Sequence record: DQ121662.1
Source: Escherichia phage Jk06
DNA length: 46,072 nucleotides
Reading direction: 5' to 3' (one strand)
Part shown: positions 1-46,072 of the stretch, one piece after another
Layout: each line of letters opens with the position of its first letter
Position numbering within the stretch: position 1 is the first letter of the stretch
Made by a program: the position numbers and the translations under genes
The notes under the pieces: model-generated
The model's database searches: none
What the model saw: only the letters and a program-made list of their open reading frames with translations
Told to the model about the DNA's origin: nothing

Positions 1-12
1 ACGCGTATATCA

Positions 13-76
13 AATAGCACGATTTGCTAAAGACTACCGCGGCAGCCTTTGCTATAGTTACTCCATCGAAACGAAA
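13..76 (+). promoter_or_regulatory. early promoter module (inverted repeat AATAGCAC-N4-TGCTAA, about 22 nt, TATAGT, CATCGAAACGAAA leader)
   Basis: IR at 13-30, TATAGT at 53-58, leader at 64-76, then RBS TAAGGAAT and ATG at 99. Same architecture recurs throughout the window. Confidence 0.55.
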
Positions 77-98
77 CATACTTACTAAGGAATACAAA

Positions 99-345
99 AT
101 GACTAACTTCATCAAATCAGCAATCATCGCATGCAGCAGTAATCATGACGGTAGGTTGTTCTTCTGGTCCGCGCCCTGACGGATGGTGTGCGACTCAGGC
201 GGGTGATGTTTGCGTAGCTAAGTGGAAAGGTGGTGTTATTGTTGCAGCTGGAGAGGTTGATATTCGTTATGCTGGCATTGAGTCAAAGGTTGGTGGAGGC
301 TACGGCGGCTCAGTTGCAGATCACGGCTCAAAGGAGTGGAAATAA
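99..345 (+). CDS. small hypothetical protein, frame apparently interrupted (ATG 99 frame stops at 179; ORF 145-345 continues in another frame)
   Basis: RBS-like TAAGGAAT 7 nt upstream of ATG 99; ORF 145-345 has no RBS of its own and ends in a TAATG overlap with the next gene. Confidence 0.3.
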
Positions 346-1307
346 TGCCTCAAGGTATCTTGATAGATTTGAATGACGGAAGGCCAGCAATGGAAATCAC
401 AGCTGGCTTGAGAGTTCCAGCCGTGACTGGTTCAATAAACACTAGCGGGTTAAGCTCACCAGCATCATCATGGGATTTCGGTCTGACTATGACTCCTGGC
501 TCAACAGCATTCTGCCTGCCAACTCAGGCTGTTTATGTTGATGCATATGATGTTATACCAGAAGTTTATTACATGAATGGGTTCTCGAAGGTTAATGATG
601 GGGTTGGAAGGATTACATTAAGTAACTTTAACGGCGCTAATGGTCGCATATTGCAGTTTGGCGGTCAGTGCTTTGAGATTTTACCAGCATCATCACAATC
701 AAGCCCCGGTGTCCTTGTTGAGAACTCGACTGACTTTACAGCGATATCAAGCAATTCCAGATTAATGACTGCTGCTTGGGTTGGTGGCATCCAGGTTAAT
801 GGCTCTGCATCATTGCCAGTTGCGGCATTCCTTTTGGTAAATGGGATAACCAAAACGGTATCACTTGAAAGTGATGGTAGTACGATATGGTGTAGGGATA
901 TAACGTACAATGGGATTGATGATGTTGCTGCAAGTACTTACGTTCAGTTAGTTATTTTCAATAATACACCTCCAGTAGCTGGTCCGGGTTTAACGATATC
1001 AAACAGCGCTGGGCAGATAGTTTTCTCTAGCGTCAGGAGGCCATTTGTTCTAAGTGGATTTATGCAGATTAATAATGGTTACCAGTCGGTGAATGGTGGG
1101 TTCTTCCCAATACTTAGATGCGGAGCGACAACTAGAGTCACTGGTGGATATAATAACTTACGATACAAGGGTGTTTGCATGTCTGGAGGTTCAGTTAGAG
1201 CCGTCCCAGGCACTGTTATAGGTAACTATTCAACTCAAACTGGCGCGCAATTCCCATTTGATACAAACATATCAATGGCACTTCCATTTATTCCCAACTT
1301 CTACTAA
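345..1307 (+). CDS. hypothetical Gly/Ser/Thr/Asn-rich protein (about 320 aa), fibre-like composition
   Basis: ORF 336-1307 in track; AAGGAG 8 nt upstream of ATG at 345; convergent with the tail module and ends at a hairpin terminator. Confidence 0.5.
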   Translation: MPQGILIDLNDGRPAMEITAGLRVPAVTGSINTSGLSSPASSWDFGLTMTPGSTAFCLPTQAVYVDAYDVIPEVYYMNGFSKVNDGVGRITLSNFNGANGRILQFGGQCFEILPASSQSSPGVLVENSTDFTAISSNSRLMTAAWVGGIQVNGSASLPVAAFLLVNGITKTVSLESDGSTIWCRDITYNGIDDVAASTYVQLVIFNNTPPVAGPGLTISNSAGQIVFSSVRRPFVLSGFMQINNGYQSVNGGFFPILRCGATTRVTGGYNNLRYKGVCMSGGSVRAVPGTVIGNYSTQTGAQFPFDTNISMALPFIPNFY

Positions 1308-1310
1308 AAG

Positions 1311-1334
1311 AAAAAGCCCCGAAAGGGGCTTAAT
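1311..1334. terminator. bidirectional intrinsic terminator hairpin AAGCCCCGAAAGGGGCTT
   Basis: Perfect GC-rich stem with GAAA loop at 1314-1331, A-run upstream and T-rich downstream, between convergent genes; identical hairpin at 42511-42528. Confidence 0.6.
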
Positions 1335-1337
1335 CAT

Positions 1338-4300
1338 TTACCATACTCCAACCACTACCCTACCTCCATTTGGTAAATTAACAGTTATGCCGTTATTGTT
1401 TATTACGACAGTATTGTTGGTTCCGTTAAACGCGAAGTTACCATTGTTAGCGTACAAACTACCGCGAACGGTAGCGTTACTTAACTCAGCAAAACCAGAT
1501 TTATCAATTGCCCAACCAGCACTACCAGCAACATAGTTGTTTGATTGAATCCTGTTACCAATCTTCGCGTTAGTAATTGAACCATCCTGAATCACCGCGC
1601 TCTGAATGAACACCTGGTTATTCTCCACAACGAAAGGCAGTGACCACTGACCGGATCCAGAACTAATACCGTTGCTGATTGCGAACCTGTTAGCATCGAA
1701 AATGAACTGACTGCGAACATTACCGCCGCTACCTGTTAACTCCATGCTCATACCAGCGCCATACTCAACCCCATTGTACTTAAGGCCTAGCTTGACGCCG
1801 TACTGAACACCAACCCCTTCGACAGTGGCATAAGAGTCAAGCTTCTGATTCAAAGACGCCTCGTTATCACCAAGCCTTGCGCTTAATTGAGTATCAGCTG
1901 TAGCCCTGGCTTCGGTCTCCGTAGCAAGCGCGGTTTCAATTGTCGTAATCTGACCAACAATCTCATCATCAATCTGCGCTTTAAGCTGCGTGAGAGCGTC
2001 CACACGGGCCTGAGTTTCATCAGCAATCAAACTTACAGCCTGACGATATTCAGCCTTCCTTGCGCCATTCTCGCGCTTCATAACGCGAACGTCAGTATCG
2101 TTTGCCAGAGCGTTCTCTATAATTGCCTCAGCCTGATTCTGGATATCCGTGTTTGCATCAATGGCGTTATGAAGTAGGTACTTGTAACCATCAGAGTTTT
2201 CGATATCAACCTTGATATCACCAATTATTGCACTTACGTCGTCAGATGCCATGCCCCTTACAAAATCAGTCCATGGCGATACGTTACCTATCCTGTCAAT
2301 AATCCTCGCTCTGTACCACCTCACGTTACCTGCTGGTAAAGTGGTGTGCCAGTATTCGTACTGAGGATACGGAACCAGTGTAAGCAGCGATGCGCTCTCT
2401 GGATTGTATGTACCGTCACCATTATCAGGAACCTGCTGAAGCTCAGTGTACGCAGTGTCAGCTGAATCAGTAGGAAAACCCCACTTAACCCTAATCCCGA
2501 AAACCTCATCATCAGATGCGGTAATTACAGGCGGCGCCGAAGGTTCCCCAATCTTGCCGGTCAGGCTAACTGTCGTTATATCAGACCAGGCAGATACTGA
2601 TTTCTGGTCAGTTACGGCACGAACCCTTACGTCGTAGATGCCAGCGTAAATTCCTTCAATATCAACCTCGGTGTTAGCCGTCTCTGGTACGTTAATCCAG
2701 TTACCATTGTTCTTACGCCATTGTACGTTGTATGTTTTCGCATACTGCACCTTGTCGTAACCAATAACCATCGTCTCAACGCTTAAACCCTGAACTACCT
2801 TGCTGTAACTAGTAACGGTGATATTTTCAGGTGGTAAAATCCTGTCAGGGTCAACGATACTTGTTGGCCTGTCGTCAATATTCACACCATAGTCAATCTC
2901 GTCATACTTGTTCGGGTCATACTGCACCGCAGTGATGCTGTACTGGAATGAATCCTCGCCGTCCGTGTTTGCTTTTTGAATTCCTGTCACAACGTATTGC
3001 TGCAACGCCAGATTCTGCTTGTCGATTGCAAATACCGTATCCGGCTGAGGTGTGAAGCTGAATGCTGTATTCAGTTCAAGCGTCAACTTATCGGCAGATA
3101 CTGAAGCGATAGTCCTGTACTCTGGGCTCCCATCTGGCTTGTTGATTAAAATCCTGTCGCCAGGGTCAGCATCAATAGCGAATGGCACGAACACCTGCAA
3201 GCCTGTAGCTTCAACAATTCGACCCGAAAGGTTTAATGTGTAGTTGCTTGACCAAGCCTGGTCATTAACGGCAATTACATCACCAATCATCGGAATCATC
3301 CCCTCAAGGCCAGTTGTGAACGTTACCGTTTCACTGCGAAGGTTTGTTTTCAGCAACCAACGCCCGCGACGGTTAGCTTCACTGCGCCTCACGCATCCAA
3401 TTGCAGTCAGGTCTACAGGGTTGTAACCAAACCGGCGAGTTGCTTCTAAATCGAATACTGGCTCGACGTCCTGCTGGTAGTTGTTCTGCTCGTCATCAAA
3501 CTGAACGTTAGCTGTCGTGTAAAGGCTCTTGTCGCTAGAGAATGTCCTGTTAAACAATCCATCAACAACGTTATCATTAGTGAACACATAGCTTGGCTGG
3601 CGCGGCCTGTCTACAACAATCCCGATTTGCTCACCATCATAGAAGGTTAAACCGCGGAAGATAGAACAGATGTCACGAATAAGCTGATACGCTTCCACTT
3701 TCTGCTGAATGACAACGTTACAAGTATATCGCGGCTCCATTCCACCCTTACCATCAGGAACCATCTGGTCGCAGAATTGCGCTGCTTCATACAGACCCCA
3801 TTTATCAATCTCAACACCAAGTTCTCGCTGATCTAAACCGTAACGCTGGCTAACCACCAGGTCATATAAAACCCAGGCCGGGTTGTCAGACCATGCCATT
3901 TTAAAGGTTCCATTCCATGCTCCGCTATAAGTTCTTGTCTCTGGATTGTAGTTTGTCGGCACACGGATAAGCTTCCACTTTTTCTTAATGGCTATCGTTG
4001 GGATGCCATTAGGGAACAGGTCAGAACTGAACTCCACATAAACAAGTGCCGTAAGAGGGTAGCGGAACTTAGCGTCGATTACTTCCTGATAGGTTGCAAT
4101 CTGCATTCCGTTAACCAGAGTGCTACTTGTTGAGTCTGGCGTTAACTTCCTAATACGAACAAGAGCGCTGCTAAACTCGGCTGGTAGGTTAACCCTGATG
4201 CTGCGGTCGTAACCTGTTGTAGTTTTACCGTTAGCCACGCCTCTGGTATATTCCGTGTACGCTGCGCCATTAACTGATAAATCGATTGCATATTCACATG

Positions 4301-4763
4301 TTGTTCCATTTAAATCTCCATTCTCTTCTTGCTTAACTAGTCGAGGCCAGAGCAGTTTAACGCGGATTGCTGATAGCTGACTGTTGTTAACTGCGATGAT
4401 GTAAGGTGTGTCGTTGTTAATTTCACGACTAACCTGAATCTCTGATGCCGCGCCATCTAGTCCTGCGATGTAATCTTGGGATTGAGTGCCGGCGCGAAAC
4501 TCAGCTGTCACACCTTCATAGTTGAATGAGTTATCCTGGTTCTGTACTGGAACGTCAGCAAGGTAAACATCCTTAAGTGAGAAGCTAGAATCAACTTCGC
4601 CATCAGCTACAGCCAGTAGCACCTTAATCTTGTTAAGTGAAATCAGGTTATCTTCTTGCTCTACAGGCGTGTGCGGCTTCTTGCTACCACCCTTGCTTCC
4701 ATAAATCTTTGGCAAATCGGCCATATCATATAACCTCGTTGTTTGTTTAACCATTTGTGCCAT
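1338..4763 (-). CDS. central tail fibre / host specificity protein (lambda J-like), 1141 aa
   Basis: Uninterrupted 1141 aa ORF; segments resemble lambda J by eye; last gene of the tail module after I/K/L/M-like genes. Confidence 0.85.
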   Translation of the reverse strand: MAQMVKQTTRLYDMADLPKIYGSKGGSKKPHTPVEQEDNLISLNKIKVLLAVADGEVDSSFSLKDVYLADVPVQNQDNSFNYEGVTAEFRAGTQSQDYIAGLDGAASEIQVSREINNDTPYIIAVNNSQLSAIRVKLLWPRLVKQEENGDLNGTTCEYAIDLSVNGAAYTEYTRGVANGKTTTGYDRSIRVNLPAEFSSALVRIRKLTPDSTSSTLVNGMQIATYQEVIDAKFRYPLTALVYVEFSSDLFPNGIPTIAIKKKWKLIRVPTNYNPETRTYSGAWNGTFKMAWSDNPAWVLYDLVVSQRYGLDQRELGVEIDKWGLYEAAQFCDQMVPDGKGGMEPRYTCNVVIQQKVEAYQLIRDICSIFRGLTFYDGEQIGIVVDRPRQPSYVFTNDNVVDGLFNRTFSSDKSLYTTANVQFDDEQNNYQQDVEPVFDLEATRRFGYNPVDLTAIGCVRRSEANRRGRWLLKTNLRSETVTFTTGLEGMIPMIGDVIAVNDQAWSSNYTLNLSGRIVEATGLQVFVPFAIDADPGDRILINKPDGSPEYRTIASVSADKLTLELNTAFSFTPQPDTVFAIDKQNLALQQYVVTGIQKANTDGEDSFQYSITAVQYDPNKYDEIDYGVNIDDRPTSIVDPDRILPPENITVTSYSKVVQGLSVETMVIGYDKVQYAKTYNVQWRKNNGNWINVPETANTEVDIEGIYAGIYDVRVRAVTDQKSVSAWSDITTVSLTGKIGEPSAPPVITASDDEVFGIRVKWGFPTDSADTAYTELQQVPDNGDGTYNPESASLLTLVPYPQYEYWHTTLPAGNVRWYRARIIDRIGNVSPWTDFVRGMASDDVSAIIGDIKVDIENSDGYKYLLHNAIDANTDIQNQAEAIIENALANDTDVRVMKRENGARKAEYRQAVSLIADETQARVDALTQLKAQIDDEIVGQITTIETALATETEARATADTQLSARLGDNEASLNQKLDSYATVEGVGVQYGVKLGLKYNGVEYGAGMSMELTGSGGNVRSQFIFDANRFAISNGISSGSGQWSLPFVVENNQVFIQSAVIQDGSITNAKIGNRIQSNNYVAGSAGWAIDKSGFAELSNATVRGSLYANNGNFAFNGTNNTVVINNNGITVNLPNGGRVVVGVW

Positions 4764-4773
4764 TCTACACTAA

Positions 4774-4798
4774 ATAAAAAACCCGCACTAGGCGGGTT
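4774..4798 (-). terminator. hairpin plus U-run between tail assembly I and J-like genes (possible attenuator)
   Basis: AACCCGCACTAGGCGGGTT stem-loop followed on the minus strand by a T-run, about 15 nt upstream of the J start. Confidence 0.4.
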
Positions 4799-4804
4799 GT
4801 GATT

Positions 4805-5380
4805 TTAACTAATGTCCTCGGAATATGAGCCTGCCGAAAATACAGCTCCACCAACAGTCCTGTAACCATAAGGTAAGCAAACGGGGTTGCCTGCCGCAAT
4901 TGTATTTACTGCTGAGCCGAATGCGTATGATGCTCGGTTGCTTGTTTGTGATGCCTGGTCATTCAATCCTGTAGCTTGTGGCGCCAATAACTGAGCCACT
5001 CCACCAGCAATGAGGCCTACAGCCACTGGCAAAAGAACAGGAAAGAAGTATGATGCCACCAAAAGTACACCTCCAAGGATGGTCTGGAATAAGCCGCCAG
5101 ATTTTCGACCTTGCGGGATTGGCATAATCCTAATTTCACTTACAGTCTCAAGGTCATTAATCTTGTGCTCGTTAACATTCTTACCGTCAACGAATACAGC
5201 AAACCTTGTGTTCTGGCCCACATGGCTACGCATGAATTCCTTAAATTCAGGGATGTTTACAGAGAGAGCTCGCATTGCCTCTGGAACTGTCTTAACGCAC
5301 AGTTTATGTAGCTTTCCAAACTTCCTGCCTAAGCCTAATCCCAGCTTAACATCAATCACGTTCTGGGTCATAACCCGCAT
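4805..5380 (-). CDS. tail assembly protein (lambda I-like)
   Basis: 191 aa ORF between K-like and J-like genes; hydrophobic C-terminal half; position conserved in lambda-type tail tip clusters. Confidence 0.6.
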   Translation of the reverse strand: MRVMTQNVIDVKLGLGLGRKFGKLHKLCVKTVPEAMRALSVNIPEFKEFMRSHVGQNTRFAVFVDGKNVNEHKINDLETVSEIRIMPIPQGRKSGGLFQTILGGVLLVASYFFPVLLPVAVGLIAGGVAQLLAPQATGLNDQASQTSNRASYAFGSAVNTIAAGNPVCLPYGYRTVGGAVFSAGSYSEDIS

Positions 5381-6158
5381 CCTCCGGTAAATATTTATGC
5401 CTTACGATTCGTACAGTCCGCTCACGATAGTAATCGCCGTACAAATCAACCTTACTCATCTTACCATATAAATGGTGTAGGATTTTATTGTCACCAATGT
5501 ATATGGCGGCGTGGTTGGTCTTCTCGCTCTGAATCTGCATCATAACCATTGAGCCAATTGGAATATCATTGCTTCTGACTAATTCGAACCCTTCTAACTC
5601 CCAATTATCATCGTAGATATTGTCAGGGTATTCATTGGTCCACCACTGATAATCTACGCGATAATCGTTAAGCTTAACACCGTGTAGCTTGTGAAATTCC
5701 ATAACCAAACCCCAGCAGTCGAAGCTGCCAAGACCCCATGGGCGACCAGCAAGCGGCATCTTTTCTGGCTGAATAATCCGTAAGTCCCCTTCAGGTATAG
5801 AAACAATAACATAAGGCAGCTCGCACTCATTGCAGCTGCAAATATCAGCTGCGCTTGGCCTAGTAGTAGCGCCATCACCAGTATGTGAATGTACAGCATA
5901 AACAACGCTTTCATTGTCCGAAATCTCCATGAATTCCATTGGGTCGAGAATGAATGATTGCTCTGGTGTTTTGGATACGTTGGTAATCCTGTGATACTTC
6001 TGCGCCATCCCCTTCTGAGTTACAACCCCGCAAGATTCTTGCGGGTAAACCTCGTTGGCGTGGCGAAATATTTCGATCTTAACTTTAGGCGTTAACATTA
6101 CCCTCTCCTTAGTTTTGGTTGGCTTTAGCTTGCAGGCTTGCAGCAGCGCAACCACCAA
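5352..6158 (-). CDS. tail assembly protein (lambda K-like; MPN/JAMM plus NlpC/P60-type domains); true start probably ATG near 6098
   Basis: HSHTGDGATTRPSAAD metalloprotease-like motif and Cys/His segment; the ORF track start overlaps the upstream L-like gene. Confidence 0.75.
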   Translation of the reverse strand: MVVALLQACKLKPTKTKERVMLTPKVKIEIFRHANEVYPQESCGVVTQKGMAQKYHRITNVSKTPEQSFILDPMEFMEISDNESVVYAVHSHTGDGATTRPSAADICSCNECELPYVIVSIPEGDLRIIQPEKMPLAGRPWGLGSFDCWGLVMEFHKLHGVKLNDYRVDYQWWTNEYPDNIYDDNWELEGFELVRSNDIPIGSMVMMQIQSEKTNHAAIYIGDNKILHHLYGKMSKVDLYGDYYRERTVRIVRHKYLPEDAGYDPERD

Positions 6159-6873
6159 AGTCTAACTGATTATTTTCTCCGAACCTTAGTTTGCACGCAC
6201 GAACCGTTCCGGCACAGAAGTCTTGCGATGGGTCAGTCACAGGCACGTTGTCCTTGTCGAAGTATCTATCACCCATATAGTTACATCCATTCCCTGATCG
6301 GTACTGATTGCGCTGAGCCCAATAACAAACTGACTGAACAAGTCTGGCCGGAATATAAATACCATCCATGTCCATTGGGCTGGTTAATTCAAATGAGGCC
6401 GTGTTGTAGTCAACCTGCTTAGGTCGCTCAATGAAGTAAACCAACTTGCGGTAATCCCCATCAGCAATGGTGCCATCTTCGTTAATATTCTCGCGAAGGG
6501 TGATCCAGATAGTAACCTTAGCCTGAACAAGACCGTTGTAAGTGCGGATAAGAGCCGAGATGTTTTGGTCAACGTTGGATACAACTAGTGTTACCTTGTT
6601 TGCCTTCCCGTCCGAAGTCATGTTAATACCCTGAATTCCAAAAGGCCTTGCGCCGTACTCTTCGCCACGGAAACTGATTGTCTTTGCTGGTAGGGTCTGG
6701 CCTGTTGATTGCGCCATCATAATTTCTTCAGGCGTGTAGCTGATGTTCTCCCCATGGAAGCGGTATGTTGGCGCCGAGAACTTGCTGCCATCAACTTCAA
6801 TTAGTGTAACAACCTCACCAGGGAACAAGCTTTGTAATTGATTCTCAAACTTAGTGCTTAATGGCGTAGCCAT
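6109..6873 (-). CDS. minor tail protein (lambda L-like)
   Basis: 254 aa ORF with a C-terminal Cys cluster; located between M-like and K-like genes; RBS GGAG upstream. Confidence 0.7.
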   Translation of the reverse strand: MATPLSTKFENQLQSLFPGEVVTLIEVDGSKFSAPTYRFHGENISYTPEEIMMAQSTGQTLPAKTISFRGEEYGARPFGIQGINMTSDGKANKVTLVVSNVDQNISALIRTYNGLVQAKVTIWITLRENINEDGTIADGDYRKLVYFIERPKQVDYNTASFELTSPMDMDGIYIPARLVQSVCYWAQRNQYRSGNGCNYMGDRYFDKDNVPVTDPSQDFCAGTVRACKLRFGENNQLDFGGCAAASLQAKANQN

Positions 6874-6912
6874 GATATTTCTCCAATAAAAAAGACCCCG
6901 TAGGGTCTTAGT

Positions 6913-7263
6913 TTACTGCATCGAGGTGAAAACTTCTACAAACTGCATTGATACAGTCTGCACTTCCTTGGTGTTTGGTGTGACGCTGATACTGTCCTGA
7001 GCTACAACAAACAGCTTAAGCTCACCCTGCGGAGTTGTCCATGCGAACGGGGTGATGATGTGAGCAAAGCAGAAGTCCAACACTTCCTTCCAGCTGGTGT
7101 TGGTGTAGGTCATGTTGTAGGTGCGCTTATTGGTCCTGTAACCTCCGGTTCCGCGCTGCTCGTAGCCATTGCCAAAGCTAACAACCCTAACGTTATTCGC
7201 GTTAGTAAAGTTTGCTGATCCACCTTGAATTTGGGTACACCATGTAAAAGTATCTAATGCCAT
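6913..7263 (-). CDS. minor tail protein (lambda M-like)
   Basis: 116 aa ORF immediately downstream of the tape measure gene; conserved position. Confidence 0.6.
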   Translation of the reverse strand: MALDTFTWCTQIQGGSANFTNANNVRVVSFGNGYEQRGTGGYRTNKRTYNMTYTNTSWKEVLDFCFAHIITPFAWTTPQGELKLFVVAQDSISVTPNTKEVQTVSMQFVEVFTSMQ

Positions 7264-7294
7264 TTAAAATCCTTAGGGGCCGAAGCCCCATTTA

Positions 7295-10200
7295 TTAACT
7301 ATAACCTCGCAAGAACTGGTAAGCCGTTCCGCCCTGCTGGAAGGACTGAGTAATCTCTTCCGCGATGATAACCCTGATACCAGATTCTAACTGTTTAGCG
7401 TCATTACCGCCACCACCGCCAAGACCTGTCTGAACGGTAACATTCACTCCACCAACATTAACGTTACTTCCACCAACAAGCCCGCCAGTCGCATAGCCAG
7501 GACCAGCACCAACCACTCCACCATTTGCGTATCCGCGCATTAACTTATAAAGGTTATCAACGCCAATCCTTGAGGTTGCCTCCTTCGTAAAGACGAATTC
7601 ACCTTTATGCACCGTGCCAGCTGGCTCGTACTTACCACCGTTTCCAGTATAACCGCCAGAAGCGAAACCAAATGCGCTACCAATAGAGCCAATTGCACCA
7701 CCACTACCGCCAAAACTGGAGATGGTTGATTCAATCGCCTTAATTAAAAGTAGCTGCGTTGCAATGCGTGCAATCTGCTTCAGAATCGATGCGGTAAACT
7801 CACGGAAGCTAGCTTCTCCAGTAGTTACCAGGTTTGTTATCTGGTCAGTCAATCCGTTAAAGGCACTCATGGCTAGCTCGGAACCAATCTGATTAAAGTT
7901 TGCCAATTCATCAGCCGTCTCAGCAAACGCAGATTTAACGCCAGCCAGCCAGTTACCACGTAATGCATCTTCCTGATTGTAGAAATTCTGACGAGCCTGA
8001 AGTAAAGCCTGGAAGTCAGTGTCATCTACGGAGCCACCTTTAGAAATTTGCTGGGCTTCTAGCGCCGCCAACTCACGCCGCCTTTCCGCTTCGCGCTGAG
8101 ATAATCCTGCTCCAACACTAATTGATGCCGCTTCAGCGTTAATCTGCCGAGTCTTCTTGATGTTGTCATCAAGAAGTTTATTGGCCCTTTCTTGCAGCAC
8201 AATCTGGTCGCCAATCTCAGCCTTCTCGCGAGCGAGTCCTAAGATTTTATCCTGCTGCAACAGTAATGATCGCTGTTGCTTTGTGATGGTTCCGTCTGCA
8301 AGCCTTTCATTAAGGATTGCAAACTTAGCTTCCTCCGCAAAAAGCTGCTTGCGTTCGTTACTGATAACATCACTAATCTGGCGGTGTTCCTGAAGAACCT
8401 TAAGCTGAGCCTGCAGAGCTAGAACGCCAGACTCATAACTTATAGTCAAATCCCTCTCTTCTTTTGCTCCAGATTTTGTCTTTTTACTTCTCTCCTCAAT
8501 TGCTTTAATCTCATCGGCCAAAGCCTTTCTTCTTGATTCTGAATCTCTATCAGAAGTTCCAGTTTGACTTTCTGAACCCTCTCCAACACTCAAGTAACCA
8601 GTCTCGCCCCTGCGAACCCTTGCATACCTATCAGCGATAGATTTAGCTAGCCTTATGTTTTCCTTTTCTATTGCGTCATTATCCTTCCTTAGTTGTTCGG
8701 CTATTCCATTACCAACGCCAGATGCTCCTGGTATCTTTTGTAAAGCCTCTATCCCGCGTATTACGAAATCATTTATTAGCTTGTCGCCAGTGCCAATTAT
8801 CAGTCTTATTTGCTCAATAGTCGCAGCTATAACGTCAGTAAATAGGTTTAGAGCTCCTATAGTCCTGTCACCTATAGCATCCCATGTGTCTGAAACGAAC
8901 TTACGGAAATCGCCCCAAGCCAATTCAAGAGGTGTAAGCGAGCCTTCAATCTGCTTTGTAACTGACTCATTTCTAGCTGCAAATATTTCTAAAGCTGCTG
9001 TTACTGCTGCTGTTTGCCCTTCCGTTTCTTTTAGGTTGTTAACTAGGGTCAGCTGCCCTTCGCTAAGAAAGTTAAATTGCTTATCTAACTCTATCAGCCC
9101 CTTAACTGGATCTTTTGCTATCTTATCAAAGTCAGATATTATTGATTTCCGCAGACCTTGAACTAACAGCTGAAAGGTTAGCAACAGACTTAGCTATTAA
9201 GTTAATCTGACTAACAGTAAGCCTTCCGTTTGATACTAGCGACTGGTAAATGTCACCAATAGAACCTTTTGTTGCCCTTGATGTTTCATTTAGCTGATCA
9301 GCGTAATCCTTGATAGCGGCAACTGATAAAGTCGACGACCTTCCAGTTTCAATTATTGCGTTATTAAGTTGCCTAACCTCAATAAATGAGTCGTAAGCGG
9401 CTTTACCAAGAACAGCTAATGAAGCAATTATCGCGCCACCAAATATAGTTGCAGCACGACCAAACCTTAAGATAGCCTCATCACCAAGAGTCCTAACATC
9501 AGCAAATGAACTTCTCAGCTCTCCTATTGATGATACATAATCTATAACTGCACCTTGCGCAGCTGATAATGTATTTGAAAATCCACCAAATGAATCTGTA
9601 ATCTGCGGTATTTGCTGGGTAAGCACCATAAATAAAGGCATACCGTTAGCAATCGAGCTAGTGATATCATTGATCTGTACAGGAAGGAACCTTAAGGCCT
9701 GATTGTACTGACCTGCCGATATCCCAGCCGCCTGAAACGCCCTACTTTGATTGGCTATAGCGTTAGTATTGTTACTTGATGCCTGTGTTATATCTATCTA
9801 TTATTGGTGCTGCCTGATCGCTAACTCCAAGCTGTGCCGCCCTTAACTTTAAGAACTCATCCCTACTTAATGTCGCTGCATCAGCCTGTGCTTGAAGCGA
9901 CCTAATAAATGATTGTGCTTGCCTCTCAGCGGACTCTTTATTTTTTGCAGCTTCTATAGCCGCCCTACCCTCCTCAGTTAATGCTGACCTAGACCTTATT
10001 AACCTATTTGTTTGCGTTTCTAATGCTTCACCAAGCCTGTAAAACTCAGCCTCTGGAACAACCCCTGCGGAGAAGGCTCTATCAAGAGAACTTGCTGCAT
10101 CTTGAAGTTTTCGCAATTTCGAAGCTGTTGGATCAATTGCCGACTGAAGCGACTGAAAAGCACTTCTCTGCTCAGAAAGATACCTTGCAGTGTCGCGAGC

Positions 10201-10352
10201 CTGATTCTTCGCAACCAGCTCAGCGTTTAACGAACTCGCTAACTCCAGCTGCCGCCTGTTCATTGGCACGTTTAAATTCTTGCAGGGACTTTATGCCCTG
10301 GATCAACCTGGCGAACGTCAACGCCAAGAGTGATACCTGCAAATTCTGCCAT
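7295..10352 (-). CDS. tail tape measure protein, reading frame interrupted at about 9.13-9.19 kb, 9.64-9.78 kb and 10.27 kb
   Basis: Track ORFs 9772-10269, 9132-9641 and 7295-9184 are contiguous, coiled-coil rich with a Gly-rich C-terminal part; ATG at 10352 preceded by GGAGG. Confidence 0.75.
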
Positions 10353-10361
10353 GTAACCTCC

Positions 10362-10388
10362 ATAAAAAAACCTCCACAAAGGGAGGTT
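10362..10388 (-). terminator. hairpin plus U7 run immediately upstream of tape measure RBS
   Basis: AACCTCCCTTTGTGGAGGTT stem-loop followed by TTTTTTT on the minus strand. Confidence 0.5.
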
Positions 10389-10641
10389 ATTTTTGCCTTA
10401 CTTGCATCATCTCAAGTGCTTTGCACTCCAGTATTCGCAAGTCATTTAAAGTCATCTCTTTGTCCTTGACATTATACACATCAAAGAGGAAAGGGAGTAC
10501 TGAATAATCTATTCCGGTAGCGCCGTTCATACCTACACGCCATTGAGTTGAAGCTGCCTGATAAACAGTCCATGCCAGCATCATGTCATCATCGAAGTGT
10601 AACTCCTCTGGCTCCTCATCTTCGTAATCGGAACGCCGCAT
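10387..10641 (-). CDS. tail assembly chaperone, distal ORF (possible frameshift extension of the upstream chaperone)
   Basis: 84 aa acidic ORF whose frame is open across the stop of ORF 10704-11018 (-1 frame); location between major tail and tape measure genes. Confidence 0.45.
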   Translation of the reverse strand: MRRSDYEDEEPEELHFDDDMMLAWTVYQAASTQWRVGMNGATGIDYSVLPFLFDVYNVKDKEMTLNDLRILECKALEMMQVRQK

Positions 10642-10703
10642 TCCAATGGCTTCAAGTTCGGCGTCCGTTGGCTCTCTTTGATACTGTAGATATACTGCGC
10701 GCT

Positions 10704-11018
10704 TTAGACCTTTGCGCGCTGGCCCGCCAGAGCTTGCATGTAAGCATTAGTCAGTGCCAGAACGGATGCGGGGAACAGAGATACCAGCTCTTCGATGTTC
10801 TCGTCGTTAAATTCTTCTTCAAGGTTCCAGCCGCTGCAAATCTCTTTAACAAAGTCAAAATCCTTAAGGCCTTCGGTCTGGAATACTTCCTGAATCTCCT
10901 TAGCCTTACGGTGCTTGGCATTGAAGATAACCTCAGCTTCCTCGCCGTTGATCATCTGGAACTTAACCGGAAGCTTGAAATCAGGGAGCGCGCCTAATTT
11001 TAATTTGAATTTCGCCAT
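10704..11018 (-). CDS. tail assembly chaperone
   Basis: 104 aa ORF directly downstream of the major tail protein gene and upstream of the tape measure gene. Confidence 0.55.
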   Translation of the reverse strand: MAKFKLKLGALPDFKLPVKFQMINGEEAEVIFNAKHRKAKEIQEVFQTEGLKDFDFVKEICSGWNLEEEFNDENIEELVSLFPASVLALTNAYMQALAGQRAKV

Positions 11019-11061
11019 TTAAATAATCCTCTCGTGTTTGTTTGAGTTGAAATTATAACAT

Positions 11062-11086
11062 AAAAAAAGCCCCTGTGAAGGGGCTT
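11062..11086 (-). terminator. hairpin plus U-run after major tail protein gene
   Basis: AGCCCCTTCACAGGGGCT stem-loop followed by TTTTTTT on the minus strand. Confidence 0.5.
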
Positions 11087-11091
11087 GATTG

Positions 11092-11742
11092 TTATGCAGC
11101 CAGGAAGCTATAGCGTCCACGTACCGTAATTGCTACGGATACAGTTTCGATCTCGTTAACGGAAACGTTTGGAGTTTCGTTAAACGCGATAGTGCCAGTC
11201 CAAAGTCGAACTTCGCCAGCTTTAGGAACGTATGCACGAATCGCAATCAGCGCGCCAGACTCGTCGTAGTTGCGGAGTACCGGGTAGATCGGGTTGGTGA
11301 ACTCGTGAGCAAACGTATAGGTCGTGTTTACCGCTGACTTATAAGTTGGAATCTGCTGCTCACGGTCATCAGCCAGGCACTGATAAGTAACGAACTGCTG
11401 CTCTCCGCCATCAGTTGAAACGTCTTGAACACAAGGCATTTCATACCAGGTAAGAACCTTGTAGATCGATGCCGTTCCGCCAGCTGGGAACTGAAGCGGG
11501 TCAGTAGTGTCAATGCCTTCAACGGTAATTGTTGTAGCCGTTGATGTAACTACTCGCAACTGTTTCTCTGAAAGTTTAGACCATGAAGATGACTCAACAA
11601 CAATGAAGTCACCAGCTGCGAAAGTTGAAGCGTCATCTACCGTCATAACTGGCTGAGCTGCGTTAGTGATAGCCGTTACGGCTACCGATTCAGATTTAGA
11701 GCCTTGCAAAAAAATTTGTGTGCCATTGCTGAGATGGGCCAT
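11092..11742 (-). CDS. major tail protein
   Basis: 216 aa ORF in the position of a siphovirus major tail subunit, between neck genes and chaperones. Confidence 0.65.
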   Translation of the reverse strand: MAHLSNGTQIFLQGSKSESVAVTAITNAAQPVMTVDDASTFAAGDFIVVESSSWSKLSEKQLRVVTSTATTITVEGIDTTDPLQFPAGGTASIYKVLTWYEMPCVQDVSTDGGEQQFVTYQCLADDREQQIPTYKSAVNTTYTFAHEFTNPIYPVLRNYDESGALIAIRAYVPKAGEVRLWTGTIAFNETPNVSVNEIETVSVAITVRGRYSFLAA

Positions 11743-11756
11743 GTAAATCTCCTTAA

Positions 11757-12143
11757 TTAATCCATACGTACGTAGAATCGGACAGGAATGAACCAGCCGG
11801 ATTGCGATTTCACTGGAGGAAATACGGATCCGCCTTCATAAATGTATCCGCTGTCAAGCATTGTACCATCGGCGAAAGCTTCTGACAATCGCCCAGCCAA
11901 TTGGCGAGGTCTATCAGTCCCCTCACCTGGTGAAAAGAATATAGAGACCTGAACCATGCCTACGTAATACCTGCATGTTCGCTGCAATCCCCATGTCACA
12001 CTATCAACCTCCGTGTAATCAAACTTCAACCATGAACTTCCGTTTTTGGGTGGCGTGAATCCGCAGTTCTCGTAAGCAACTGGTAGACTGCCAGCAATAT
12101 CAACTGCCGCATCACTAACCAGTTTCCTTGCTGCAACCATCAT
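11757..12143 (-). CDS. tail completion / tail terminator protein (start chosen at the internal ATG at 12143)
   Basis: Track ORF 11757-12272 overlaps the upstream gene by 128 nt; the internal Met gives an ATGA-type junction with the upstream stop. Confidence 0.45.
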   Translation of the reverse strand: MMVAARKLVSDAAVDIAGSLPVAYENCGFTPPKNGSSWLKFDYTEVDSVTWGLQRTCRYYVGMVQVSIFFSPGEGTDRPRQLAGRLSEAFADGTMLDSGYIYEGGSVFPPVKSQSGWFIPVRFYVRMD

Positions 12144-12144
12144 T

Positions 12145-12573
12145 TCATAGTGCACGTTTAGCCTCCTGTACCGCCTCAGCAAAGTAACGGCCAAGCCTCT
12201 TTTGGACAACTCCAAGAACACCAGAAGGTGCCTGATTGGATGAACCAAACTCAAGACCTTGCGCATAATCAAGGCGGTTGCTAATGTAAATTACGTTCGT
12301 ATTGGCATCTCTGGCTAGTGCGTAAATTTGCCTACGAAGAGAGTTACGAGTCTCATTGCCATCAGGGTCGTAATTATTCAGCGACTGCGCGGCAGGTGAG
12401 TTGCCAGTGGCCTGCCAGTTACCCCTGAATCGACCCGTATCAACCGGAGATAGCTTAACGATGTCTTTGGTAGCCTTGGTTAGCGTGCCTTCCACAATCA
12501 ATTCTACTCCCTCTGTCACGCCATCAATCCATGCGTTAATTGAGTTCCTGAAACTAACAACGTCATTAGCCAT
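12145..12573 (-). CDS. head-tail joining (neck) protein
   Basis: 142 aa ORF in the neck module; position-based call. Confidence 0.4.
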   Translation of the reverse strand: MANDVVSFRNSINAWIDGVTEGVELIVEGTLTKATKDIVKLSPVDTGRFRGNWQATGNSPAAQSLNNYDPDGNETRNSLRRQIYALARDANTNVIYISNRLDYAQGLEFGSSNQAPSGVLGVVQKRLGRYFAEAVQEAKRAL

Positions 12574-12627
12574 ATGTTGCAGCCCTCCGCAGTACTGGCC
12601 TGTAGGCGATTACCGTTCCGGTCGGCT

Positions 12628-12942
12628 TCACTGGTCTAGGGTCAATGACTGTGTAGCTTCCTGGTCAATGTAGATGCGGTCGCCTTCCGATACAACTGAA
12701 TCAGCAGTAAAAATTCCGCGACGGTCACCGAACTTGATGATGTCACCGTCAATGTCTCTTGCTTTGAATTCACGAATAACACCCCGCACAGTGTAGGAAG
12801 TGCCTGGTGTGCGCACTTCATAGCCATTAACGATAGAGATGGCTGGCTGTGTCGTAGCTTCGAAAACTCCATCACCATCTGACAGGAGATTAATACCAGC
12901 CTTAATTTGCTGCTGCAAAAGTGCATGATTCATCGGCAGCAC
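12628..12942 (-). CDS. head-tail adaptor / head closure protein
   Basis: 104 aa ORF in the neck module; position-based call. Confidence 0.4.
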   Translation of the reverse strand: MLPMNHALLQQQIKAGINLLSDGDGVFEATTQPAISIVNGYEVRTPGTSYTVRGVIREFKARDIDGDIIKFGDRRGIFTADSVVSEGDRIYIDQEATQSLTLDQ

Positions 12943-13307
12943 CTCGACCCACCAGAGGTAATCAAGCCCCAGCGGCCAACCTTGAGACGCATCAAATCAA
13001 TGTAAAGCTTACCCCATGAGGATTCCTCAAGGTTTGATGAGCTAGCTGCGGCAGTGCTTGTATCGTAGCTAATCGTGTACTCGCCTGAAAGTGAGTAGGA
13101 CTTAACCCGCTCAGATGATGTCTGGCTTGAATCATTCTCAGTCTTAAGTGCAATATCCTGGCTAAGCAAGTGAAGAGTGTAGAATGCCAGTGCCTGAACC
13201 TGCTTGTCACCAAACTTGTCTAAGCAGATGAATAGCTTGGCTACCTCAATCCATGCGTTAAGAACATCATCAGGCTGACTCTTAAGAGGCGGGTAAAGCG
13301 TGCGCAT
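12930..13307 (-). CDS. head-tail connector protein
   Basis: 125 aa ORF in the neck module; position-based call. Confidence 0.4.
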   Translation of the reverse strand: MRTLYPPLKSQPDDVLNAWIEVAKLFICLDKFGDKQVQALAFYTLHLLSQDIALKTENDSSQTSSERVKSYSLSGEYTISYDTSTAAASSSNLEESSWGKLYIDLMRLKVGRWGLITSGGSRCCR

Positions 13308-13374
13308 GTACGCAATTACTTCTCATTCATGTGATATCTCCATACAATAAAGGACGCCGAAGCGCCCTTTTGGT

Positions 13375-13620
13375 TTATTTGTAGTCGCCGCCATTCTCAG
13401 CTTCATCAATAGTCTTTGGTTGCTTCTTGGGCTTAGCCTTGGCTTTAACTTCCTGCTCGATTTCTTTAGTTGCCTTGTGGTCATCCTCAACCTCAAGCTT
13501 ACCTTCAGCTACCAAAATCTTTAATCCAACTGATAACTCTTCAACCTCGATAGTTTCGCCTGGAAGGTAATCTTTTGCGCCAAGACGGATAACACAAGCA
13601 CCTTTATGTAACAGTTTCAT
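13375..13620 (-). CDS. hypothetical Lys/Glu-rich protein downstream of the capsid gene
   Basis: 81 aa ORF preceded by TATATAAT, a CAATCGAAACAAAGGAGG leader and an RBS. Confidence 0.4.
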   Translation of the reverse strand: MKLLHKGACVIRLGAKDYLPGETIEVEELSVGLKILVAEGKLEVEDDHKATKEIEQEVKAKAKPKKQPKTIDEAENGGDYK

Positions 13621-13666
13621 TTATTCCTCCTTTGTTTCGATTGTTTGATTATATAGCCATATAAAC

Positions 13667-13689
13667 AAAAATACCACCCCGAAGGGTGG
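13667..13689 (-). terminator. intrinsic terminator after major capsid gene
   Basis: CCACCCTTCGGGGTGG hairpin followed by a T-rich run on the minus strand. Confidence 0.55.
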
Positions 13690-13712
13690 TAAGTAGTAAG
13701 CAATAATTGCCA

Positions 13713-14659
13713 TTACGCGAAGGTGATGCCTTTCATTACAGCCATTGTCAAAGGACGATACACGATCAAGCCAGTTGCCTTAGAGGTTACTGGAATTTTG
13801 AAATGTAAATCCTTAGGCTGAGCTGGCAGCGCGTTAGTCGCTTCCGGAATCTCGATGGCCATGTTGTTAGGGTCTTTCTCATAAGCAATAGCAGCAGAGG
13901 TGCCAGTGCCATTGTAATCATTCAGGTACTGAACGAACTCAACAGTTACTCCGCTGTTGTTCTGGCGGAAGAACTCACCGTAGCTAACAGAGGTACCAGG
14001 AACCAGGTTCTGCATGATACGACGAGCGGTAGTAGGCAGAAGCAGGTGAGTTGCACGGTGCTGACCATTAGTTGAAGTCTCAATGATATCCAGCAGGCTT
14101 GTAATATCGCTTACTGCTGTAGTTGGTTGAGACCATGAGCCACCGCTAACAACGTTGTTGATATTTGGATAGTCGAACACACTCGGGATACCGTGAGCAG
14201 TAGAGCCTGACCATACCAGTTTATCAAGCAGCTTATCGTGAGCTTCGAAAGCAAGAGATTGCTTGCGAGTAGATAGTGACTGACCGGTAGCTTGACCAAC
14301 TTTAATTTCATCGATGGAAATCAAGAAAGCATTACCAAAACGGAAAACTTTACCCTGACGTTCAGTTGCTAAAGCGTCAACAAGTGGCAGGTCATCAGTG
14401 TAGTCAGCTACGATCTGAGCAATACCAACGCCATCAAATACCGGATACTCGAAGTACTTAGCATAGCCGGGAATTTCATTGCTTACAGGGAACAGGTTTA
14501 CTACGGAGTTCTGGTCGTACTCAGTTTCGTAAGCTTTATTCAGGCTTGCAGTTAGCTGCTTCACGGTCCAGATACCAGCCGCATCAGCCTTATCAACGCC
14601 CATAGCTCGCAGGTGGTTAGTAATCTTTTCTTGCTCGAAGCGTCAAGTTTGATAGTCAT
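13713..14659 (-). CDS. major capsid protein, frame change near 14600-14660
   Basis: 296 aa track ORF has capsid-like composition; ATG at 14659 with AAGGA RBS lies in a different frame 19 codons upstream of the track start. Confidence 0.8.
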
Positions 14660-14750
14660 ATTAAGATGCATCCTTTTGTTTATGAGTTTACGTGTCAATT
14701 ATACACGAGATTTTGGTTGGGACAATAGAGTAATCATTTCTCTATTGATT

Positions 14751-15587
14751 TTATGCATCAAGCCTTACTAGCTCTATGCATAGGGCTTGGTTTCCATTCA
14801 CAATGTATCCAGCTGTAAATAGATTTATGGTTGCTCTCCACATTGTGTCTGTTGTGGTTTCATAAAAACTAAGAGTGTATGGCCTGATACCTTGGAACTC
14901 TCCAATATCACCAAGAAGTACTGTGCCAGTTTCTGTTGATGTAGATATCGAAGTTCTTACCGTTGTGTTAGTGTAAACTCCAGTTTCATTGAACGCTTCA
15001 ATATTACCCCTTATAGTTCTAGCTGTAGTGCCATCATCAATCCAAGCCCTAATACTAAAACGAATGTTTGAATCCAGTCTTATCCCTATAGAAATATTGC
15101 TTAAAGGTGCTGGAAGCCTAATCATGTGATTAGTGCCTGTGTTTGGTGATGTTCTAACTTTAAGGAATGATCTTGACATCCCTGCGTCACCTTTATCGCC
15201 TTTAGGGCCAATTGGACCTTGAGGGCCAACCGGACCTTGTGGACCTGCTTCACCTGAACCTCCGCCCTCATCACTTACAAAATCACCTTTCGCCAGAGCT
15301 GAAATATAAGCGCCATCCTCGAAGTGGGCATTACCAAACCTTCGCCAGCCCTGTGCTAGATATCGGTTAACCCTGTTAACTAAACCCTGAATTGTGGTGT
15401 CTGATGTAACCATGAAGTCTTCAACGTTGTTTGCTGTTCCTTTTGCCATCTTCATGCCAAATAGGGTACCGCTCAGCATCTGCACGTCGCCATATGGCTG
15501 GAATCCTGATGAAATCATCATTTTTACGTTTCTGGCTAAGGTTTCAGGTGAATTACCTACTGCCATAGCAATTTCTGTGTAAGCCAT
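14751..15587 (-). CDS. collagen-like repeat protein (candidate head fibre / decoration protein)
   Basis: 278 aa ORF with G-X-Y run GEAGPQGPVGPQGPIGPKGDKGDAG between an N-terminal domain and a Thr/Ser/Asn-rich C-terminal domain; RBS AGGAG upstream. Confidence 0.6.
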   Translation of the reverse strand: MAYTEIAMAVGNSPETLARNVKMMISSGFQPYGDVQMLSGTLFGMKMAKGTANNVEDFMVTSDTTIQGLVNRVNRYLAQGWRRFGNAHFEDGAYISALAKGDFVSDEGGGSGEAGPQGPVGPQGPIGPKGDKGDAGMSRSFLKVRTSPNTGTNHMIRLPAPLSNISIGIRLDSNIRFSIRAWIDDGTTARTIRGNIEAFNETGVYTNTTVRTSISTSTETGTVLLGDIGEFQGIRPYTLSFYETTTDTMWRATINLFTAGYIVNGNQALCIELVRLDA

Positions 15588-15638
15588 CTTTATCTCCTGA
15601 TTGGTTAATAATCATTGACAGTCTAACAGTAAAGAGCA

Positions 15639-15662
15639 ATAAAAAACCTCCCGAAGGAGGTT
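15639..15662 (-). terminator. intrinsic terminator
   Basis: ACCTCCTTCGGGAGGT hairpin followed by a T-run on the minus strand, downstream of gene 15680-16147. Confidence 0.5.
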
Positions 15663-15679
15663 TGATTAAGCGTTTATAG

Positions 15680-16147
15680 TTATTTTTGGATAACCTGAAC
15701 CTCAACCAGTGCTGGCTCTCCAGATGCGGCATCAGCTGCCTGGAATCCACCTGCGAATGTCCAGTTAGTAGTTAAGGTGCCGCCGCTTGTTGCTAATCCA
15801 TTGGCATCAACGGTAACGGCGCTACCAAATGCAGGAGCTGCTGAAAGGCTAGTTGCCATCCAGATTCGACCGTGAGTCATTACGTTAGACACGGAGAAGT
15901 TGTCAACATCACCAGCAGAACCGCCATAAGTTCCCTTAGGAGACTCGTAATGCGACCTTACCAGGACGCCGTAAACATTACCAGATGCCGGAGCTACCAG
16001 CACCTTGTGACCATCAACAACAGAATCAACTCAACAGCAGTGCCAACATTGCGCACGAGAGCCCGAAGATGTTACACAGGCACCATCAATATTGTACAGA
16101 GAGGTATCTGCAACCATACCAGCAGTAGCTTGACGACGAATTGCCAT
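15680..16147 (-). CDS. hypothetical head-module protein (possible decoration protein), frame interrupted near 16000-16030
   Basis: ATG at 16147 with AAGGAG RBS opens a 38-codon frame that stops near 16030; track ORF 15680-16003 continues in another frame. Confidence 0.4.
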
Positions 16148-16158
16148 ATTAAGACTCC

Positions 16159-17268
16159 TTATTTTTTCAATTTAGCGAGGCGAGCGCGCGGGTCTAATTT
16201 CTTAGGCGCGTCGGCTGCGTCAGATTTATCCGCAGCAGCAACTGCTTTGCGGGCTTCGGCCATTTTATCACTATCTTTAGCGATATCAAAGGCTGCATCG
16301 ATGTATGCGTCAGATTTCTCAGCAACTTCAATACCAGACACTTCTTTAACGTAAGCAACTTTGATTGCTTTAGCATCCAGGCCATCACATTTAACGCCAG
16401 CTTCTGCGGCAACTGCGACCAGGGCAGCCATTTCGTCAGCATCAGTCTTAGCTTTGGCTAAAGCAGCTTCGATTTCAGCGGGGATGCCATCAACTTTAGC
16501 TTTCAGTGCGTCGCGCTCAGCTTCCAGAGTGTCAGCTTTAGCTTTAGCCTGCTCCGCATCAGCCTTAACAGCTTCGATATGCTTAGCAACTTCCGGGGCG
16601 ATTTCGAACTCCTGTTCGCCATCGAGTTTAATCTTAATCATCAATTTATCCTCTTTATTTGATTGAACGGTATCAGTATACGGGTTTTCCTGTTCCGCGT
16701 CCAGATTGAGTTTAGCAATACCTGCGCGACCTTTATATACGAGTGCGATATGATTAACAACGATATTCGTCTGTAGCGCATCAAAGCGTACCCAATCAGC
16801 AGGAATCTCATCCTGGCTTGCGTACTCTCCATCAAGCTTGTACTCACCCGTTTCATTACTACCCCAGCCAGGAGACTCAATGTCAACAGTGTTGTAGCCA
16901 ACAGAGAGCTCACCAGCAACGCCAGACTTGGCCTTCTCAATTGCTTCCTTGTCGTAAACGGTAAGAGGAACAATCACTGCAGAGTCCTGACGCATAGCTG
17001 AGCCAGACACAGAACCAACAACCACCTCTTTAGCATTTTCAGAGTTGACAACCACGTGGCCAAGAGTTAGCGGCTTACCCTGATAACTCTGCAGCGAATC
17101 GGCTTTAAAAACCTCTGAAGCCGGACGGAACTCTCGGCGCTCTGAACCATCTGGCATATAGTAGGTTTGTACACCTACGCGAGCAACCACTGGGGTGTCC
17201 ACGAGAAAACCGTTCTCATCGAAACGGGCTTTTACCTTGGCGCTATCATAACGCATTTTACTCTTCAT
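16159..17268 (-). CDS. scaffolding protein (possibly protease-scaffold fusion)
   Basis: 369 aa ORF with Ala/Lys/Glu/Asp-rich coiled-coil C-terminal half; located between minor head and capsid genes. Confidence 0.55.
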   Translation of the reverse strand: MKSKMRYDSAKVKARFDENGFLVDTPVVARVGVQTYYMPDGSERREFRPASEVFKADSLQSYQGKPLTLGHVVVNSENAKEVVVGSVSGSAMRQDSAVIVPLTVYDKEAIEKAKSGVAGELSVGYNTVDIESPGWGSNETGEYKLDGEYASQDEIPADWVRFDALQTNIVVNHIALVYKGRAGIAKLNLDAEQENPYTDTVQSNKEDKLMIKIKLDGEQEFEIAPEVAKHIEAVKADAEQAKAKADTLEAERDALKAKVDGIPAEIEAALAKAKTDADEMAALVAVAAEAGVKCDGLDAKAIKVAYVKEVSGIEVAEKSDAYIDAAFDIAKDSDKMAEARKAVAAADKSDAADAPKKLDPRARLAKLKK

Positions 17269-18022
17269 TAATTAAATTCTCCCATTTAGGAACAGCCCAG
17301 CAACGACACCCGTATTGCTGACCGGGGAATATCGCAAGGCCGTCAAGTTTTCCAGCGTCCGAACCATCTGATTTAAAGCTAACCCCCTCACGCAAAACGT
17401 GAGATGGTCGCTCTTTGTCGTCAAGTCTACCACGCCAAACATACTGAGATACACCGGCATCTTCAAGCCTTCTCCGCATAAGGTTTGAGTTTAGAGACCC
17501 TGTAATTCCAGCAGCGATATTTGCTGTTCTCTTTCTGTAGATTCGGTATCTATCATCAAGGTCAACAGTGTTACCAGCCTGCGCAGTAATGGCGTTGTTT
17601 ATGAAATCATCCTTGATGTTGTTTAGCAGCTTTGATGCACTTAACTGCGTGCCAACAATCCAGGAGTTCCTGGTGTCGAGCCACCATGGTTCATCCGCGT
17701 TAATACCATACAATCCTAGCGCAAGAACTACAGGATTATTCTTACCTCCGGAGTTGTTGGCCACCTTAAGGAATTGCGCCGAGTTATAACGATATATTGC
17801 TAGCGCCAGCGCAGGCAGAGTGGAAACAAAACCAGATAGCAGCGCTGAGATTGCATCTGAAAGGTCTGAATCTTCATCTTCAATCTCCTGCGCTGTGTCA
17901 ATTTTTAGCCTCTTTGCAGATAACTTCATTTGCTCAATAAGTTCAGATACCGCAACCAAAAGGCTGCGGTTAATCTGGCTCTCAATTATTTGCGGATACA
18001 TCCAGCGGGTCTTCTGATTCAT
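17258..18022 (-). CDS. minor head / head morphogenesis protein (Mu F-like, SPP1 gp7-like)
   Basis: 254 aa ORF ending with a GCRCWAVP-type Cys motif; directly downstream of the portal gene. Confidence 0.7.
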   Translation of the reverse strand: MNQKTRWMYPQIIESQINRSLLVAVSELIEQMKLSAKRLKIDTAQEIEDEDSDLSDAISALLSGFVSTLPALALAIYRYNSAQFLKVANNSGGKNNPVVLALGLYGINADEPWWLDTRNSWIVGTQLSASKLLNNIKDDFINNAITAQAGNTVDLDDRYRIYRKRTANIAAGITGSLNSNLMRRRLEDAGVSQYVWRGRLDDKERPSHVLREGVSFKSDGSDAGKLDGLAIFPGQQYGCRCWAVPKWENLINEE

Positions 18023-19255
18023 TAATTACAACCTCCGTTTGAATTGAGCCTTCACCAATCTTAACCTCAGTTGAAATTGCGCGCAACGTATCTCTTGCTT
18101 CGTCTGCGTCAATGATTCCAGCTGCAATCAATGCAGCAACTGAGTTAACATTCTTCTCAAGAATCTCAGATTTATCCTTGTCACTAACCTGCGATAGAGG
18201 GTTAAATTCTACTGACCACTCTTGCTCGGTTACGATGAACGGCAGCAGGAACTCAAGCAGAGGCAATAATTCAGCCTTTCGCTTACGGTCAACATAACCG
18301 TAGAAAGTCTCTAGAGCAGTGTTCTGGCTTGCTGACACACCACCAACATTCTTACCCTTAAGGATAATCTCATGAATACCGCTCAGAGCAACGATTCGAT
18401 CGAACTTCTGACTCAGAAATGTATCAATACCGCCAATATCTGAGTTGAGAACGTTGTACTCTTCACTATCCGCGTCAATCCCGATAGCCTGACCAACGCC
18501 ACTGTTATTATCCACTTGAGCCAGACGTAAACGAGCTGCTCCATCTGAATCATCACATAAGTCAGCAAGGCCTTTTGCTTTCCACACTCGCCTGCTGTTT
18601 ACGACGAAGTAACTGAGTAGCTCAGTCGCTCACAGTTCTGATAGTCGTCAATCGCGTCAATTAAGTCACTCAGTTATTACTGCTTGCGCTCCCAGCCATC
18701 GTTATTACGACGTAGGTTGTTAGGTACTCGCTCGCCATCAATGATGTGACAGCGTGTATAGTGCACATCGTAGAACGTTGCCGACCCGTTTGGCGTGATG
18801 CGGTAAGTTAATGGCTTACCAAAACGCGCGTTACGTGGATTCTCCTCGCGAGTCTGGACCTTAATTTGCTGCCGGTCGTATACACGAACCGTTTCAAGCT
18901 CCGCACCTTCACGAACCGGGCTGGTTAGCGCCCTTCCATCCTTCACAATTGCCACTACAGCAGCGCCACCGTATAGTCTCGCCCAGGCTAGTGCGTCGAT
19001 TACGTTATCTGAAAGGCCTAAATCATCCCATCGCGACCAGAATGCACCCTCATCATCAATGCCTTCAATGTTAAAGCCTGCGCCAAGCGCGACCTCTGGC
19101 ACGATATCAATAATTCGACGAACCAACGCACTACTGACGTAAAGCTGCTCAAGCTGTGCTGGAGCTGTCAGGCCAAGGCCGCCAAACTTTCCGTAAATCT
19201 CGCTACCATCAATCCCGTTAAGAAAGATGTTTGCGTAGCTATCTGCTTTTACCAT
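17982..19255 (-). CDS. portal protein, frame interrupted near 18590-18680
   Basis: Track ORFs 18677-19282 and 17982-18587 are contiguous; likely start MVKADSY at 19255 with RBS GGAG. Confidence 0.75.
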
Positions 19256-19270
19256 GTAATTTCTCCAATA

Positions 19271-19297
19271 AAAAAGCCCCATGTAGGGGCTAGTTTA
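19271..19297 (-). terminator. intrinsic terminator after moron gene, overlapping portal RBS
   Basis: AGCCCCTACATGGGGCT hairpin followed by TTTTTT on the minus strand. Confidence 0.55.
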
Positions 19298-19312
19298 TCA
19301 TAGCTTTTGTGA

Positions 19313-19687
19313 TTACTGGAATTTTACTTCGAACTTGATTGTGTCGCATTTTACGCCATCCTCATCAAGTTGATCTACAGTATAGCGCACATTCCCGAAC
19401 TCAATCATGTCAACCTCATGCTCGTTTATGTAATATCTAAGCCTTGGCTTTTTATCACCATAAGAAGCTGCACCAGCGCAGTCAGTCTCAGTCTCGAAAC
19501 TCTGATCGCCATCAAGGAGTTCGAACTTGTAGAATGCTCCGTTTTCTACAGCTCGATAGCAACCATCGTCGTCGTAAGTTGAGATGTAGCCATCTCCATG
19601 ATCTTCAATGTCATATTGCTTTCCAACAGTGAAGCCAGGATGCTTTTCATCAGCGCATCCGGTAAACGTAGCTTTTAAAGTTTTCAT
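19313..19687 (-). CDS. hypothetical acidic Cys-containing protein (moron between terminase and portal)
   Basis: 124 aa ORF with its own promoter module (19717-19760) and terminator (19271-19297). Confidence 0.5.
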   Translation of the reverse strand: MKTLKATFTGCADEKHPGFTVGKQYDIEDHGDGYISTYDDDGCYRAVENGAFYKFELLDGDQSFETETDCAGAASYGDKKPRLRYYINEHEVDMIEFGNVRYTVDQLDEDGVKCDTIKFEVKFQ

Positions 19688-19716
19688 TCTATTAACCTTC
19701 TCGTTTGTGTGAGGTG

Positions 19717-19760
19717 ATTATAAGCCATCCATGGCGATTATCTTTACCAATTCGTGCTAT
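19717..19760 (-). promoter_or_regulatory. promoter module variant (IR-like ATAGCACGAATTGGTAA, 22 nt, TATAAT)
   Basis: Reverse complement of 19744-19760 matches the repeated IR motif with one change; perfect TATAAT at 19717-19722 on the minus strand. Confidence 0.5.
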
Positions 19761-21323
19761 CTAACGCCAGCTAGCCTCATTAAGCGGGCTCTCGGATCGT
19801 CACTCAAGTTCAATTCACAGTTGATGGCCATTGTTGTCGTATCCACAATGTCATCATGGGGATGAGAATCGTCAGCAGTGAACGCCGAGAACTCGGTTAA
19901 TAGCGAGGTAAGCCATGGCGCAGAGTCAGGCAGAACTACGTTACCAGCTTTAATCTGTGGCAGTGCGCTCATCACCCTGGTTAACTTATCTGTATCTGGA
20001 ACGAAAGGCTCGATAGGAGTTCGCATTACCCGACCCGCCGACTGGATAAGTCCTATTCCAGACGCTTTCTTCTCGATAATAACCTTGCGCAATATACCAT
20101 CTGTCTTACTAGCTGCTCTATGCTTACTCTCAAAGTCCAGAAGAGTTTGCTCAAGTTCAGGTGCTTCCCATTTACCCCTTACCATATCGAGAAGATAAAG
20201 CCTGTTATCTTTGCGCCCCCATAGCTGGAATACTGAGTAGTCGCTATAACTCTTAGTAGTCATGGCAGTATCAGCCGTAATGAATCGGTAGTCATACTTG
20301 GCTGGAGGTCTGTTATTCTCATCGAGGCGAACAACCAATCTACGTTGATCAGGTTTCCACCCAGAGCTACTGGAGATTGTTGGTACTGGCTAAGGAATGT
20401 GTACGGATCTGAGTCCCACATTGCCATCAAGTCATGCACAGATTCCTTCTGCGGGAAGTAGCTGTAATACTTAACACCATCTCGCTCGACGTACTCGGAT
20501 GAAAGCACGTCCTTCTCGAACTGCTCACGAATCCAGTCAGGGAGTTCATTCACATATTCTTCAGTGACCAGCGCCGGTATCTTCACTACATCAAAGTCGA
20601 TACCCATACCACCAGAAGTCATGAACCACGTTGAATCCTGAGTATGAAGCCTTTGCTGAATTGACAGAATTGGCGTAGCTTTACCTTTAACGCTACTCGC
20701 CCTACGTGAGCGAATGGTATTTTTAAGTAAAACGTGGACAGCTTCTCGCCTTACCTTGCTGAGCATATCGTCTGGCTTGTCTGGGTCATCAAGCATCAAG
20801 CAACCGCTATAGGTTTCAGTAATATAACCGCCACGAGCGCCGGTAATCTGACCGCCAATTGCCTTAGATATCGCTTCGAACCTAACCTTTCCACTCTCGT
20901 CAAGAACCTGAATCTCGTCATCCTTGCACGTGCCGAACTTACAGGGCCATAGTTCCTGAAACTCACTGACTTTATAAGGTCGCGAACACGCTTAGAGTTG
21001 CGCTTCACCAGACTGTCAGAGAATGAGAGGCTCAGATTTCGCACCTTCTTTAGCTTAAGCATTGAATATACAGGGAAGTGTATTGAAGTAATCTCGGTCT
21101 TCCCGGCCCCAGGAGCCACGTTAATGATGGTATCCCTACGCTCGCCACTAATAACCTCGTCAATTATTCGGCAAAGGTACTTGTGATGCCAGTTAGGGAT
21201 GTATCGCTCTCCCTGGCTTAGCTGAAACCACACGCGAAGGAATGCCTCGAAGCTGTGAGTGGACAGCGCTTTAACTGCCAGCTTTTCGGCTGGCGTCATT
21301 TCTTCCCAAACTAATGTCTTCAT
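19757..21323 (-). CDS. terminase large subunit, frame interrupted twice (about 20260-20340 and 20796)
   Basis: N-terminal fragment has Walker A VAPGAGKTE; C-terminal fragment has a nuclease-type acidic motif; three overlapping track ORFs 20796-21323, 20260-20799, 19757-20338. Confidence 0.85.
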
Positions 21324-21836
21324 AGTTTATCCATTACAGAAGCCAGAGCGGCCTTCATCGCTTCTTCATCGTTCACTACGGCATTTGAAGCGTTATTGAT
21401 GTTAACCTCTTGCGGCTTATCAATACCAAGGTCTTTGCCAATAAGTCCAGGGTTGACGATGTTGTTAACACCCAACTGGTACTTCTGTTCAAAGATAACT
21501 GAGTCGACGAACTCCATAACTTCATCGAATCCTGGTGATGATCGCCATTTGCTAATAGCATTATGACCAACGCCGCAGAAAAGCTGGAATCCAGGTTATC
21601 GTAAATACCCTCGGCTTGTGAACAAGGTTTTCCGTTACGACACCCTGAAAGCTTGCTGTCTCGATAGCTTTAATTGCCTGCTCTTCAGCCCAGCTGAAAT
21701 ACCTTACAGCCATGTCGAATACCTGCTCGGGAGTGTATCTGTGGTTAATCTTAAGATTGGCAATGTCGCCATACTTCTTATTGTAAAGCTCCTTGAAGTT
21801 ACCAATCTTCTGGTGAATTTTTTTCTCTTCTGACAT
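21320..21836 (-). CDS. terminase small subunit (putative), frame interrupted near 21520-21570
   Basis: Track ORFs 21561-21836 and 21320-21517 immediately upstream of the large terminase gene; position-based call. Confidence 0.45.
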
Positions 21837-21883
21837 TTGATATTCCTCCTGTTTTAAAAGTCATTGTACCATGACTATGGACG

Positions 21884-21907
21884 AAAAAAAGCCCTCACAA
21901 GGAGGGC
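21884..21907 (-). terminator. intrinsic terminator
   Basis: GCCCTCCTTGTGAGGGC hairpin followed by TTTTTTT on the minus strand. Confidence 0.5.
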
Positions 21908-21935
21908 AAAGTACTGCATTGCGAGATGACCAATC

Positions 21936-22121
21936 TCAAACGAGGGATACTTTATCAACGCTGACTTTGTGGACTGTCAGGTCAATCTTAAATGCTGCCT
22001 TTGCGGCTGCAACTGCTTCTTCAGGGCTTTTAGCAATGAACCTACCTTCGTAGGATTGCTGGCAAGATTTGCATTGCCGACCCATTAGGCGGGAAGTTAA
22101 ACGGACTTCGTAGTTATTCAC
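21936..22121 (-). CDS. hypothetical small protein with a CxxC pair
   Basis: 61 aa ORF downstream of the tRNA and followed by the terminator. Confidence 0.35.
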   Translation of the reverse strand: MNNYEVRLTSRLMGRQCKSCQQSYEGRFIAKSPEEAVAAAKAAFKIDLTVHKVSVDKVSLV

Positions 22122-22137
22122 TAGGATGCTCCATGTT

Positions 22138-22213
22138 TGGTGTTCCGCACTGGACTCGAACCAGTAACTGAGACTTAGGAGGTCTCTGCGTTATCCTGTT
22201 ACGCCAGCAGAAC
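22138..22213 (-). tRNA. tRNA-Arg (anticodon CCT), 76 nt with encoded CCA
   Basis: Hand-folded cloverleaf: 7 bp acceptor stem with one G-U pair, D-arm GCGT/ACGC, anticodon stem GAGAC/GTCTC with loop CTCCTAA, T-arm ACTGG/CCAGT with loop TTCGAGT, discriminator A, CCA. Confidence 0.75.
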
Positions 22214-22251
22214 TAGAATGAGTCCCGCTTACCGAATGCGGGGAGGTTTCA

Positions 22252-22292
22252 CAATCCTCGGAAGGTCCGGCCAATCCTCGGAAAGGTCCGGC
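22252..22292. repeat. tandem direct repeat, 2 x about 20 bp (CAATCCTCGGAA(A)GGTCCGGC)
   Basis: Two adjacent near-identical units directly upstream of the tRNA on the minus strand. Confidence 0.6.
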
Positions 22293-22488
22293 ATACACCA
22301 TTTGCGCTGGTGTAGTGGTATTTGCCTCGTATCTTTATCCAGCCCGGCTATCGGCTTGCATCTCCGCGATGCGCGTTACGGTCATTGCCGTCTACGTGGT
22401 TAATACTAACCACTTTTAACATTTTCGTCAAGCCATGACGACGAAATAAATCCACGTCAACATGCCAGCCAGGAACCAGATTGATAGC

Positions 22489-22704
22489 TCAGTCATAAAA
22501 TACCTCAAAGTAACCAAACTCAATGTCATTGCCATCTTTAACCATCTCTATACACCCATCTTCTGACTCACATTTAACCCAACCATATGCGGGTGATGAC
22601 AAAATGCTGTAAGATTTACCAGTTTTGAACTTCTTATCATTGTAAGACCCAATACATCTGACTTTCCCTAGTGATTTAGTCATAAATCTGCTCCCCATCT
22701 TCAC
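22489..22704 (-). CDS. hypothetical protein
   Basis: 71 aa ORF in a co-oriented cluster of small early genes. Confidence 0.4.
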   Translation of the reverse strand: MKMGSRFMTKSLGKVRCIGSYNDKKFKTGKSYSILSSPAYGWVKCESEDGCIEMVKDGNDIEFGYFEVFYD

Positions 22705-22915
22705 GCTTACCTACGCGACCAGCAAGATAGCCTGCAACCCAAACAAACTTCATCTTCTCGATGATTGTACTGACTGGGCTATGAAACTCACAGATAATCG
22801 CCTTCATGATGTCATTATCCTGCTTCTGCTTGCTTGTCAGCTTATCCACCGCCTCGTTAAGTTTCTTAGCTTGGGCGCGAACTGCATTAAATTGTGGTTG
22901 AGTAAGTCCGAACAT
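22676..22915 (-). CDS. hypothetical protein
   Basis: 79 aa ORF in a co-oriented cluster of small early genes. Confidence 0.4.
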   Translation of the reverse strand: MFGLTQPQFNAVRAQAKKLNEAVDKLTSKQKQDNDIMKAIICEFHSPVSTIIEKMKFVWVAGYLAGRVGKREDGEQIYD

Positions 22916-23055
22916 GATTAAGCCTTCTTGTAAGATTGAATATCGCCACCTAGGACTGCCTGCTGTGCCTTTGCTGATTCATAGCTGTCATACATTCGTT
23001 TGTGCATTACGCTATTGAACTTGCCAGTGTAGTACGTGTGAATCCATATCATGGG

Positions 23056-23349
23056 TTATTCTCCAGCGATGTAAAATTCAGCGTCGAGATAAAATGCAGG
23101 CTGAAACAATTCTCTCTCATCGTCATATTCATCATATCCAGTATATACGTAACCATTCCTAACCTGTTCCGCTTGAAGCTCACCATCACATACCCACAAG
23201 CAAACGAAGCTACCAATTTTAATTGCTTCATCAATAGATATGCGCCTCATTGTTTGTTTCTTACTCCCCATGTGAATTGCTCGCTTGCCGTCACCACCTT
23301 CAGAATCGTTGGCTGCCAATAAGTTGCCAGTGAATACGTTAATCTTCAT
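23056..23349 (-). CDS. hypothetical protein
   Basis: 97 aa ORF in a co-oriented cluster of small early genes. Confidence 0.4.
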   Translation of the reverse strand: MKINVFTGNLLAANDSEGGDGKRAIHMGSKKQTMRRISIDEAIKIGSFVCLWVCDGELQAEQVRNGYVYTGYDEYDDERELFQPAFYLDAEFYIAGE

Positions 23350-23486
23350 TTCTTCTCCTCGCGCTCATGCCACATGTTCATCAACTCAAAGTACGCCATT
23401 ACTTCATCCCCATCTTTAGCCTCATCCATCATCTTTTTACACCATTCACTTGGCAACTCATCATATCCACACATTTAATCTTTCCT

Positions 23487-23551
23487 CGTCTCATTTCGAT
23501 AAAGTAATGGTAACGCATCCTTGCGATGGATGTTTAGCAATTTGTGCTATT
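23487..23551 (-). promoter_or_regulatory. early promoter module (IR plus leader variant TATCGAAATGAGA)
   Basis: IR TTTAGCAATTTGTGCTATT at 23533-23551 on the plus strand (reverse orientation), leader-like element and RBS before a small minus-strand ORF starting near 23475. Confidence 0.45.
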
Positions 23552-23846
23552 TGTTGCTCCAGCTATCAAGATAATGTTTAGGTCCGTTGCGATACTTGTC
23601 TATAAGTTCCTGGACATGTGCACCCCTTTGATCATGGAATTCTATGGCCTTCTGAAGCGATACAATGGCCTCATTGATGTCGGTAGGGTAATCCTTATGT
23701 CGTGTTCGAATGCCGCTGCACAGTACCTTTTTGATGGCATGCTGTAGTGCCGGGTCCGTTACGCCAAATGCTGCGATGACGCGATATACATCAACCGTAG
23801 TCTTGGTGCCGTCCAGGCCAATGATCTCTTTTTCGTACTTACTCAT
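23547..23846 (-). CDS. hypothetical protein
   Basis: 99 aa ORF; translationally coupled to the small repeat-containing ORF upstream (TGAGATATG junction). Confidence 0.4.
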   Translation of the reverse strand: MSKYEKEIIGLDGTKTTVDVYRVIAAFGVTDPALQHAIKKVLCSGIRTRHKDYPTDINEAIVSLQKAIEFHDQRGAHVQELIDKYRNGPKHYLDSWSNK

Positions 23847-23849
23847 ATC

Positions 23850-23984
23850 TCAATCCTCAAATTCAAAGTCAAATTCAAAGTCAAAGTCAACATATGCAGT
23901 CATTGTATCAGCGTCGCATACAGCAATGTAGCCGTGACTGTAATCAAGAATCAAATCTTCAACAGGAATCATATAGTAGTACAT
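23850..23984 (-). CDS. small hypothetical protein with DFDFEFDFEF tail encoded by a hexanucleotide repeat
   Basis: 44 aa ORF; plus-strand repeat AAATTCAAAGTCAAATTCAAAGTCAAAGTCAA at 23859-23890. Confidence 0.3.
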   Translation of the reverse strand: MYYYMIPVEDLILDYSHGYIAVCDADTMTAYVDFDFEFDFEFED

Positions 23985-24102
23985 ATCTCAACCCTCATTA
24001 TAGTGCCGCCATGCGTCTTCTGCATTAACATGGCGTATCTCTCGTCTACGTAATGCAGGAGCATATCGATACCCCTGCTGCTGAATGTGTGTTCGTAGAT
24101 TG

Positions 24103-24336
24103 TCACTTGTATTGGCTATCCAGTTGGCAGCCTGATAGTGCCGAACAAATCTGCTCGTACTCAAGCCAGGCCAAGTCCTCTTCCCACGGCAGTATATCTT
24201 CAAACTCCTGATTTCGAATCTGATTTACAACCTCTGTAAGCGATTCTGACGCGCTAAACATCTTGCGGCTAAGGCAATGCATTAGTATAGCCCTAATCTC
24301 GGCAGCATGCTCTTCTGACAGGTTAATGGTAATCAT
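24103..24336 (-). CDS. hypothetical protein (overlaps ORF 23988-24203; possibly one interrupted gene)
   Basis: 77 aa ORF; the downstream 71 aa ORF overlaps it in another frame. Confidence 0.35.
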   Translation of the reverse strand: MITINLSEEHAAEIRAILMHCLSRKMFSASESLTEVVNQIRNQEFEDILPWEEDLAWLEYEQICSALSGCQLDSQYK

Positions 24337-24386
24337 GTTAGCTTCCTATCGTTTAGTTGTCATTTGCTTCAATTATGATACTGAAT

Positions 24387-24617
24387 TTACTCGCTTCTAC
24401 GCCGACCAGTGTAACCCTTGCCATTCTCAATCCCCTCAGCCGCCTGAATAAGCGCCGCCGCCAGTTTGCGCGCTTGGTAGGCAGTATAGTGAGCAAGCGC
24501 ACATCCGTCGCCATGGTTACCGAAGTTGATATCAATACTCACGATGCCTTCGTAATGTACTGAGGTTGACACCTCTGTGCGAGCGCCTGCGAAATCTTCA
24601 ATAATTACAGCTTTCAT
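24387..24617 (-). CDS. hypothetical protein
   Basis: 76 aa ORF with an IR promoter-like motif at 24674-24692 and an RBS upstream. Confidence 0.4.
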   Translation of the reverse strand: MKAVIIEDFAGARTEVSTSVHYEGIVSIDINFGNHGDGCALAHYTAYQARKLAAALIQAAEGIENGKGYTGRRRSE

Positions 24618-24673
24618 GGTTATTTCCTCTTTGTTGTTGATAGGGTAATCATAGCTGACTACCCAATTTATTG

Positions 24674-24692
24674 TTTAGCAATTTGTGCTATA
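24674..24692 (-). promoter_or_regulatory. inverted-repeat promoter/operator motif copy
   Basis: TTTAGCAATTTGTGCTATA on the plus strand, i.e. AATAGCAC-N4-TGCTAA oriented with minus-strand transcription. Confidence 0.45.
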
Positions 24693-25235
24693 TTCGCCAT
24701 TCAGGAGAGTTTTCGCTTTCCGGTAGAACTGTATGGCCTTCTCCACCTCATCGGCATCATAGCCATGGATTGTTGTTTGCGTTGGCACGTAGTTTGAGCG
24801 TGGCGCGTCGGATCGGTACTGACTGCACCAGTTTTGCACGTCGTCCTTATCCATCCCAACCAGGGCCGGATGAACATAAATCTTATCGCCAATGAGGCAA
24901 ACAATTCCCGCCTCCTGTAGTTCTGGGATGATGTTATTTGTCAGGTCATGCATAATCCCTTCGCGCCCGACGAATGGCTGGACCTTTCGGATTGCCTCGT
25001 ATAGAGATCGAATGCCAACCACTCCATTCCAGCCCTGGCGGCTAATCCTGCTCACTACGACACCGTATTTGTAGCTCAACTTGACGCACAGCATCTCTTC
25101 GGCGCTGGGCCAGAAATTGAATGATTGGCGGTATCCATTAGTATTGATTGCCACACGAAGTGGCGGCAGGTTATCTTGCCTGGCGACTTCCATCACCTGG
25201 TCATCAGTTAACTTATCTTCGTCGAAATCAAACAT
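24675..25235 (-). CDS. short paralogue of the 28217-29808 gene (shares its N-terminal and C-terminal domains, lacks the central P-loop region)
   Basis: N-terminus MFDFDEDKLTDDQVMEVARQDNLPPLRVAINTNGYRQS matches MFDFNDDKLTVEQVMAVAAQDGLPPLRVAINANGYRQS; segment GVVGIRSLYEAIRKV...CLIGDKIYVHP matches GVVGLRSLYEAARKV...CLIGDKVYINP. Confidence 0.5.
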   Translation of the reverse strand: MFDFDEDKLTDDQVMEVARQDNLPPLRVAINTNGYRQSFNFWPSAEEMLCVKLSYKYGVVVSRISRQGWNGVVGIRSLYEAIRKVQPFVGREGIMHDLTNNIIPELQEAGIVCLIGDKIYVHPALVGMDKDDVQNWCSQYRSDAPRSNYVPTQTTIHGYDADEVEKAIQFYRKAKTLLNGEYSTNC

Positions 25236-25777
25236 TAGTTAAACTCCTTGATCATCTCTTGATACATGCGGATAGCCTTAACTGCGCCAGTCAGCTCATC
25301 ACCTTCAAAATCCAGTACGTTAGGTGATAACTTAAGCAAGCGAGATTTGAACTTCTCAATAACAGCCCTCTCCTTTTCTTCTTTCTCTCTTTGTTTTGCT
25401 TTTGGCTCCTTAAGCCCCTCGGTGAGATGGATTAGCAGGTATTTATCAGCACCATCGCCATCATACTGGCGGGGCGTGGTATCTTCACCATCCGCATCAA
25501 TCCAGATGAATTGATAACGGGCGATATACTTAGCCTCACGCAACTCTCTCATTCGTGACAATGTATTATGAATGTATGAGTTCTTTAACTCACTCAACTT
25601 CCGCTCTCCAAGGTTGATAATATCCCCGGTTTTATCATCAGTCTCCATTTCCGGGTAATCATGACCTCTAATTTGTCGGTAAATATCTCGAACTGGAACC
25701 TTGAACTCCTTATCTTCTGACTGGAGTGCCTTTTTAGCCATGAATCGAATTACTTCACCTAAGGTCGTTTTGCTCAT
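25235..25777 (-). CDS. hypothetical protein (first gene of a leftward early operon)
   Basis: 180 aa ORF with RBS GAGAGGAA; TATAGT and CATCGAAACGAGG leader at about 25800-25830; stop overlaps the start of the next gene. Confidence 0.5.
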   Translation of the reverse strand: MSKTTLGEVIRFMAKKALQSEDKEFKVPVRDIYRQIRGHDYPEMETDDKTGDIINLGERKLSELKNSYIHNTLSRMRELREAKYIARYQFIWIDADGEDTTPRQYDGDGADKYLLIHLTEGLKEPKAKQREKEEKERAVIEKFKSRLLKLSPNVLDFEGDELTGAVKAIRMYQEMIKEFN

Positions 25778-26487
25778 GATGATTCCTCTCGTTGATTGTT
25801 GTTTGTTGCCTCGTTTCGATGAAATGACTATAGCAAAGATTTACGTGTCTATAAATGTATTTTTTTGTTTATTTTAAAATTGATACGCTTTTTTCCCTGC
25901 ATGCCGCATCGTTGCTGGGTGTGTACAGGCGTCTACGTGCGTCTACATATAGATGAGGGGGTTCTAGCTATATCCCCCTATATTTTCCTACAAGGTAGTA
26001 CAATTCCTACAGTGTAGGAATAAAAATAGAAATTTAAGCAAACCAACCTATATAGTAGCGTACAGATGATACGCTATATATACATAATACTATATATAAT
26101 AATAATAATAGTCTAAGTCCTTTATATATAAGGATATTTTAGTGTATATGGATTGTATCAAGGCGTATAAATTGTAAATGTGGATACGGTCGACAATCGG
26201 TAGACAGCGGACTACGCGTATATAAAAGAAGTCTCTCCGCGAGCGATAAAACCAACCAACTATTTGATCCAAACCTCCTTTCATTCAATCCATCCATCCA
26301 TCATTGCCAAACTGGCAACAATCAATAAACCTGTTGCACTCGATGAAATATTGCTTTATGTGTAATAGTCATGCTAATCATCGCAATGCCTGCAACAATC
26401 CATAAATCTGACGAATAGCACTTTTTGCTAAAGACAAATCCACCATGACTGGCTATAGTTTGCCAATCAACAGAGAGGAGAAGAAAC
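25778..26487. other. AT-rich intergenic region with iterons, palindromes and microsatellites between divergent early operons (candidate origin / control region)
   Basis: GCGTCTAC x2, palindrome ATTCCTACAGTGTAGGAAT, (ATA)n, TCCTTTATATATAAGGA, (CCAT)3, TTGCCAAACTGGCAA; no ORF of 60 aa or more. Confidence 0.5.
26414..26459 (+). promoter_or_regulatory. early promoter module (IR plus TATAGT)
   Basis: AATAGCACTTTTTGCTAA at 26414-26431, TATAGT at 26454-26459, RBS GAGGAG and ATG at 26488. Confidence 0.5.
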
Positions 26488-26706
26488 ATGAAAGCGATTA
26501 TTATCAACAACGAAATTAGGTACGACGAAGATTCAATGAGCCTTGCCGAACTTGGCTATCAGATTGGTGAGGAGGTGGAAGTTTACGAGATTGAAGGCTT
26601 CTACATGATGAGTTTAAAGGATCATGTATATGTTGATGGTACTCTTGCAATCTTTCAAGGTGAACAGTTTGTTGTTAGTAATGAAGAAATCAAGGTGGTA
26701 GCATGA
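26488..26706 (+). CDS. hypothetical protein
   Basis: 72 aa ORF with RBS; first gene of a rightward early operon. Confidence 0.45.
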   Translation: MKAIIINNEIRYDEDSMSLAELGYQIGEEVEVYEIEGFYMMSLKDHVYVDGTLAIFQGEQFVVSNEEIKVVA

Positions 26707-26942
26707 AGATTCGCTGCACCAACGTTATCCAAAGCACGGATAAGGATGTATTAACACCATTCATAAAAGGCTCCGTATACGACGCCGAGCCTCTAATCAT
26801 TAATGGTAAAACAATCCCGAACGAGTGGGTTATTAATGGCGCTGAGCGACCTCACAAGCACGATTCCGGCTGGATTGCTATCGCAGCATGGAAGGTTGGA
26901 ATGTTTATCCCTGGTGTTGCAACTTTTGATGAGGTTAAGTAA
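26703..26942 (+). CDS. hypothetical protein
   Basis: 79 aa ORF with ATGA overlap to the upstream gene. Confidence 0.45.
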   Translation: MKIRCTNVIQSTDKDVLTPFIKGSVYDAEPLIINGKTIPNEWVINGAERPHKHDSGWIAIAAWKVGMFIPGVATFDEVK

Positions 26943-27095
26943 ATGCTAAAGCCATCTGACTTGAACTATTACGATCTAGAAACCATAGCCAAGTACAGCG
27001 GTAAGGGTTGGCCTGTTGGTGACTACTTCAAAGAAGATTTGATTGAGAGCTTCAACATCGTCCAGAAGGAAATTGCAAAAGCAGCAAAGAAATAG
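26943..27095 (+). CDS. hypothetical small protein (50 aa)
   Basis: ATG overlapping the upstream stop (TAAATG); not in the ORF track because it is shorter than 60 aa. Confidence 0.35.
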   Translation: MLKPSDLNYYDLETIAKYSGKGWPVGDYFKEDLIESFNIVQKEIAKAAKK

Positions 27096-27153
27096 CACGA
27101 ATTGCTAAAGCCCTTCGGGGCTTTTACTGTATATTCATCTCATCGAAACGAAA
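27091..27153 (+). promoter_or_regulatory. early promoter module (IR, terminator hairpin, TATATT, CATCGAAACGAAA leader)
   Basis: IR at 27091-27108, hairpin GCCCTTCGGGGC, TATATT at 27130-27135, leader at 27141-27153, ATG at 27174. Confidence 0.55.
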
Positions 27154-27173
27154 AGTACTAAAGGAAAATAATC

Positions 27174-27527
27174 ATGGCTACTACTATCACAAAGAATTGG
27201 GTTAGCAGTGATAACAAATTATTTCAAGCTCGCGTGAAGGATGGAGTTGAGCAGATTAAAGTCGATGGTAAATGGCAAAACCTAACTGAGCGGGGGCGTT
27301 ACATCAAGACTAAGACTCTTTATGTCACATTTGTTAACCATAAATCAGGAGTATCAAAGTCATTCAAGCAAGGTCGTCGCTATCAGGTAGAAATGACCGC
27401 ATCTCTTGGACAGAACGCTGGTAAAATATTTGATGAAGATGGTGACTCATGGACGCTGATTCGCTCTGAAGATGTTGGATTTACAACTGTTTGCGGAACT
27501 TATAAATTCGAGAGCCAATACAAATGA
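27174..27527 (+). CDS. hypothetical protein
   Basis: 117 aa ORF with RBS AAGGAAA. Confidence 0.45.
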   Translation: MATTITKNWVSSDNKLFQARVKDGVEQIKVDGKWQNLTERGRYIKTKTLYVTFVNHKSGVSKSFKQGRRYQVEMTASLGQNAGKIFDEDGDSWTLIRSEDVGFTTVCGTYKFESQYK

Positions 27528-27718
27528 ATGAGACAGTAAGAATTTACATAACAAAAGATTCAATTTATTGCAAGTCTATACAACACGGCACTAAGTACAG
27601 ATACTGCAAAGATAGAGGCTATTTTTGCGTGGTTGATTTCATTACTAGAAAAGGGTTGCTTGAAACTTTCATAGATAAAATGCCTAGTAATAAGCTATCA
27701 TCTGGCGAAAGGTTTTAA
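27524..27718 (+). CDS. hypothetical protein
   Basis: 64 aa ORF overlapping the upstream stop. Confidence 0.4.
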   Translation: MNETVRIYITKDSIYCKSIQHGTKYRYCKDRGYFCVVDFITRKGLLETFIDKMPSNKLSSGERF

Positions 27719-27720
27719 TT

Positions 27721-27766
27721 AATAGCACTTTTTGCTAATGACACTACCCGCTTCGGCGGGTATATT
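27721..27766 (+). promoter_or_regulatory. early promoter module (IR, hairpin, TATATT)
   Basis: AATAGCACTTTTTGCTAA at 27721-27738, hairpin CCCGCTTCGGCGGG, TATATT at 27761-27766. Confidence 0.5.
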
Positions 27767-27803
27767 TGTTTCCATCAAGAAGACAAACACTAAGGTGAAC
27801 AAA

Positions 27804-27920
27804 ATGAAAAACATCTCTAAAGCAGTTGATGCGGTAATGGAACAAGTAATTAAGTTTGGTTTCTTTGGCTTCATGGGCGCAATCGCTGTTGTAGTTGGCA
27901 AATGTCTGGTTGGTCTTTAA
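27804..27920 (+). CDS. small hydrophobic protein (38 aa, single predicted transmembrane helix)
   Basis: ATG at 27804 with RBS TAAGGTG; sequence MKNISKAVDAVMEQVIKFGFFGFMGAIAVVVGKCLVGL. Confidence 0.35.
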   Translation: MKNISKAVDAVMEQVIKFGFFGFMGAIAVVVGKCLVGL

Positions 27921-27982
27921 TGGCACTTTTTGCTAAAGACCTTAACAACAAAAATTGATATATTCTCTTCATCGAAACGAAA
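27919..27982 (+). promoter_or_regulatory. early promoter module (IR, TATATT, CATCGAAACGAAA leader)
   Basis: IR at 27919-27936, TATATT at 27959-27964, leader at 27970-27982. Confidence 0.55.
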
Positions 27983-28002
27983 TACATTAAAAGGGCTAAA
28001 AA

Positions 28003-28182
28003 ATGGATATCATGACTACTATCGAAAACATCAAACCTGGCATGATGGTAAAAATGGGGCCGCTGTTCCGCAAAGTACTTCACGTTGACCTTAAGGAGAA
28101 TATCATCACCGTAATGATTAGAGGTCGCGCAAAGCTGTATCTTCCTCATAAAGGTCAGATGATTGAAGTTCGTATCAAGTAA
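28003..28182 (+). CDS. hypothetical small protein (59 aa)
   Basis: ATG at 28003 with RBS AAGGG; followed by hairpin AGCCCCTTCGGGGGC. Confidence 0.35.
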   Translation: MDIMTTIENIKPGMMVKMGPLFRKVLHVDLKENIITVMIRGRAKLYLPHKGQMIEVRIK

Positions 28183-28216
28183 ATAGTCAAGCCCCTTCGG
28201 GGGCATTTAGAGAGAG

Positions 28217-29808
28217 ATGATAATGTTTGATTTTAATGATGACAAATTGACTGTTGAACAAGTAATGGCTGTTGCCGCTCAGGATGGATTACCTCCTTTA
28301 CGTGTTGCTATTAATGCGAACGGTTATCGCCAGAGCGCATCATTCTGGAAAGCTCCGGTTGAGATTGATTCTACTGGCGACAAGTATCCTGTTATCTCGC
28401 TTGGTAACGACTATGATGTAGTTGGCAAACTATCAAGCAACATTGCTCGTTCTGTTCAGTTTCCTGAATCATCTGCTTATATGCACTTCCTTGGTTGCAT
28501 CTCGGCAGCTATGTTAGGTCGCTTTACGGTTGAGTATCACGGAACTCAACAACCAACATCACTGTATGTAGTGACCAGCCAGCCTCCATCAACTGGTAAA
28601 TCTGCCATTAACTCGCTGTCTCTGGCTCCAATGATTGCAGAGACTGAGCGACTAAACGATCTGCGTAAGCGTGACCGTAAAAAGATTATGGCCAAGCTGT
28701 CGGCTCTGGCTAAAGAAATGAAGCAGGAGAAGTCGCCTTCTGAGATGGCTGGTTTGTTTGAGGAGAAGGAGGAGCTGGAAGATAAGCTCGAGAAACTTTG
28801 CGACATCGTATTCCCTGTATCTGATACTACTCCTGAAGGTCTGGCACGCATTAACCATCGTCAGGGTAGCTTCGCTGTCATCTCGGATGAGGCGACGAGC
28901 GTCAACTCACTGCTGGGCATGACCTATGGTGATGGAACAAAGAAAACAAACAGCGAACTGGTACTTAAGGCCTGGGATGCTGGTAACGTATCTATCGCGC
29001 GTGCGAACGCAGAGAACAACATGAGCTTTATTGCTATGGGGTGTATTTCTGTAATTGCGCAGGATGAAACAATAGTCGCAATCATGAATGCTGGTGCTCG
29101 CGGTATTGGTGTATCCGAACGTTTCTTGCTTGTGCGTGAAAAGTCATTCCTTGGTGAGCGTGTTTTCGTCGATGATAATGGCGAGTCAACATATGAGCCG
29201 ATTGACGGAGCGTGAAGGGCTGATTACTTCCGTCTTTGTTCATGAAATTATGAGTGAGCAAGATGTTAAGTTGACTATTAGTAACTCAGCAATGAAGCAC
29301 CTTAACCGTGCTCGACAGGAAAATGGAGCCACACCTTGCAGATGGCGGTAAGTATTCACACACAATGCTGCGCGGCGCGTTAGGTAAAATGGATAAACAG
29401 GTAATTCGCATTGCTGCAGTTCTTCACACTATCCGTAACTGGTTTAACCCCAATGGCGGTAGTCCGCAGAAGTCCAGGGAGATTGAACTGGAAACCATGC
29501 AAGAGGCTTTGTTGATGTTTGGAGAACTTAGTAAGACTTACTTATCCTCAGCTAACGCAGCTGGTCATGCTGGCGATAACGCTGAGATGAACAAGTTAAT
29601 TGATATCCTTATCAAGCAAGGCAAGAACAGTAAAGGAGTTGTGGGTTTGCGTTCACTTTATGAAGCTGCGCGTAAGGTTCGACCTTTCGAGTCACAGGCT
29701 GGTGTTATGGCTAAAATTAAAGACCACTTACTGCCGATGCTTGATGAGAAAAACTATACCTGCCTGATTGGTGACAAGGTATATATCAATCCACGGCTGC
29801 TGGGGTAA
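28217..29808 (+). CDS. P-loop NTPase-like protein (about 530 aa), reading frame interrupted between about 29215 and 29310; long paralogue of 24675-25235
   Basis: Track ORFs 28217-29215, 29088-29351 and 29308-29808 are contiguous; Walker A-like SQPPSTGKSA; N- and C-terminal segments match the short paralogue. Confidence 0.55.
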
Positions 29809-29812
29809 TTAA

Positions 29813-30148
29813 ATGTTCATCCTTGATGTGTTCAAGTTCTGCGAGAGCTACGAAAAGTTTAACAGGCAGCACCTGGCGGTATTCATTTACCGCCACAAAG
29901 AATGTGAAAGAATGGCTAAGGCAGCTGGAGTTAATGCGCGTTACTTTGCATCATCTGCGTCAAAGGAGTTTCTGGCAAGATGCATGACTGAAGGTTACAT
30001 CGATGGAGTTAATGGCAGTTACTGGAGCAAAGGAAGCACGAAGCGACCTTTCGAATTTAGCTTCAGATGCCTTGGAGGTGAGAGCGATAAGTACACTAAT
30101 GAGATGATGACCATAAAAGAAATGACAGACGACCAACTGTTCGCATAA
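29813..30148 (+). CDS. hypothetical protein
   Basis: 111 aa ORF starting 5 nt after the upstream stop. Confidence 0.4.
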   Translation: MFILDVFKFCESYEKFNRQHLAVFIYRHKECERMAKAAGVNARYFASSASKEFLARCMTEGYIDGVNGSYWSKGSTKRPFEFSFRCLGGESDKYTNEMMTIKEMTDDQLFA

Positions 30149-30150
30149 AA

Positions 30151-30177
30151 GAAAGGAGCCATTAGGCTCCTTTTTTG
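30151..30177 (+). terminator. intrinsic terminator
   Basis: GGAGCCATTAGGCTCC hairpin followed by TTTTTT. Confidence 0.55.
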
Positions 30178-30566
30178 TTTCCTGGAAATCTTAAAGCGAA
30201 GTAAGTTAACAAACCAGAAACTAGTAAAGCAAGAACGCCCAAGACTAATGAGCCAACCCCGGAGTTTTCAGTGCTATGAATTTCAATCTTTTCAGCTGTT
30301 ATTGTGTTAGCTGAGAGACCCGTGGCAGCGGTCTTTTTCTGGCTTGATGAGTCTACGTCCCTGTTAGTTGAGTTGCGCATATCGCTTTCTACAGAGCTAG
30401 ATTTGTCTGTCTGATTTGATAATCCAACGCCCGTCTTCTGGTTAGACTCACCAGCCTGCGCTGTTGCTTCAATGCCATCCTTACTCGGTAATAAATCAGA
30501 GATAGCTGACATAGCAGAGCACCCTGTCAGCAAGATAATTGCCAGAACTACAACTCCGAAACGCAT
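30162..30566 (-). CDS. unimolecular spanin-type lysis protein (outer-membrane lipoprotein with C-terminal transmembrane helix)
   Basis: N-terminal signal with lipobox LLTGC; C-terminal hydrophobic helix VGSLVLGVLALLVSGLLTYFAL; downstream of the endolysin gene. Confidence 0.65.
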   Translation of the reverse strand: MRFGVVVLAIILLTGCSAMSAISDLLPSKDGIEATAQAGESNQKTGVGLSNQTDKSSSVESDMRNSTNRDVDSSSQKKTAATGLSANTITAEKIEIHSTENSGVGSLVLGVLALLVSGLLTYFALRFPGNKKGA

Positions 30567-31030
30567 AGCTTCACCTCCGCGTCACGTCTATTATCCAAAC
30601 CCTTAGATACAACCTTTTTACCATTAATTGTAATCTTGTTAAATAGCCTTAAGGCATTGCAACCGCCATAGATATCTCCGGAATTAATCCTCCTCATTGC
30701 CGTTGATTTGCGCATCGCATTAGTTCCCACGTTGAATGAGAAACTATACAAGGCAGCCCTGGTGCTAACTGGAACATCAACCTTTAACGCTTTATCAACA
30801 GCGGTGCGATGAATTGATAAGTGCTTCATAAGAAGTGTGTCACACTCTTTCTGAGTGTAAATCTTGCCACGAATAACGTCAGGACCAGTAATTCCAGCGC
30901 AAACAGTCCATACCCCAGCAACATCCTTGTAAGGCTTGTGCTCAACGCCTTCATGCTCATTCAGGAATGGAACCGCTAACGCCATTGCGCCAGCTACAGC
31001 TGAACCAATGACCTTATTTTTTATGCTCAT
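30548..31030 (-). CDS. SAR endolysin (T4 lysozyme-like glycoside hydrolase)
   Basis: Weakly hydrophobic Gly/Ala-rich N-terminus VIGSAVAGAMALAV, then E-x8-D-x5-T catalytic spacing (EGVEHKPYKDVAGVWT). Confidence 0.7.
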   Translation of the reverse strand: MSIKNKVIGSAVAGAMALAVPFLNEHEGVEHKPYKDVAGVWTVCAGITGPDVIRGKIYTQKECDTLLMKHLSIHRTAVDKALKVDVPVSTRAALYSFSFNVGTNAMRKSTAMRRINSGDIYGGCNALRLFNKITINGKKVVSKGLDNRRDAEVKLCVSEL

Positions 31031-31245
31031 TATTTACTCCTGATTCTCATTGCCTCTCGAATGTCTCCATCTTCAAGTGCTTTATGTAGCGCTTTACTGT
31101 CGCGCCAGCGAAGCCATGCGCCAAAAATACCAAAGCACACGGCTACGATTAAGCCAATAATGCCGATGATTGTATTGTCAGATAAGCCGCCGCCCATAGC
31201 TACTCCGCTGCCGGACAAGGCGGCTGCGTCATAGAAATGCTTCAT
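31030..31245 (-). CDS. holin (pinholin-like)
   Basis: 71 aa ORF with two hydrophobic segments and a charged C-terminus; stop overlaps the endolysin start. Confidence 0.6.
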   Translation of the reverse strand: MKHFYDAAALSGSGVAMGGGLSDNTIIGIIGLIVAVCFGIFGAWLRWRDSKALHKALEDGDIREAMRIRSK

Positions 31246-31546
31246 GTTGCGGCCTCTTTAAGTTGATTTGATTAAATAATACCAGATATTAAACTTTGAC
31301 ATAAACGAAAAAAAGGCAGCCTTAAAGGCCGCCTGTTTTCAAGTTGATGTTTCTTATAAGTTAGTCTGCGATAATGAATTCCACCAATTCTCCATCAATC
31401 GGGGCTAAGATCCAAGTCATGTCATCGCCATAAATCTTATAATTACCATCCCCCTGGTACTCACCACTGTAAGGGTTGTTTACAGTGAAAGGCAGTGATT
31501 TTGATTTGTTGCTAACGCAGAATAATTTAGTCATTTTGATAATCTC

Positions 31547-31735
31547 TTAACGGTTTACGCAAATAAGTGTGTTTACATTAATTGGGAAGCAGTTACCACC
31601 CATGGTCTTAATCATTACGAAAATACAGCCAGGGTAATACTCAAGGCTTGTAGCCTTAACTTTTTGCGGCGGGCAATTTGAGAACAAAACTTCATCACCA
31701 ACCTTTACCATTTCAGCTTTGATTGTAAGCAACAT
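31547..31735 (-). CDS. hypothetical protein
   Basis: 62 aa Cys-containing ORF. Confidence 0.35.
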   Translation of the reverse strand: MLLTIKAEMVKVGDEVLFSNCPPQKVKATSLEYYPGCIFVMIKTMGGNCFPINVNTLICVNR

Positions 31736-31774
31736 TAACGCTCTCCAAGTGCCGCAAGGATTGCATAAGCGATT

Positions 31775-31921
31775 TCACTTTGCATTTTTCTCCGTAAGGT
31801 TAATAACATCAACCTTGATATCTTCTTCGCTTGATCCGTACGCTTGTGCTATTTTAAAAGTTTTACCAAAACCAACATCTTTAACTTCGATTTGTGCGTC
31901 TGATTGGGTGAACTTAGCCAT
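31775..31921 (-). CDS. hypothetical small protein (48 aa)
   Basis: ATG at 31921 downstream of promoter module 31924-32000. Confidence 0.35.
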   Translation of the reverse strand: MAKFTQSDAQIEVKDVGFGKTFKIAQAYGSSEEDIKVDVINLTEKNAK

Positions 31922-31923
31922 TT

Positions 31924-32000
31924 TCTATTTCCTATCTCGTTGTCGATGAAACAAATATAGCGCCTTTCGGCGCTATAGTCTTTAGCAAAAAGTGCTATTT
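31924..32000 (-). promoter_or_regulatory. early promoter module (IR, hairpin, TATATT, CATCGACAACGAG leader)
   Basis: IR TTTAGCAAAAAGTGCTATTT at 31981-32000 (reverse orientation); hairpin AGCGCCTTTCGGCGCT. Confidence 0.5.
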
Positions 32001-32548
32001 ACTACTTCCATTAATTTATTCAAAGAACCATCTATATCACCACTATCTAGTTTCAAATCAACCTCAATCGCACCAGTATTGTAAAGGTATGACCTGGAAT
32101 CACCTGAGAAATCAAAGCCATCCCTATGAAGCCTTACAATCATAACATCAACGCCATTAGATAATAGTGGCTCAATTTCTGAACGCAAAACCACCGTCAG
32201 AAGAAACATAGAATCCATCAACAATCTTGCTGTACAGCCTCTTTCCGAACACGTCATTCCCAAACACTGGCTTCATTACAACTTCGCTAATCCATATCAT
32301 AACTCTCTCGGGGTTTTTCCACCAAGAAATGACTGATGGGACTCCTTGAATGACCTGTCGTCATAATTTTCAATAAATTTATCAAAATCATCTTTTGATA
32401 AAACACCTCTTGCAACATCAAATATTGGTGATTTGAATGATAATTTTTCATCAAAAAAACCAGATGTAACAAGAATATCAGCTAGCGTGTCCTTGCCGCA
32501 ACCCGCTGGACCATTAAGTACGACTAATTTCTTCATTTTATTCCCCAT
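31982..32548 (-). CDS. P-loop nucleotide kinase (dNMP kinase-like), frame interrupted near 32263-32300
   Basis: Walker A LNGPAGCGKDT in ORF 32297-32548; ORF 31982-32263 continues downstream in another frame. Confidence 0.5.
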
Positions 32549-33011
32549 GTGATTCGCAGTCTTTTGGTAAATTTTCGTAGCTTCTTACCTGCATAACACA
32601 GTAACCATTACTCCTTAAGTGTCTTATTACGTTTGGGTTATCCTCAAAAACTATACATTCATCAACTCCGTCTGTATTTTTCTCTAGCCACTCAAGTTTA
32701 ATATCAAAATCCTTTCTGTTATCTTCTCTATTTCTCATAGAGATTTCGCTGTACATTACATTATTTCTTTTAAGCCAGGATACTGTTTCATTCTTACACT
32801 CATCGCTCCTAGATGTGAGCAATACTACACGCTCACCTTTCATATAAAGACTATTCATCATATTTATGATTTGAGTCTTTGGCTCGTCATTCACACATGC
32901 AGAGTTGTAATTCCTCCAAGATTCTGTTAAGTGAAGATTATCTTTAGGCAGTAAATGCTGCCTTTTCTCATTTAAAGATATCGTACCATCTATATCAAAA
33001 ACATAAACCAT
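32538..33011 (-). CDS. HAD-superfamily phosphatase (nucleotidase / polynucleotide-phosphatase-like)
   Basis: N-terminal motif VFDIDGTI (DxDGT) and a later acidic motif; 157 aa. Confidence 0.55.
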   Translation of the reverse strand: MVYVFDIDGTISLNEKRQHLLPKDNLHLTESWRNYNSACVNDEPKTQIINMMNSLYMKGERVVLLTSRSDECKNETVSWLKRNNVMYSEISMRNREDNRKDFDIKLEWLEKNTDGVDECIVFEDNPNVIRHLRSNGYCVMQVRSYENLPKDCESHGE

Positions 33012-33013
33012 TC

Positions 33014-34140
33014 TTACATCCCCGGGCGGTAAATGAATCGACCAATCTCACCAAATTCCTTGTGGTATACGATTACCGCCGCCTGACGATAGCTTCTCCA
33101 TCCACCTCGAGCTGCATAAGCATCTTTACTCGCAAGCGCCGGGTGAACCTCGTCAATACCAAGCGTGCACTCACTTAACGTTGCATGATGGAAGTGCCCC
33201 GAATGACAGTAAACAAACTCACATTCGCCAAAATCTTTACGGAAATCTGTAGCCATTGCTGCCAGTCGACCTTCTGCTTTCTTCATTGTGTGACCATGCG
33301 TGTATCCAAGCAGTGTGGAGCCATAACGAGTCTTGTGCATAATTGCAGGGCTAACATCAACATGAACACGTGGCTCATTATCATAGAATGCAGCCATTGC
33401 AGCACGCAGCCAAATCATCGATGCCTGGTCGTGGTTGCCTTCAATAACCTGAATCTCAACCTCTTTATGTTTCATAAGCATTTTAGTTACTGTTGCTCGC
33501 AGTGATCGAATGGCAACATACACCAACTTAGCAAATCGACTATCCTGATCAAGTACGTGCTTACTGCCGGTGTAACAGCATCAAGACCATCAGAGTGAAG
33601 GAAGTCGCCACCAATCAGTAGCACTGCTTTCTCGGAATTTGGAGCCTTGCTGATTGAGTAATCAAAGTATGAGTTCATCAATTTTTCAGCTGTTGCCGTG
33701 TCGTAGTTCTCGCCAGCTTCGTGAGAGTGGGCCATCATACCAATATGAATGTCAAATACAGGGTAAAGAGTTAATGTATCATCAAAGTTAACATTTTCAT
33801 TTTTAACTAGCTCGGCCTTAGGAAGTTCTGAGCAAAATGCTTCGCGTGCCTTAGTAATAATCTCTTCAAGGCGTTCATTATCAACGCTAGTCTTAACCCA
33901 ACGAATCTTCTCGTTACCTTCTGCATCAATCATGGTTGAAGTGCCTTTAACCATGTATCCATCCGGAACTAGCTTCTTTATGCCTTCGTTTCCGTGGCCT
34001 TCGCCAGATTTTGACAGCTTGCTCCGGCGCAGTTCTACGTTACGAATGTTCATGCCGTACTTCTCTGCGATTGCTTTGTTAGTCATACCGTTTGCCAGTT
34101 CTTCTTTAAGTTGTTCTTTAGTGATTTTAGCGATAGCCAT
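33014..34140 (-). CDS. metallophosphoesterase (calcineurin-like) with N-terminal HTH-like segment, frame interrupted near 33490-33530; true start at ATG 34140
   Basis: Motifs FDIHIG, GDFLHSDG, GNHD and GHTH across track ORFs 33487-34263 and 33014-33526; the first 41 codons of the track ORF lie in the promoter. Confidence 0.6.
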
Positions 34141-34224
34141 TCTATATTTTCCTATTAGCAGGTTATGAAGTACATGATTATAAAGGTTACTGGCACTGCC
34201 AGCAATGGTAGTAATGTTTTCATC

Positions 34225-34298
34225 TGAGCCGCCTCTCGTTTCGATGAACACACTATAAGCCATCCCTGGCGATATGTTTTAACAAAAAGTGCTATTTA
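34225..34298 (-). promoter_or_regulatory. early promoter module (IR variant TTAACA, TATAGT, CATCGAAACGAGAGG leader)
   Basis: IR at 34277-34298 on the plus strand (reverse orientation); a 20-codon hydrophobic mini-ORF lies in the leader. Confidence 0.5.
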
Positions 34299-34908
34299 AC
34301 TTCTTTTAGCCAGTAATCAAGAAACTCAGTTTCAAGCGCAGCAATTGCTGGAGAATACTCACTAGGCATCATCATATTGCAGCCAGGTGAGTAGTACATC
34401 AACTCAGCCTTACCAATCTCAATTTGCACCAGTACATCGAGGTAGTCCGGAGGAATCCACTCAGAGAAAGGAATCTTCCGATAAGGCTTCTCACCAAAAA
34501 ACACAACCTGATACTTACTCTCATCAAAATCTAGACCAGAGTAAATTCATTTCTTCGCACCTTTCTTAAATATCTTCTTACCTTCCTCGCGATACATTGC
34601 GAGGCTAGGCGTTGCTGGAACTCTTACATACTTGCGTGGCCGCTGGTTCATATAACTAAACTTCCCATTGAAAACTACAGATATGTCATCAATATCAAAG
34701 TATTTACCTATCATCTTGATGTCATCCTGCAATCCCGCCTCTCCACAATGCGCCCATACAGCGGCGCGTCCGCTTTCAACTATCATAGGCCGTAAGCCAT
34801 TTTTAAATATTCTCGAGCGCACATCCAGCAATATTCAGATCCAGTCTTAACTGCGTCATTTGCGAAAGACTGCGCAATCTCGAACATCTCTTTGTCTATA
34901 ATTTTCAT
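34292..34908 (-). CDS. hypothetical protein, reading frame interrupted (track ORFs 34547-34831 and 34292-34504 plus N-terminal fragment from ATG 34908)
   Basis: Three co-linear ORF fragments in different frames downstream of promoter module 34939-34984. Confidence 0.35.
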
Positions 34909-34938
34909 CTCTTAACCCTCTCATTTGCTGATGTAATT

Positions 34939-34984
34939 AATATAATCCATCCTTGTATTTTAGTTTTAACAAAAAGTGCTATTT
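34939..34984 (-). promoter_or_regulatory. early promoter module (IR variant plus TATATT)
   Basis: IR TTTTAACAAAAAGTGCTATTT at 34964-34984; TATATT on the minus strand at 34939-34944. Confidence 0.5.
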
Positions 34985-35183
34985 ACTCATAAACAAGAAA
35001 ACTTACATGCTTACCTTTCGCATCATTACACCCGTAGTACCCATCAAATTCATTATGTAACTTCCATGCAAATCCGTCATCGCTAACTATTTCAACCTGG
35101 TCATTAATCGGGTCAAGTTTGAATTCGTAATCATTGAAAAGGGTGAATGAGCCATTGGTCTTTACGCAAGTTGCAGTAATCAT
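34983..35183 (-). CDS. hypothetical protein
   Basis: 66 aa ORF. Confidence 0.35.
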   Translation of the reverse strand: MITATCVKTNGSFTLFNDYEFKLDPINDQVEIVSDDGFAWKLHNEFDGYYGCNDAKGKHVSFLVYE

Positions 35184-35440
35184 CTCACAATCTCCACATC
35201 TAATTTTGAAACGCTAACAACCATTCCAGCATCGTTGCGAACAATGTACCTATCCGAGTCGGCCGAAATCTCAAGAACAAAATAGCTATTTCCGTTTTTT
35301 AGTAAGTATTCGTCAATCTCCATTCTGGGCTTGTTTCTTGGCTTAAATGTAACAACAAAAGGCCTTTCGTTAATCATAAAAAATCCTCTGGGCAATCTTT
35401 TTTCATTTCTTCGATGTCTGCAAACATGCGGTCTCGCCAC
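35180..35440 (-). CDS. hypothetical protein
   Basis: 86 aa ORF, translationally coupled to its neighbours. Confidence 0.35.
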   Translation of the reverse strand: MARPHVCRHRRNEKRLPRGFFMINERPFVVTFKPRNKPRMEIDEYLLKNGNSYFVLEISADSDRYIVRNDAGMVVSVSKLDVEIVR

Positions 35441-35592
35441 GTTTCGATATCTGTGTTCAGATAATCCTCTTCGAAACTATAATCAAGACACCAAGCTAAA
35501 TCCCAAACATCATTTTTATATCCAGCTTTACTCAACTCCTGCGCCACCATTGCCTGAAAGAGTTCCCATTGCTTATCAAAGGTTAATTTCAT
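35374..35592 (-). CDS. hypothetical acidic protein
   Basis: 72 aa ORF. Confidence 0.35.
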   Translation of the reverse strand: MKLTFDKQWELFQAMVAQELSKAGYKNDVWDLAWCLDYSFEEDYLNTDIETWRDRMFADIEEMKKDCPEDFL

Positions 35593-35786
35593 TATTCTGA
35601 CACCTCATCAAATTTTTCGCCGAATGCGTTTTTAACAGTCTCTAAATCATCTTTGTATGTTGGGCTAACTTCGAATGAGTAACCGTCTCCATCATCAAGA
35701 ATATAACCCTCAGGGGTGATTGCTAATTCATATTCATAACCAGTTTTGCGTGACTTGTACAGCTTTTCAGTGTAGATAGTAGTCAT
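35592..35786 (-). CDS. hypothetical protein (start at MTTIYTEK; track N-terminus lies in the promoter)
   Basis: Promoter module 35801-35863 sits inside the track ORF 35592-35906; the internal ATG at 35786 has a purine-rich RBS. Confidence 0.4.
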   Translation of the reverse strand: MTTIYTEKLYKSRKTGYEYELAITPEGYILDDGDGYSFEVSPTYKDDLETVKNAFGEKFDEVSE

Positions 35787-35800
35787 TTTGTTTCTCTCTC

Positions 35801-35863
35801 TTCGTTTCGATGAAGTAACTATATCGCATCCTTGCGAAATCTCTTTAGCAATTCGTGCTATTT
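35801..35863 (-). promoter_or_regulatory. early promoter module (IR, TATAGT, CATCGAAACGAA leader)
   Basis: IR at 35844-35863, TATAGT on the minus strand at 35818-35823, leader at 35801-35812. Confidence 0.55.
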
Positions 35864-36230
35864 GATAGATAATCTGTAATTGCCAACTTAAACATTTCAA
35901 ACCCATAACAGATTGCCGCGTAACCTCCTGTTTCTGATACCTTTTCCAGAAACTCCTTTTGCTCCTTTGAAACCTTGCTATCTGATTTTATTGCTCGCTT
36001 AAGCTCTATTGCGGCAAAGCCATTTGGTCCAATCAGTAGAATATCTGATACACCCTTAATTACTCCCTCCTGCTTGTCCTTCATTGCTGTGCCGATAGAC
36101 TTGAGACCTTCATTCTTCACGTGAAAAGCAAATATCTCTGGATGGTTGTGGCGAACCCAAGCTATTGAATTTATTTGGTGAACAACCTCTTTAGCCTGTC
36201 AGTGCTTGTTTTGTCGTGAAAAACCTTAAC
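35845..36230 (-). CDS. VRR-NUC-type PD-(D/E)xK nuclease, N-terminal frame interruption near 36120-36170
   Basis: Core GVSDILLIGPNGFAAIELK...EQKEFL...GGYAAICYGFE; open frame extends upstream of the track start, with ATG 36230 in another frame. Confidence 0.5.
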
Positions 36231-36232
36231 CA

Positions 36233-38178
36233 TTAGAACTCCTTATTAGCAATATTATCGCCACCTTTAGCGGTCTTGCGGTGAGTTACCCTCTTAGGAG
36301 CATGGATGTACTGCGAATACTCCATAATCTTGCGAGCATTGCGATATGCAGCCATATATCGCTTAGCGTTCATGTCGACTACGTGACCTTTAATTCCATT
36401 GTTCAACCAGAGTGTTTTACATACTCGATGGTCAGACTCTACGAAGAAAACCTCATGAGCTTTAAATGTCCCACCCATGCCATCATCAAGGATGTAGTTG
36501 TAGATGATTCCTGATTGGTTCTTTGTTAGCCCAACCTTAAAGTCAACAACATCAAACCAGTCGTTCTTGCGGTAATGTTTGCCGCTTAACTTGAGATTTG
36601 GATCAAGCAAAGTGCAATCGCAACCCCTACAAATCTTAGCTGCAACGTCATTCTGAACTCCGCAGCCTTTAACGATAACCTTTCCGGTTCGTGGGTCTTT
36701 CTGGTCTTCACATGTGCGACTAACCCAGAAATATTCGCAGCGATTATTATTCTCATCAATATGCATGCAACGTCGAGCAAAGAAGCTGTTCTCTGTTCCG
36801 CATACTGGACACTGCTTAGTCTCCTTGCCATTATCTTTCGTAGCTGATATTGAGCCTGCTCAAGAATTGGATTGAAGTACAATGATGCCATAGAGTCCAT
36901 CGTTCCTGCGAAGTCCAGTACCAAATGGTCATTCTTGACCATTCCTTTATCTTCATGGAGCTTCTTAAGCTTACGCATTCCTCGACCAAGTAGCTGAACC
37001 AGGAGCGTAAGGCTACCAATCTTACGCAGAATAACGCTTGTATCCCATGTAGGCACATTTACGCCAGTGGTTAGCGCCTGAACCTGAAAGCAATATTTAA
37101 TCTCCCCGCTAAAGCACTTATCAAGCAACTCCTTGCGCTGCTTCTCGCCAGTCTTTCCAGTTATAATGCAGAACTTTTCACCTTCAGGAAGGTAACTTGC
37201 GGCTTCGTGGCAATGGCGCTCACCTGCGCATGTTACCAGAACTCCATTCCTGTCTTTCGCGGCAAGCCATACTTTCTTCATTATCTCCGCTGTCATTGTT
37301 CCAGATGCCTGAATCTTTTTATCCATGGCTTCAAGCTGGGCTTTAGTGTAATCCTGAACACCATCTTCAGATGATGCATCAAACTCTGACAGGTCGTAAC
37401 CAACGCCATCAGTAGCACCAAAGTTTGTCGGAACCACGGAACCGAACTCGACCAGGTAGTTTGTATCGATATTTGTGACCGTCTCACGCCAAAATCCCAA
37501 CTCCTTTTTATTTTCAACAACTATTGGCGTAGTTCCACGGAAAGGAGAACCAGTCAGTCCAAAGATACGAAGATTCTTGCCATACTTAGCACGGCAGCGC
37601 TCCATTAAAGTCAGTATGATTACCGTATACTGGCTACGTCCCTTATCTGATGCCTGTTGCGCAGTCTCATTGTTATCTAGAGCCTCAGCCACATCCTGGT
37701 CATCAACATGGTGACACTCATCAATAGCAACTACCGCAGGGCAGAAATCGCCAAGTGACCTCTCAAGCCCGCCAACTACTGTACCCTCAGAGCCAACCAC
37801 CACAGGGAAATAAGATGATTTTATTCCAAGCCCAGAGCAATAGATGGAGTTAGGAACCCCGTAATCAGAAATCTCAGAAGCATTCTGGCTAACCAGCTCT
37901 GCCTGACGAGCAAGAACAAGCATAGGCAAGCCAAGCTCAGAGCAACGCTTAGCAACCATACCAAAAACCAGAGTCTTACCAGCAGAAACTGAAGCCATTG
38001 CGATAAATGGATGCTCATAGCGACTAATGCGCTTTGCAATCTCATTGTACATAACACACTGATAGCTATACGGAACCATACCGTTAGAAGAGGTGAATTT
38101 AGTTTGAATCTCTTTAATCTTATCTTCGCCCAATTCTTCAATCTGTTTTTGTATTGTTTTCAATCGGTTTTCCATAAT
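36233..38178 (-). CDS. SF2 DNA helicase with C-terminal zinc-ribbon region, frame interrupted near 36800-36840; start taken at MENRLKTIQ
   Basis: Motif I SVSAGKT, motif II DECHH; Cys-rich C-terminal continuation CPVCGTEN...CRGCDC in ORF 36233-36766; the first 16 track codons overlap a promoter module. Confidence 0.75.
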
Positions 38179-38189
38179 ATCAAATGCCT

Positions 38190-38256
38190 TTAATGTTTGT
38201 TCGATTGACGATATAATAACAGCCATCTAAACCAATGTTTAACAAAAAGTGCTATT
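38190..38256 (-). promoter_or_regulatory. early promoter module upstream of helicase
   Basis: IR TTTAACAAAAAGTGCTATT at 38238-38256 (reverse orientation), then TATATC and CAATCGAACAAAC leader before the internal ATG at 38178. Confidence 0.45.
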
Positions 38257-38267
38257 GAGGTGAGAAA

Positions 38268-38741
38268 ATGGATTCAATTGACAAGCGTACTCTTAATGGT
38301 AACAACGGAACAGTTCGCACAGAAGACAAGAAGCCGCGTAAGCGTCCATCAGGTTACTATGTACTAAAGGATGAAGTGAGAGCAGGATTAAGGTCGCGCC
38401 TTGAGATTGTATTGGACTTCTACGGCAGCAAGGCCAATCTAGCTAAGCAGCTAAAGGTTACGCGCCAGGCTGTAGAAGAATGGTGTAAGCGGGGAATGAT
38501 TTCAGCTCGCGGCGCACAGCTTGCGCATAATCGATATAAGCGAACTGGCGAGGGGTTCAGGGCTACATTCTGCCGACCTGATTTACAGTTCGACGGTAAC
38601 GGCAAGCCTCTAACACTGCGATGCAAGAAGCGTCAGATGCTTCGAGTTGTTACAGAAGCTGAGCTAGCAACCAAGCCGCAGCGTAAATCATGGCGAAAGG
38701 TTAAGAAAGAAAGAGAAGAAGCACGAAAAGCTAAAGAGTAA
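38268..38741 (+). CDS. HTH DNA-binding protein (Cro/YdaS-like transcriptional regulator) with basic C-terminal tail
   Basis: Helix-turn-helix-like segment LAKQLKVTRQAVEEWCKRGMIS; RBS GAGGTGAG; 157 aa. Confidence 0.55.
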   Translation: MDSIDKRTLNGNNGTVRTEDKKPRKRPSGYYVLKDEVRAGLRSRLEIVLDFYGSKANLAKQLKVTRQAVEEWCKRGMISARGAQLAHNRYKRTGEGFRATFCRPDLQFDGNGKPLTLRCKKRQMLRVVTEAELATKPQRKSWRKVKKEREEARKAKE

Positions 38742-38747
38742 AAATTA

Positions 38748-38780
38748 AGGTTGTGCCATAATCGGTACAACCTTTTTATT
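38748..38780 (+). terminator. hairpin plus T-run
   Basis: AGGTTGTGCCATAATCGGTACAACCT followed by TTTTT. Confidence 0.45.
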
Positions 38781-38793
38781 GGATTAAATATAA

Positions 38794-39717
38794 ATGAATT
38801 ACGACAAGAATGAAGTAATACCTAAAATGGCTGGATTGTGGAAATCATTTTATGCAAAGGAGCTTGGTTGGAATGATAGACACCTTAGCAAGAAGCACGG
38901 GCCGTGCCCTTATTGCTTTGGTACTGACAGATTCAGGTTTACAGACGAAATAGGAAGCGAAAAAGGTAATGGGGCCGCAGTTTGCTCTAAGTGCGGCAGT
39001 GACTCAGGAATAGGCTGGGTTATGAAATGTTCCGGCCTTAGATTTGCGGAAGCTATAAATTTACTTGGCGACTGGCTTAATTTGACTCCCGTCGAAATCA
39101 TAGTGAAGGCAAACAAAGCAGCGAGCCGAGTTCAGAGATATAACTTTGGCGCTCAGGCATCCATTGAATCAATCGAGAAGGTAATCTCTCGCACCAAGTC
39201 TGTAGAAATGACACAGCTTACGAGATTTGAAGCAATTATTACTGAACGGGAATACAAAATAGGAATAAAGGGGTCTGGAGAAGAAATTATAGCCGAGCAA
39301 TGCTTTATGGTTTACGAGGATGGTTTATCAGATGAGCCTTGTAACGTAAAGTTTATAGATGAAGAGGGTAATGAGTCATATCTCGCAAAAGACTACACTC
39401 GCGGCTCGGTTGTTCCGGTAAGTAAATGTAGTGATGGCGCTATCTACCTCACTGTTGGCTGGATTAACGCACTACATGTATCGGCATGCACAAAAAGGAC
39501 AACTTACGACTGCCTAACTCACCACAACTTAGAAATGGTTGCTTATGAACTCAGGAATAAAGAGTGCAGGATAGCTTGCTTAGCTGATGAAAAGGAGTCG
39601 CTTTATGTTGCTGATGATAGAGGTCTAAAAGTCGTAATACCTAAAGGTGGCAATTTCAAGATGGGGCTTGAAAGAAGGTTATATAACCCGCAAGATCTGA
39701 TAGATAAGCATTCATAG
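38794..39717 (+). CDS. DNA primase (zinc-ribbon plus Toprim-like)
   Basis: N-terminal Zn-binding pattern CPYCFGTDRFRF...CSKCGSDSG typical of phage/plasmid primases; 307 aa. Confidence 0.7.
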   Translation: MNYDKNEVIPKMAGLWKSFYAKELGWNDRHLSKKHGPCPYCFGTDRFRFTDEIGSEKGNGAAVCSKCGSDSGIGWVMKCSGLRFAEAINLLGDWLNLTPVEIIVKANKAASRVQRYNFGAQASIESIEKVISRTKSVEMTQLTRFEAIITEREYKIGIKGSGEEIIAEQCFMVYEDGLSDEPCNVKFIDEEGNESYLAKDYTRGSVVPVSKCSDGAIYLTVGWINALHVSACTKRTTYDCLTHHNLEMVAYELRNKECRIACLADEKESLYVADDRGLKVVIPKGGNFKMGLERRLYNPQDLIDKHS

Positions 39718-39721
39718 CAAT

Positions 39722-39746
39722 CACCCTCTTCGGAGGGTTTTTTATT
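39722..39746 (+). terminator. intrinsic terminator
   Basis: ACCCTCTTCGGAGGGT hairpin followed by TTTTTT. Confidence 0.6.
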
Positions 39747-39795
39747 GCATTTAATCTGATACAATAGGTTTCATCTATCAAATAGGAGAAATAAC

Positions 39796-42012
39796 ATGGC
39801 AATTTATGACGCTGGAACTGCATCGCTTGCAGCTGACGGAACTGTAACTGGTGTTGGCACCACGTGGAGGCAACCACTAACACTAATCCGAGTTGGCGCA
39901 ACAATGATTTTTAACACCACCCCGACAAGCATTGTTACTATCGCTGAGATTTTAAGCGATACAGAGATTCGTGTATTCAATGATAAAGGTTTTACTGCGC
40001 CAGCTGGGACTCAGTACTCAATCCTTGCTCATGACGGAATTACTGTCCAAGGTCTTGCTCAGGACGTTGCTGAGACACTTCGTTATTATCAGTCCCGTGA
40101 AACAGAGGTTGCAGCGGCAGTTGATGCTTTTAATCAATTTGATTCTGATTCTTTCCAGCAAAGCGTAAATAATGTCAACATGCAATCTCAGCAAGTTGCT
40201 GTTGATGCTGCTCAAGTTTCTTCTGACAAAGATCAGGTATCTTATGATAGGCAGTTAGCTGAAAGTAGCGCTAACTCGGCTTACTCTTCAGCTACAATAG
40301 CAAGCTCTGCTGCGGCTTCTGTGTCATCTGCTCTTGTAGTTGATTTCTCAAATGGTGGAGAAATAAACTCAAGAACTCAGCCTGCAATTTACTTTAATGA
40401 CAATCATGTTTCGGTTTATTACTGGTCTGGTAGCGTTCCAAAATCCATACCACAAAACTCATCACCACAGTCTACAGGTGGTATTGGAGTTGGTTTTTGG
40501 ATTCAACAGGATTACACAAGAAGGTTTGAATCAGTATCAGCAATGACAAACTCTGCCAGAATTTATGACTTAGAGGTTGTCTATTGTGATTCTTACATTG
40601 GTGGTCTTGGTTATGGTGGTGGGTTCTTTGTTTGTAAGCCGGAGTCATCGTTATCATATGGATTATCTTCAGGATTGGTTTTTGAATCAAGTACCGGTTA
40701 TTACTGGGAAAGAATCTGTAGCGGGGAGCTGTCGCCTTGCGAACTTGGAGCTATTAAGTCATCGACATCAGACTCAACGACACAGATACAGCAAATCCTA
40801 GACTCTGGGCTGGCATTAAAGCTTGATAGCGACTACATGGCATCAAACCTGGTAATGAGAAATAAATCTTGCTCTATAATTGGTTTTGGCAAGCACAAAT
40901 CAAGAATAACTCAGCTTAGTTCATCAATTGGCTCTTTAATTGAGGTATCTGATTCTTGCTCGCTCATTCATATTGAAGGCATTGCTCTTTACGGCACTGG
41001 AGCCCAGCAAGACACGGCGTTTACTGATGGTACTGCTGGGATTTACATCCCTACGCCGACTGGGTTATCAACCAATTACCCATTCAACACTGGTGCTGAC
41101 CCTAGGAGGGACTTAACGATAAGAAACACTCACATTGCTGGGTTTGATGTTTACGGAATTTTCGTTGCTGCTGGTAACTACTCTCCTGTTCTTGATGATG
41201 TTCTTATTCAGCACATAAAAAAAGACGGATTGATTAACGAAACAACAGACTTCACATGGAATAACATACAGGTAAACACCTGTGGAAGAAATTGTCTAAT
41301 ACTTAGGAATGCCGGAAACTGTAGGATTGTTGGCGGTAAGTTTATTTGGTCGGGTTGGTCGGCTTATAATGAGCTTGATGATGCTTATGGCATCCTGATT
41401 GATAACTGCCAAAACATCACCATGTCAGCTATAGAGGCGCAGGATTGCGGTGGTGACGGTGTTAGAATTGTAAACTCTAGAAATGTGGTATTTAATGGAT
41501 TAAATAGTAACAGGAACAGCATAAACTCAAACTACAGAGATTATAACGTTTCGTTTTCAAATAGCTCTGTAAGAATCTATGGTTTTGTTGGGCTTAACTA
41601 TGTATCTAACAATGGCGATGGAAGGCCAACTTCCGCTGGCAACTTCAGATTCCTTGACTCAAGATCTGATGTTGTGATCGATGGGGTTGTTGAATCTGGT
41701 TACTTTGGCCCAAATTTCTCAGGGGACACTAACTATGTTGCTGAGTATTCAGGAAACCTGAAGATAAACGGACTGATAGACAAAAGGAAGACAAGAATTA
41801 AGCCAGCAAACGACACTTCAGCTTTTGATGGGGTCTCTAATACACCAGTATTCGCCGCAGCGGCATCATCAGTTGGGCAGCAATATTGGCTAAGGCTTTC
41901 ACAGGCAAATAAAGATAAGATTATATGCACTGGATTTGACCCGTCACTAGGTTTCACCGCTACATGCAATATATCGCCGACCATAACTGTTGTGAAGACT
42001 TTAACCTTATAG
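39796..42012 (+). CDS. tail fibre / tailspike protein with probable right-handed beta-helix domain
   Basis: 738 aa uninterrupted ORF; fibre-like N-terminus MAIYDAGTASLAADGTVTGVGTTW; Asn/Gly/Ser-rich repeats with periodic hydrophobics in the C-terminal two thirds. Confidence 0.65.
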   Translation: MAIYDAGTASLAADGTVTGVGTTWRQPLTLIRVGATMIFNTTPTSIVTIAEILSDTEIRVFNDKGFTAPAGTQYSILAHDGITVQGLAQDVAETLRYYQSRETEVAAAVDAFNQFDSDSFQQSVNNVNMQSQQVAVDAAQVSSDKDQVSYDRQLAESSANSAYSSATIASSAAASVSSALVVDFSNGGEINSRTQPAIYFNDNHVSVYYWSGSVPKSIPQNSSPQSTGGIGVGFWIQQDYTRRFESVSAMTNSARIYDLEVVYCDSYIGGLGYGGGFFVCKPESSLSYGLSSGLVFESSTGYYWERICSGELSPCELGAIKSSTSDSTTQIQQILDSGLALKLDSDYMASNLVMRNKSCSIIGFGKHKSRITQLSSSIGSLIEVSDSCSLIHIEGIALYGTGAQQDTAFTDGTAGIYIPTPTGLSTNYPFNTGADPRRDLTIRNTHIAGFDVYGIFVAAGNYSPVLDDVLIQHIKKDGLINETTDFTWNNIQVNTCGRNCLILRNAGNCRIVGGKFIWSGWSAYNELDDAYGILIDNCQNITMSAIEAQDCGGDGVRIVNSRNVVFNGLNSNRNSINSNYRDYNVSFSNSSVRIYGFVGLNYVSNNGDGRPTSAGNFRFLDSRSDVVIDGVVESGYFGPNFSGDTNYVAEYSGNLKINGLIDKRKTRIKPANDTSAFDGVSNTPVFAAAASSVGQQYWLRLSQANKDKIICTGFDPSLGFTATCNISPTITVVKTLTL

Positions 42013-42025
42013 CTAAGGGACTGGT

Positions 42026-42508
42026 TTGGAGTTAATAGTAATGCTCTTACTGCAGTATAACGTGATGGCATCAGGAGAACACAGTGTCTCATTGTTAATA
42101 TCAGCATCAGGTGAAACAAGAGTTTTATCAGGTGTGTTGCCAGTCTCATCAAGAATGGTCAACGGTGGTACTTACAATATTGCTCTTGGTTTTGATGTAT
42201 CTGGTAAGGTTTGGTGGAGCATCTTAAACCTGAATACTGGATTTAGAGTTAGAAGGTCATTTGATTCTCAGTATATAGATATTGATGTCAGACCTATACT
42301 AACAACAGCTGGTAACTATGTAACCATGTATTCAGGTCAAGGCGCTGGTGATGTAGCTTGCTCTGGATATGGCTTTGGTGTTTACGTTGGCAGCTATTCA
42401 GATGAGTCTGATTATTGCGCTTCAAGATACTATTCGCTTAAAGGTGGTGTTGATTTGACAAAACAATCAGTATTTTTGAGTTTGAATGGTGATGTAACGT
42501 CACAATAA
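42026..42508 (+). CDS. hypothetical protein downstream of tail fibre gene (possible fibre-associated protein)
   Basis: 160 aa ORF, Gly/Ser/Tyr-rich; ends at a bidirectional terminator. Confidence 0.4.
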   Translation: MELIVMLLLQYNVMASGEHSVSLLISASGETRVLSGVLPVSSRMVNGGTYNIALGFDVSGKVWWSILNLNTGFRVRRSFDSQYIDIDVRPILTTAGNYVTMYSGQGAGDVACSGYGFGVYVGSYSDESDYCASRYYSLKGGVDLTKQSVFLSLNGDVTSQ

Positions 42509-42536
42509 AAAAGCCCCGAAAGGGGCTTTATCTTTT
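42506..42536. terminator. bidirectional intrinsic terminator AAGCCCCGAAAGGGGCTT
   Basis: Same hairpin as 1314-1331, flanked by an A-run and a T-rich tract, between convergent genes. Confidence 0.6.
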
Positions 42537-42539
42537 GCA

Positions 42540-42962
42540 TTAAAACGGAATATCCTCTTCATCACTAAATCGGCTTTGTTGCTGCGGCTGCTGTCTCTGT
42601 TGCTGTTGAGCTTGTTGTCGCTGCTGCTGCTGTTCTGATTCACCTCCTCGCTGACTAAACATCAATCGAGGATTCTGCAACTCAAGCGTAATATATGTCT
42701 TGCCATTATGTTCGCGCTCATTAACCGCTAATGAATCGCCGCTCACAGAGATAACTTTTCCTTCCTGGAAGGCTTCATCATACCAACTAATCTGCGCCTC
42801 ACTAGCAAACATCGTAATCCGGTAATTGGTATACTTACGCTCGCCATCTTTAGTCTTGTATGATTCGCTTATTTCGATAGCGTACATTTTCCAGTTGCCT
42901 TTGGCGTTCTGACCATCTTTAGTGAAAGGAGCCTTACGAATTACGCCTGTTAAAGTATGCAT
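42540..42962 (-). CDS. ssb: single-stranded DNA-binding protein
   Basis: 140 aa; Gln-rich linker and acidic C-terminus ending DEEDIPF, the classic bacterial/phage SSB tail. Confidence 0.8.
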   Translation of the reverse strand: MHTLTGVIRKAPFTKDGQNAKGNWKMYAIEISESYKTKDGERKYTNYRITMFASEAQISWYDEAFQEGKVISVSGDSLAVNEREHNGKTYITLELQNPRLMFSQRGGESEQQQQRQQAQQQQRQQPQQQSRFSDEEDIPF

Positions 42963-43009
42963 TTTATATTCTCTTCTCGTTTGATTTTGGGGCCGAAGCC
43001 CCGTTTAGT

Positions 43010-43658
43010 TTAGAACTGCTCGATTGATTGTGATTCTACTACTTCATTAGTTGCGTTTGCAACTTTTTTAGCGACTTCCTTTGGCTTAGCTGGGTTGAAG
43101 CCACTTGCGGAAGCCATTTTGATCTCTGCTTGTTTATCTATTATCGCTTTCTCTACTATACCCCACGTTGCCGTGTCAGCTTGTGATTTGCATGATTTGT
43201 AGATTTCGATAAGCTCTTCTCGAGTTTCTGCCTTCTCAATATCGCGCTTCCAGTCCTTGACGCTCTTAACTGACCATCTGCGCATCATCGTCAGACTGAC
43301 TAATTCCCAAAGCCGCCGCTAGTGAGTAACGCCGAGCGTATGTAAATGCAGATCCTACTCCTTGCGGGTCTTTCTTAACGATTGGCATAATCATGAAGAA
43401 GCTAACCCACTCGCCAGAAACGTGATAGAGAGTCGTCTCTACGTTAAGATTGTCAGCAGTTGATGTTTCTAACATGCTCTGCATAATCATTAAGTCGTTA
43501 TCATCAAGTGCTGGGATTACAGCCTCCAGCATGGAATCAAGTGTTGCGTATCTATTCTTTAGGTGACTGTTCTGCTTGTCTCTTGCTGCCTTCGCAAATC
43601 CTGTGCGAGCTTTAAATAGTGCCTGTAAAACTGTTTTGTTACTCTCTGAAGTCTTCAT
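43010..43658 (-). CDS. putative single-strand annealing protein (ERF-like), two overlapping ORFs, possibly one interrupted gene
   Basis: ORF 43266-43658 has a [14 protein letters not shown]-type motif; ORF 43010-43288 overlaps by 23 nt; promoter module upstream. Confidence 0.4.
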
Positions 43659-43670
43659 TTCTATCTCTCT

Positions 43671-43733
43671 TTGTTGTCGATGAGGTAACTATACCCCATC
43701 GATTTAATACCGTTTTAGCTATTCGTGCTATCT
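43671..43733 (-). promoter_or_regulatory. early promoter module (IR, TATAGT, CATCGACAACAAAG leader)
   Basis: IR at 43714-43733, TATAGT on the minus strand at 43688-43693, leader at 43671-43682. Confidence 0.55.
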
Positions 43734-43845
43734 TCGTACTTCTTCATCTCATACTCAGGAACTTGCAGTTCCATCTCTGTTTCGCCAAATCCGTAACCAG
43801 GCCAAATATCAAGTTTCTTGCATTGCTTGTATGTGGATAGGGCGC

Positions 43846-44682
43846 TCATGTATTGCAATCTACCAACCTTAAGTGCTCTTTTGTTATCGTGTAGCACATT
43901 GGAAGGAATGGGCTTTTCTTTTCCTGGCAAAGAAGCTGAACAACAACTCGACGCTTCTCATTAAAGGCGCGAACAAACAAATCATGCTGAAGCGCCATTT
44001 TTAGCAAATAACCATGCTTGAAGGCCAATCTCCCAAATCCAGATGGAGATGCGTCGCTAGTCGTCTTGTAGTCACGGATATAAACTACATCATCAACGAC
44101 ATCGACATGGTCAAGACGAACCTTAACGCCGCACTCGTTAATCTCACCGAAGATTGATAACTCTCGCTGAGCGGTTTTACTGTTCACTATCGCATTGTAT
44201 GCAGGAATGCCACACAGCACCTCTCGCATCGCATGTACTGTGTCAAAGTCTTTAGCTGATACAATCTCGCGACCGTTCGCTTTAACCTCGATAGAGCGCT
44301 GAATATCCCACCATACGTTAAGTGATTCACCGGCTCAGCGCCAGAATCTCCATTAATTCTGGATAATCCTTACCAGATGTTCCAGCAATACCCATCGACT
44401 TCAACCGAGTTGCCAAAGCAGTCTGCTAGTAATCAGATCCTCAAACTCTTCTTGCGCTGGCTGGCGATAGTAAGTCGCATCGAATACAGAGTTTTCAAGA
44501 ATAACCGTGTGGGCTAATGTACCGAACTTTAACGCCTTATTGCTATCATCATGCTCTGCAAACTTATAAGCAGCGGGGCAAGTTGAGAAGATGTGAGCCA
44601 GACCAGAGCCAGACACATGGTCTGACTCCTTGTGGTAGGCTTCGTTGGTTAACTCGTCGCTAGTGTAAACCTTGAAGCTCAT
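43846..44682 (-). CDS. PD-(D/E)xK family exonuclease, reading frame interrupted at least twice
   Basis: Fragments 44401-44682, 43846-44229 and 43715-43930; motif VRLDHVDVVDDVVYIRDYKTT; adjacent to the annealing protein and SSB genes. Confidence 0.5.
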
Positions 44683-44685
44683 GAT

Positions 44686-44880
44686 TTATTCCTTCACCTT
44701 AATAATCTTCATTACTGAACCAAGCTCCTCATCTGTCACGTGGGCGTATTCAATAGCTTCCTGCTTTGTATCAAATCTTGCCGCCTCTGATTTATTGCTT
44801 GTGTAACCTGAGCCATCTACACAGTAGTAACATGTGCCGAAAATAGGATTGTTTCGCTCTTGAATAATGAAGTATGCCAT
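44686..44880 (-). CDS. hypothetical Cys-containing small protein
   Basis: 64 aa ORF with RBS. Confidence 0.35.
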   Translation of the reverse strand: MAYFIIQERNNPIFGTCYYCVDGSGYTSNKSEAARFDTKQEAIEYAHVTDEELGSVMKIIKVKE

Positions 44881-45018
44881 TTCTATATCTCTCTTTGTTT
44901 GTGTGGTTTAACTATGCCATCCGTAGCTAAGCTTATCCAATTGGTTTTGCCTATTATTTCAACTTAATAATCTCGCTATTCTTATCTACCAGATTAGAGA
45001 TCAACTCATCCTTGTCGT

Positions 45019-45582
45019 TTAACTTCTGGCAAAGAATTTCACACTGAGATTGATATGAGTAACCATCTCAAGAGCATCAAAGAGCCTGCTAGATTCAAAT
45101 TTAACCTTATAAAGCTCATCGTGAATCTCTTCACCATTTGAAGCCTTATCAATATACTTATAAATAATCTTCTCTAGCTTGTAAACCTCATCTTCGGCGC
45201 GATTGCGTGCCGATAGCTCCTTGTTGGTTTGCTGCTTCTCTTTTAATACCAGATCGTAAGATACCATCTTGGCCATGTGCTCTTTGAGTAACTTGTTCTC
45301 CCGCTCAAGGTGAAGCCAGCGGTCAATGATTCTGGCAGCAATTTCCTGGCTATAACCAGCCATCAAAATCATCGTTTCCCTGAATTTTAGGTTATACATT
45401 GGTAAATCCTTGTTCTGGCTTGATTTGTAGGAGGATACAAATTTGTATTCTCCTCCATCACCAAACTGCCTATTAAGCATATCCCTAATATCCCTTAGTA
45501 CTATAAAGTGTTCCTTTCCAGTTAATTCAGCAATCTCAAGGCTACTCATGGTTACGTTTTCATCAATATTCATCAGATTCAT
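45019..45582 (-). CDS. Rha-family phage regulatory protein (antirepressor-like)
   Basis: N-terminal motif SSLEIAELTGKEHFIVLRDIRDML typical of Rha regulators; coiled-coil C-terminal half. Confidence 0.6.
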   Translation of the reverse strand: MNLMNIDENVTMSSLEIAELTGKEHFIVLRDIRDMLNRQFGDGGEYKFVSSYKSSQNKDLPMYNLKFRETMILMAGYSQEIAARIIDRWLHLERENKLLKEHMAKMVSYDLVLKEKQQTNKELSARNRAEDEVYKLEKIIYKYIDKASNGEEIHDELYKVKFESSRLFDALEMVTHINLSVKFFARS

Positions 45583-45684
45583 ATCTATTCTCCCTCGTTA
45601 CCGCTCCCGAGTTTGAGGAGCGATTTCATTTGTATCTACCATTTTTTGGTAGATAGACGCAGCACCATTGCTGCCTGTAAGTGC

Positions 45685-45729
45685 ACTATACCCAATCATG
45701 TCGTATACGTTTTGATTATTCGTGCTATT
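45685..45729 (-). promoter_or_regulatory. promoter module variant upstream of Rha-like gene
   Basis: IR-like TTGATTATTCGTGCTATTT at 45712-45729; TATAGT on the minus strand at 45685-45690; about 100 nt leader with a hairpin. Confidence 0.4.
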
Positions 45730-45864
45730 TTGTATATCGGTGTAAAACGCACCCAAATACGCTTTGAGACTTCGCACGCCGCATGGATGCTGAGTGTAAC
45801 TCTTGTAACTAATGTATCCACCAAATTTGCACCCTATCTATATCTATATGCATTTAATCCTTAA

Positions 45865-46072
45865 CAGGAAATCAAACATAGTCTTTTAGAAAAACACAAC
45901 AACATAGCTATAGAGAGTAGTTACAAGGTATACATAGTAACATATATAATAATAATAATACTCTAAACCCTTATTATATAAGGATTTATAAATGTAACCA
46001 ATGCGTATCTGCGCGTAAAAAGCGTATACAATTTTCCGCGGATGAGATTGTATACATCGAGTTACATCGGTT
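45865..46072. other. second AT-rich repeat region sharing about 45 bp with 26093-26138
   Basis: ATATATAATAATAATAATA...TCTAAACCCTTATTATATAAGGATTTATA at about 45943-45985 closely resembles 26093-26138. Confidence 0.45.

Follow-up and report, generated by a model that had tools for sequence, protein, structure and literature searches.

Why a phage should carry a single tRNA gene, and what the repeated and folded sequence just upstream of that gene contributes, are the questions raised by one locus of coliphage JK06 (Drexlerviridae, Rogunavirus). The window analysed here is the whole JK06 genome, 46,072 bp with 44.0% G+C (first letters ACGCGTATATCAAATAGCAC), and all positions refer to it. A preliminary description of the locus had proposed a phage-encoded tRNA-Arg(CCT) with a tandem repeat beside it, lying upstream of the small terminase gene and possibly supporting late-gene translation.

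The tRNA-Arg(CCU) gene and its surroundings

ARAGORN places a single tRNA in the whole window, at 22138..22213 of the minus strand, and identifies it as tRNA-Arg (anticodon cct); Rfam RF00005 matches 22141..22213 (-) with 57.6 bits (gathering score 29, E 5.8e-10, model 1-71, full). Both predictors therefore call at 22138-22213 the 76-nt tRNA-Arg(CCT) that had been proposed; its strand, which the preliminary description left unstated, is the minus strand. The anticodon occupies window positions 22177-22179. Read along the minus strand, the sequence is GUUCUGC-UG-GCGU-AACAGGAUA-ACGC-A-GAGAC-CUCCUAA-GUCUC-AGUU-ACUGG-UUCGAGU-CCAGU-GCGGAAC-A-CCA, forming a class I cloverleaf with acceptor, D, anticodon, and T stems of 7, 4, 5, and 5 bp. 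The conserved tertiary-interaction positions, named beforehand as the check on the fold, are complete in the JK06 tRNA: U8, A14, A15-U48, G18G19, A21, U33, and A37 are all present, as are G53-C61, U54U55C56, and A58 in the T arm. The identity positions comprise A20 in the 9-nt D loop AACAGGAUA, C34-C35-U36, and the discriminator A73, which is G73 in some relatives. Escherichia coli ArgRS uses A20, C35, U36 (or G36), and A/G73 as identity elements, and C34 in the anticodon restricts reading to AGG. When 12 family members are aligned, RNAalifold places them in the cloverleaf with double-sided compensatory changes at 7/21 pairs, for example at 49-65 (A-U, G-U, or G-C) and at 27-43 (G-C or A-U). 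The feature is a genuine tRNA-Arg(CCU) gene, real and ordinary.

The gene is also already known, both from publication and from annotated relatives in GenBank. Over 21500-23000, JK06 shows 99.6% identity to another Rogunavirus of the Drexlerviridae, phage vB_EcoS_Rogue1, in which the tRNA-Arg is annotated (JQ182736, 3387-3462); this copy is identical to that of JK06 at 75/76 positions, with the same locus, flanks, and two-copy repeat, and does not differ from it in substance. In the passages covered from the Rogue1 paper, Rogue1 and JK06 are stated to share "a single arginyl-tRNA," that of Rogue1 "recognizing the rare codon AGG" (Kropinski et al., 2012, PMC3496638); codon counts, leader structure, and repeat distribution were not found in those passages. 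One arginyl-tRNA has likewise been reported in each of four further Rogunavirus phages (PMC4070988). The JK06 tRNA region is matched by 112 phage records, and the gene is widespread within the Drexlerviridae. The AKS96 and C119 copies are identical to that of JK06 at 76/76 positions, and Rogunavirinae copies in general are 82-100% identical to it, with varying flanks. The CCU anticodon also occurs in the tRNAs of TR1 and BUCT-XGG-1. In contrast, the homologous tRNA of Braunvirinae (Rtp, IME253, AugustePiccard) and of Nouzillyvirus ESCO41, 73-79% identical to the JK06 copy, has a UCU anticodon and variable and D loops that are 1-2 nt longer. Its placement is as in JK06, after the two-hairpin leader module described below and upstream of rtp16/rtp17-like genes and terS. 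A UCU anticodon reads AGA, plus AGG by wobble.

The host counterpart is E. coli argW, a tRNA-Arg(CCU) that shares with the JK06 tRNA the anticodon, the 7-nt loop CUCCUAA, A20, A73, a 4-nt variable loop, and an encoded CCA. The two are identical at only 47/76 positions (62%), however, and all four stems differ. The JK06 tRNA had no blastn match among 5,426 complete E. coli genomes; on this result and the 62% identity to argW, recent capture from the host and an attP-type tRNA fragment were both rejected.

On the minus strand, the farthest upstream of the elements considered at the locus is a gene at 22704..22489, followed by a 22-codon hydrophobic mini-ORF (22496..22428). A consensus scan places a sigma-70-like promoter, TTGACG-17-TAGTAT, at 22431..22403 (9/12 matches), after which a non-coding leader of ~190 nt (22402..22214) runs up to the tRNA gene (22213..22138). 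Next, 3' of the tRNA and co-oriented with it, comes a 61-aa ORF at 22121..21936 (GTG start, GGAG 7 nt upstream), which matches phrog_2919 (E 7.8e-29, profile positions 2-59 of 60) and has the homologues Rogue1_0014, rtp17, and T1 gp56. A terminator scan gives an intrinsic terminator at 21907..21891 (21907..21881 in the longer delimitation), consisting of GCCCTCCTTGTGAGGGC and then TTTTTTT, which would end the tRNA/61-aa-ORF unit ahead of terS. An extended -10 element, TGGTACAAT, was read by eye at 21871..21863, and terS, starting at 21836, appears to have this promoter of its own. The position given earlier for the tRNA, upstream of the small terminase gene, holds: both are on the same strand, the terS start being ~300 nt downstream with the 61-aa ORF and the terminator in between. 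The late block farther downstream has ~8 strong intrinsic terminators on the coding strand, and the T1 annotation shows likewise. A pac site at the locus was considered and rejected, as the T1 terminal repeat starts ~8.4 kb upstream of terS and the TR1 record puts the packaging start ~3.2 kb from the TR1 tRNA.

AGG codon usage and the supply of tRNA

Across the 74 annotated genes of Rogue1, AGG accounts for 160/13,988 codons (11.4 per 1000) and for 160/672 Arg codons (23.8%), making it the commonest of the six Arg codons. The comparison of late genes with the remainder, which the preliminary description had called for, gives a divided answer. The packaging/structural block is enriched 2.4-fold, with 15.5 AGG codons per 1000 vs 6.4 elsewhere (Fisher p = 3e-7), including 31 in the tape measure gene, 21 in the tail fibre gene, and 10 in terL, whereas the most abundant late proteins are nearly without the codon (major capsid 1/315 codons, portal 1/424). 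The enrichment thus sits in large, low-copy proteins, and any benefit would fall on these rather than on bulk late translation. The JK06 late block is similarly richer in AGG by an ORF-based count (16.0 vs 9.8 per 1000 elsewhere, p = 0.0014).

A uniform ORF-based codon count was applied to JK06, Rogue1, TR1, Rtp, T1, and a 50-kb E. coli sample. By this count, AGG occurs 13.3, 12.3, and 10.5 times per 1000 codons in JK06, Rogue1, and TR1 (all with a CCU tRNA), 8.8 times in Rtp (UCU), 5.1 times in T1 (no tRNA), and 1.8 times in the host sample, in agreement with the rarity in the host that had been claimed for it. The corresponding values for AGA are 10.3, 7.7, 13.9, 12.0, 7.2, and 3.4, and AGA and AGG together form 0.44, 0.39, 0.47, 0.41, 0.25, and 0.08 of Arg codons. 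AGG in JK06 is therefore ~7-fold above the E. coli sample and 2.6-fold above tRNA-less T1, and the share of AGA and AGG among Arg codons is 39-47% in the four tRNA-bearing phages vs 25% in T1 and 8% in E. coli. The G+C content of T1 is, by its published value, similar to that of JK06; if so, the difference in AGG is not a matter of base composition. T1, in whose genome ARAGORN finds zero tRNAs, does without any tRNA, an observation that stands as a counterpoint to the need for one.

Phages with a UCU tRNA prefer AGA to AGG, as the values for Rtp illustrate. TR1 uses AGA more than AGG despite its CCU tRNA, so a close match between the tRNA and codon use does not hold for all lineages. The AGG pattern supports a codon-supply role for the tRNA as a correlation in which the match is inexact, and the direction may be the reverse, AGG having drifted up because the tRNA was present. 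The earlier suggestion that the tRNA supports late-gene translation is favoured by the number of AGG codons, the rank of AGG as the commonest Arg codon, and the enrichment in structural genes.

The explanation preferred here, at a probability of about 0.7, is that a genuine tRNA-Arg(CCU) is expressed within a leader-bearing precursor and supplements a scarce host argW, the repeat being a neutral, lineage-restricted duplication. Host RNA polymerase would transcribe the tRNA from the sigma-70-like promoter at 22431..22403, giving a precursor of ~290 nt composed of the structured leader and the tRNA, and transcription would probably run on across the 61-aa ORF as far as the terminator at 21907. 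RNase P would then release the tRNA, and host ArgRS would charge it. Once charged, the phage tRNA would add to the scarce host tRNA-Arg(CCU), such that the AGG-rich tape measure, tail fibre, and large terminase would not be limited by decoding. The codon counts give quantitative backing to textbook codon compensation in a single-tRNA virulent phage.

It is also conceivable, if unlikely, that the tRNA is kept mainly as an anti-defence or anti-depletion supply, either resisting destruction or replacing host tRNA-Arg that has been destroyed or exhausted, whether by anticodon nucleases (colicin D, retron, PARIS, or HEPN-type tRNases) or through lost host tRNA synthesis. Such a role has been put forward in print as a hypothesis for phage tRNAs in general (PMC10264068), and defences that cut tRNAs, host tRNA-Arg among them, are documented, including the tRNA-cleaving retron Eco2 (PMC12916289). 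The differences from argW in the acceptor, D, anticodon, and T stems might also allow the phage tRNA to escape a nuclease that reads the tRNA body. The anticodon loop is identical to that of argW, however, and the proposed "loop mutation" signature of evasion is thus absent; moreover, no tRNase specific for tRNA-Arg(CCU) was identified in this analysis. The single tRNA matches the very Arg codon that is over-used ~7-fold, a match that codon supply predicts directly but depletion only indirectly.

The leader, its tandem repeat, and the plasticity of the locus

In an alignment of 11 Rogunavirinae, the leader consists of a near-invariant 5' part (22402..~22300), a hypervariable spacer, and a conserved 3' part, followed by the tRNA. 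Very few substitutions occur in 22402..22300 across these sequences, fewer than in the adjacent coding sequence, and the first ~25 nt of the leader (TAACCACGTAGAC..ACGAGGC) are conserved family-wide, T1 included. The position of the promoter is conserved in Rogunavirinae, T1, ESCO41, and BUCT-XGG-1, and the element presumably functions as a promoter. A stem-loop scan and local folds predict a leader hairpin, ACACCA-GCGCAAA-TGGTGT, at 22294..22314 on the minus strand, and Braunvirinae have a counterpart, CCTA-GCGCAAA-TAGG, in the equivalent place. The fold of the whole leader (263 nt) is uninformative (z = -1.17). A permissive Rfam scan of 21850-22520 returned only the tRNA, plus chance matches at the terminator, and a known RNA family was thereby ruled out for the leader and the repeat. 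Coding within the leader was rejected as well: the Rogue1_0013 ORF and a plus-strand ORF at 22218-22403 extend across the hypervariable spacer and lack conservation, and a 16-codon leader ORF loses its ATG in e4/1c.

Tandem Repeats Finder reports the repeat at 22252..22292 on the minus strand, with period 20, 2.0 copies, 95% matches, and one indel. On the tRNA strand, its units are GCCGGACCTTTCCGAGGATTG (22292..22272, 21 nt) and GCCGGACCTTCCGAGGATTG (22271..22252, 20 nt). The two copies of ~20 bp previously described upstream of the tRNA are thus present, but they do not directly adjoin it, the repeat ending 38 nt upstream of the tRNA 5' end. A match to the 20-mer arose in 0/100 shuffles, and no further copy exists in the whole window at <=3 mismatches; the repeat is therefore not due to chance, and the possibility of a dispersed motif was discarded for want of a second site in the window. 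The proximal unit takes in the start of H1, the first hairpin of the module described below, with its 5' flank, 5' arm (GAGG), and 4 nt of its loop, and the repeat is thus a local duplication of this start.

A search of 50,697 phage records found the two-copy form only in JK06, Rogue1, and e4/1c. In ten other Rogunavirus phages (15 records), the match is confined to the part from window position 22267 onward, the sequence being otherwise unrelated and closing with a single copy (..GACCTTCCGAGGATTG); the other Drexlerviridae subfamilies examined have unrelated sequence at this position. The repeat sits in the hypervariable spacer, the most variable segment of the leader in the alignment of 11 Rogunavirinae. 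Of the two properties looked for in a functional tandem-repeat element, neither conservation in relatives nor reiteration of the unit in the genome was found. The repeat is most likely a neutral slippage product rather than a functional element: a duplication of 20/21 nt, copying the 5' flank and 5' arm of H1, would have arisen in the lineage of JK06, Rogue1, and e4/1c.

A functional repeat is quite improbable by comparison with this neutral origin. It would act as an extra leader hairpin, as an alternative partner for the H1 3' arm, or as a protein-binding direct repeat, and may thereby tune the processing, stability, or read-through of the tRNA precursor. Structural selection does clearly act on the hairpins beside the repeat in the leader, the two copies of the repeat are predicted to pair into one extra stem-loop, and the 101 nt of the two-copy region show 100% identity among three phages whose sequences differ at other places, which could reflect purifying selection on the repeat. 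However, the two-copy form is absent from the ten other Rogunavirus phages and all other Drexlerviridae examined, it comprises only two copies of a unit found nowhere else in the genome, and H1 and H2, the second hairpin of the module, are predicted intact with or without the duplication.

The locus itself is plastic. In Sd1, the linker that precedes the tRNA-Arg on its 5' side is the site of an inserted tRNA-Trp, phiEB49 carries a tRNA-Val 3' of the tRNA-Arg, and AHP42 has a different gene there; related phages thus do gain tRNAs at this site, as the preliminary description proposed to check. That the tRNA is a decaying or non-functional passenger, a relic of a tRNA cassette or recombination hot spot, is nevertheless highly implausible, for although this plasticity, the tRNA-less T1, and a BUCT-XGG-1 copy in which the D arm has an additional base and the acceptor stem contains a U-U mismatch would all fit decay, the JK06 tRNA has a high Rfam score with all tertiary and identity positions intact, is near-identical across Rogunavirinae while its flanks vary, has compensated stem substitutions, and is accompanied by codon usage shifted toward AGG.

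The H1-H2 module and the leader as a possible RNA element

Two hairpins abut each other directly in the 3' part of the leader on the minus strand. H1 (GAGG-ATTGTGAAA-CCTC) occupies 22259..22243, and H2 (CCCGC-ATTCGGTAA-GCGGG), which local MFE folding predicts independently, occupies 22242..22224. Between H2 and the tRNA 5' end lies an A/U-rich, single-stranded linker, ACTCATTCTA (22223..22214), which is semi-conserved across the Drexlerviridae. A boxA-like identity for the linker was judged by eye and dropped, as its positions vary too much among lineages.

The stems of both hairpins vary in ways that preserve pairing. H1 has the arms GAGC/GCTC in phiEB49, AGGC/GCCT in ESCO41, GTTGC/GCAAC in T1, and GGCTG/CAGCC or GGTCG/CGACC in Braunvirinae, and double-sided changes affect 3/4 of its pairs among Rogunavirinae and Nouzillyvirus. 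Stems equivalent to H1 are thus seen in Braunvirinae and T1, and also in TR1. H2 appears in relatives as GCCGG/CCGGC, CCCGG/CCGGG, or GCCGC/GCGGC, with compensatory swaps at pairs 1 and 5. When seven Rogunavirinae/Nouzillyvirus sequences are aligned with MAFFT, 100% of cells pair and 6/11 pairs show double-sided changes, a count that includes a possible 2-bp pseudoknot. The covariation score of this alignment was reached in 0/500 shuffles, and slid controls gave 20-39% pairing and no compensation. The possible pseudoknot, of about 2-3 bp, would join CCG/CGG just 5' of H1 with CGG/CCG in the H2 loop, and this candidate pairing co-varies between JK06 and the other sequences.

H1 is shifted by 2 nt in Braunvirinae, and the alignment across subfamilies was therefore structure-guided, made with a covariance model from one clade. 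This model matches Braunvirinae (E about 1e-8), T1 (1e-7), and, weakly, TR1, with one copy per genome. In the resulting alignment, which leans toward the model, 99.2% of cells pair and 7/9 pairs are compensated. As an independent check, local MFE folding gives both H1 and H2 in five lineages. RNAalifold applied to the Braunvirinae leaders alone recovers both hairpins in a structure of 36 pairs that includes 10 compensated ones, and several of the 36 pairs are G-U, so pairing is possible only on the tRNA strand. Judged from these alignments and predicted folds, the two-hairpin module is conserved across the Drexlerviridae with compensatory changes, whereas the repeat is not so conserved.

T1 shares this promoter, the leader start (TAATCCCGTAGAC..ACGAGGC), and H1-H2, after which the ribosome-binding site of a protein gene comes directly. 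Since the module is present there without a tRNA, it belongs to the leader RNA and not to the tRNA. Descent of the hairpins from a decayed tRNA, as its anticodon and T arms, was rejected: they abut without a variable region, have no acceptor pairing, are shown by covariation to be maintained, and occur in tRNA-less T1. The module occurs once per genome and matches no Rfam family.

Several roles may be considered for the module. Its stable hairpins are followed by an A/U-rich single strand and stand beside the RNase P site, and for this reason an element for processing or stability of the precursor is one candidate; a compact cis-acting element on RNA polymerase is another. HK022 employs its put RNA in a setting of this kind, with many terminators ahead of the polymerase, as in the late block here. 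An antiterminator in particular has low odds on this analysis, because the likeness to the HK022 put RNA is only architectural and terS apparently has its own promoter. It is tentatively proposed, with the balance leaning slightly toward doubt, that the Drexlerviridae share an undescribed structured leader RNA, comprising a sigma-70 promoter, a conserved 5' segment, covarying hairpins, a terminal H1-H2, and possibly a pseudoknot. This leader would form an independent cis-acting element just ahead of the packaging/late genes, serving processing, stability, or antitermination, behind which the tRNA would have been inserted and of which the duplication in the JK06 lineage would be a variant.

The modestly new item of this analysis is thus the structured, covarying leader RNA, which is family-wide, occurs in T1, and is not in Rfam. 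It immediately precedes the packaging/late genes of a phage family that depends wholly on host RNA polymerase. If the leader does regulate read-through or processing, it would add a new, compact cis-regulatory RNA to a classic group of phages.

The known system that it most invites comparison with is the put RNA of HK022, a cis-acting processive antiterminator of ~70 nt with two long stems, present in two copies per genome (PMC9378689). In contrast, the H1-H2 module measures 36-42 nt, has stems of 4-6 bp, occurs once per genome, and shows no sequence similarity to put; given these differences in size and copy number, membership among put-type antiterminator RNAs is not claimed. The likeness is one of architecture: in both, two adjacent stem-loops with essentially no linker between them follow shortly after a sigma-70 promoter and precede terminators.

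Leader RNA and its two-hairpin module

Upstream of the tRNA and downstream of a sigma-70-like promoter, the minus strand encodes a multi-hairpin leader RNA (22214-22402), which ends in a module of two abutting hairpins, H1 and H2 (22224-22259, minus strand). Compensatory changes among relatives preserve both the H1-H2 module and the leader hairpins in Rogunavirinae, Braunvirinae, Nouzillyvirus, and phage T1. In T1, the module and the leader hairpins are present without any tRNA (T1 locus L014, 7600-7742). The H1-H2 module occurs as a single copy in each genome, may contain a small pseudoknot, and, like the leader as a whole, gave zero matches to Rfam.

Two open reading frames (ORFs) lie over the leader hairpins and a hypervariable spacer: the equivalent of Rogue1_0013 (approximately 22229-22351, minus strand), annotated in Rogue1 as a hypothetical protein, and, running in the other direction, an ORF of 61 aa (22218-22403, plus strand). 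Since neither is kept in relatives, both are probably spurious gene calls.

Reading frames flanking the leader and tRNA

An unannotated 22-codon ORF with the product MTELSIWFLAGMLTWIYFVVMA (22428-22496, minus strand) precedes the leader, its start overlapping the stop codon of the preceding gene, while its end falls within the -35 box of the promoter. The differences found in relatives are mostly synonymous (5/8 substitutions in e4/1c), and thus the ORF probably encodes a genuine small membrane peptide, with nothing matched in PHROG. On the 3′ side of the tRNA, a 61-aa ORF (21936-22121, minus strand) begins at a GTG codon with GGAG located 7 nt upstream. Several relatives are annotated with only a 49-aa version starting at an internal ATG. 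The phrog_2919 profile aligns with this ORF over positions 2-59 of 60, which favors the longer form.

In the window, terS is divided into two ORFs and terL into three as a result of single-base indels relative to Rogue1 (21595, 20965, 20332, and 19762). The window (1-46072) is the whole genome of coliphage JK06, agreeing in its first bases, length, and G+C content with one publication's account of that phage (PMC3496638). The same publication remarks that the JK06 sequence holds numerous errors. Because the indels fit with this remark, they probably represent artefacts of sequencing and not true biological differences.

Transcription and AGG content of the late genes

The coding strand of the packaging and structural block (2000-21999, minus strand) contains approximately eight strong intrinsic terminators (21907, 19291, 15663, 13691, 11086, 10388, 6909, and 4798), and terminator-like sites on both strands number 31 against an expected 16.9 ± 3.3. 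Given that terminators stud the block, late transcription must involve either terminator read-through or repeated re-initiation. Promoter-like sites with TG-extended -10 elements follow some of these terminators, for example at 11079..11052 and, before terS, at 21871..21863.

The late genes are also very unequal in AGG content, as determined by comparing Rogue1 genes 0022 and 0017 with 0032, 0038, and 0016. AGG accounts for 1/315 codons in the major capsid gene (0022) and 1/424 in the portal gene (0017), whereas the tape measure (31/1017 codons), tail fibre (21/1128), and terL (10/514) genes are AGG-rich, as is the HNH endonuclease gene (8/161).

Gain and possible replacement of tRNAs at the tRNA-Arg locus

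The region around tRNA-Arg is a hot spot at which further tRNAs are gained. In Sd1, a tRNA-Trp(CCA) is inserted between H2 and tRNA-Arg (L002, 2218-2291). In phiEB49, tRNA-Arg is followed immediately on its 3′ side by a tRNA-Val whose anticodon, AAC, is unusual (L003, 2443-2519), and Opt-79 has a 93-nt tRNA-like call, likewise on the 3′ side (L011, 653-745). Separately, a 436-kb viral contig (IMG/VR, 435,856 bp) encodes a tRNA-Arg(CCU) that is 72% identical and has an identical 17-nt anticodon arm (L016, 889-964; also L022, 99-174). Its context is unrelated, with a tRNA-Leu approximately 325 nt upstream and a tRNA-Pro approximately 800 nt downstream.

At the locus itself, the CCU anticodon (22177-22179 in the window) is found in Rogunavirinae, TR1, and BUCT-XGG-1, and the homologous tRNA of Braunvirinae and ESCO41 carries UCU (Rtp, IME253, ESCO41, and AugustePiccard; loci L025, L026, L028, and L029, respectively). 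Anticodon identity corresponds only partially to AGA/AGG preference. Despite the membership of TR1 in Braunvirinae, its tRNA is 95% identical to the Rogunavirus copy, which suggests acquisition by horizontal replacement.

Follow-up and report, generated by a model that had tools for sequence, protein, structure and literature searches.

A motor-less paralogue of the MCM-like replicative helicase is encoded by a separate gene in Escherichia phage JK06

Partner contacts and allosteric control in MCM-type helicases depend on the parts that lie outside the motor. DUF3987 helicases form a large MCM-like motor family in phages and mobile elements that has barely been studied; biochemical proof of ATP-dependent unwinding and of hexamers comes only from a distant PriCT-DUF3987 protein (PMC11724360). 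The closest described systems to the longer of the two proteins considered here are the DUF3987 (PF13148)/superfamily 6 (SF6) MCM-like phage replicative helicases (Kazlauskas, Krupovic & Venclovas 2016; AgaPH, NAR 2025), and the C-terminal winged-helix (WH) domains of ORC/Cdc6 and MCM are also among the closest known systems. Here we analyse a pair of inverted paralogous genes, for a short protein (S) and a long protein (L), in a 46,072-nucleotide stretch of phage JK06 DNA (DQ121662.1; the window). The features of L are as follows.

28223–29808, plus strand: L, DUF3987/SF6 MCM-like replicative helicase gene, 527 aa when intact
28223–28366, plus strand: N-terminal mini-domain of L
28577–28606, plus strand: Walker A motif of L
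28877–28897, plus strand: Walker B motif of L
29111–29125, plus strand: VSERF motif of L
29213–29320, plus strand: disrupted stretch of L (in-frame TGA at 29213–29215, extra T at 29235, extra A at 29320)
about 29570–29805, plus strand: C-terminal winged helix of L

Judged from its sequence, L is the known, conserved DUF3987 (SF6, MCM-like) replicative helicase of the Drexlerviridae. The PF13148 profile matched residues 81–430 with 147.3 bits against a gathering cut-off of 27 (E = 8.7e-43) when the intact orthologue from phage AHP42, 2 residues off the repaired window gene, was used for the test. The P-loop SQPPSTGKSA, noticed earlier, is present at nt 28577–28606. Among 32 diverse homologues, G125-K126-S127, E223 and E299-R300 (SERF) are invariant, and Asp222 of the Walker B motif SDEAT is conserved in most, being replaced by Ala in a few distant ones. 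L has the MCM-like AAA+ fold, with an acidic three-helix N mini-domain of ~45 aa, an AAA+ core and a basic C-terminal WH. It differs from described DUF3987/SF6 helicases in that its N-terminus is this mini-domain rather than a PriCT or MCM N-domain, and in that its primase is neither fused nor adjacent: the only primase, of the Zn-ribbon type (Zn_Ribbon_Prim domain), lies ~9 kb away at 38794–39717 (plus strand). The earlier note had read the pair as a replication initiator or loader plus a truncated paralogue. The paralogy is real; L is a helicase and not an initiator or loader.

A further difference from other DUF3987/SF6 helicases is that the L gene is interrupted in the window, probably by sequence errors. 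The single ORF of ~530 aa reported at 28217–29808 is therefore not found as such. Frame 1, with a listed ORF start at 28217 and a probable true start at 28223 (MFDF), stops at 29213–15 after 332 aa, where TTGAAG reads TGAAGG in JK06 and creates the in-frame TGA; the remainder lies in two other frames, the last listed ORF being 29308–29808 (166 aa, GTG start). Relative to AHP42 (98.9% identical DNA) the breaks amount to four homopolymer-length differences within 110 nt, and with all four reverted the ORF is 527 aa long, 2 residues different from AHP42 gp54. Orthologues were intact, at 527–529 aa, in all relatives examined (AHP42, AKS96, e4/1c, UDF157lw, JeanPiccard, other phage records and metagenome contigs). 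Because the JK06 sequence is documented as error-rich (PMC3496638) and the relatives are all intact, the stop and indels are most likely sequencing errors, and the apparent helicase 'pseudogene' of JK06 most likely arose in the deposited record, not in the phage. For the BLASTP comparison with S below, the reconstructed L was used.

24675–25235, minus strand: S (JK_46; phrog_7327), 186 aa, identified by ORF, BLASTP and profiles
25092–25235, minus strand: helicase-like N mini-domain of S, aa 1–48
24852–25091, minus strand: linker helix and WH of S, aa 49–128, matching the helicase C-terminus
24678–24851, minus strand: family-specific tail of S, aa 129–186, with the conserved helix HGYDADEVEKAIxFYRKAK

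The 186-aa minus-strand ORF was found as described, and the pairwise alignment that the earlier note had called for bears out its claim of shared terminal segments. BLASTP with composition-adjusted statistics returned two separate significant matches, S 1–48 with L 3–50 (69% identity, E = 3e-20) and S 66–127 with L 467–530 (52% identity, E = 4e-20). With this adjustment, low complexity does not explain the similarity, the outcome named beforehand as one that would speak against paralogy. When S was compared with the whole window by tblastn, it matched at those two places in L only. The C-terminal match was longer with the PHROG profile (S 41–128 with L 439–526) and was confirmed by hhalign (probability 99.4%, E = 2e-21); alignment of S to L is confined to L 1–50 and 439–527. 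S is an ancient inverted duplicate of the helicase gene from which the whole AAA+ motor (about residues 50–432) is missing, with two peripheral modules kept and a conserved tail of ~58 aa added. Charge patterns are alike in the two proteins (N module pI ~4, WH pI ~9). The inverted paralogues have not undergone gene conversion recently (pS 0.6–1.0); the S WH of AKS96 and Phleasolo is near the L WH in protein only, not in nucleotides. Selection against nucleotide identity of the inverted copies was likewise rejected, with 9 identical codons observed and 11.6 expected (P = 0.2). Literature searches on DUF3987, JK06/Rogue1, Drexlerviridae with origin, and phrog_7327 found no description of the paralogy.

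S belongs to phrog_7327, annotated as 'unknown function', with residues 1–181 aligning to profile positions 1–179 of 179 (E = 2.4e-98). It has no Pfam match at E ≤ 1 and no P-loop in its 186 aa; without the defining AAA+ ATPase core it is not a member of the DUF3987 helicases. The order of elements is that of a winged helix (alpha1-beta1-alpha2-alpha3-beta2-beta3), and the AF2 model of S is confident. The WH segment is basic (pI 9.1), and the putative recognition helix 3 (aa 94–108) is neutral to acidic. No paralogue of the tail was detected elsewhere in the window, and a relationship of the tail to the conserved C-terminal helix of DUF7174, the product of the neighbouring gene, was rejected (hhalign probability 0.2%). 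Neither S nor L nor DUF7174 gave a significant match in sequence searches of PDB, NCBIfam and PADLOC, and matches in BFVD were only T1-like phage relatives and their helicases, including the JK06 JK_55P fragment.

25235–25777, minus strand: DUF7174 gene (JK_47; phrog_4841), 180 aa, first gene of the leftward operon
25778–26487, no strand: divergent AT-rich intergenic control region, GC 0.36
25985 and 26004, with an inverted copy at 26013: TTCCTACA motifs
26057–26075: inverted repeat AGCGTAC/GATACGCT
26096–26110: invariant (ATA)n tract
26118–26134: palindrome TCCTTTATATATAAGGA
26290–26440: nearly invariant right part of the control region

The stop codon of the DUF7174 gene shares 1 nt with the start codon of S (TAATG), AAGGAG precedes the S start by 9 nt, and S directly follows DUF7174 with overlapping stop and start codons in every S-carrying genome examined. 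S looks expressed and is translationally coupled to the upstream DUF7174 in an early leftward operon. S lies among small, variable early genes, where genes for host takeover or counter-defence are typically located too. The control region is conserved, with promoter-like sites and palindromes, and its AT-rich tract is invariant in 12 phages. It had been called an iteron region. An iteron origin has at least three similar direct repeats (about 17–22 bp) at regular spacing beside an AT-rich tract; no such array is present here, only 2-3-copy repeats of 7–14 nt and one 34-nt pair 77 nt apart. The two paralogous genes do have this divergent intergenic region between them, but they do not directly flank it: S is second in the leftward operon, 540 nt off, and L lies 1.7 kb to the right beyond about 8 small ORFs. 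An Rfam search of 25600–26700 returned nothing. T1 is a classical phage; a literature search on its host-replication requirements yielded nothing useful, and no origin or initiator of T1-like phages was identified in the searchable literature. In the paper that re-annotated TLS, origin repeats were not found.

The repeats of the control region fall into six types that correspond to six types of DUF7174 (64–96% identity within and 27–61% between types over alignment columns 1–140), a correspondence confounded by ~300-nt physical linkage. They follow the type of DUF7174, not that of S: L012 and L013 have S proteins that are 80% identical and repeats that differ, while 2004III and L012 have S proteins that are only 34% identical and the same repeats. 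Sequence-specific recognition of the control region is more likely to lie with DUF7174 than with S. DUF7174 types and S types recombine freely, so that the two are unlikely to be a tightly co-adapted pair.

Matches were found in 761 phage records, with full-length S in only 105. Since S is missing from many Drexlerviridae despite a near-identical helicase, it lies outside the core replication machinery. L is 91–95% identical among all S-bearing genomes, and S evolves ~10 times faster. Identity of S to L of its own genome versus that of other genomes is 66.6 versus 66.6 for the N module and 42.2 versus 41.8 for the C module, a co-variation test made uninformative by the near-invariance of L. 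The helicase-like N module of S is strongly conserved and not diversifying, being kept at ~70% identity, and the S WH is only 23–65% identical to that of L. The N-peptide and WH+tail are separate ORFs in Phleasolo, S is also split into two ORFs in OzMSK, and in ACG-M12 it consists of N+tail without the WH. These split and partial forms show a modular family and would suit an adaptor made up of separate binding modules. The variants of N and those of WH assort independently, and this, together with the split and N+tail forms, gives no support to a single co-evolving composite domain of N and WH.

Because non-motor parts alone would not unwind DNA and could occupy the same partners, we tentatively infer that S acts in replication as a previously undescribed accessory or regulatory factor that shares the partners of the helicase. 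The target of S would be that of the helicase N-module, for which a host factor, the helicase ring itself and the Zn-ribbon primase encoded elsewhere are candidates. S would also present a second WH and the tail helix, and might in this way serve as an adaptor or competitor when the helicase is recruited or activated at the control region nearby. The fast evolution of S and the low identity of the two WH modules are hard to square with the idea that S and L simply compete for one and the same WH partner. It might be argued instead that S is a decaying, non-functional remnant of the inverted duplication, or that the similarity is due to chance or low complexity, as the split forms in OzMSK and Phleasolo and the many short N-only or WH-only ORFs in metagenomes could suggest. 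This reading is effectively refuted: the composition-adjusted E-values hold, intact full-length ORFs occur in >120 sequence clusters, omega is ~0.28 overall and 0.26–0.30 per module, indicating purifying selection, with synonymous sites (dS) saturated, the family-specific tail helix is conserved and the AF2 model is confident.

It is also conceivable, though rather unlikely, that S is a counter-defence or inter-phage factor, either a decoy of the exposed helicase termini that absorbs a host immune sensor or inhibitor directed at the helicase, or a poison of the helicase of co-infecting relatives. The gene sits in a variable early-gene region, evolves fast while the mimicked helicase is almost invariant (omega 0.28 versus 0.03), differs in presence and module loss between close relatives, and has types shuffled by recombination independently of its neighbours, all of which is typical of accessory genes in an arms race. 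Against this, S has no match in PADLOC or any annotated anti-defence family, we know of no defence system that senses DUF3987 helicase termini, the N-module is conserved rather than diversifying, and S is always coupled to DUF7174, whose co-variation with the control-region repeats points to a role in DNA transactions. A transcriptional rather than replicative role, as a WH DNA-binding regulator of the divergent early promoters made from captured helicase modules, appears improbable. A basic winged helix (pI ~9) encoded by an early-operon gene, with a conserved region that contains palindromes and promoter-like sites 540 nt away, would suit such a regulator, but the clade-specific repeats track DUF7174, the putative recognition helix (aa 94–108) is not basic, ACG-M12 drops the WH and keeps N+tail, and retention of the acidic N-module at ~70% identity would be left unexplained.

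The accessory-factor reading can be carried further, to the doubtful proposal that DUF7174 and S form the long-sought origin-recognition and helicase-delivery system in some of the T1-like phages. In this scheme the clade-specific paired repeats beside the invariant (ATA)n unwinding tract (26057–26110) would be recognised by DUF7174, and S, having evolved as a loader from the terminal modules of the helicase itself, would link DUF7174 to the MCM-like helicase and/or the primase. If true, a helicase would have given rise to its own loader, and MCM loading could be studied in a bacterial virus that is amenable to experiment. S, the co-variation of DUF7174 with the repeats and the invariant AT tract together give a testable model of where and how replication starts. 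A selectively maintained motor-less protein marks the non-motor modules of the helicase as independent functional units, probably partner-binding, and makes S a ready-made tool to find helicase partners.

Polyomaviruses make truncated T antigens such as JCV T'165, in which N- and C-terminal portions of large T are joined, and these motor-less forms probably modulate replication or host interactions. Like T'165, S has the terminal, partner-binding parts of a helicase without the helicase core; the proteins are unrelated, and whereas T'165 is a splice isoform of one gene, S is a separate, ancient, inverted paralogous bacteriophage gene with its own tail. Like lambda O and P, DUF7174 and S are encoded by two adjacent, translationally coupled early genes beside an AT-rich region; DUF7174 co-varies with short DNA repeats, as lambdoid O proteins do with iterons, and the modules of S could, like P, contact the helicase system. 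Unlike O and P, which work with host DnaB, DUF7174 and S accompany a phage-encoded, MCM-like helicase, resemble O or P in neither sequence nor fold, and include a member, S, that is missing from many relatives; the repeats linked to DUF7174 are 2-copy and lie outside its gene, whereas lambda O has a 4-iteron array inside its gene.

The short paralogue, S, was compared with the long one, L, a DUF3987/SF6 MCM-like replicative helicase, in its reconstructed form. The short gene is:

24675-25235, minus strand, S ORF, 186 aa

BLASTP aligned residues 1-48 of S with 3-50 of L (69% identity, E 3e-20) and residues 66-127 with 467-530 (52% identity, E 4e-20). In the PHROG profile for the family of S, positions 41-128 align with helicase residues 439-526, and hhalign of the two family alignments gave a probability of 99.4% (E 2e-21). 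The terminal segments that the earlier note had seen in both proteins are borne out by BLASTP, and the C-terminal one also by the profile comparisons. Two independent significant BLASTP matches, together with the profile and hhalign results, rule out low complexity as the source of the similarity, and on these alignments we regard the paralogy as real. A tblastn search of the whole window revealed no further copies of S.

L had been described as a single ORF of ~530 aa at 28217-29808. Its frame 1 instead stops at TGA 29213-15 after 332 aa, with the remainder spread over two other frames; a BFVD match, 'JK_55P [phage Jk06]' (166 aa), corresponds to the last helicase fragment ORF of the window. 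Escherichia phage vB_EcoS_AHP42 (Drexlerviridae, Rogunavirinae) is 98.9% identical over the region studied, and its annotation gives the S homologue as JK_46, the gene upstream as JK_47 and the helicase as JK_52. All four differences from AHP42 in L are homopolymer-length changes (TTGAAG versus TGAAGG, a T inserted at 29235 and an A inserted at 29320); reverting them yields an intact ORF of 527 aa, with 2 residues unlike those of AHP42 gp54. Since orthologues are also intact (527-529 aa) in all related phage records and metagenome contigs examined, the breaks are very probably sequencing errors. The probable helicase start, 28223 (MFDF) rather than 28217, lies 1.7 kb inside the rightward gene cluster. 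A GC-rich hairpin without a T-run, GCCCCTTCGGGGGC, lies at 28181-28205, between the preceding small ORF and this start.

The window's first letters, acgcgtatatcaaatagcac, are also the start of coliphage JK06 (NC_007291, 46.1 kb; Kropinski et al. 2012, PMC3496638), whose sequence is reported to contain 'numerous errors' and pseudogenes arising from frameshifts (PMC3496638). Many 1-nucleotide indels relative to AHP42 cluster within conserved genes (e.g. 18588-18690, 42015-42050 and 36233-38226), in agreement with that published status. Indels of similar type are dispersed throughout the structural genes, a tail gene carries five extra T's within one stretch of 100 nucleotides, and the SF2 helicase ORF is 546 aa versus 647 aa in AHP42. 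Odd ORFs in the window need comparison with relatives.

Full-length S occurs in 105 phage records, and its family comprises at least 120 90%-identity clusters (164-191 aa) in public data; when 1.84 billion representative proteins were searched with its profile, T1-like phage material alone was recovered, plus the helicases themselves. Median dN/dS across 13 genomes was 0.28 in S against 0.03 in the helicase, with the N module (residues 1-48), winged helix (WH, 49-128) and tail (129-186) of S each at 0.26-0.30. By these measures S is a true, maintained gene, and the data exclude both a dead remnant and a resemblance due to chance. Within one genome, synonymous sites between S and L are saturated, and where their residues are identical the codons agree at the rate expected by chance, from which we infer that the duplication is ancient and that recent gene conversion is ruled out. 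The N modules of S and the helicase nevertheless share 66-79% identity in 11 of the 13 genomes, which requires that selection for the same sequence features continued.

The S family is modular. In Phleasolo (L009:2019-2690) the N-peptide (52 aa) and a WH-plus-tail protein (136 aa) are separate ORFs; in ACG-M12, gp77 (L019:1025-1309, 94 aa) joins a helicase-like N module directly to the tail helix, without the WH; LF82-11 has an unrelated ORF at this position. N-variants and WH-variants assort independently. In every S-carrying genome examined S is directly preceded by the DUF7174 gene, with which it heads a leftward early operon; in the window its ATG overlaps the DUF7174 stop codon (TAATG), with AAGGAG upstream. 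The adjoining control region contains:

25778-26487, AT-rich region (GC 0.36) where transcription direction and GC skew both switch
25985-26020, motif triplet with palindrome, TTCCTACAaggtagtacaaTTCCTACAgTGTAGGAA
26152-26178, minus strand, near-consensus sigma-70 promoter annotated in AHP42 (TTTACA, 15-nt spacer, TACAAT), pointing leftward

Repeat finders returned only short repeats of 2-3 copies, and the iteron array proposed for this region was not found. An alignment of 12 homologous regions from diverged phages revealed an invariant (ATA)n tract (26096-26110) amid otherwise variable sequence, and palindromes with compensatory changes. The palindrome at 25985-26020, which reads TTCTGACAagTGTCAGAA in the JeanPiccard clade with compensation in both arms, suggests a dimer-binding site or hairpin. 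Nucleotides 26290-26440 are nearly invariant across the 12 phages and hold two 34-nt repeats (26300 and 26377, 77 nt apart) and a conserved AACGAATAGCACTTTTTGCTAA; an Rfam search of this stretch gave no match. A small minus-strand ORF (26322-26510) overlaps it; in AKS96 a transmembrane protein of 40 aa is annotated there.

Paired 7-9-nt repeats adjoin the AT tract on its left; their sequence depends on clade while the pairing is kept (AGCGTAC...GATACGCT in the window). When window positions 26040-26135 were compared with the regions of relatives (L001, L005-L018), six repeat types matched six DUF7174 types one-to-one. DUF7174 identity (alignment columns 1-140) was 64-96% within a repeat type and 27-61% between types; for S the ranges were 34-78% and 30-80%, so that repeat type is independent of S type. 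L012 and L013 have different repeats and 80% identical S proteins, while 2004III and L012 share repeats with S proteins only 34% identical. Although linkage confounds this co-variation, it argues that the sequence-specific binder is DUF7174, a candidate origin-binding or operator-binding protein, rather than S, and speaks against the earlier suggestion that S binds the repeats. Given where the promoter lies, the AT tract and paired repeats would fall in a predicted ~370-nt transcribed leader upstream of DUF7174. This layout could serve as an operator or as an origin activated by transcription.

What S does can be proposed from its composition. It is incapable of ATP hydrolysis or DNA unwinding, and keeps exactly those helicase parts that contact partners and tune the motor in MCM-type enzymes, as the WH does in archaeal MCM (PMC4357721). 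S as a simple competitor, one reading offered in the earlier note, accords poorly with the many relatives that do without S and with the strong divergence of its WH but not that of the helicase; a third point against it is that the neighbourhood and evolutionary tempo of S also suit other readings. A counter-defence or decoy gene would be consistent with both but seems unlikely, and an early transcription regulator, consistent with the same two features, is more doubtful. The most economical reading, put forward tentatively, is that S serves replication in an accessory or regulatory role by engaging partners of the helicase, which could be a host protein, the primase or the helicase ring, and that it may act with DUF7174 at the adjoining control region.

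In the literature searched, no paper noted that the short family is a motor-less helicase paralogue. The finding would gain importance if S, DUF7174 and the invariant AT tract form a replication-initiation module of T1-like phages. The helicase family is already known, whereas the short family is catalogued solely as 'unknown function'.

Follow-up and report, generated by a model that had tools for sequence, protein, structure and literature searches.

The window analysed here, meaning the whole stretch of 46,072 nucleotides deposited for Escherichia phage Jk06 (DQ121662.1), belongs by BLAST against deposited phages to the family Drexlerviridae, genus Rogunavirus, with Rogue1, AHP42 and UDF157lw as its relatives. 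Two transcription units diverge from region A (25778-26487): the leftward one carries small early genes, a tRNA, the terminase and the structural genes, and the rightward one further small genes together with a DUF3987 helicase. Region B (45583-46072 together with 1-98) separates the leftward Rha-recE-erf-ssb operon from a rightward cor-like lipoprotein gene. A reading made from the letters alone (hereafter the sequence-only reading) had described region A as AT-rich, which agrees with a GC content of 0.365 (genome 0.44, core 0.16). The motifs it had named are all in place: GCGTCTAC as a direct repeat with 10-bp spacing (25929-25946, forward strand, copies at 25929 and 25939), ATTCCTACAGTGTAGGAAT at 26003, the (ATA)n tracts at 26092-26110 and 45942-45960, TCCTTTATATATAAGGA at 26118, (CCAT)3 at 26290 and TTGCCAAACTGGCAA at 26304. 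Considered one by one, the 19-nt palindrome and the repeat shared between regions A and B are the only features that exceed chance; TTGCCAAACTGGCAA, with its 6-bp arms, and the doubled GCGTCTAC do not do so on their own. Region A had also been described as free of ORFs. Mechanical ORFs of 50-64 aa do overlap it, and Rogue1 annotates two such small ORFs, while distant relatives carry no such annotations. None is conserved as a protein, and we rejected them as genes because their amino-acid identity is lower than the DNA identity.

Jk06 and Rogue1 are collinear and share 95-99% identity along most of the genome, apart from a few replaced segments. The two ends of the Jk06 record are contiguous in Rogue1 (299 nt, 99.7%) and join there without a gap, so the record represents a complete, circularly permuted genome that was opened inside the second copy of the repeat. 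The conjecture that the window is a full genome whose second copy abuts a promoter is therefore borne out, with the promoter motif at 12-60. Against Rogue1, single-nucleotide indels are frequent throughout the Jk06 genome (one stretch of 10.7 kb with 98.9% identity has 12 such gaps). They suggest an error-prone assembly, so that exact repeat lengths in Jk06 should not be over-read. The DUF3987-type DNA helicase (28217-29808) is split into ORFs of 332 aa and 166 aa, with single-base insertions at 29235 and 29320; the same helicase is intact in Rogue1 (gp66, 527 aa), and the split probably reflects misassembly and not a pseudogene. The cor-like lipoprotein gene (99-345), to the right of the second copy, is frameshifted by a 1-nt insertion at 132 compared with Rogue1 gp40, which destroys the reading frame of the signal peptide and lipobox. 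Segments of Jk06 without close similarity to Rogue1 are found at 24359-25197, 26349-26703, 27153-27721 and 31928-33619, and hardly anything in the phage collection matches 31928-33000. Jk06 is a mosaic, in which region B is Rogue1-like and the left part of region A is closest to AHP42, BECP10 and UDF157lw.

A module present twice per genome

The sequence-only reading had drawn attention to a stretch of ~45 bp that recurs in both regions, each time between divergent units. The recurrence and its setting are real, and the stretch is the core of a larger module of ~190 bp that is present twice. Compared directly, the two regions share a direct repeat of 68 nt with 82% identity (26079-26146 and 45929-45996), and blastn-short within the genome returned 57 nt at 86% with E = 2.8e-8. 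With relatives aligned, the homology reaches ~185-190 bp. This similarity exceeds simple AT-richness, and both copies lie internally in the relatives rather than in a terminal repeat produced by assembly. Judged from its sequence, the duplicated element is a cis-acting DNA module with two copies per genome.

Copy A spans ~186 bp (26041-26226, forward strand). Its paralogue, copy B, lies 19.85 kb away on the same strand, running from 45891 to the end of the record at 46072 and ending across the circular junction at 1-10. Each copy has an AT-rich core (26075-26140, forward strand, GC ~0.16, in copy A; 45929-45996 in copy B), in which TATACA..ATATATAATAATAATAAT is invariant. Four phased words follow. 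In copy A (26143-26176, forward strand), these are TGTA at 26143, TGTA at 26154, CGTA at 26164 and TGTA at 26173, with spacings of 11, 10 and 9, and in copy B they are TGTA at 45993 and CGTA at 46004, 46014 and 46023. The distal word TACGCGTAT, which is conserved in all A and B copies, closes module A at 26213-26221 (forward strand) and spans 46072 and 1-8 in copy B.

The blocks common to 26 distinct aligned copies are, in order, TAC(A/G)..ATACA, the invariant ATAATAATAATAAT, TAA, TT..TATATA, four YGTR words and a distal (T/A)ACG(C/T)GTAT. The YGTR words stand at offsets 7, 18, 28 and 37/38 in essentially all of these copies, giving spacings of 11, 10 and 9-10 bp; in Sf12 all four read GGCGTA. 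The true repeated words are YGTA/GCGTAT rather than the two copies of GCGTCTAC, which had been taken for iterons. The GCGTCTAC repeat is lineage-specific and absent even from Rogue1, where the site reads GCGTAC..CCGTAT at the same spacing.

We searched for the module with a local nhmmer profile, because blastn with the 101-nt core recovered only 4 phages owing to low-complexity filtering. The profile search, which included Msk, SU57, a Veterinaerplatzvirus and TH27, found exactly two copies, on the same strand and in the same two spacers, in all whole genomes of Rogunavirinae, Braunvirinae and Nouzillyvirus examined, with E-values of 1e-10 to 1e-34 for the copies of the relatives. Rogue1 and the distant phage Rtp, for instance, have two copies each, one per homologous spacer and on the same strand. 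AHP24 and Sf12, represented by partial loci whose A regions were missed by megablast, also carry an A-type copy. Conservation of the B block (165-183 bp) is 78-100% across 133 phage records, including those in which the neighbouring Rha gene is missing or different, and copy B is better conserved than copy A. The similarity of the A core is 0.76-0.91 to B cores from the same subfamily and 0.58-0.78 to B cores from the other one. In IMG/VR, single-protein searches with the flanking genes gave 2-3 loci each. An exact scan for the core matched only T1-like viral contigs; it had no match in one genome per bacterial species, and BLAST of block B against plasmids gave none. The distribution of the core in bacterial genomes and plasmids therefore provides no evidence that satellites or plasmids use it.

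Duplex stability and lineage-specific words

Nearest-neighbour duplex stability was computed genome-wide for segments of 60 bp and 100 bp. Core A is the least stable 60-bp duplex of Jk06 (-56.6 kcal/mol; genome mean -80.7, sd 4.8), and core B, at 45933-45993, is the second least stable (-58.8 kcal/mol), with third place at -64.9. The cores rank first and second at both segment lengths in eight genomes (Jk06, Rogue1, Rtp, SU57, Msk, Veterinaerplatzvirus, T1 and TLS), ~5 SD from the mean and with a clear gap before the third. The minima lie at 214-274 and 30009-30069 in T1 and at 216-276 and 28822-28882 in TLS. BLAST detected no sequence similarity between the spacers of these two phages and the Jk06 modules. 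T1 and TLS have their own blocks shared between A and B, and all copies of TATATATA in T1 (8/8) are located in its two spacers. Minima that recur without sequence similarity indicate that an architecture of two easily melted sites has been kept across four subfamilies and Nouzillyvirus despite sequence turnover.

The words are likewise concentrated in the spacers. Half of the Jk06 copies of GCGTAT (8/16) fall in the two spacers, where 0.25 would be expected, and GCGTATA and ACGCGTA occur only there. T1 is enriched in TGTAACA (6/6 in the spacers) and TLS in GTGAACA (4/8), against ~2.5% expected. Each lineage word is enriched in its own lineage only, whereas TGTATA is enriched in all four, and the word sites are inverted around the core in both regions. 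The lineage-specific words together with the concerted evolution of A and B imply a putative phage-encoded, sequence-specific binder that would be common to both sites and co-evolve with them.

A cumulative GC-skew plot had been suggested as a check. The skew does turn at A and B, but it also turns near 38.2 kb, tracking gene strand. The minima at A and B cannot be separated at all from the effect of divergent transcription, and we therefore dropped GC skew as origin evidence.

The pac region

The right half of region A holds a block found in A-type regions only and conserved across subfamilies (26227-26412, reverse strand). It contains AAAAYCAAC, TCCATCCATC, which is the (CCAT)3 feature, TTTCATTCA, two copies of GCAACAATC and TTGCC-N-GGCAA. 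Conservation across subfamilies is strong over 26250-26436, a stretch that is absent from copy B. GCAACAATCAAWAAAC within the block overlaps the 3' end of TTGCCAAACTGGCAA, and GCAACAATC occurs in the genome only at 26315-26323 and 26392-26400.

The physical ends of three relatives map to a narrow zone of this block (26247-26271, reverse strand). In the UDF157lw record, the start had been moved to the terminus given by PhageTerm (PMC10838988), and position 1 corresponds to 26271 of Jk06. For MSK, one significant terminus is reported, at forward-strand position 36,862 (PMC8421802), which aligns to ~26265. The start of SU57 was chosen by PhageTerm, which according to the authors gave several possible ends (PMC7718038), and position 1 of that record aligns to ~26247. 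All three ends imply leftward packaging, through module A toward terS. Because they fall at 26247-26271, the right half of region A, including (CCAT)3 and TTGCCAAACTGGCAA, is the pac region as judged from these relatives. The suggestion that the spacer serves packaging thus holds for this half, while the partition role suggested alongside it found no support. The T1 record starts with a 2.8-kb terminal repeat, inside the word GCAACAATC of the same conserved block, and T1 has this word twice, at the record junction and at 27-35. The records of Rtp, Rogue1 and TH27 start at ~26342-26355 in Jk06 coordinates. We regard GCAACAATC as a candidate recognition word for the small terminase. According to the MSK paper, Wietzorrek linked 'five repeats of ATATA' to the T1 pac.

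The Jk06 pac region resembles known headful pac sites (P22, SPP1 and T1 pac) in being a unique block with unidirectional packaging toward terS, and the ends of the relatives lie within ~25 bp of each other. The T1 terminal repeat starts in the block that corresponds to it. Unlike headful pac sites inside or next to terS, the Jk06 pac lies 3.5-8 kb upstream of that gene. The likeness concerns only 26227-26412 and not the duplicated module.

Promoters and other motifs around the modules

Outward promoters bound both regions. On the left of region A, a leftward promoter-like site, TTTATA-N17-TATAGT with a TG and the conserved leader CATCGAAACGA (25811-25855, reverse strand), would drive the early small genes and then the terminase and structural genes. 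On the right, the promoter-associated repeat AATAGCAC-N3-TTGCTAAAGACA..TATAGT (26413-26460, forward strand) precedes the gene at 26488. Region B has a leftward repeat (AAATAGCACGAATAATCA..TATAGT; 45680-45731, reverse strand) before the Rha-recE-erf-ssb operon, and a rightward repeat with the CATCGAAACGA leader (12-75, forward strand) before the cor-like gene, directly abutting module B. These belong to a genome-wide repeat, AATAGCAC-N3-TTGCTAAAGAC ... TATAGT ... CATCGAAACGA, which has ~15 sites oriented with transcription, among them 12-75, 26413-26460, 27090-27162, 27720-27767, 27918-27991, 31943-32004, 34234-34311, 35800-35877 and 43672-43734. A 21-nt intergenic repeat of the T1 family, aaATAGCACnnnTTGnTAAAA, has been described for TLS (PMC11447400). 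The repeats bounding both regions (12-43, 26413-26444 and 45708-45731) are the same element, which is already described, is present ~15 times per genome and is distinct from the module; it may act as a promoter, an UP element or a factor site.

The sequence-only reading had favoured origins or packaging sites rather than promoters. Control at the level of DNA, and not of coding sequence or RNA, agrees with our data. Excluding promoters went too far, since the promoter-associated repeat known from the T1 family occurs twice, facing outward, in each region. The core itself is not supported as a plain promoter. TATACA-N16-AATAAT is present in both module copies, but counts of sigma-70 hits do not exceed those in shuffled sequences, and all four operons that flank the modules already carry a promoter repeat. 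A fair TTACAW-N18-TATAAT pair was found only in B-type copies.

Two further features lie on the left side of core A. The word TTCCTACA, present only in A-type regions, occurs three times at 25985-26021 (no strand assigned), including the perfect 19-nt palindrome at 26003-26021, and these are three of the four copies in the genome. The Veterinaerplatzvirus shows compensatory changes at this site, TTCTGACA..TGTCAGAA, which suggests a putative site for a dimeric protein. At the left edge of core A, the inverted repeat TAGCGTA-N7-TACGCTA (26056-26076, no strand assigned) looks like an operator; e4/1c has the compensated pair TGGCGTA..TACGCCA, and B-type copies have no counterpart. In region B, a perfect inverted repeat (TCTACCA-TTTTTT-GGTAGA region, 45633-45655) is located in the leader just upstream of the Rha start.

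Candidate word-binding proteins

A gene for a Cro-like HTH protein (38268-38741) is located next to the primase gene. The protein shares 85% identity between Rogue1 and Rtp, which share their words, and 41-46% with T1 and TLS, whose words differ; the putative recognition helices also differ in T1 and TLS. In the same comparison, where the HTH protein gives 85/46/41%, the identities of the DUF3987 helicase are 90/55/72%, so that it tracks the words partly. The identity of the primase does not track them, and that of TerS (63/56/49) does not do so particularly well. The structural model of the HTH protein is confident (pLDDT 88.6) and matches all-alpha Cro proteins (Xfaso-1 and N15 Cro). On these comparisons and this model, the Cro-like HTH protein is a candidate word binder, as a lead only. 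The HTH protein also has a basic N-terminus of low confidence and a conserved C-terminal extension with nearly invariant Cys102 and Cys119. The homologues recovered were all on contigs of at most ~53 kb, many of them of 45-53 kb, which suggests that the family is confined to Drexlerviridae-like phages. A sequence search with the DUF3987 helicase against PDB chains returned no match.

Discussion

An origin-like element is the best match for the modules, which combine the lowest duplex stability in the genome, conserved family-wide as a physical property, with a phased array in fixed register, lineage-specific words and a position between divergent promoters. We therefore tentatively read them as origin-like unwinding elements with an iteron array, to which we assign a probability of roughly 45%. 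Phased direct repeats and an adjacent, easily unwound AT-rich segment are both features by which origins are recognised; the YGTR words recur at about one helical turn, and the cores are the two least stable duplexes in eight genomes. From this anatomy, we infer unwinding, protein binding and replication initiation at the modules. The layout presents an extremely easily melted AT core, then four words one helical turn apart in fixed register, then a distal palindromic word. A phage-encoded, sequence-specific protein might occupy the phased words, possibly the Cro-like HTH protein encoded beside the primase or the helicase itself. Negative supercoiling from divergent transcription could help the core to open, and the phage helicase of the DUF3987 type and the Zn-ribbon primase might then be loaded. 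Copy A directly precedes the region of headful pac recognition and cutting, and copy B a promoter.

A more far-reaching version of this reading is that the modules are genuine, previously unrecognised replication origins of the whole T1 family (Drexlerviridae). They would form a conserved two-origin system that is opened by a lineage-specific DNA-binding protein of the phage together with early divergent transcription, with one origin coupled to pac within ~130-230 bp of the first-packaged end. We consider this version possible but somewhat less probable than the origin-like character itself. Several observations speak against an origin. At 4-6 bp the words are short, (ATA)n is more strictly invariant than meltability would require, the best co-varying candidate has a Cro-type fold typical of transcription regulators, and AT-rich spacers between divergent promoters may be regulatory. 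By eye, we found no conserved DnaA box in the modules (one 8/9 match at 26179-26187 occurs in close relatives only and is altered in e4/1c) and no canonical IHF core. A recognised initiator protein was not identified. The searchable literature yielded no experimental replication, origin or TSS data for T1-like phages, and recent papers on the family found no origin (TLS 2024, PMC11447400; SU57 2020, PMC7718038).

T1 is a classical T phage and a notorious laboratory contaminant, whose pac has until now been placed only roughly. Our analysis offers two precise, family-wide candidate origins, a candidate binder, a 25-bp zone of pac ends and candidate recognition words. The modules and the pac zone could serve as landmarks that help to open and annotate Drexlerviridae genomes in a consistent way and to engineer these phages while sparing essential cis elements.

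Among known systems, the modules resemble the iteron-plus-DUE origins of lambda and of iteron plasmids in having phased tandem repeats beside the most easily melted AT segment, lineage-specific repeats that imply a cognate encoded binder, and transcription nearby. The repeats of those origins are 17-22 bp long, as opposed to 4-6 bp in the modules, and an O/Rep-type initiator was not recognised in Jk06. Unlike those origins, the putative origin module of Jk06 is present twice per genome and lies outside any replication gene. Bacillus phage SPP1, a virulent siphophage with pac-type headful packaging, provides a two-site precedent, in which the origin-like sites oriL and oriR are bound by one phage protein, G38P, before recombination-driven concatemers form (PMC5615212). 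SPP1 differs from Jk06 in sequence, host and proteins, all of which are unrelated, and its oriL lies inside gene 38. The satellite phage P4, with its alpha protein, also has two cis sites, ori and crr, which carry short octamer-class repeats. The TLS word GTGAACA/TGTTCAC presumably resembles the P4 iteron, and the primase of the T1 family shares the Zn_Ribbon_Prim domain with P4 alpha-type primase-helicases. Unlike P4 alpha, the Jk06 primase is a stand-alone protein of 307 aa without helicase and DNA-binding domains, and the helicase is of the DUF3987 type.

The main rival, which we consider unlikely though not mutually exclusive with the origin-like reading, holds that the modules are operator arrays for the Cro-like HTH regulator, switching the two divergent early promoter pairs; the AT core could then provide an UP-like element, a nucleoid-protein site or flexible spacing. 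In favour of this rival, each module is flanked precisely by a divergent promoter pair, the distal word of copy B directly adjoins the promoter repeat, copy B carries the fair TTACAW-N18-TATAAT pair, and the HTH protein has a Cro-type fold and an identity that tracks the words. However, the ~13 other promoter repeats all lack the words and the AT core, the words are tandem direct repeats and not Cro-style palindromes, and pac separates copy A from the rightward promoter, which is ~190 bp away. An operator would also not need stability minima at the genome-wide extreme, kept in five lineages despite sequence turnover.

The proximity of copy A to the packaging ends (26-50 bp from the mapped ends, within the first DNA packaged) might alternatively indicate an accessory of packaging, namely a site of small-terminase binding or bending that enhances pac, with copy B as a pac-like site that is either additional or vestigial. 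Bent AT-rich DNA does occur in known pac sites such as SPP1 pacL/pacR, and the several possible ends given for SU57 could be accommodated. We consider this improbable, given that copy B is the better conserved copy and has none of the pac-specific motifs (GCAACAATC, AAAAYCAAC and TCCATCCATC), that MSK has one significant terminus and that the identity of TerS does not track the words especially well.

The position of copy B at the head of the recE-erf-ssb operon, the concerted evolution of the A and B cores and the mosaic boundaries near the modules among relatives might suggest entry points for recombination or recombination-dependent replication (RecE/Erf/SSB), or homogenising hot spots, rather than classical origins. 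We give this explanation little credence, because the phased array in fixed register and the lineage words point to a site-specific binder, and the apparent mosaic boundaries may just mark where conservation begins.

A chance similarity of AT-rich low complexity, an assembly or terminal-repeat artefact, a structured RNA or a small gene could be invoked in view of the (ATA)n/TATATA composition of the core, the 1-nt indels and the small ORFs annotated in Rogue1, but any of these is extremely improbable against the E-values within the genome and in the relatives, the internal position of the copies in different contexts in all relatives and the contiguous junction. A terminal-repeat artefact of assembly is contradicted by the divergence of the copies, which are only 82% identical and both internal in the relatives.

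Rfam contained no credible family match for the module, and folding z-scores of -0.4 to -1.3 indicated no excess structure. The TCCTT/AAGGA palindrome of region A, with its CCTT/AAGG stem, is not kept in Braunvirinae, where it is replaced by GGTTG..ATAGA without compensation, so that a hairpin is not the selected feature. On these grounds, a reading as RNA or hairpin was rejected. Elsewhere in the genome, near-identical (93%) bidirectional terminator hairpins, AAAAAGCCCCGAAAGGGGCTT, are located at 1311-1339 and 42508-42536, at two points where transcription converges.

Follow-up and report, generated by a model that had tools for sequence, protein, structure and literature searches.

The O157:H7 O-antigen is the substrate of TSP2 (ORF211; PDB entries 5W6P, 5W6S, and 6W4Q), a glycosidase tailspike of the myovirus CBA120 (Ackermannviridae), the gp10-like N-terminal region of which joins a branched complex of four spikes. 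Among the Drexlerviridae, the tailspikes DpK2 of phage RAD2 (7LZJ) and Depo32 (7VYV and 7VZ3) of Klebsiella weberviruses are capsule depolymerases which target the K2 capsule, not an O-antigen, and consist of an anchor, a coiled coil, a beta-helix, and a C-terminal domain. DpK2 has an N-terminal triple-helical bundle (PMC8552709) and has been located on the tail appendages of RAD2 by immunogold labelling. In a P22-type E. coli prophage tailspike (P0004, 785 aa), the receptor-binding body is carried by the P22 head-binding domain (Pfam Head_binding PF09008) of a podovirus-type tail. The lateral tail fibre gene of the Drexlerviridae (orf26 in T1) occupies a family-wide hypervariable locus in which the genes follow the order helicase, regulator, primase, fibre, ssb, erf, and exoVIII (BASEL collection; Maffei 2021, PMC8594841, S1C Fig), and only the 5' end of the fibre gene is conserved across the family.

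The stretch of DNA analyzed here, which will be called the window, is the 46,072-nucleotide sequence recorded for Escherichia phage JK06 (DQ121662.1), a Rogunavirus belonging to the T1-like family Drexlerviridae, and its genes follow the same order at this locus. A preliminary description based on the sequence alone placed a fibre gene of 738 aa and a downstream gene of 160 aa on the plus strand between primase and ssb, and a J-like tail tip gene on the opposite strand, and the corresponding open reading frames are indeed present at these positions (Table 1). There is every reason, however, to regard positions 39796-42508 as a single gene encoding the 905-residue lateral tailspike of the Rogunavirus group, which is split in this record into 738 and 160 aa by five missing bases. 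This gene is the orf75 of JK06 together with its fragment; the published orf75 primers (JK-75) match the window exactly at 41304 and 41812, and the product expected from these sites has the published size of 509 bp.

Table 1. Positions of the tailspike gene, its parts, and the neighboring features in the window.
Feature	Position	Strand	Remarks
J-like gene	1338..4763	-	
Primase	38794..39717	+	
Terminator-like hairpin and T-run	39723..39738	+	3' of primase, 5' of the tailspike gene
Shine-Dalgarno AGGAG	39784..39788	+	7 nt before the ATG; read directly
738-aa ORF	39796..42012	+	Start ATG
N-terminal anchor, codons 1-116	39796..40143	+	Common to Drexlerviridae lateral tail fibres and tailspikes
Long helix, codons 117-176	40144..40323	+	AlphaFold H117-176, pLDDT 50-63
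D1-type tailspike head domain, codons 182-237	40339..40506	+	Pfam Tail_spike_N PF18668
D3', right-handed beta-helix catalytic D3, and start of beta-sandwich D4, codons 242-732	40519..41991	+	TSP2 homology
Asp485	41248-41250	+	Aligned to TSP2 catalytic Asp506
Glu547	41434-41436	+	Aligned to TSP2 catalytic Glu568
Asp550	41443-41445	+	Aligned to TSP2 catalytic Asp571
Corrupted stretch	41992..42049	+	Five single-base deletions relative to relatives
160-aa ORF	42026..42508	+	Start TTG
Rest of D4, codons 754-905 and stop	42050..42508	+	Second frame; true part of the "160-aa gene"
Bidirectional terminator hairpin	42510..42529		Common to the convergent tailspike and ssb genes
ssb	42540..42962	-	

The tailspike is 98-99% identical to Rogue1 gp46, AKS96 gp32, C119 gp29, and BECP10 ORF34, and these Rogunavirus orthologues share with it both the position between primase and ssb and the flanking terminators. 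In eight close relatives it is encoded by a single ORF of 905-925 aa (905 aa in AKS96, Rogue1, BECP10, C119, e4/1c, and AHS24, and 925 aa in a phiKP26-like contig), whereas no uninterrupted tailspike reading frame was found in the window. Residues 1-732 of the 738-aa ORF correspond to residues 1-732 of the AKS96 protein, and residues 9-160 of the 160-aa ORF to its residues 754-905, with which they are identical at all 152 positions. In between, the window lacks five single bases present in four relatives, all in the 59 nt from 41992 to 42050; these deletions shift the frame, scramble the part corresponding to reference residues 733-753, and introduce the TAG at 42010-42012, and it is because of them that the ORF is split in this record. 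The exact junction sequence of the window had no match in IMG/VR, while the intact version was found twice. When submitted alone to Pfam, the 160-aa ORF matched no family, and it was PHROGs that resolved its nature: in PHROG 4818 (tail fiber, 896 positions), the 738-aa ORF covers positions 1-733 and the 160-aa ORF positions 747-896. What had been taken to be a separate downstream gene thus encodes the C-terminal part of the tailspike itself. The hairpin upstream of the gene is annotated in AKS96 as a rho-independent terminator, and the counterpart of the downstream hairpin is annotated there on both strands. The interval from the primase terminator to the tailspike start yielded no sigma-70-like promoter, and promoter-like sites were fewer than expected from shuffled sequences. 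An antisense 139-aa ORF (41733..42152) was discarded as an ORF-finder by-product within the coding region.

The five missing bases most likely reflect a base-calling or assembly error. The window shows 123 indels in comparison with Rogue1, and 10 of the 25 larger genes are spread over more than one frame in this record, including those encoding TerL (three frames), the portal (two), the tape measure (four or more), and the helicase. Since TerL, portal, and tape measure are essential and no phage in which they are broken could be viable, the split in the tailspike is attributed to the record, and the JK06 sequence has been reported to contain numerous errors and frameshifts (Kropinski 2012, PMC3496638). 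It is very unlikely that the frameshifts are real and that the JK06 stock carried a pseudogenised tailspike, with a 738-aa product devoid of most of D4 and the 160-aa ORF as a dead remnant. The stop codon is certainly present in the sequence as given, the copy in the record of phage UDF157lw is likewise broken, at another site, and laboratory hosts having no O-antigen could relax the selection on the gene; yet this would require five separate 1-nt deletions in 59 nt of a gene which is otherwise about 99% identical to those of its relatives, the supposed remnant shows no decay, JK06 is listed as O157-specific, and neither the other broken genes of this record nor its reputation for errors favors a biological cause. 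That a natural truncation inside D4 occurred in a stock still infecting O157 strains is highly improbable; if it were true, either D4 would be dispensable or infection could bypass the tailspike. UDF157lw has been described in its own paper as lacking a tailspike, probably because the record of this phage contains a comparable 1-nt break.

Sequence homology and the structural model both indicate a depolymerase-type tailspike with a parallel beta-helix, as the preliminary description had supposed. The intact orthologue aligns from residue 242 to residue 895 with residues 24-673 of 5W6P (E 5e-174), the alignment running without a gap through the split point, and its identity to a Kuttervirus TSP2 is about 45% over 654 residues. 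D3', the 11-turn beta-helix D3, and the beta-sandwich D4 align end to end, the part of D4 encoded in the second frame corresponding to TSP2 residues ~775-915. The five active-site residues of TSP2 (D506, E568, D571, R594, and Y623) are all conserved in the window's own ORF, where R573 and Y602 accompany the three acidic residues listed in Table 1. The AlphaFold monomer shows a beta-helix followed by a beta-sandwich (pLDDT 80-96 over residues 180-600), and the top Foldseek match of this model was TSP2 (6W4Q/5W6P; E about 5e-55, target TM-score 0.70), the next match being at 1.6e-16. As residues 1-108 have a pLDDT below 50 in this monomeric model, nothing is claimed about the fold of the anchor. 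The Pfam Beta_helix match on the 738-aa ORF was below the gathering score (20.7 vs 25.9 bits) and was therefore left out as proof of the fold.

The N-terminal attachment regions are unrelated: unlike TSP2, the window protein carries a Drexlerviridae anchor, which would attach it to a siphovirus tail. A tblastn search detected this anchor in 838 phage records, among them those of T1, where residues 1-118 are 53% identical, and of Klebsiella weberviruses. Residues 1-175 match the depolymerases 7LZJ, 7VYV, and 7VZ3 (phmmer, E about 1e-35), several PHROG tail-fiber families match residues 1-180 only, and the T1 protein (728 aa) has only residues 1-179 in common with that of the window (42% identity), its distal part being unrelated. 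The long helix following the anchor is predicted and probably forms a trimeric coiled-coil stalk, and the Tail_spike_N domain was detected with an E of 2e-13 (50.6 bits vs a cut-off of 25). The overall plan is the same as that of DpK2 and Depo32, but the relationship of the beta-helix bodies is remote, with 10-12% identity in the fold alignment. The body of P0004 is 47% identical over 634 residues, and in the prophage tailspike this body is found on yet another, third type of anchor.

Besides the protein receptor engaged at the J-like tip, the tailspike very probably recognizes the O157 O-antigen, a polysaccharide of the cell surface; a second receptor of this kind had been suggested, and the TSP2 homology, the identity of the host serogroup with that of TSP2, and the behavior of phage BECP10 speak for it. 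This near-identical phage needs wzy and rfaJ, and periodate prevents its adsorption (PMC8402813); JK06 is listed as O157-specific, the phages carrying the same tailspike allele have an O157-restricted host range, and the plaques of UDF157lw have halos. It is most doubtful that the intact protein might be an adhesin binding the O-antigen without cleaving it, or might act on a glycan other than that of O157: the identity to TSP2 is admittedly only 45%, and TSP2 itself also gave halos on O-antigen-less mutants, but the conservation of the whole active site, the halos of UDF157lw, the restricted host range, and the O-antigen requirement of BECP10 all argue against this. An identity of 45% nevertheless does not prove that the glycosidic bond cut is the same as in the case of TSP2.

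The following course of events can be envisaged. The tailspike would form a homotrimer, which would be docked to the tail tip by its first ~116 residues and the coiled coil, as in other Drexlerviridae; the D3'-D3-D4 body would bind the O157 O-antigen, which may be cleaved endoglycosidically in an inter-subunit cleft by Asp485, Glu547, and Asp550. This cleavage would carry the virion through the O-antigen layer, after which a receptor-binding protein associated with the J-like tip would engage an outer-membrane protein receptor. Proteomic data on AHP24, AHS24, AHP42, and AKS96 virions include the 124-kDa J-like protein among the seven gel bands reported, and the 97-kDa tailspike is absent from these seven proteins identified by MS.

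There are two further readings of the split. Small chaperone genes often occur 3' of tail fibre genes, and since a 160-aa ORF with a TTG start does exist, a tail fibre gene followed by that of a small accessory protein (an assembly chaperone or an adhesin) might be considered. This is extremely improbable, however: the 160-aa ORF is in-frame C-terminal sequence in every intact relative, it has no Pfam family of its own, it aligns to D4 of the single-chain crystal structure of TSP2, and the split falls inside strands E734-742 and E751-758 predicted in the AlphaFold model. Programmed ribosomal frameshifting joining the two ORFs, which lie in adjacent frames only 13 nt apart, has practically no chance of being the explanation, given that five separate shifts would be needed to restore the reference protein, there is no slippery site, and the relatives encode the protein in one frame with no single conserved shift site.

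The functional reading is correct but ordinary: the gene bears a tail fibre annotation in JK06 and its relatives, the locus has been described family-wide, and the O-antigen dependence of an orthologue has been shown experimentally. Full-text literature searches yielded no paper linking the Rogunavirus tailspike to TSP2, and the occurrence of a TSP2-type O157 body, 45-47% identical, on anchors of the siphovirus (Rogunavirus) and P22 types was not mentioned in the open-access papers searched. The present comparison has a corrective value, as no separate protein should be assumed for the 160-aa "gene" and the reported absence of a tailspike in UDF157lw is probably to be put down to a break in the record. 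In addition, the TSP2 structure provides a template, with D485, E547, and D550 as candidate catalytic residues, for engineering O157-specific siphovirus tailspikes.

The idea that this gene is a swappable host-range cassette holds as far as swapping is concerned, but its location cannot be taken as a sign of mobility. In AKS96, Rogue1, BECP10, C119, e4/1c, Sf12, Opt-719, and T1 alike, the gene is flanked by the primase operon on one side and the convergent ssb-erf-exoVIII operon on the other, and a site next to the replication genes which is fixed throughout the family is not in itself indicative of mobility. With Sf12 and Opt-719, the DNA homology breaks off at codons ~100-137 and is found again from the stop codon onwards, and in e4/1c the identity is 95% for the tailspike and ssb but about 82% for the flanks; these sequence comparisons indicate that the swapping is real and takes place within the gene, after the anchor. 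The distance of more than 35 kb from the J-like gene given in the preliminary description proved to be an artefact of linearisation. The ends of the window are contiguous in Rogue1, and genomes of this group show circular permutation (PMC4070988); the stops of the tailspike and J-like genes are therefore about 4.9 kb apart, and the interval between them is occupied by the receptor-binding-protein locus and recombination genes.

The region under study is 98.5-99.1% identical to that of the Rogunavirus phages AKS96, AHP42, Rogue1, C119 and phiJLA23 (Drexlerviridae, Rogunavirinae), most of which were isolated on E. coli O157:H7, and the gene carries a tail fibre or tail spike annotation in every relative. 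Two plus-strand ORFs, ORF1 (738 aa) and ORF2 (160 aa), are present where the preliminary description had placed them. Two primers made for JK06 "orf75" have perfect matches in the window, at 41304-41327 (+) and 41789-41812 (-), and the amplicon they predict has the published length of 509 bp; ORF1 is therefore the gene known as orf75 in JK06, its "putative tail fibre gene". The two belong to a single gene, and the reading of ORF2 as a separate downstream gene does not hold: in the relatives it is the C-terminal part of a single 905-aa protein. This single ORF was found in AKS96, Rogue1, BECP10, C119, e4/1c and an AHS24-like contig, and a single ORF of 925 aa in a phiKP26-like contig. The 896-position profile PHROG 4818 (tail fiber protein) is covered by ORF1 at positions 1-733 and by ORF2 at positions 747-896. 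Residues 1-732 of ORF1 correspond to AKS96 1-732 (726 of the first 731 being identical), and ORF2 residues 9-160 are identical to AKS96 residues 754-905 (152/152). DNA alignment with four relatives showed that five single bases are missing from the window within 41992-42050: the first deletion shifts the frame, giving six wrong residues and then a TAG at 42010-42012, and past the fifth deletion a second frame encodes the true C-terminus. Since the corrupted residues 733-753 overlap strands E734-742 and E751-758 predicted in the AlphaFold model, the "gene boundary" lies inside a folded domain.

Features of the tailspike locus, genes broken in the record, and segments of the tailspike protein
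Feature	Position	Strand	Remark
ORF1, 738 aa	39796..42012	+	ATG start
ORF2, 160 aa	42026..42508	+	TTG start; frame differs from ORF1
AGGAG	7 nt 5' of ORF1 ATG		
Cro-like regulator	38268..38741	+	upstream of ORF1
Primase with zinc ribbon	38794..39717	+	upstream of ORF1
ssb	42540..42962		downstream; convergent with fibre gene
Terminator-like hairpin	39723-39738		3' of primase
Bidirectional hairpin	42510-42529		between fibre and ssb
Tape measure	7298-10352		broken, at least 4 frames vs Rogue1
Portal	17985-19255		broken, 2 frames vs Rogue1
Large terminase	19760-21299		broken, 3 frames vs Rogue1
gp66-type helicase	28223-29805		broken, 3 frames vs Rogue1
Erf	43013-43658		broken, 2 frames vs Rogue1
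Exonuclease VIII	43718-44682		broken, 2 frames vs Rogue1
ATP-dependent helicase (647 aa in Rogue1)	36233..38226	-	overlapping 546-aa and 177-aa ORFs; 1-nt deletion near 36833
Tailspike N-terminal segment	residues 1-175		matches DpK2 (7LZJ) and Depo32 (7VYV/7VZ3), depolymerases of Klebsiella phages, E about 1e-35
Long helix	residues 117-176		AlphaFold model
Pfam Tail_spike_N	residues 182-237		E 2e-13
Tailspike body	residues 242-895		CBA120 tailspike protein 2 (5W6P/5W6S/6W4Q), E 5e-174, 45% identity; split point ungapped

The split is very probably an artefact of the record, a real truncation of the tailspike in JK06 being a minor alternative. In the whole-genome comparison with Rogue1, the window shows 123 indels, which are mostly single-nucleotide and frequently occur in bursts, and 10 of the 25 larger Rogue1 proteins are spread across at least two frames. 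Among the ten are the large terminase, portal, tape measure, both helicases, Erf and exonuclease VIII, and a plaque-forming phage cannot carry all these breaks. No exact match to the junction sequence was found in IMG/VR, where the intact version is present, and the fact that JK06 is among the listed O157-specific phages implies a working tailspike. These data, along with the numerous errors and frameshifts noted in this record by Kropinski et al. (2012), strongly favor an artefact, and the record as a whole is unreliable for ORF calling. The split in the ATP-dependent helicase is a further record frameshift adjoining the fibre locus. In UDF157lw (OQ243221.1, 2797-5513), the tailspike is also split (CDS 2797-4473 and 4407-5513), by a 1-nt deletion at the equivalent of window position 41435; the halo of UDF157lw more likely stems from this split tailspike.

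The nature of the protein was analyzed using the intact C119 orthologue (905 aa, 99% identical) as the query. The beta-helix previously proposed was recovered in the AlphaFold model (32-sequence alignment; mean pLDDT 69, 80-96 over residues 180-600), where a beta-helical strand ladder is followed by a beta-sandwich, as well as in the homology with CBA120 tailspike protein 2 (TSP2). The best PDB matches to the model are TSP2 chains (E about 5e-55, target TM-score 0.70), the runner-up being TSP4 (1.6e-16). TSP2 is the tailspike conferring O157:H7 specificity on CBA120; its active site comprises Asp506, Glu568 and Asp571, plus Arg594 and Tyr623, and all five are conserved in the window's own ORF (D485, E547, D550, R573 and Y602). 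The gene, its family-wide locus, the BECP10 receptor class and the fold of the 45%-identical homologue are already known. The relationship between the Rogunavirus protein and TSP2 is stated in none of the open-access papers searched; it adds a minor point to what is known and does not define a novel type of system.

In the light of the homology, fold, catalytic residues and synteny established here, a mode of action can be proposed. A trimer would dock on the tail tip via its family-specific anchor; DpK2, which has the same anchor, was seen by immunogold labelling on tail-tip appendages of the siphovirus RAD2. The body would bind and hydrolyse the O157 O-antigen, giving the virion access to the outer membrane, where a receptor-binding protein linked to the J-like tip would then engage its protein receptor. 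Experiments on BECP10, a 97-98% identical phage, support this scheme: infection is restricted to O157; resistance results from Tn5 insertions in wzy and rfaJ, adsorption is abolished by periodate, and the authors implicate tail spike ORF34, the orthologue of the window's tailspike. A caveat comes from gel-band proteomics of four relatives, in which the 124-kDa J-like protein was identified and the 97-kDa tailspike was not. [quoted passage not shown] (2021). Since these authors linked the RTP allele to LptD-targeting phages, LptD may be the terminal receptor of the window phage.

The site beside the replication genes is an ancient, fixed trait of the family. T1 has the same gene order (helicase (-), regulator, primase, fibre (+), ssb, erf, exoVIII (-)), Maffei et al. 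(2021) described the same locus with conserved, syntenic recombination and primase/helicase flanks, and the 116-residue anchor is present in 838 phage records. The separation of more than 35 kb between the tailspike and J-like genes merely reflects the arbitrary point at which a circularly permuted genome was opened. Window ends 1 and 46072 are adjacent in Rogue1 (26526/26527), so that distances read along the linear record mislead when they span the ends; the two genes are really about 4.9 kb apart. The interval 39739-39795, which separates the primase terminator from the first codon of the tailspike, yielded no sigma-70-like promoter, a result of note for the late expression of a virion gene that lies among replication genes.

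The idea of a swappable host-range cassette holds, the unit of exchange being the portion of the gene past the anchor. Homology with Sf12 covers the stretch from the primase up to 40094 (codon ~100), is then lost, and picks up again at 42500; for Opt-719 the corresponding breakpoints are 40208 (codon ~137) and 42507. T1 orf26 (728 aa) has only residues 1-179 in common with the window tailspike (42% identity), and an E. coli prophage tailspike joins a P22 head-binding domain to the same body (47% identity). In e4/1c, the tailspike and ssb (39779-42967) are 95% identical, whereas the flanks are about 82% identical or unalignable, which indicates that the whole unit was recently transferred. An HNH endonuclease gene occurs between ssb and erf in e4/1c (region 3291-6987), exactly at the 3' edge of this segment, and in C119 (5292-5786); only a 47-nt spacer (42963-43009) is present there in the window. 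Homing-endonuclease co-conversion might have aided cassette movement. The fibre slot of Sf12 (2021-3217) holds only a 398-aa protein, the first 100 residues of which are 98% identical to the window anchor; its label in one record version, "winged helix-turn-helix DNA-binding protein", looks like a misannotation.

Elsewhere in the window, Rogue1 gp21 (481 aa, with GPVGP repeats and a tail fiber protein annotation) has a homologue at 14754-15587 (-) that remains in frame although about residues 145-311 are missing, in agreement with the internal gp21 region reported to be absent from JK06 (Kropinski et al., 2012). The window also has a single tRNA-Arg (anticodon CCT; 22138-22213, -), which has been reported for Rogue1 and JK06.
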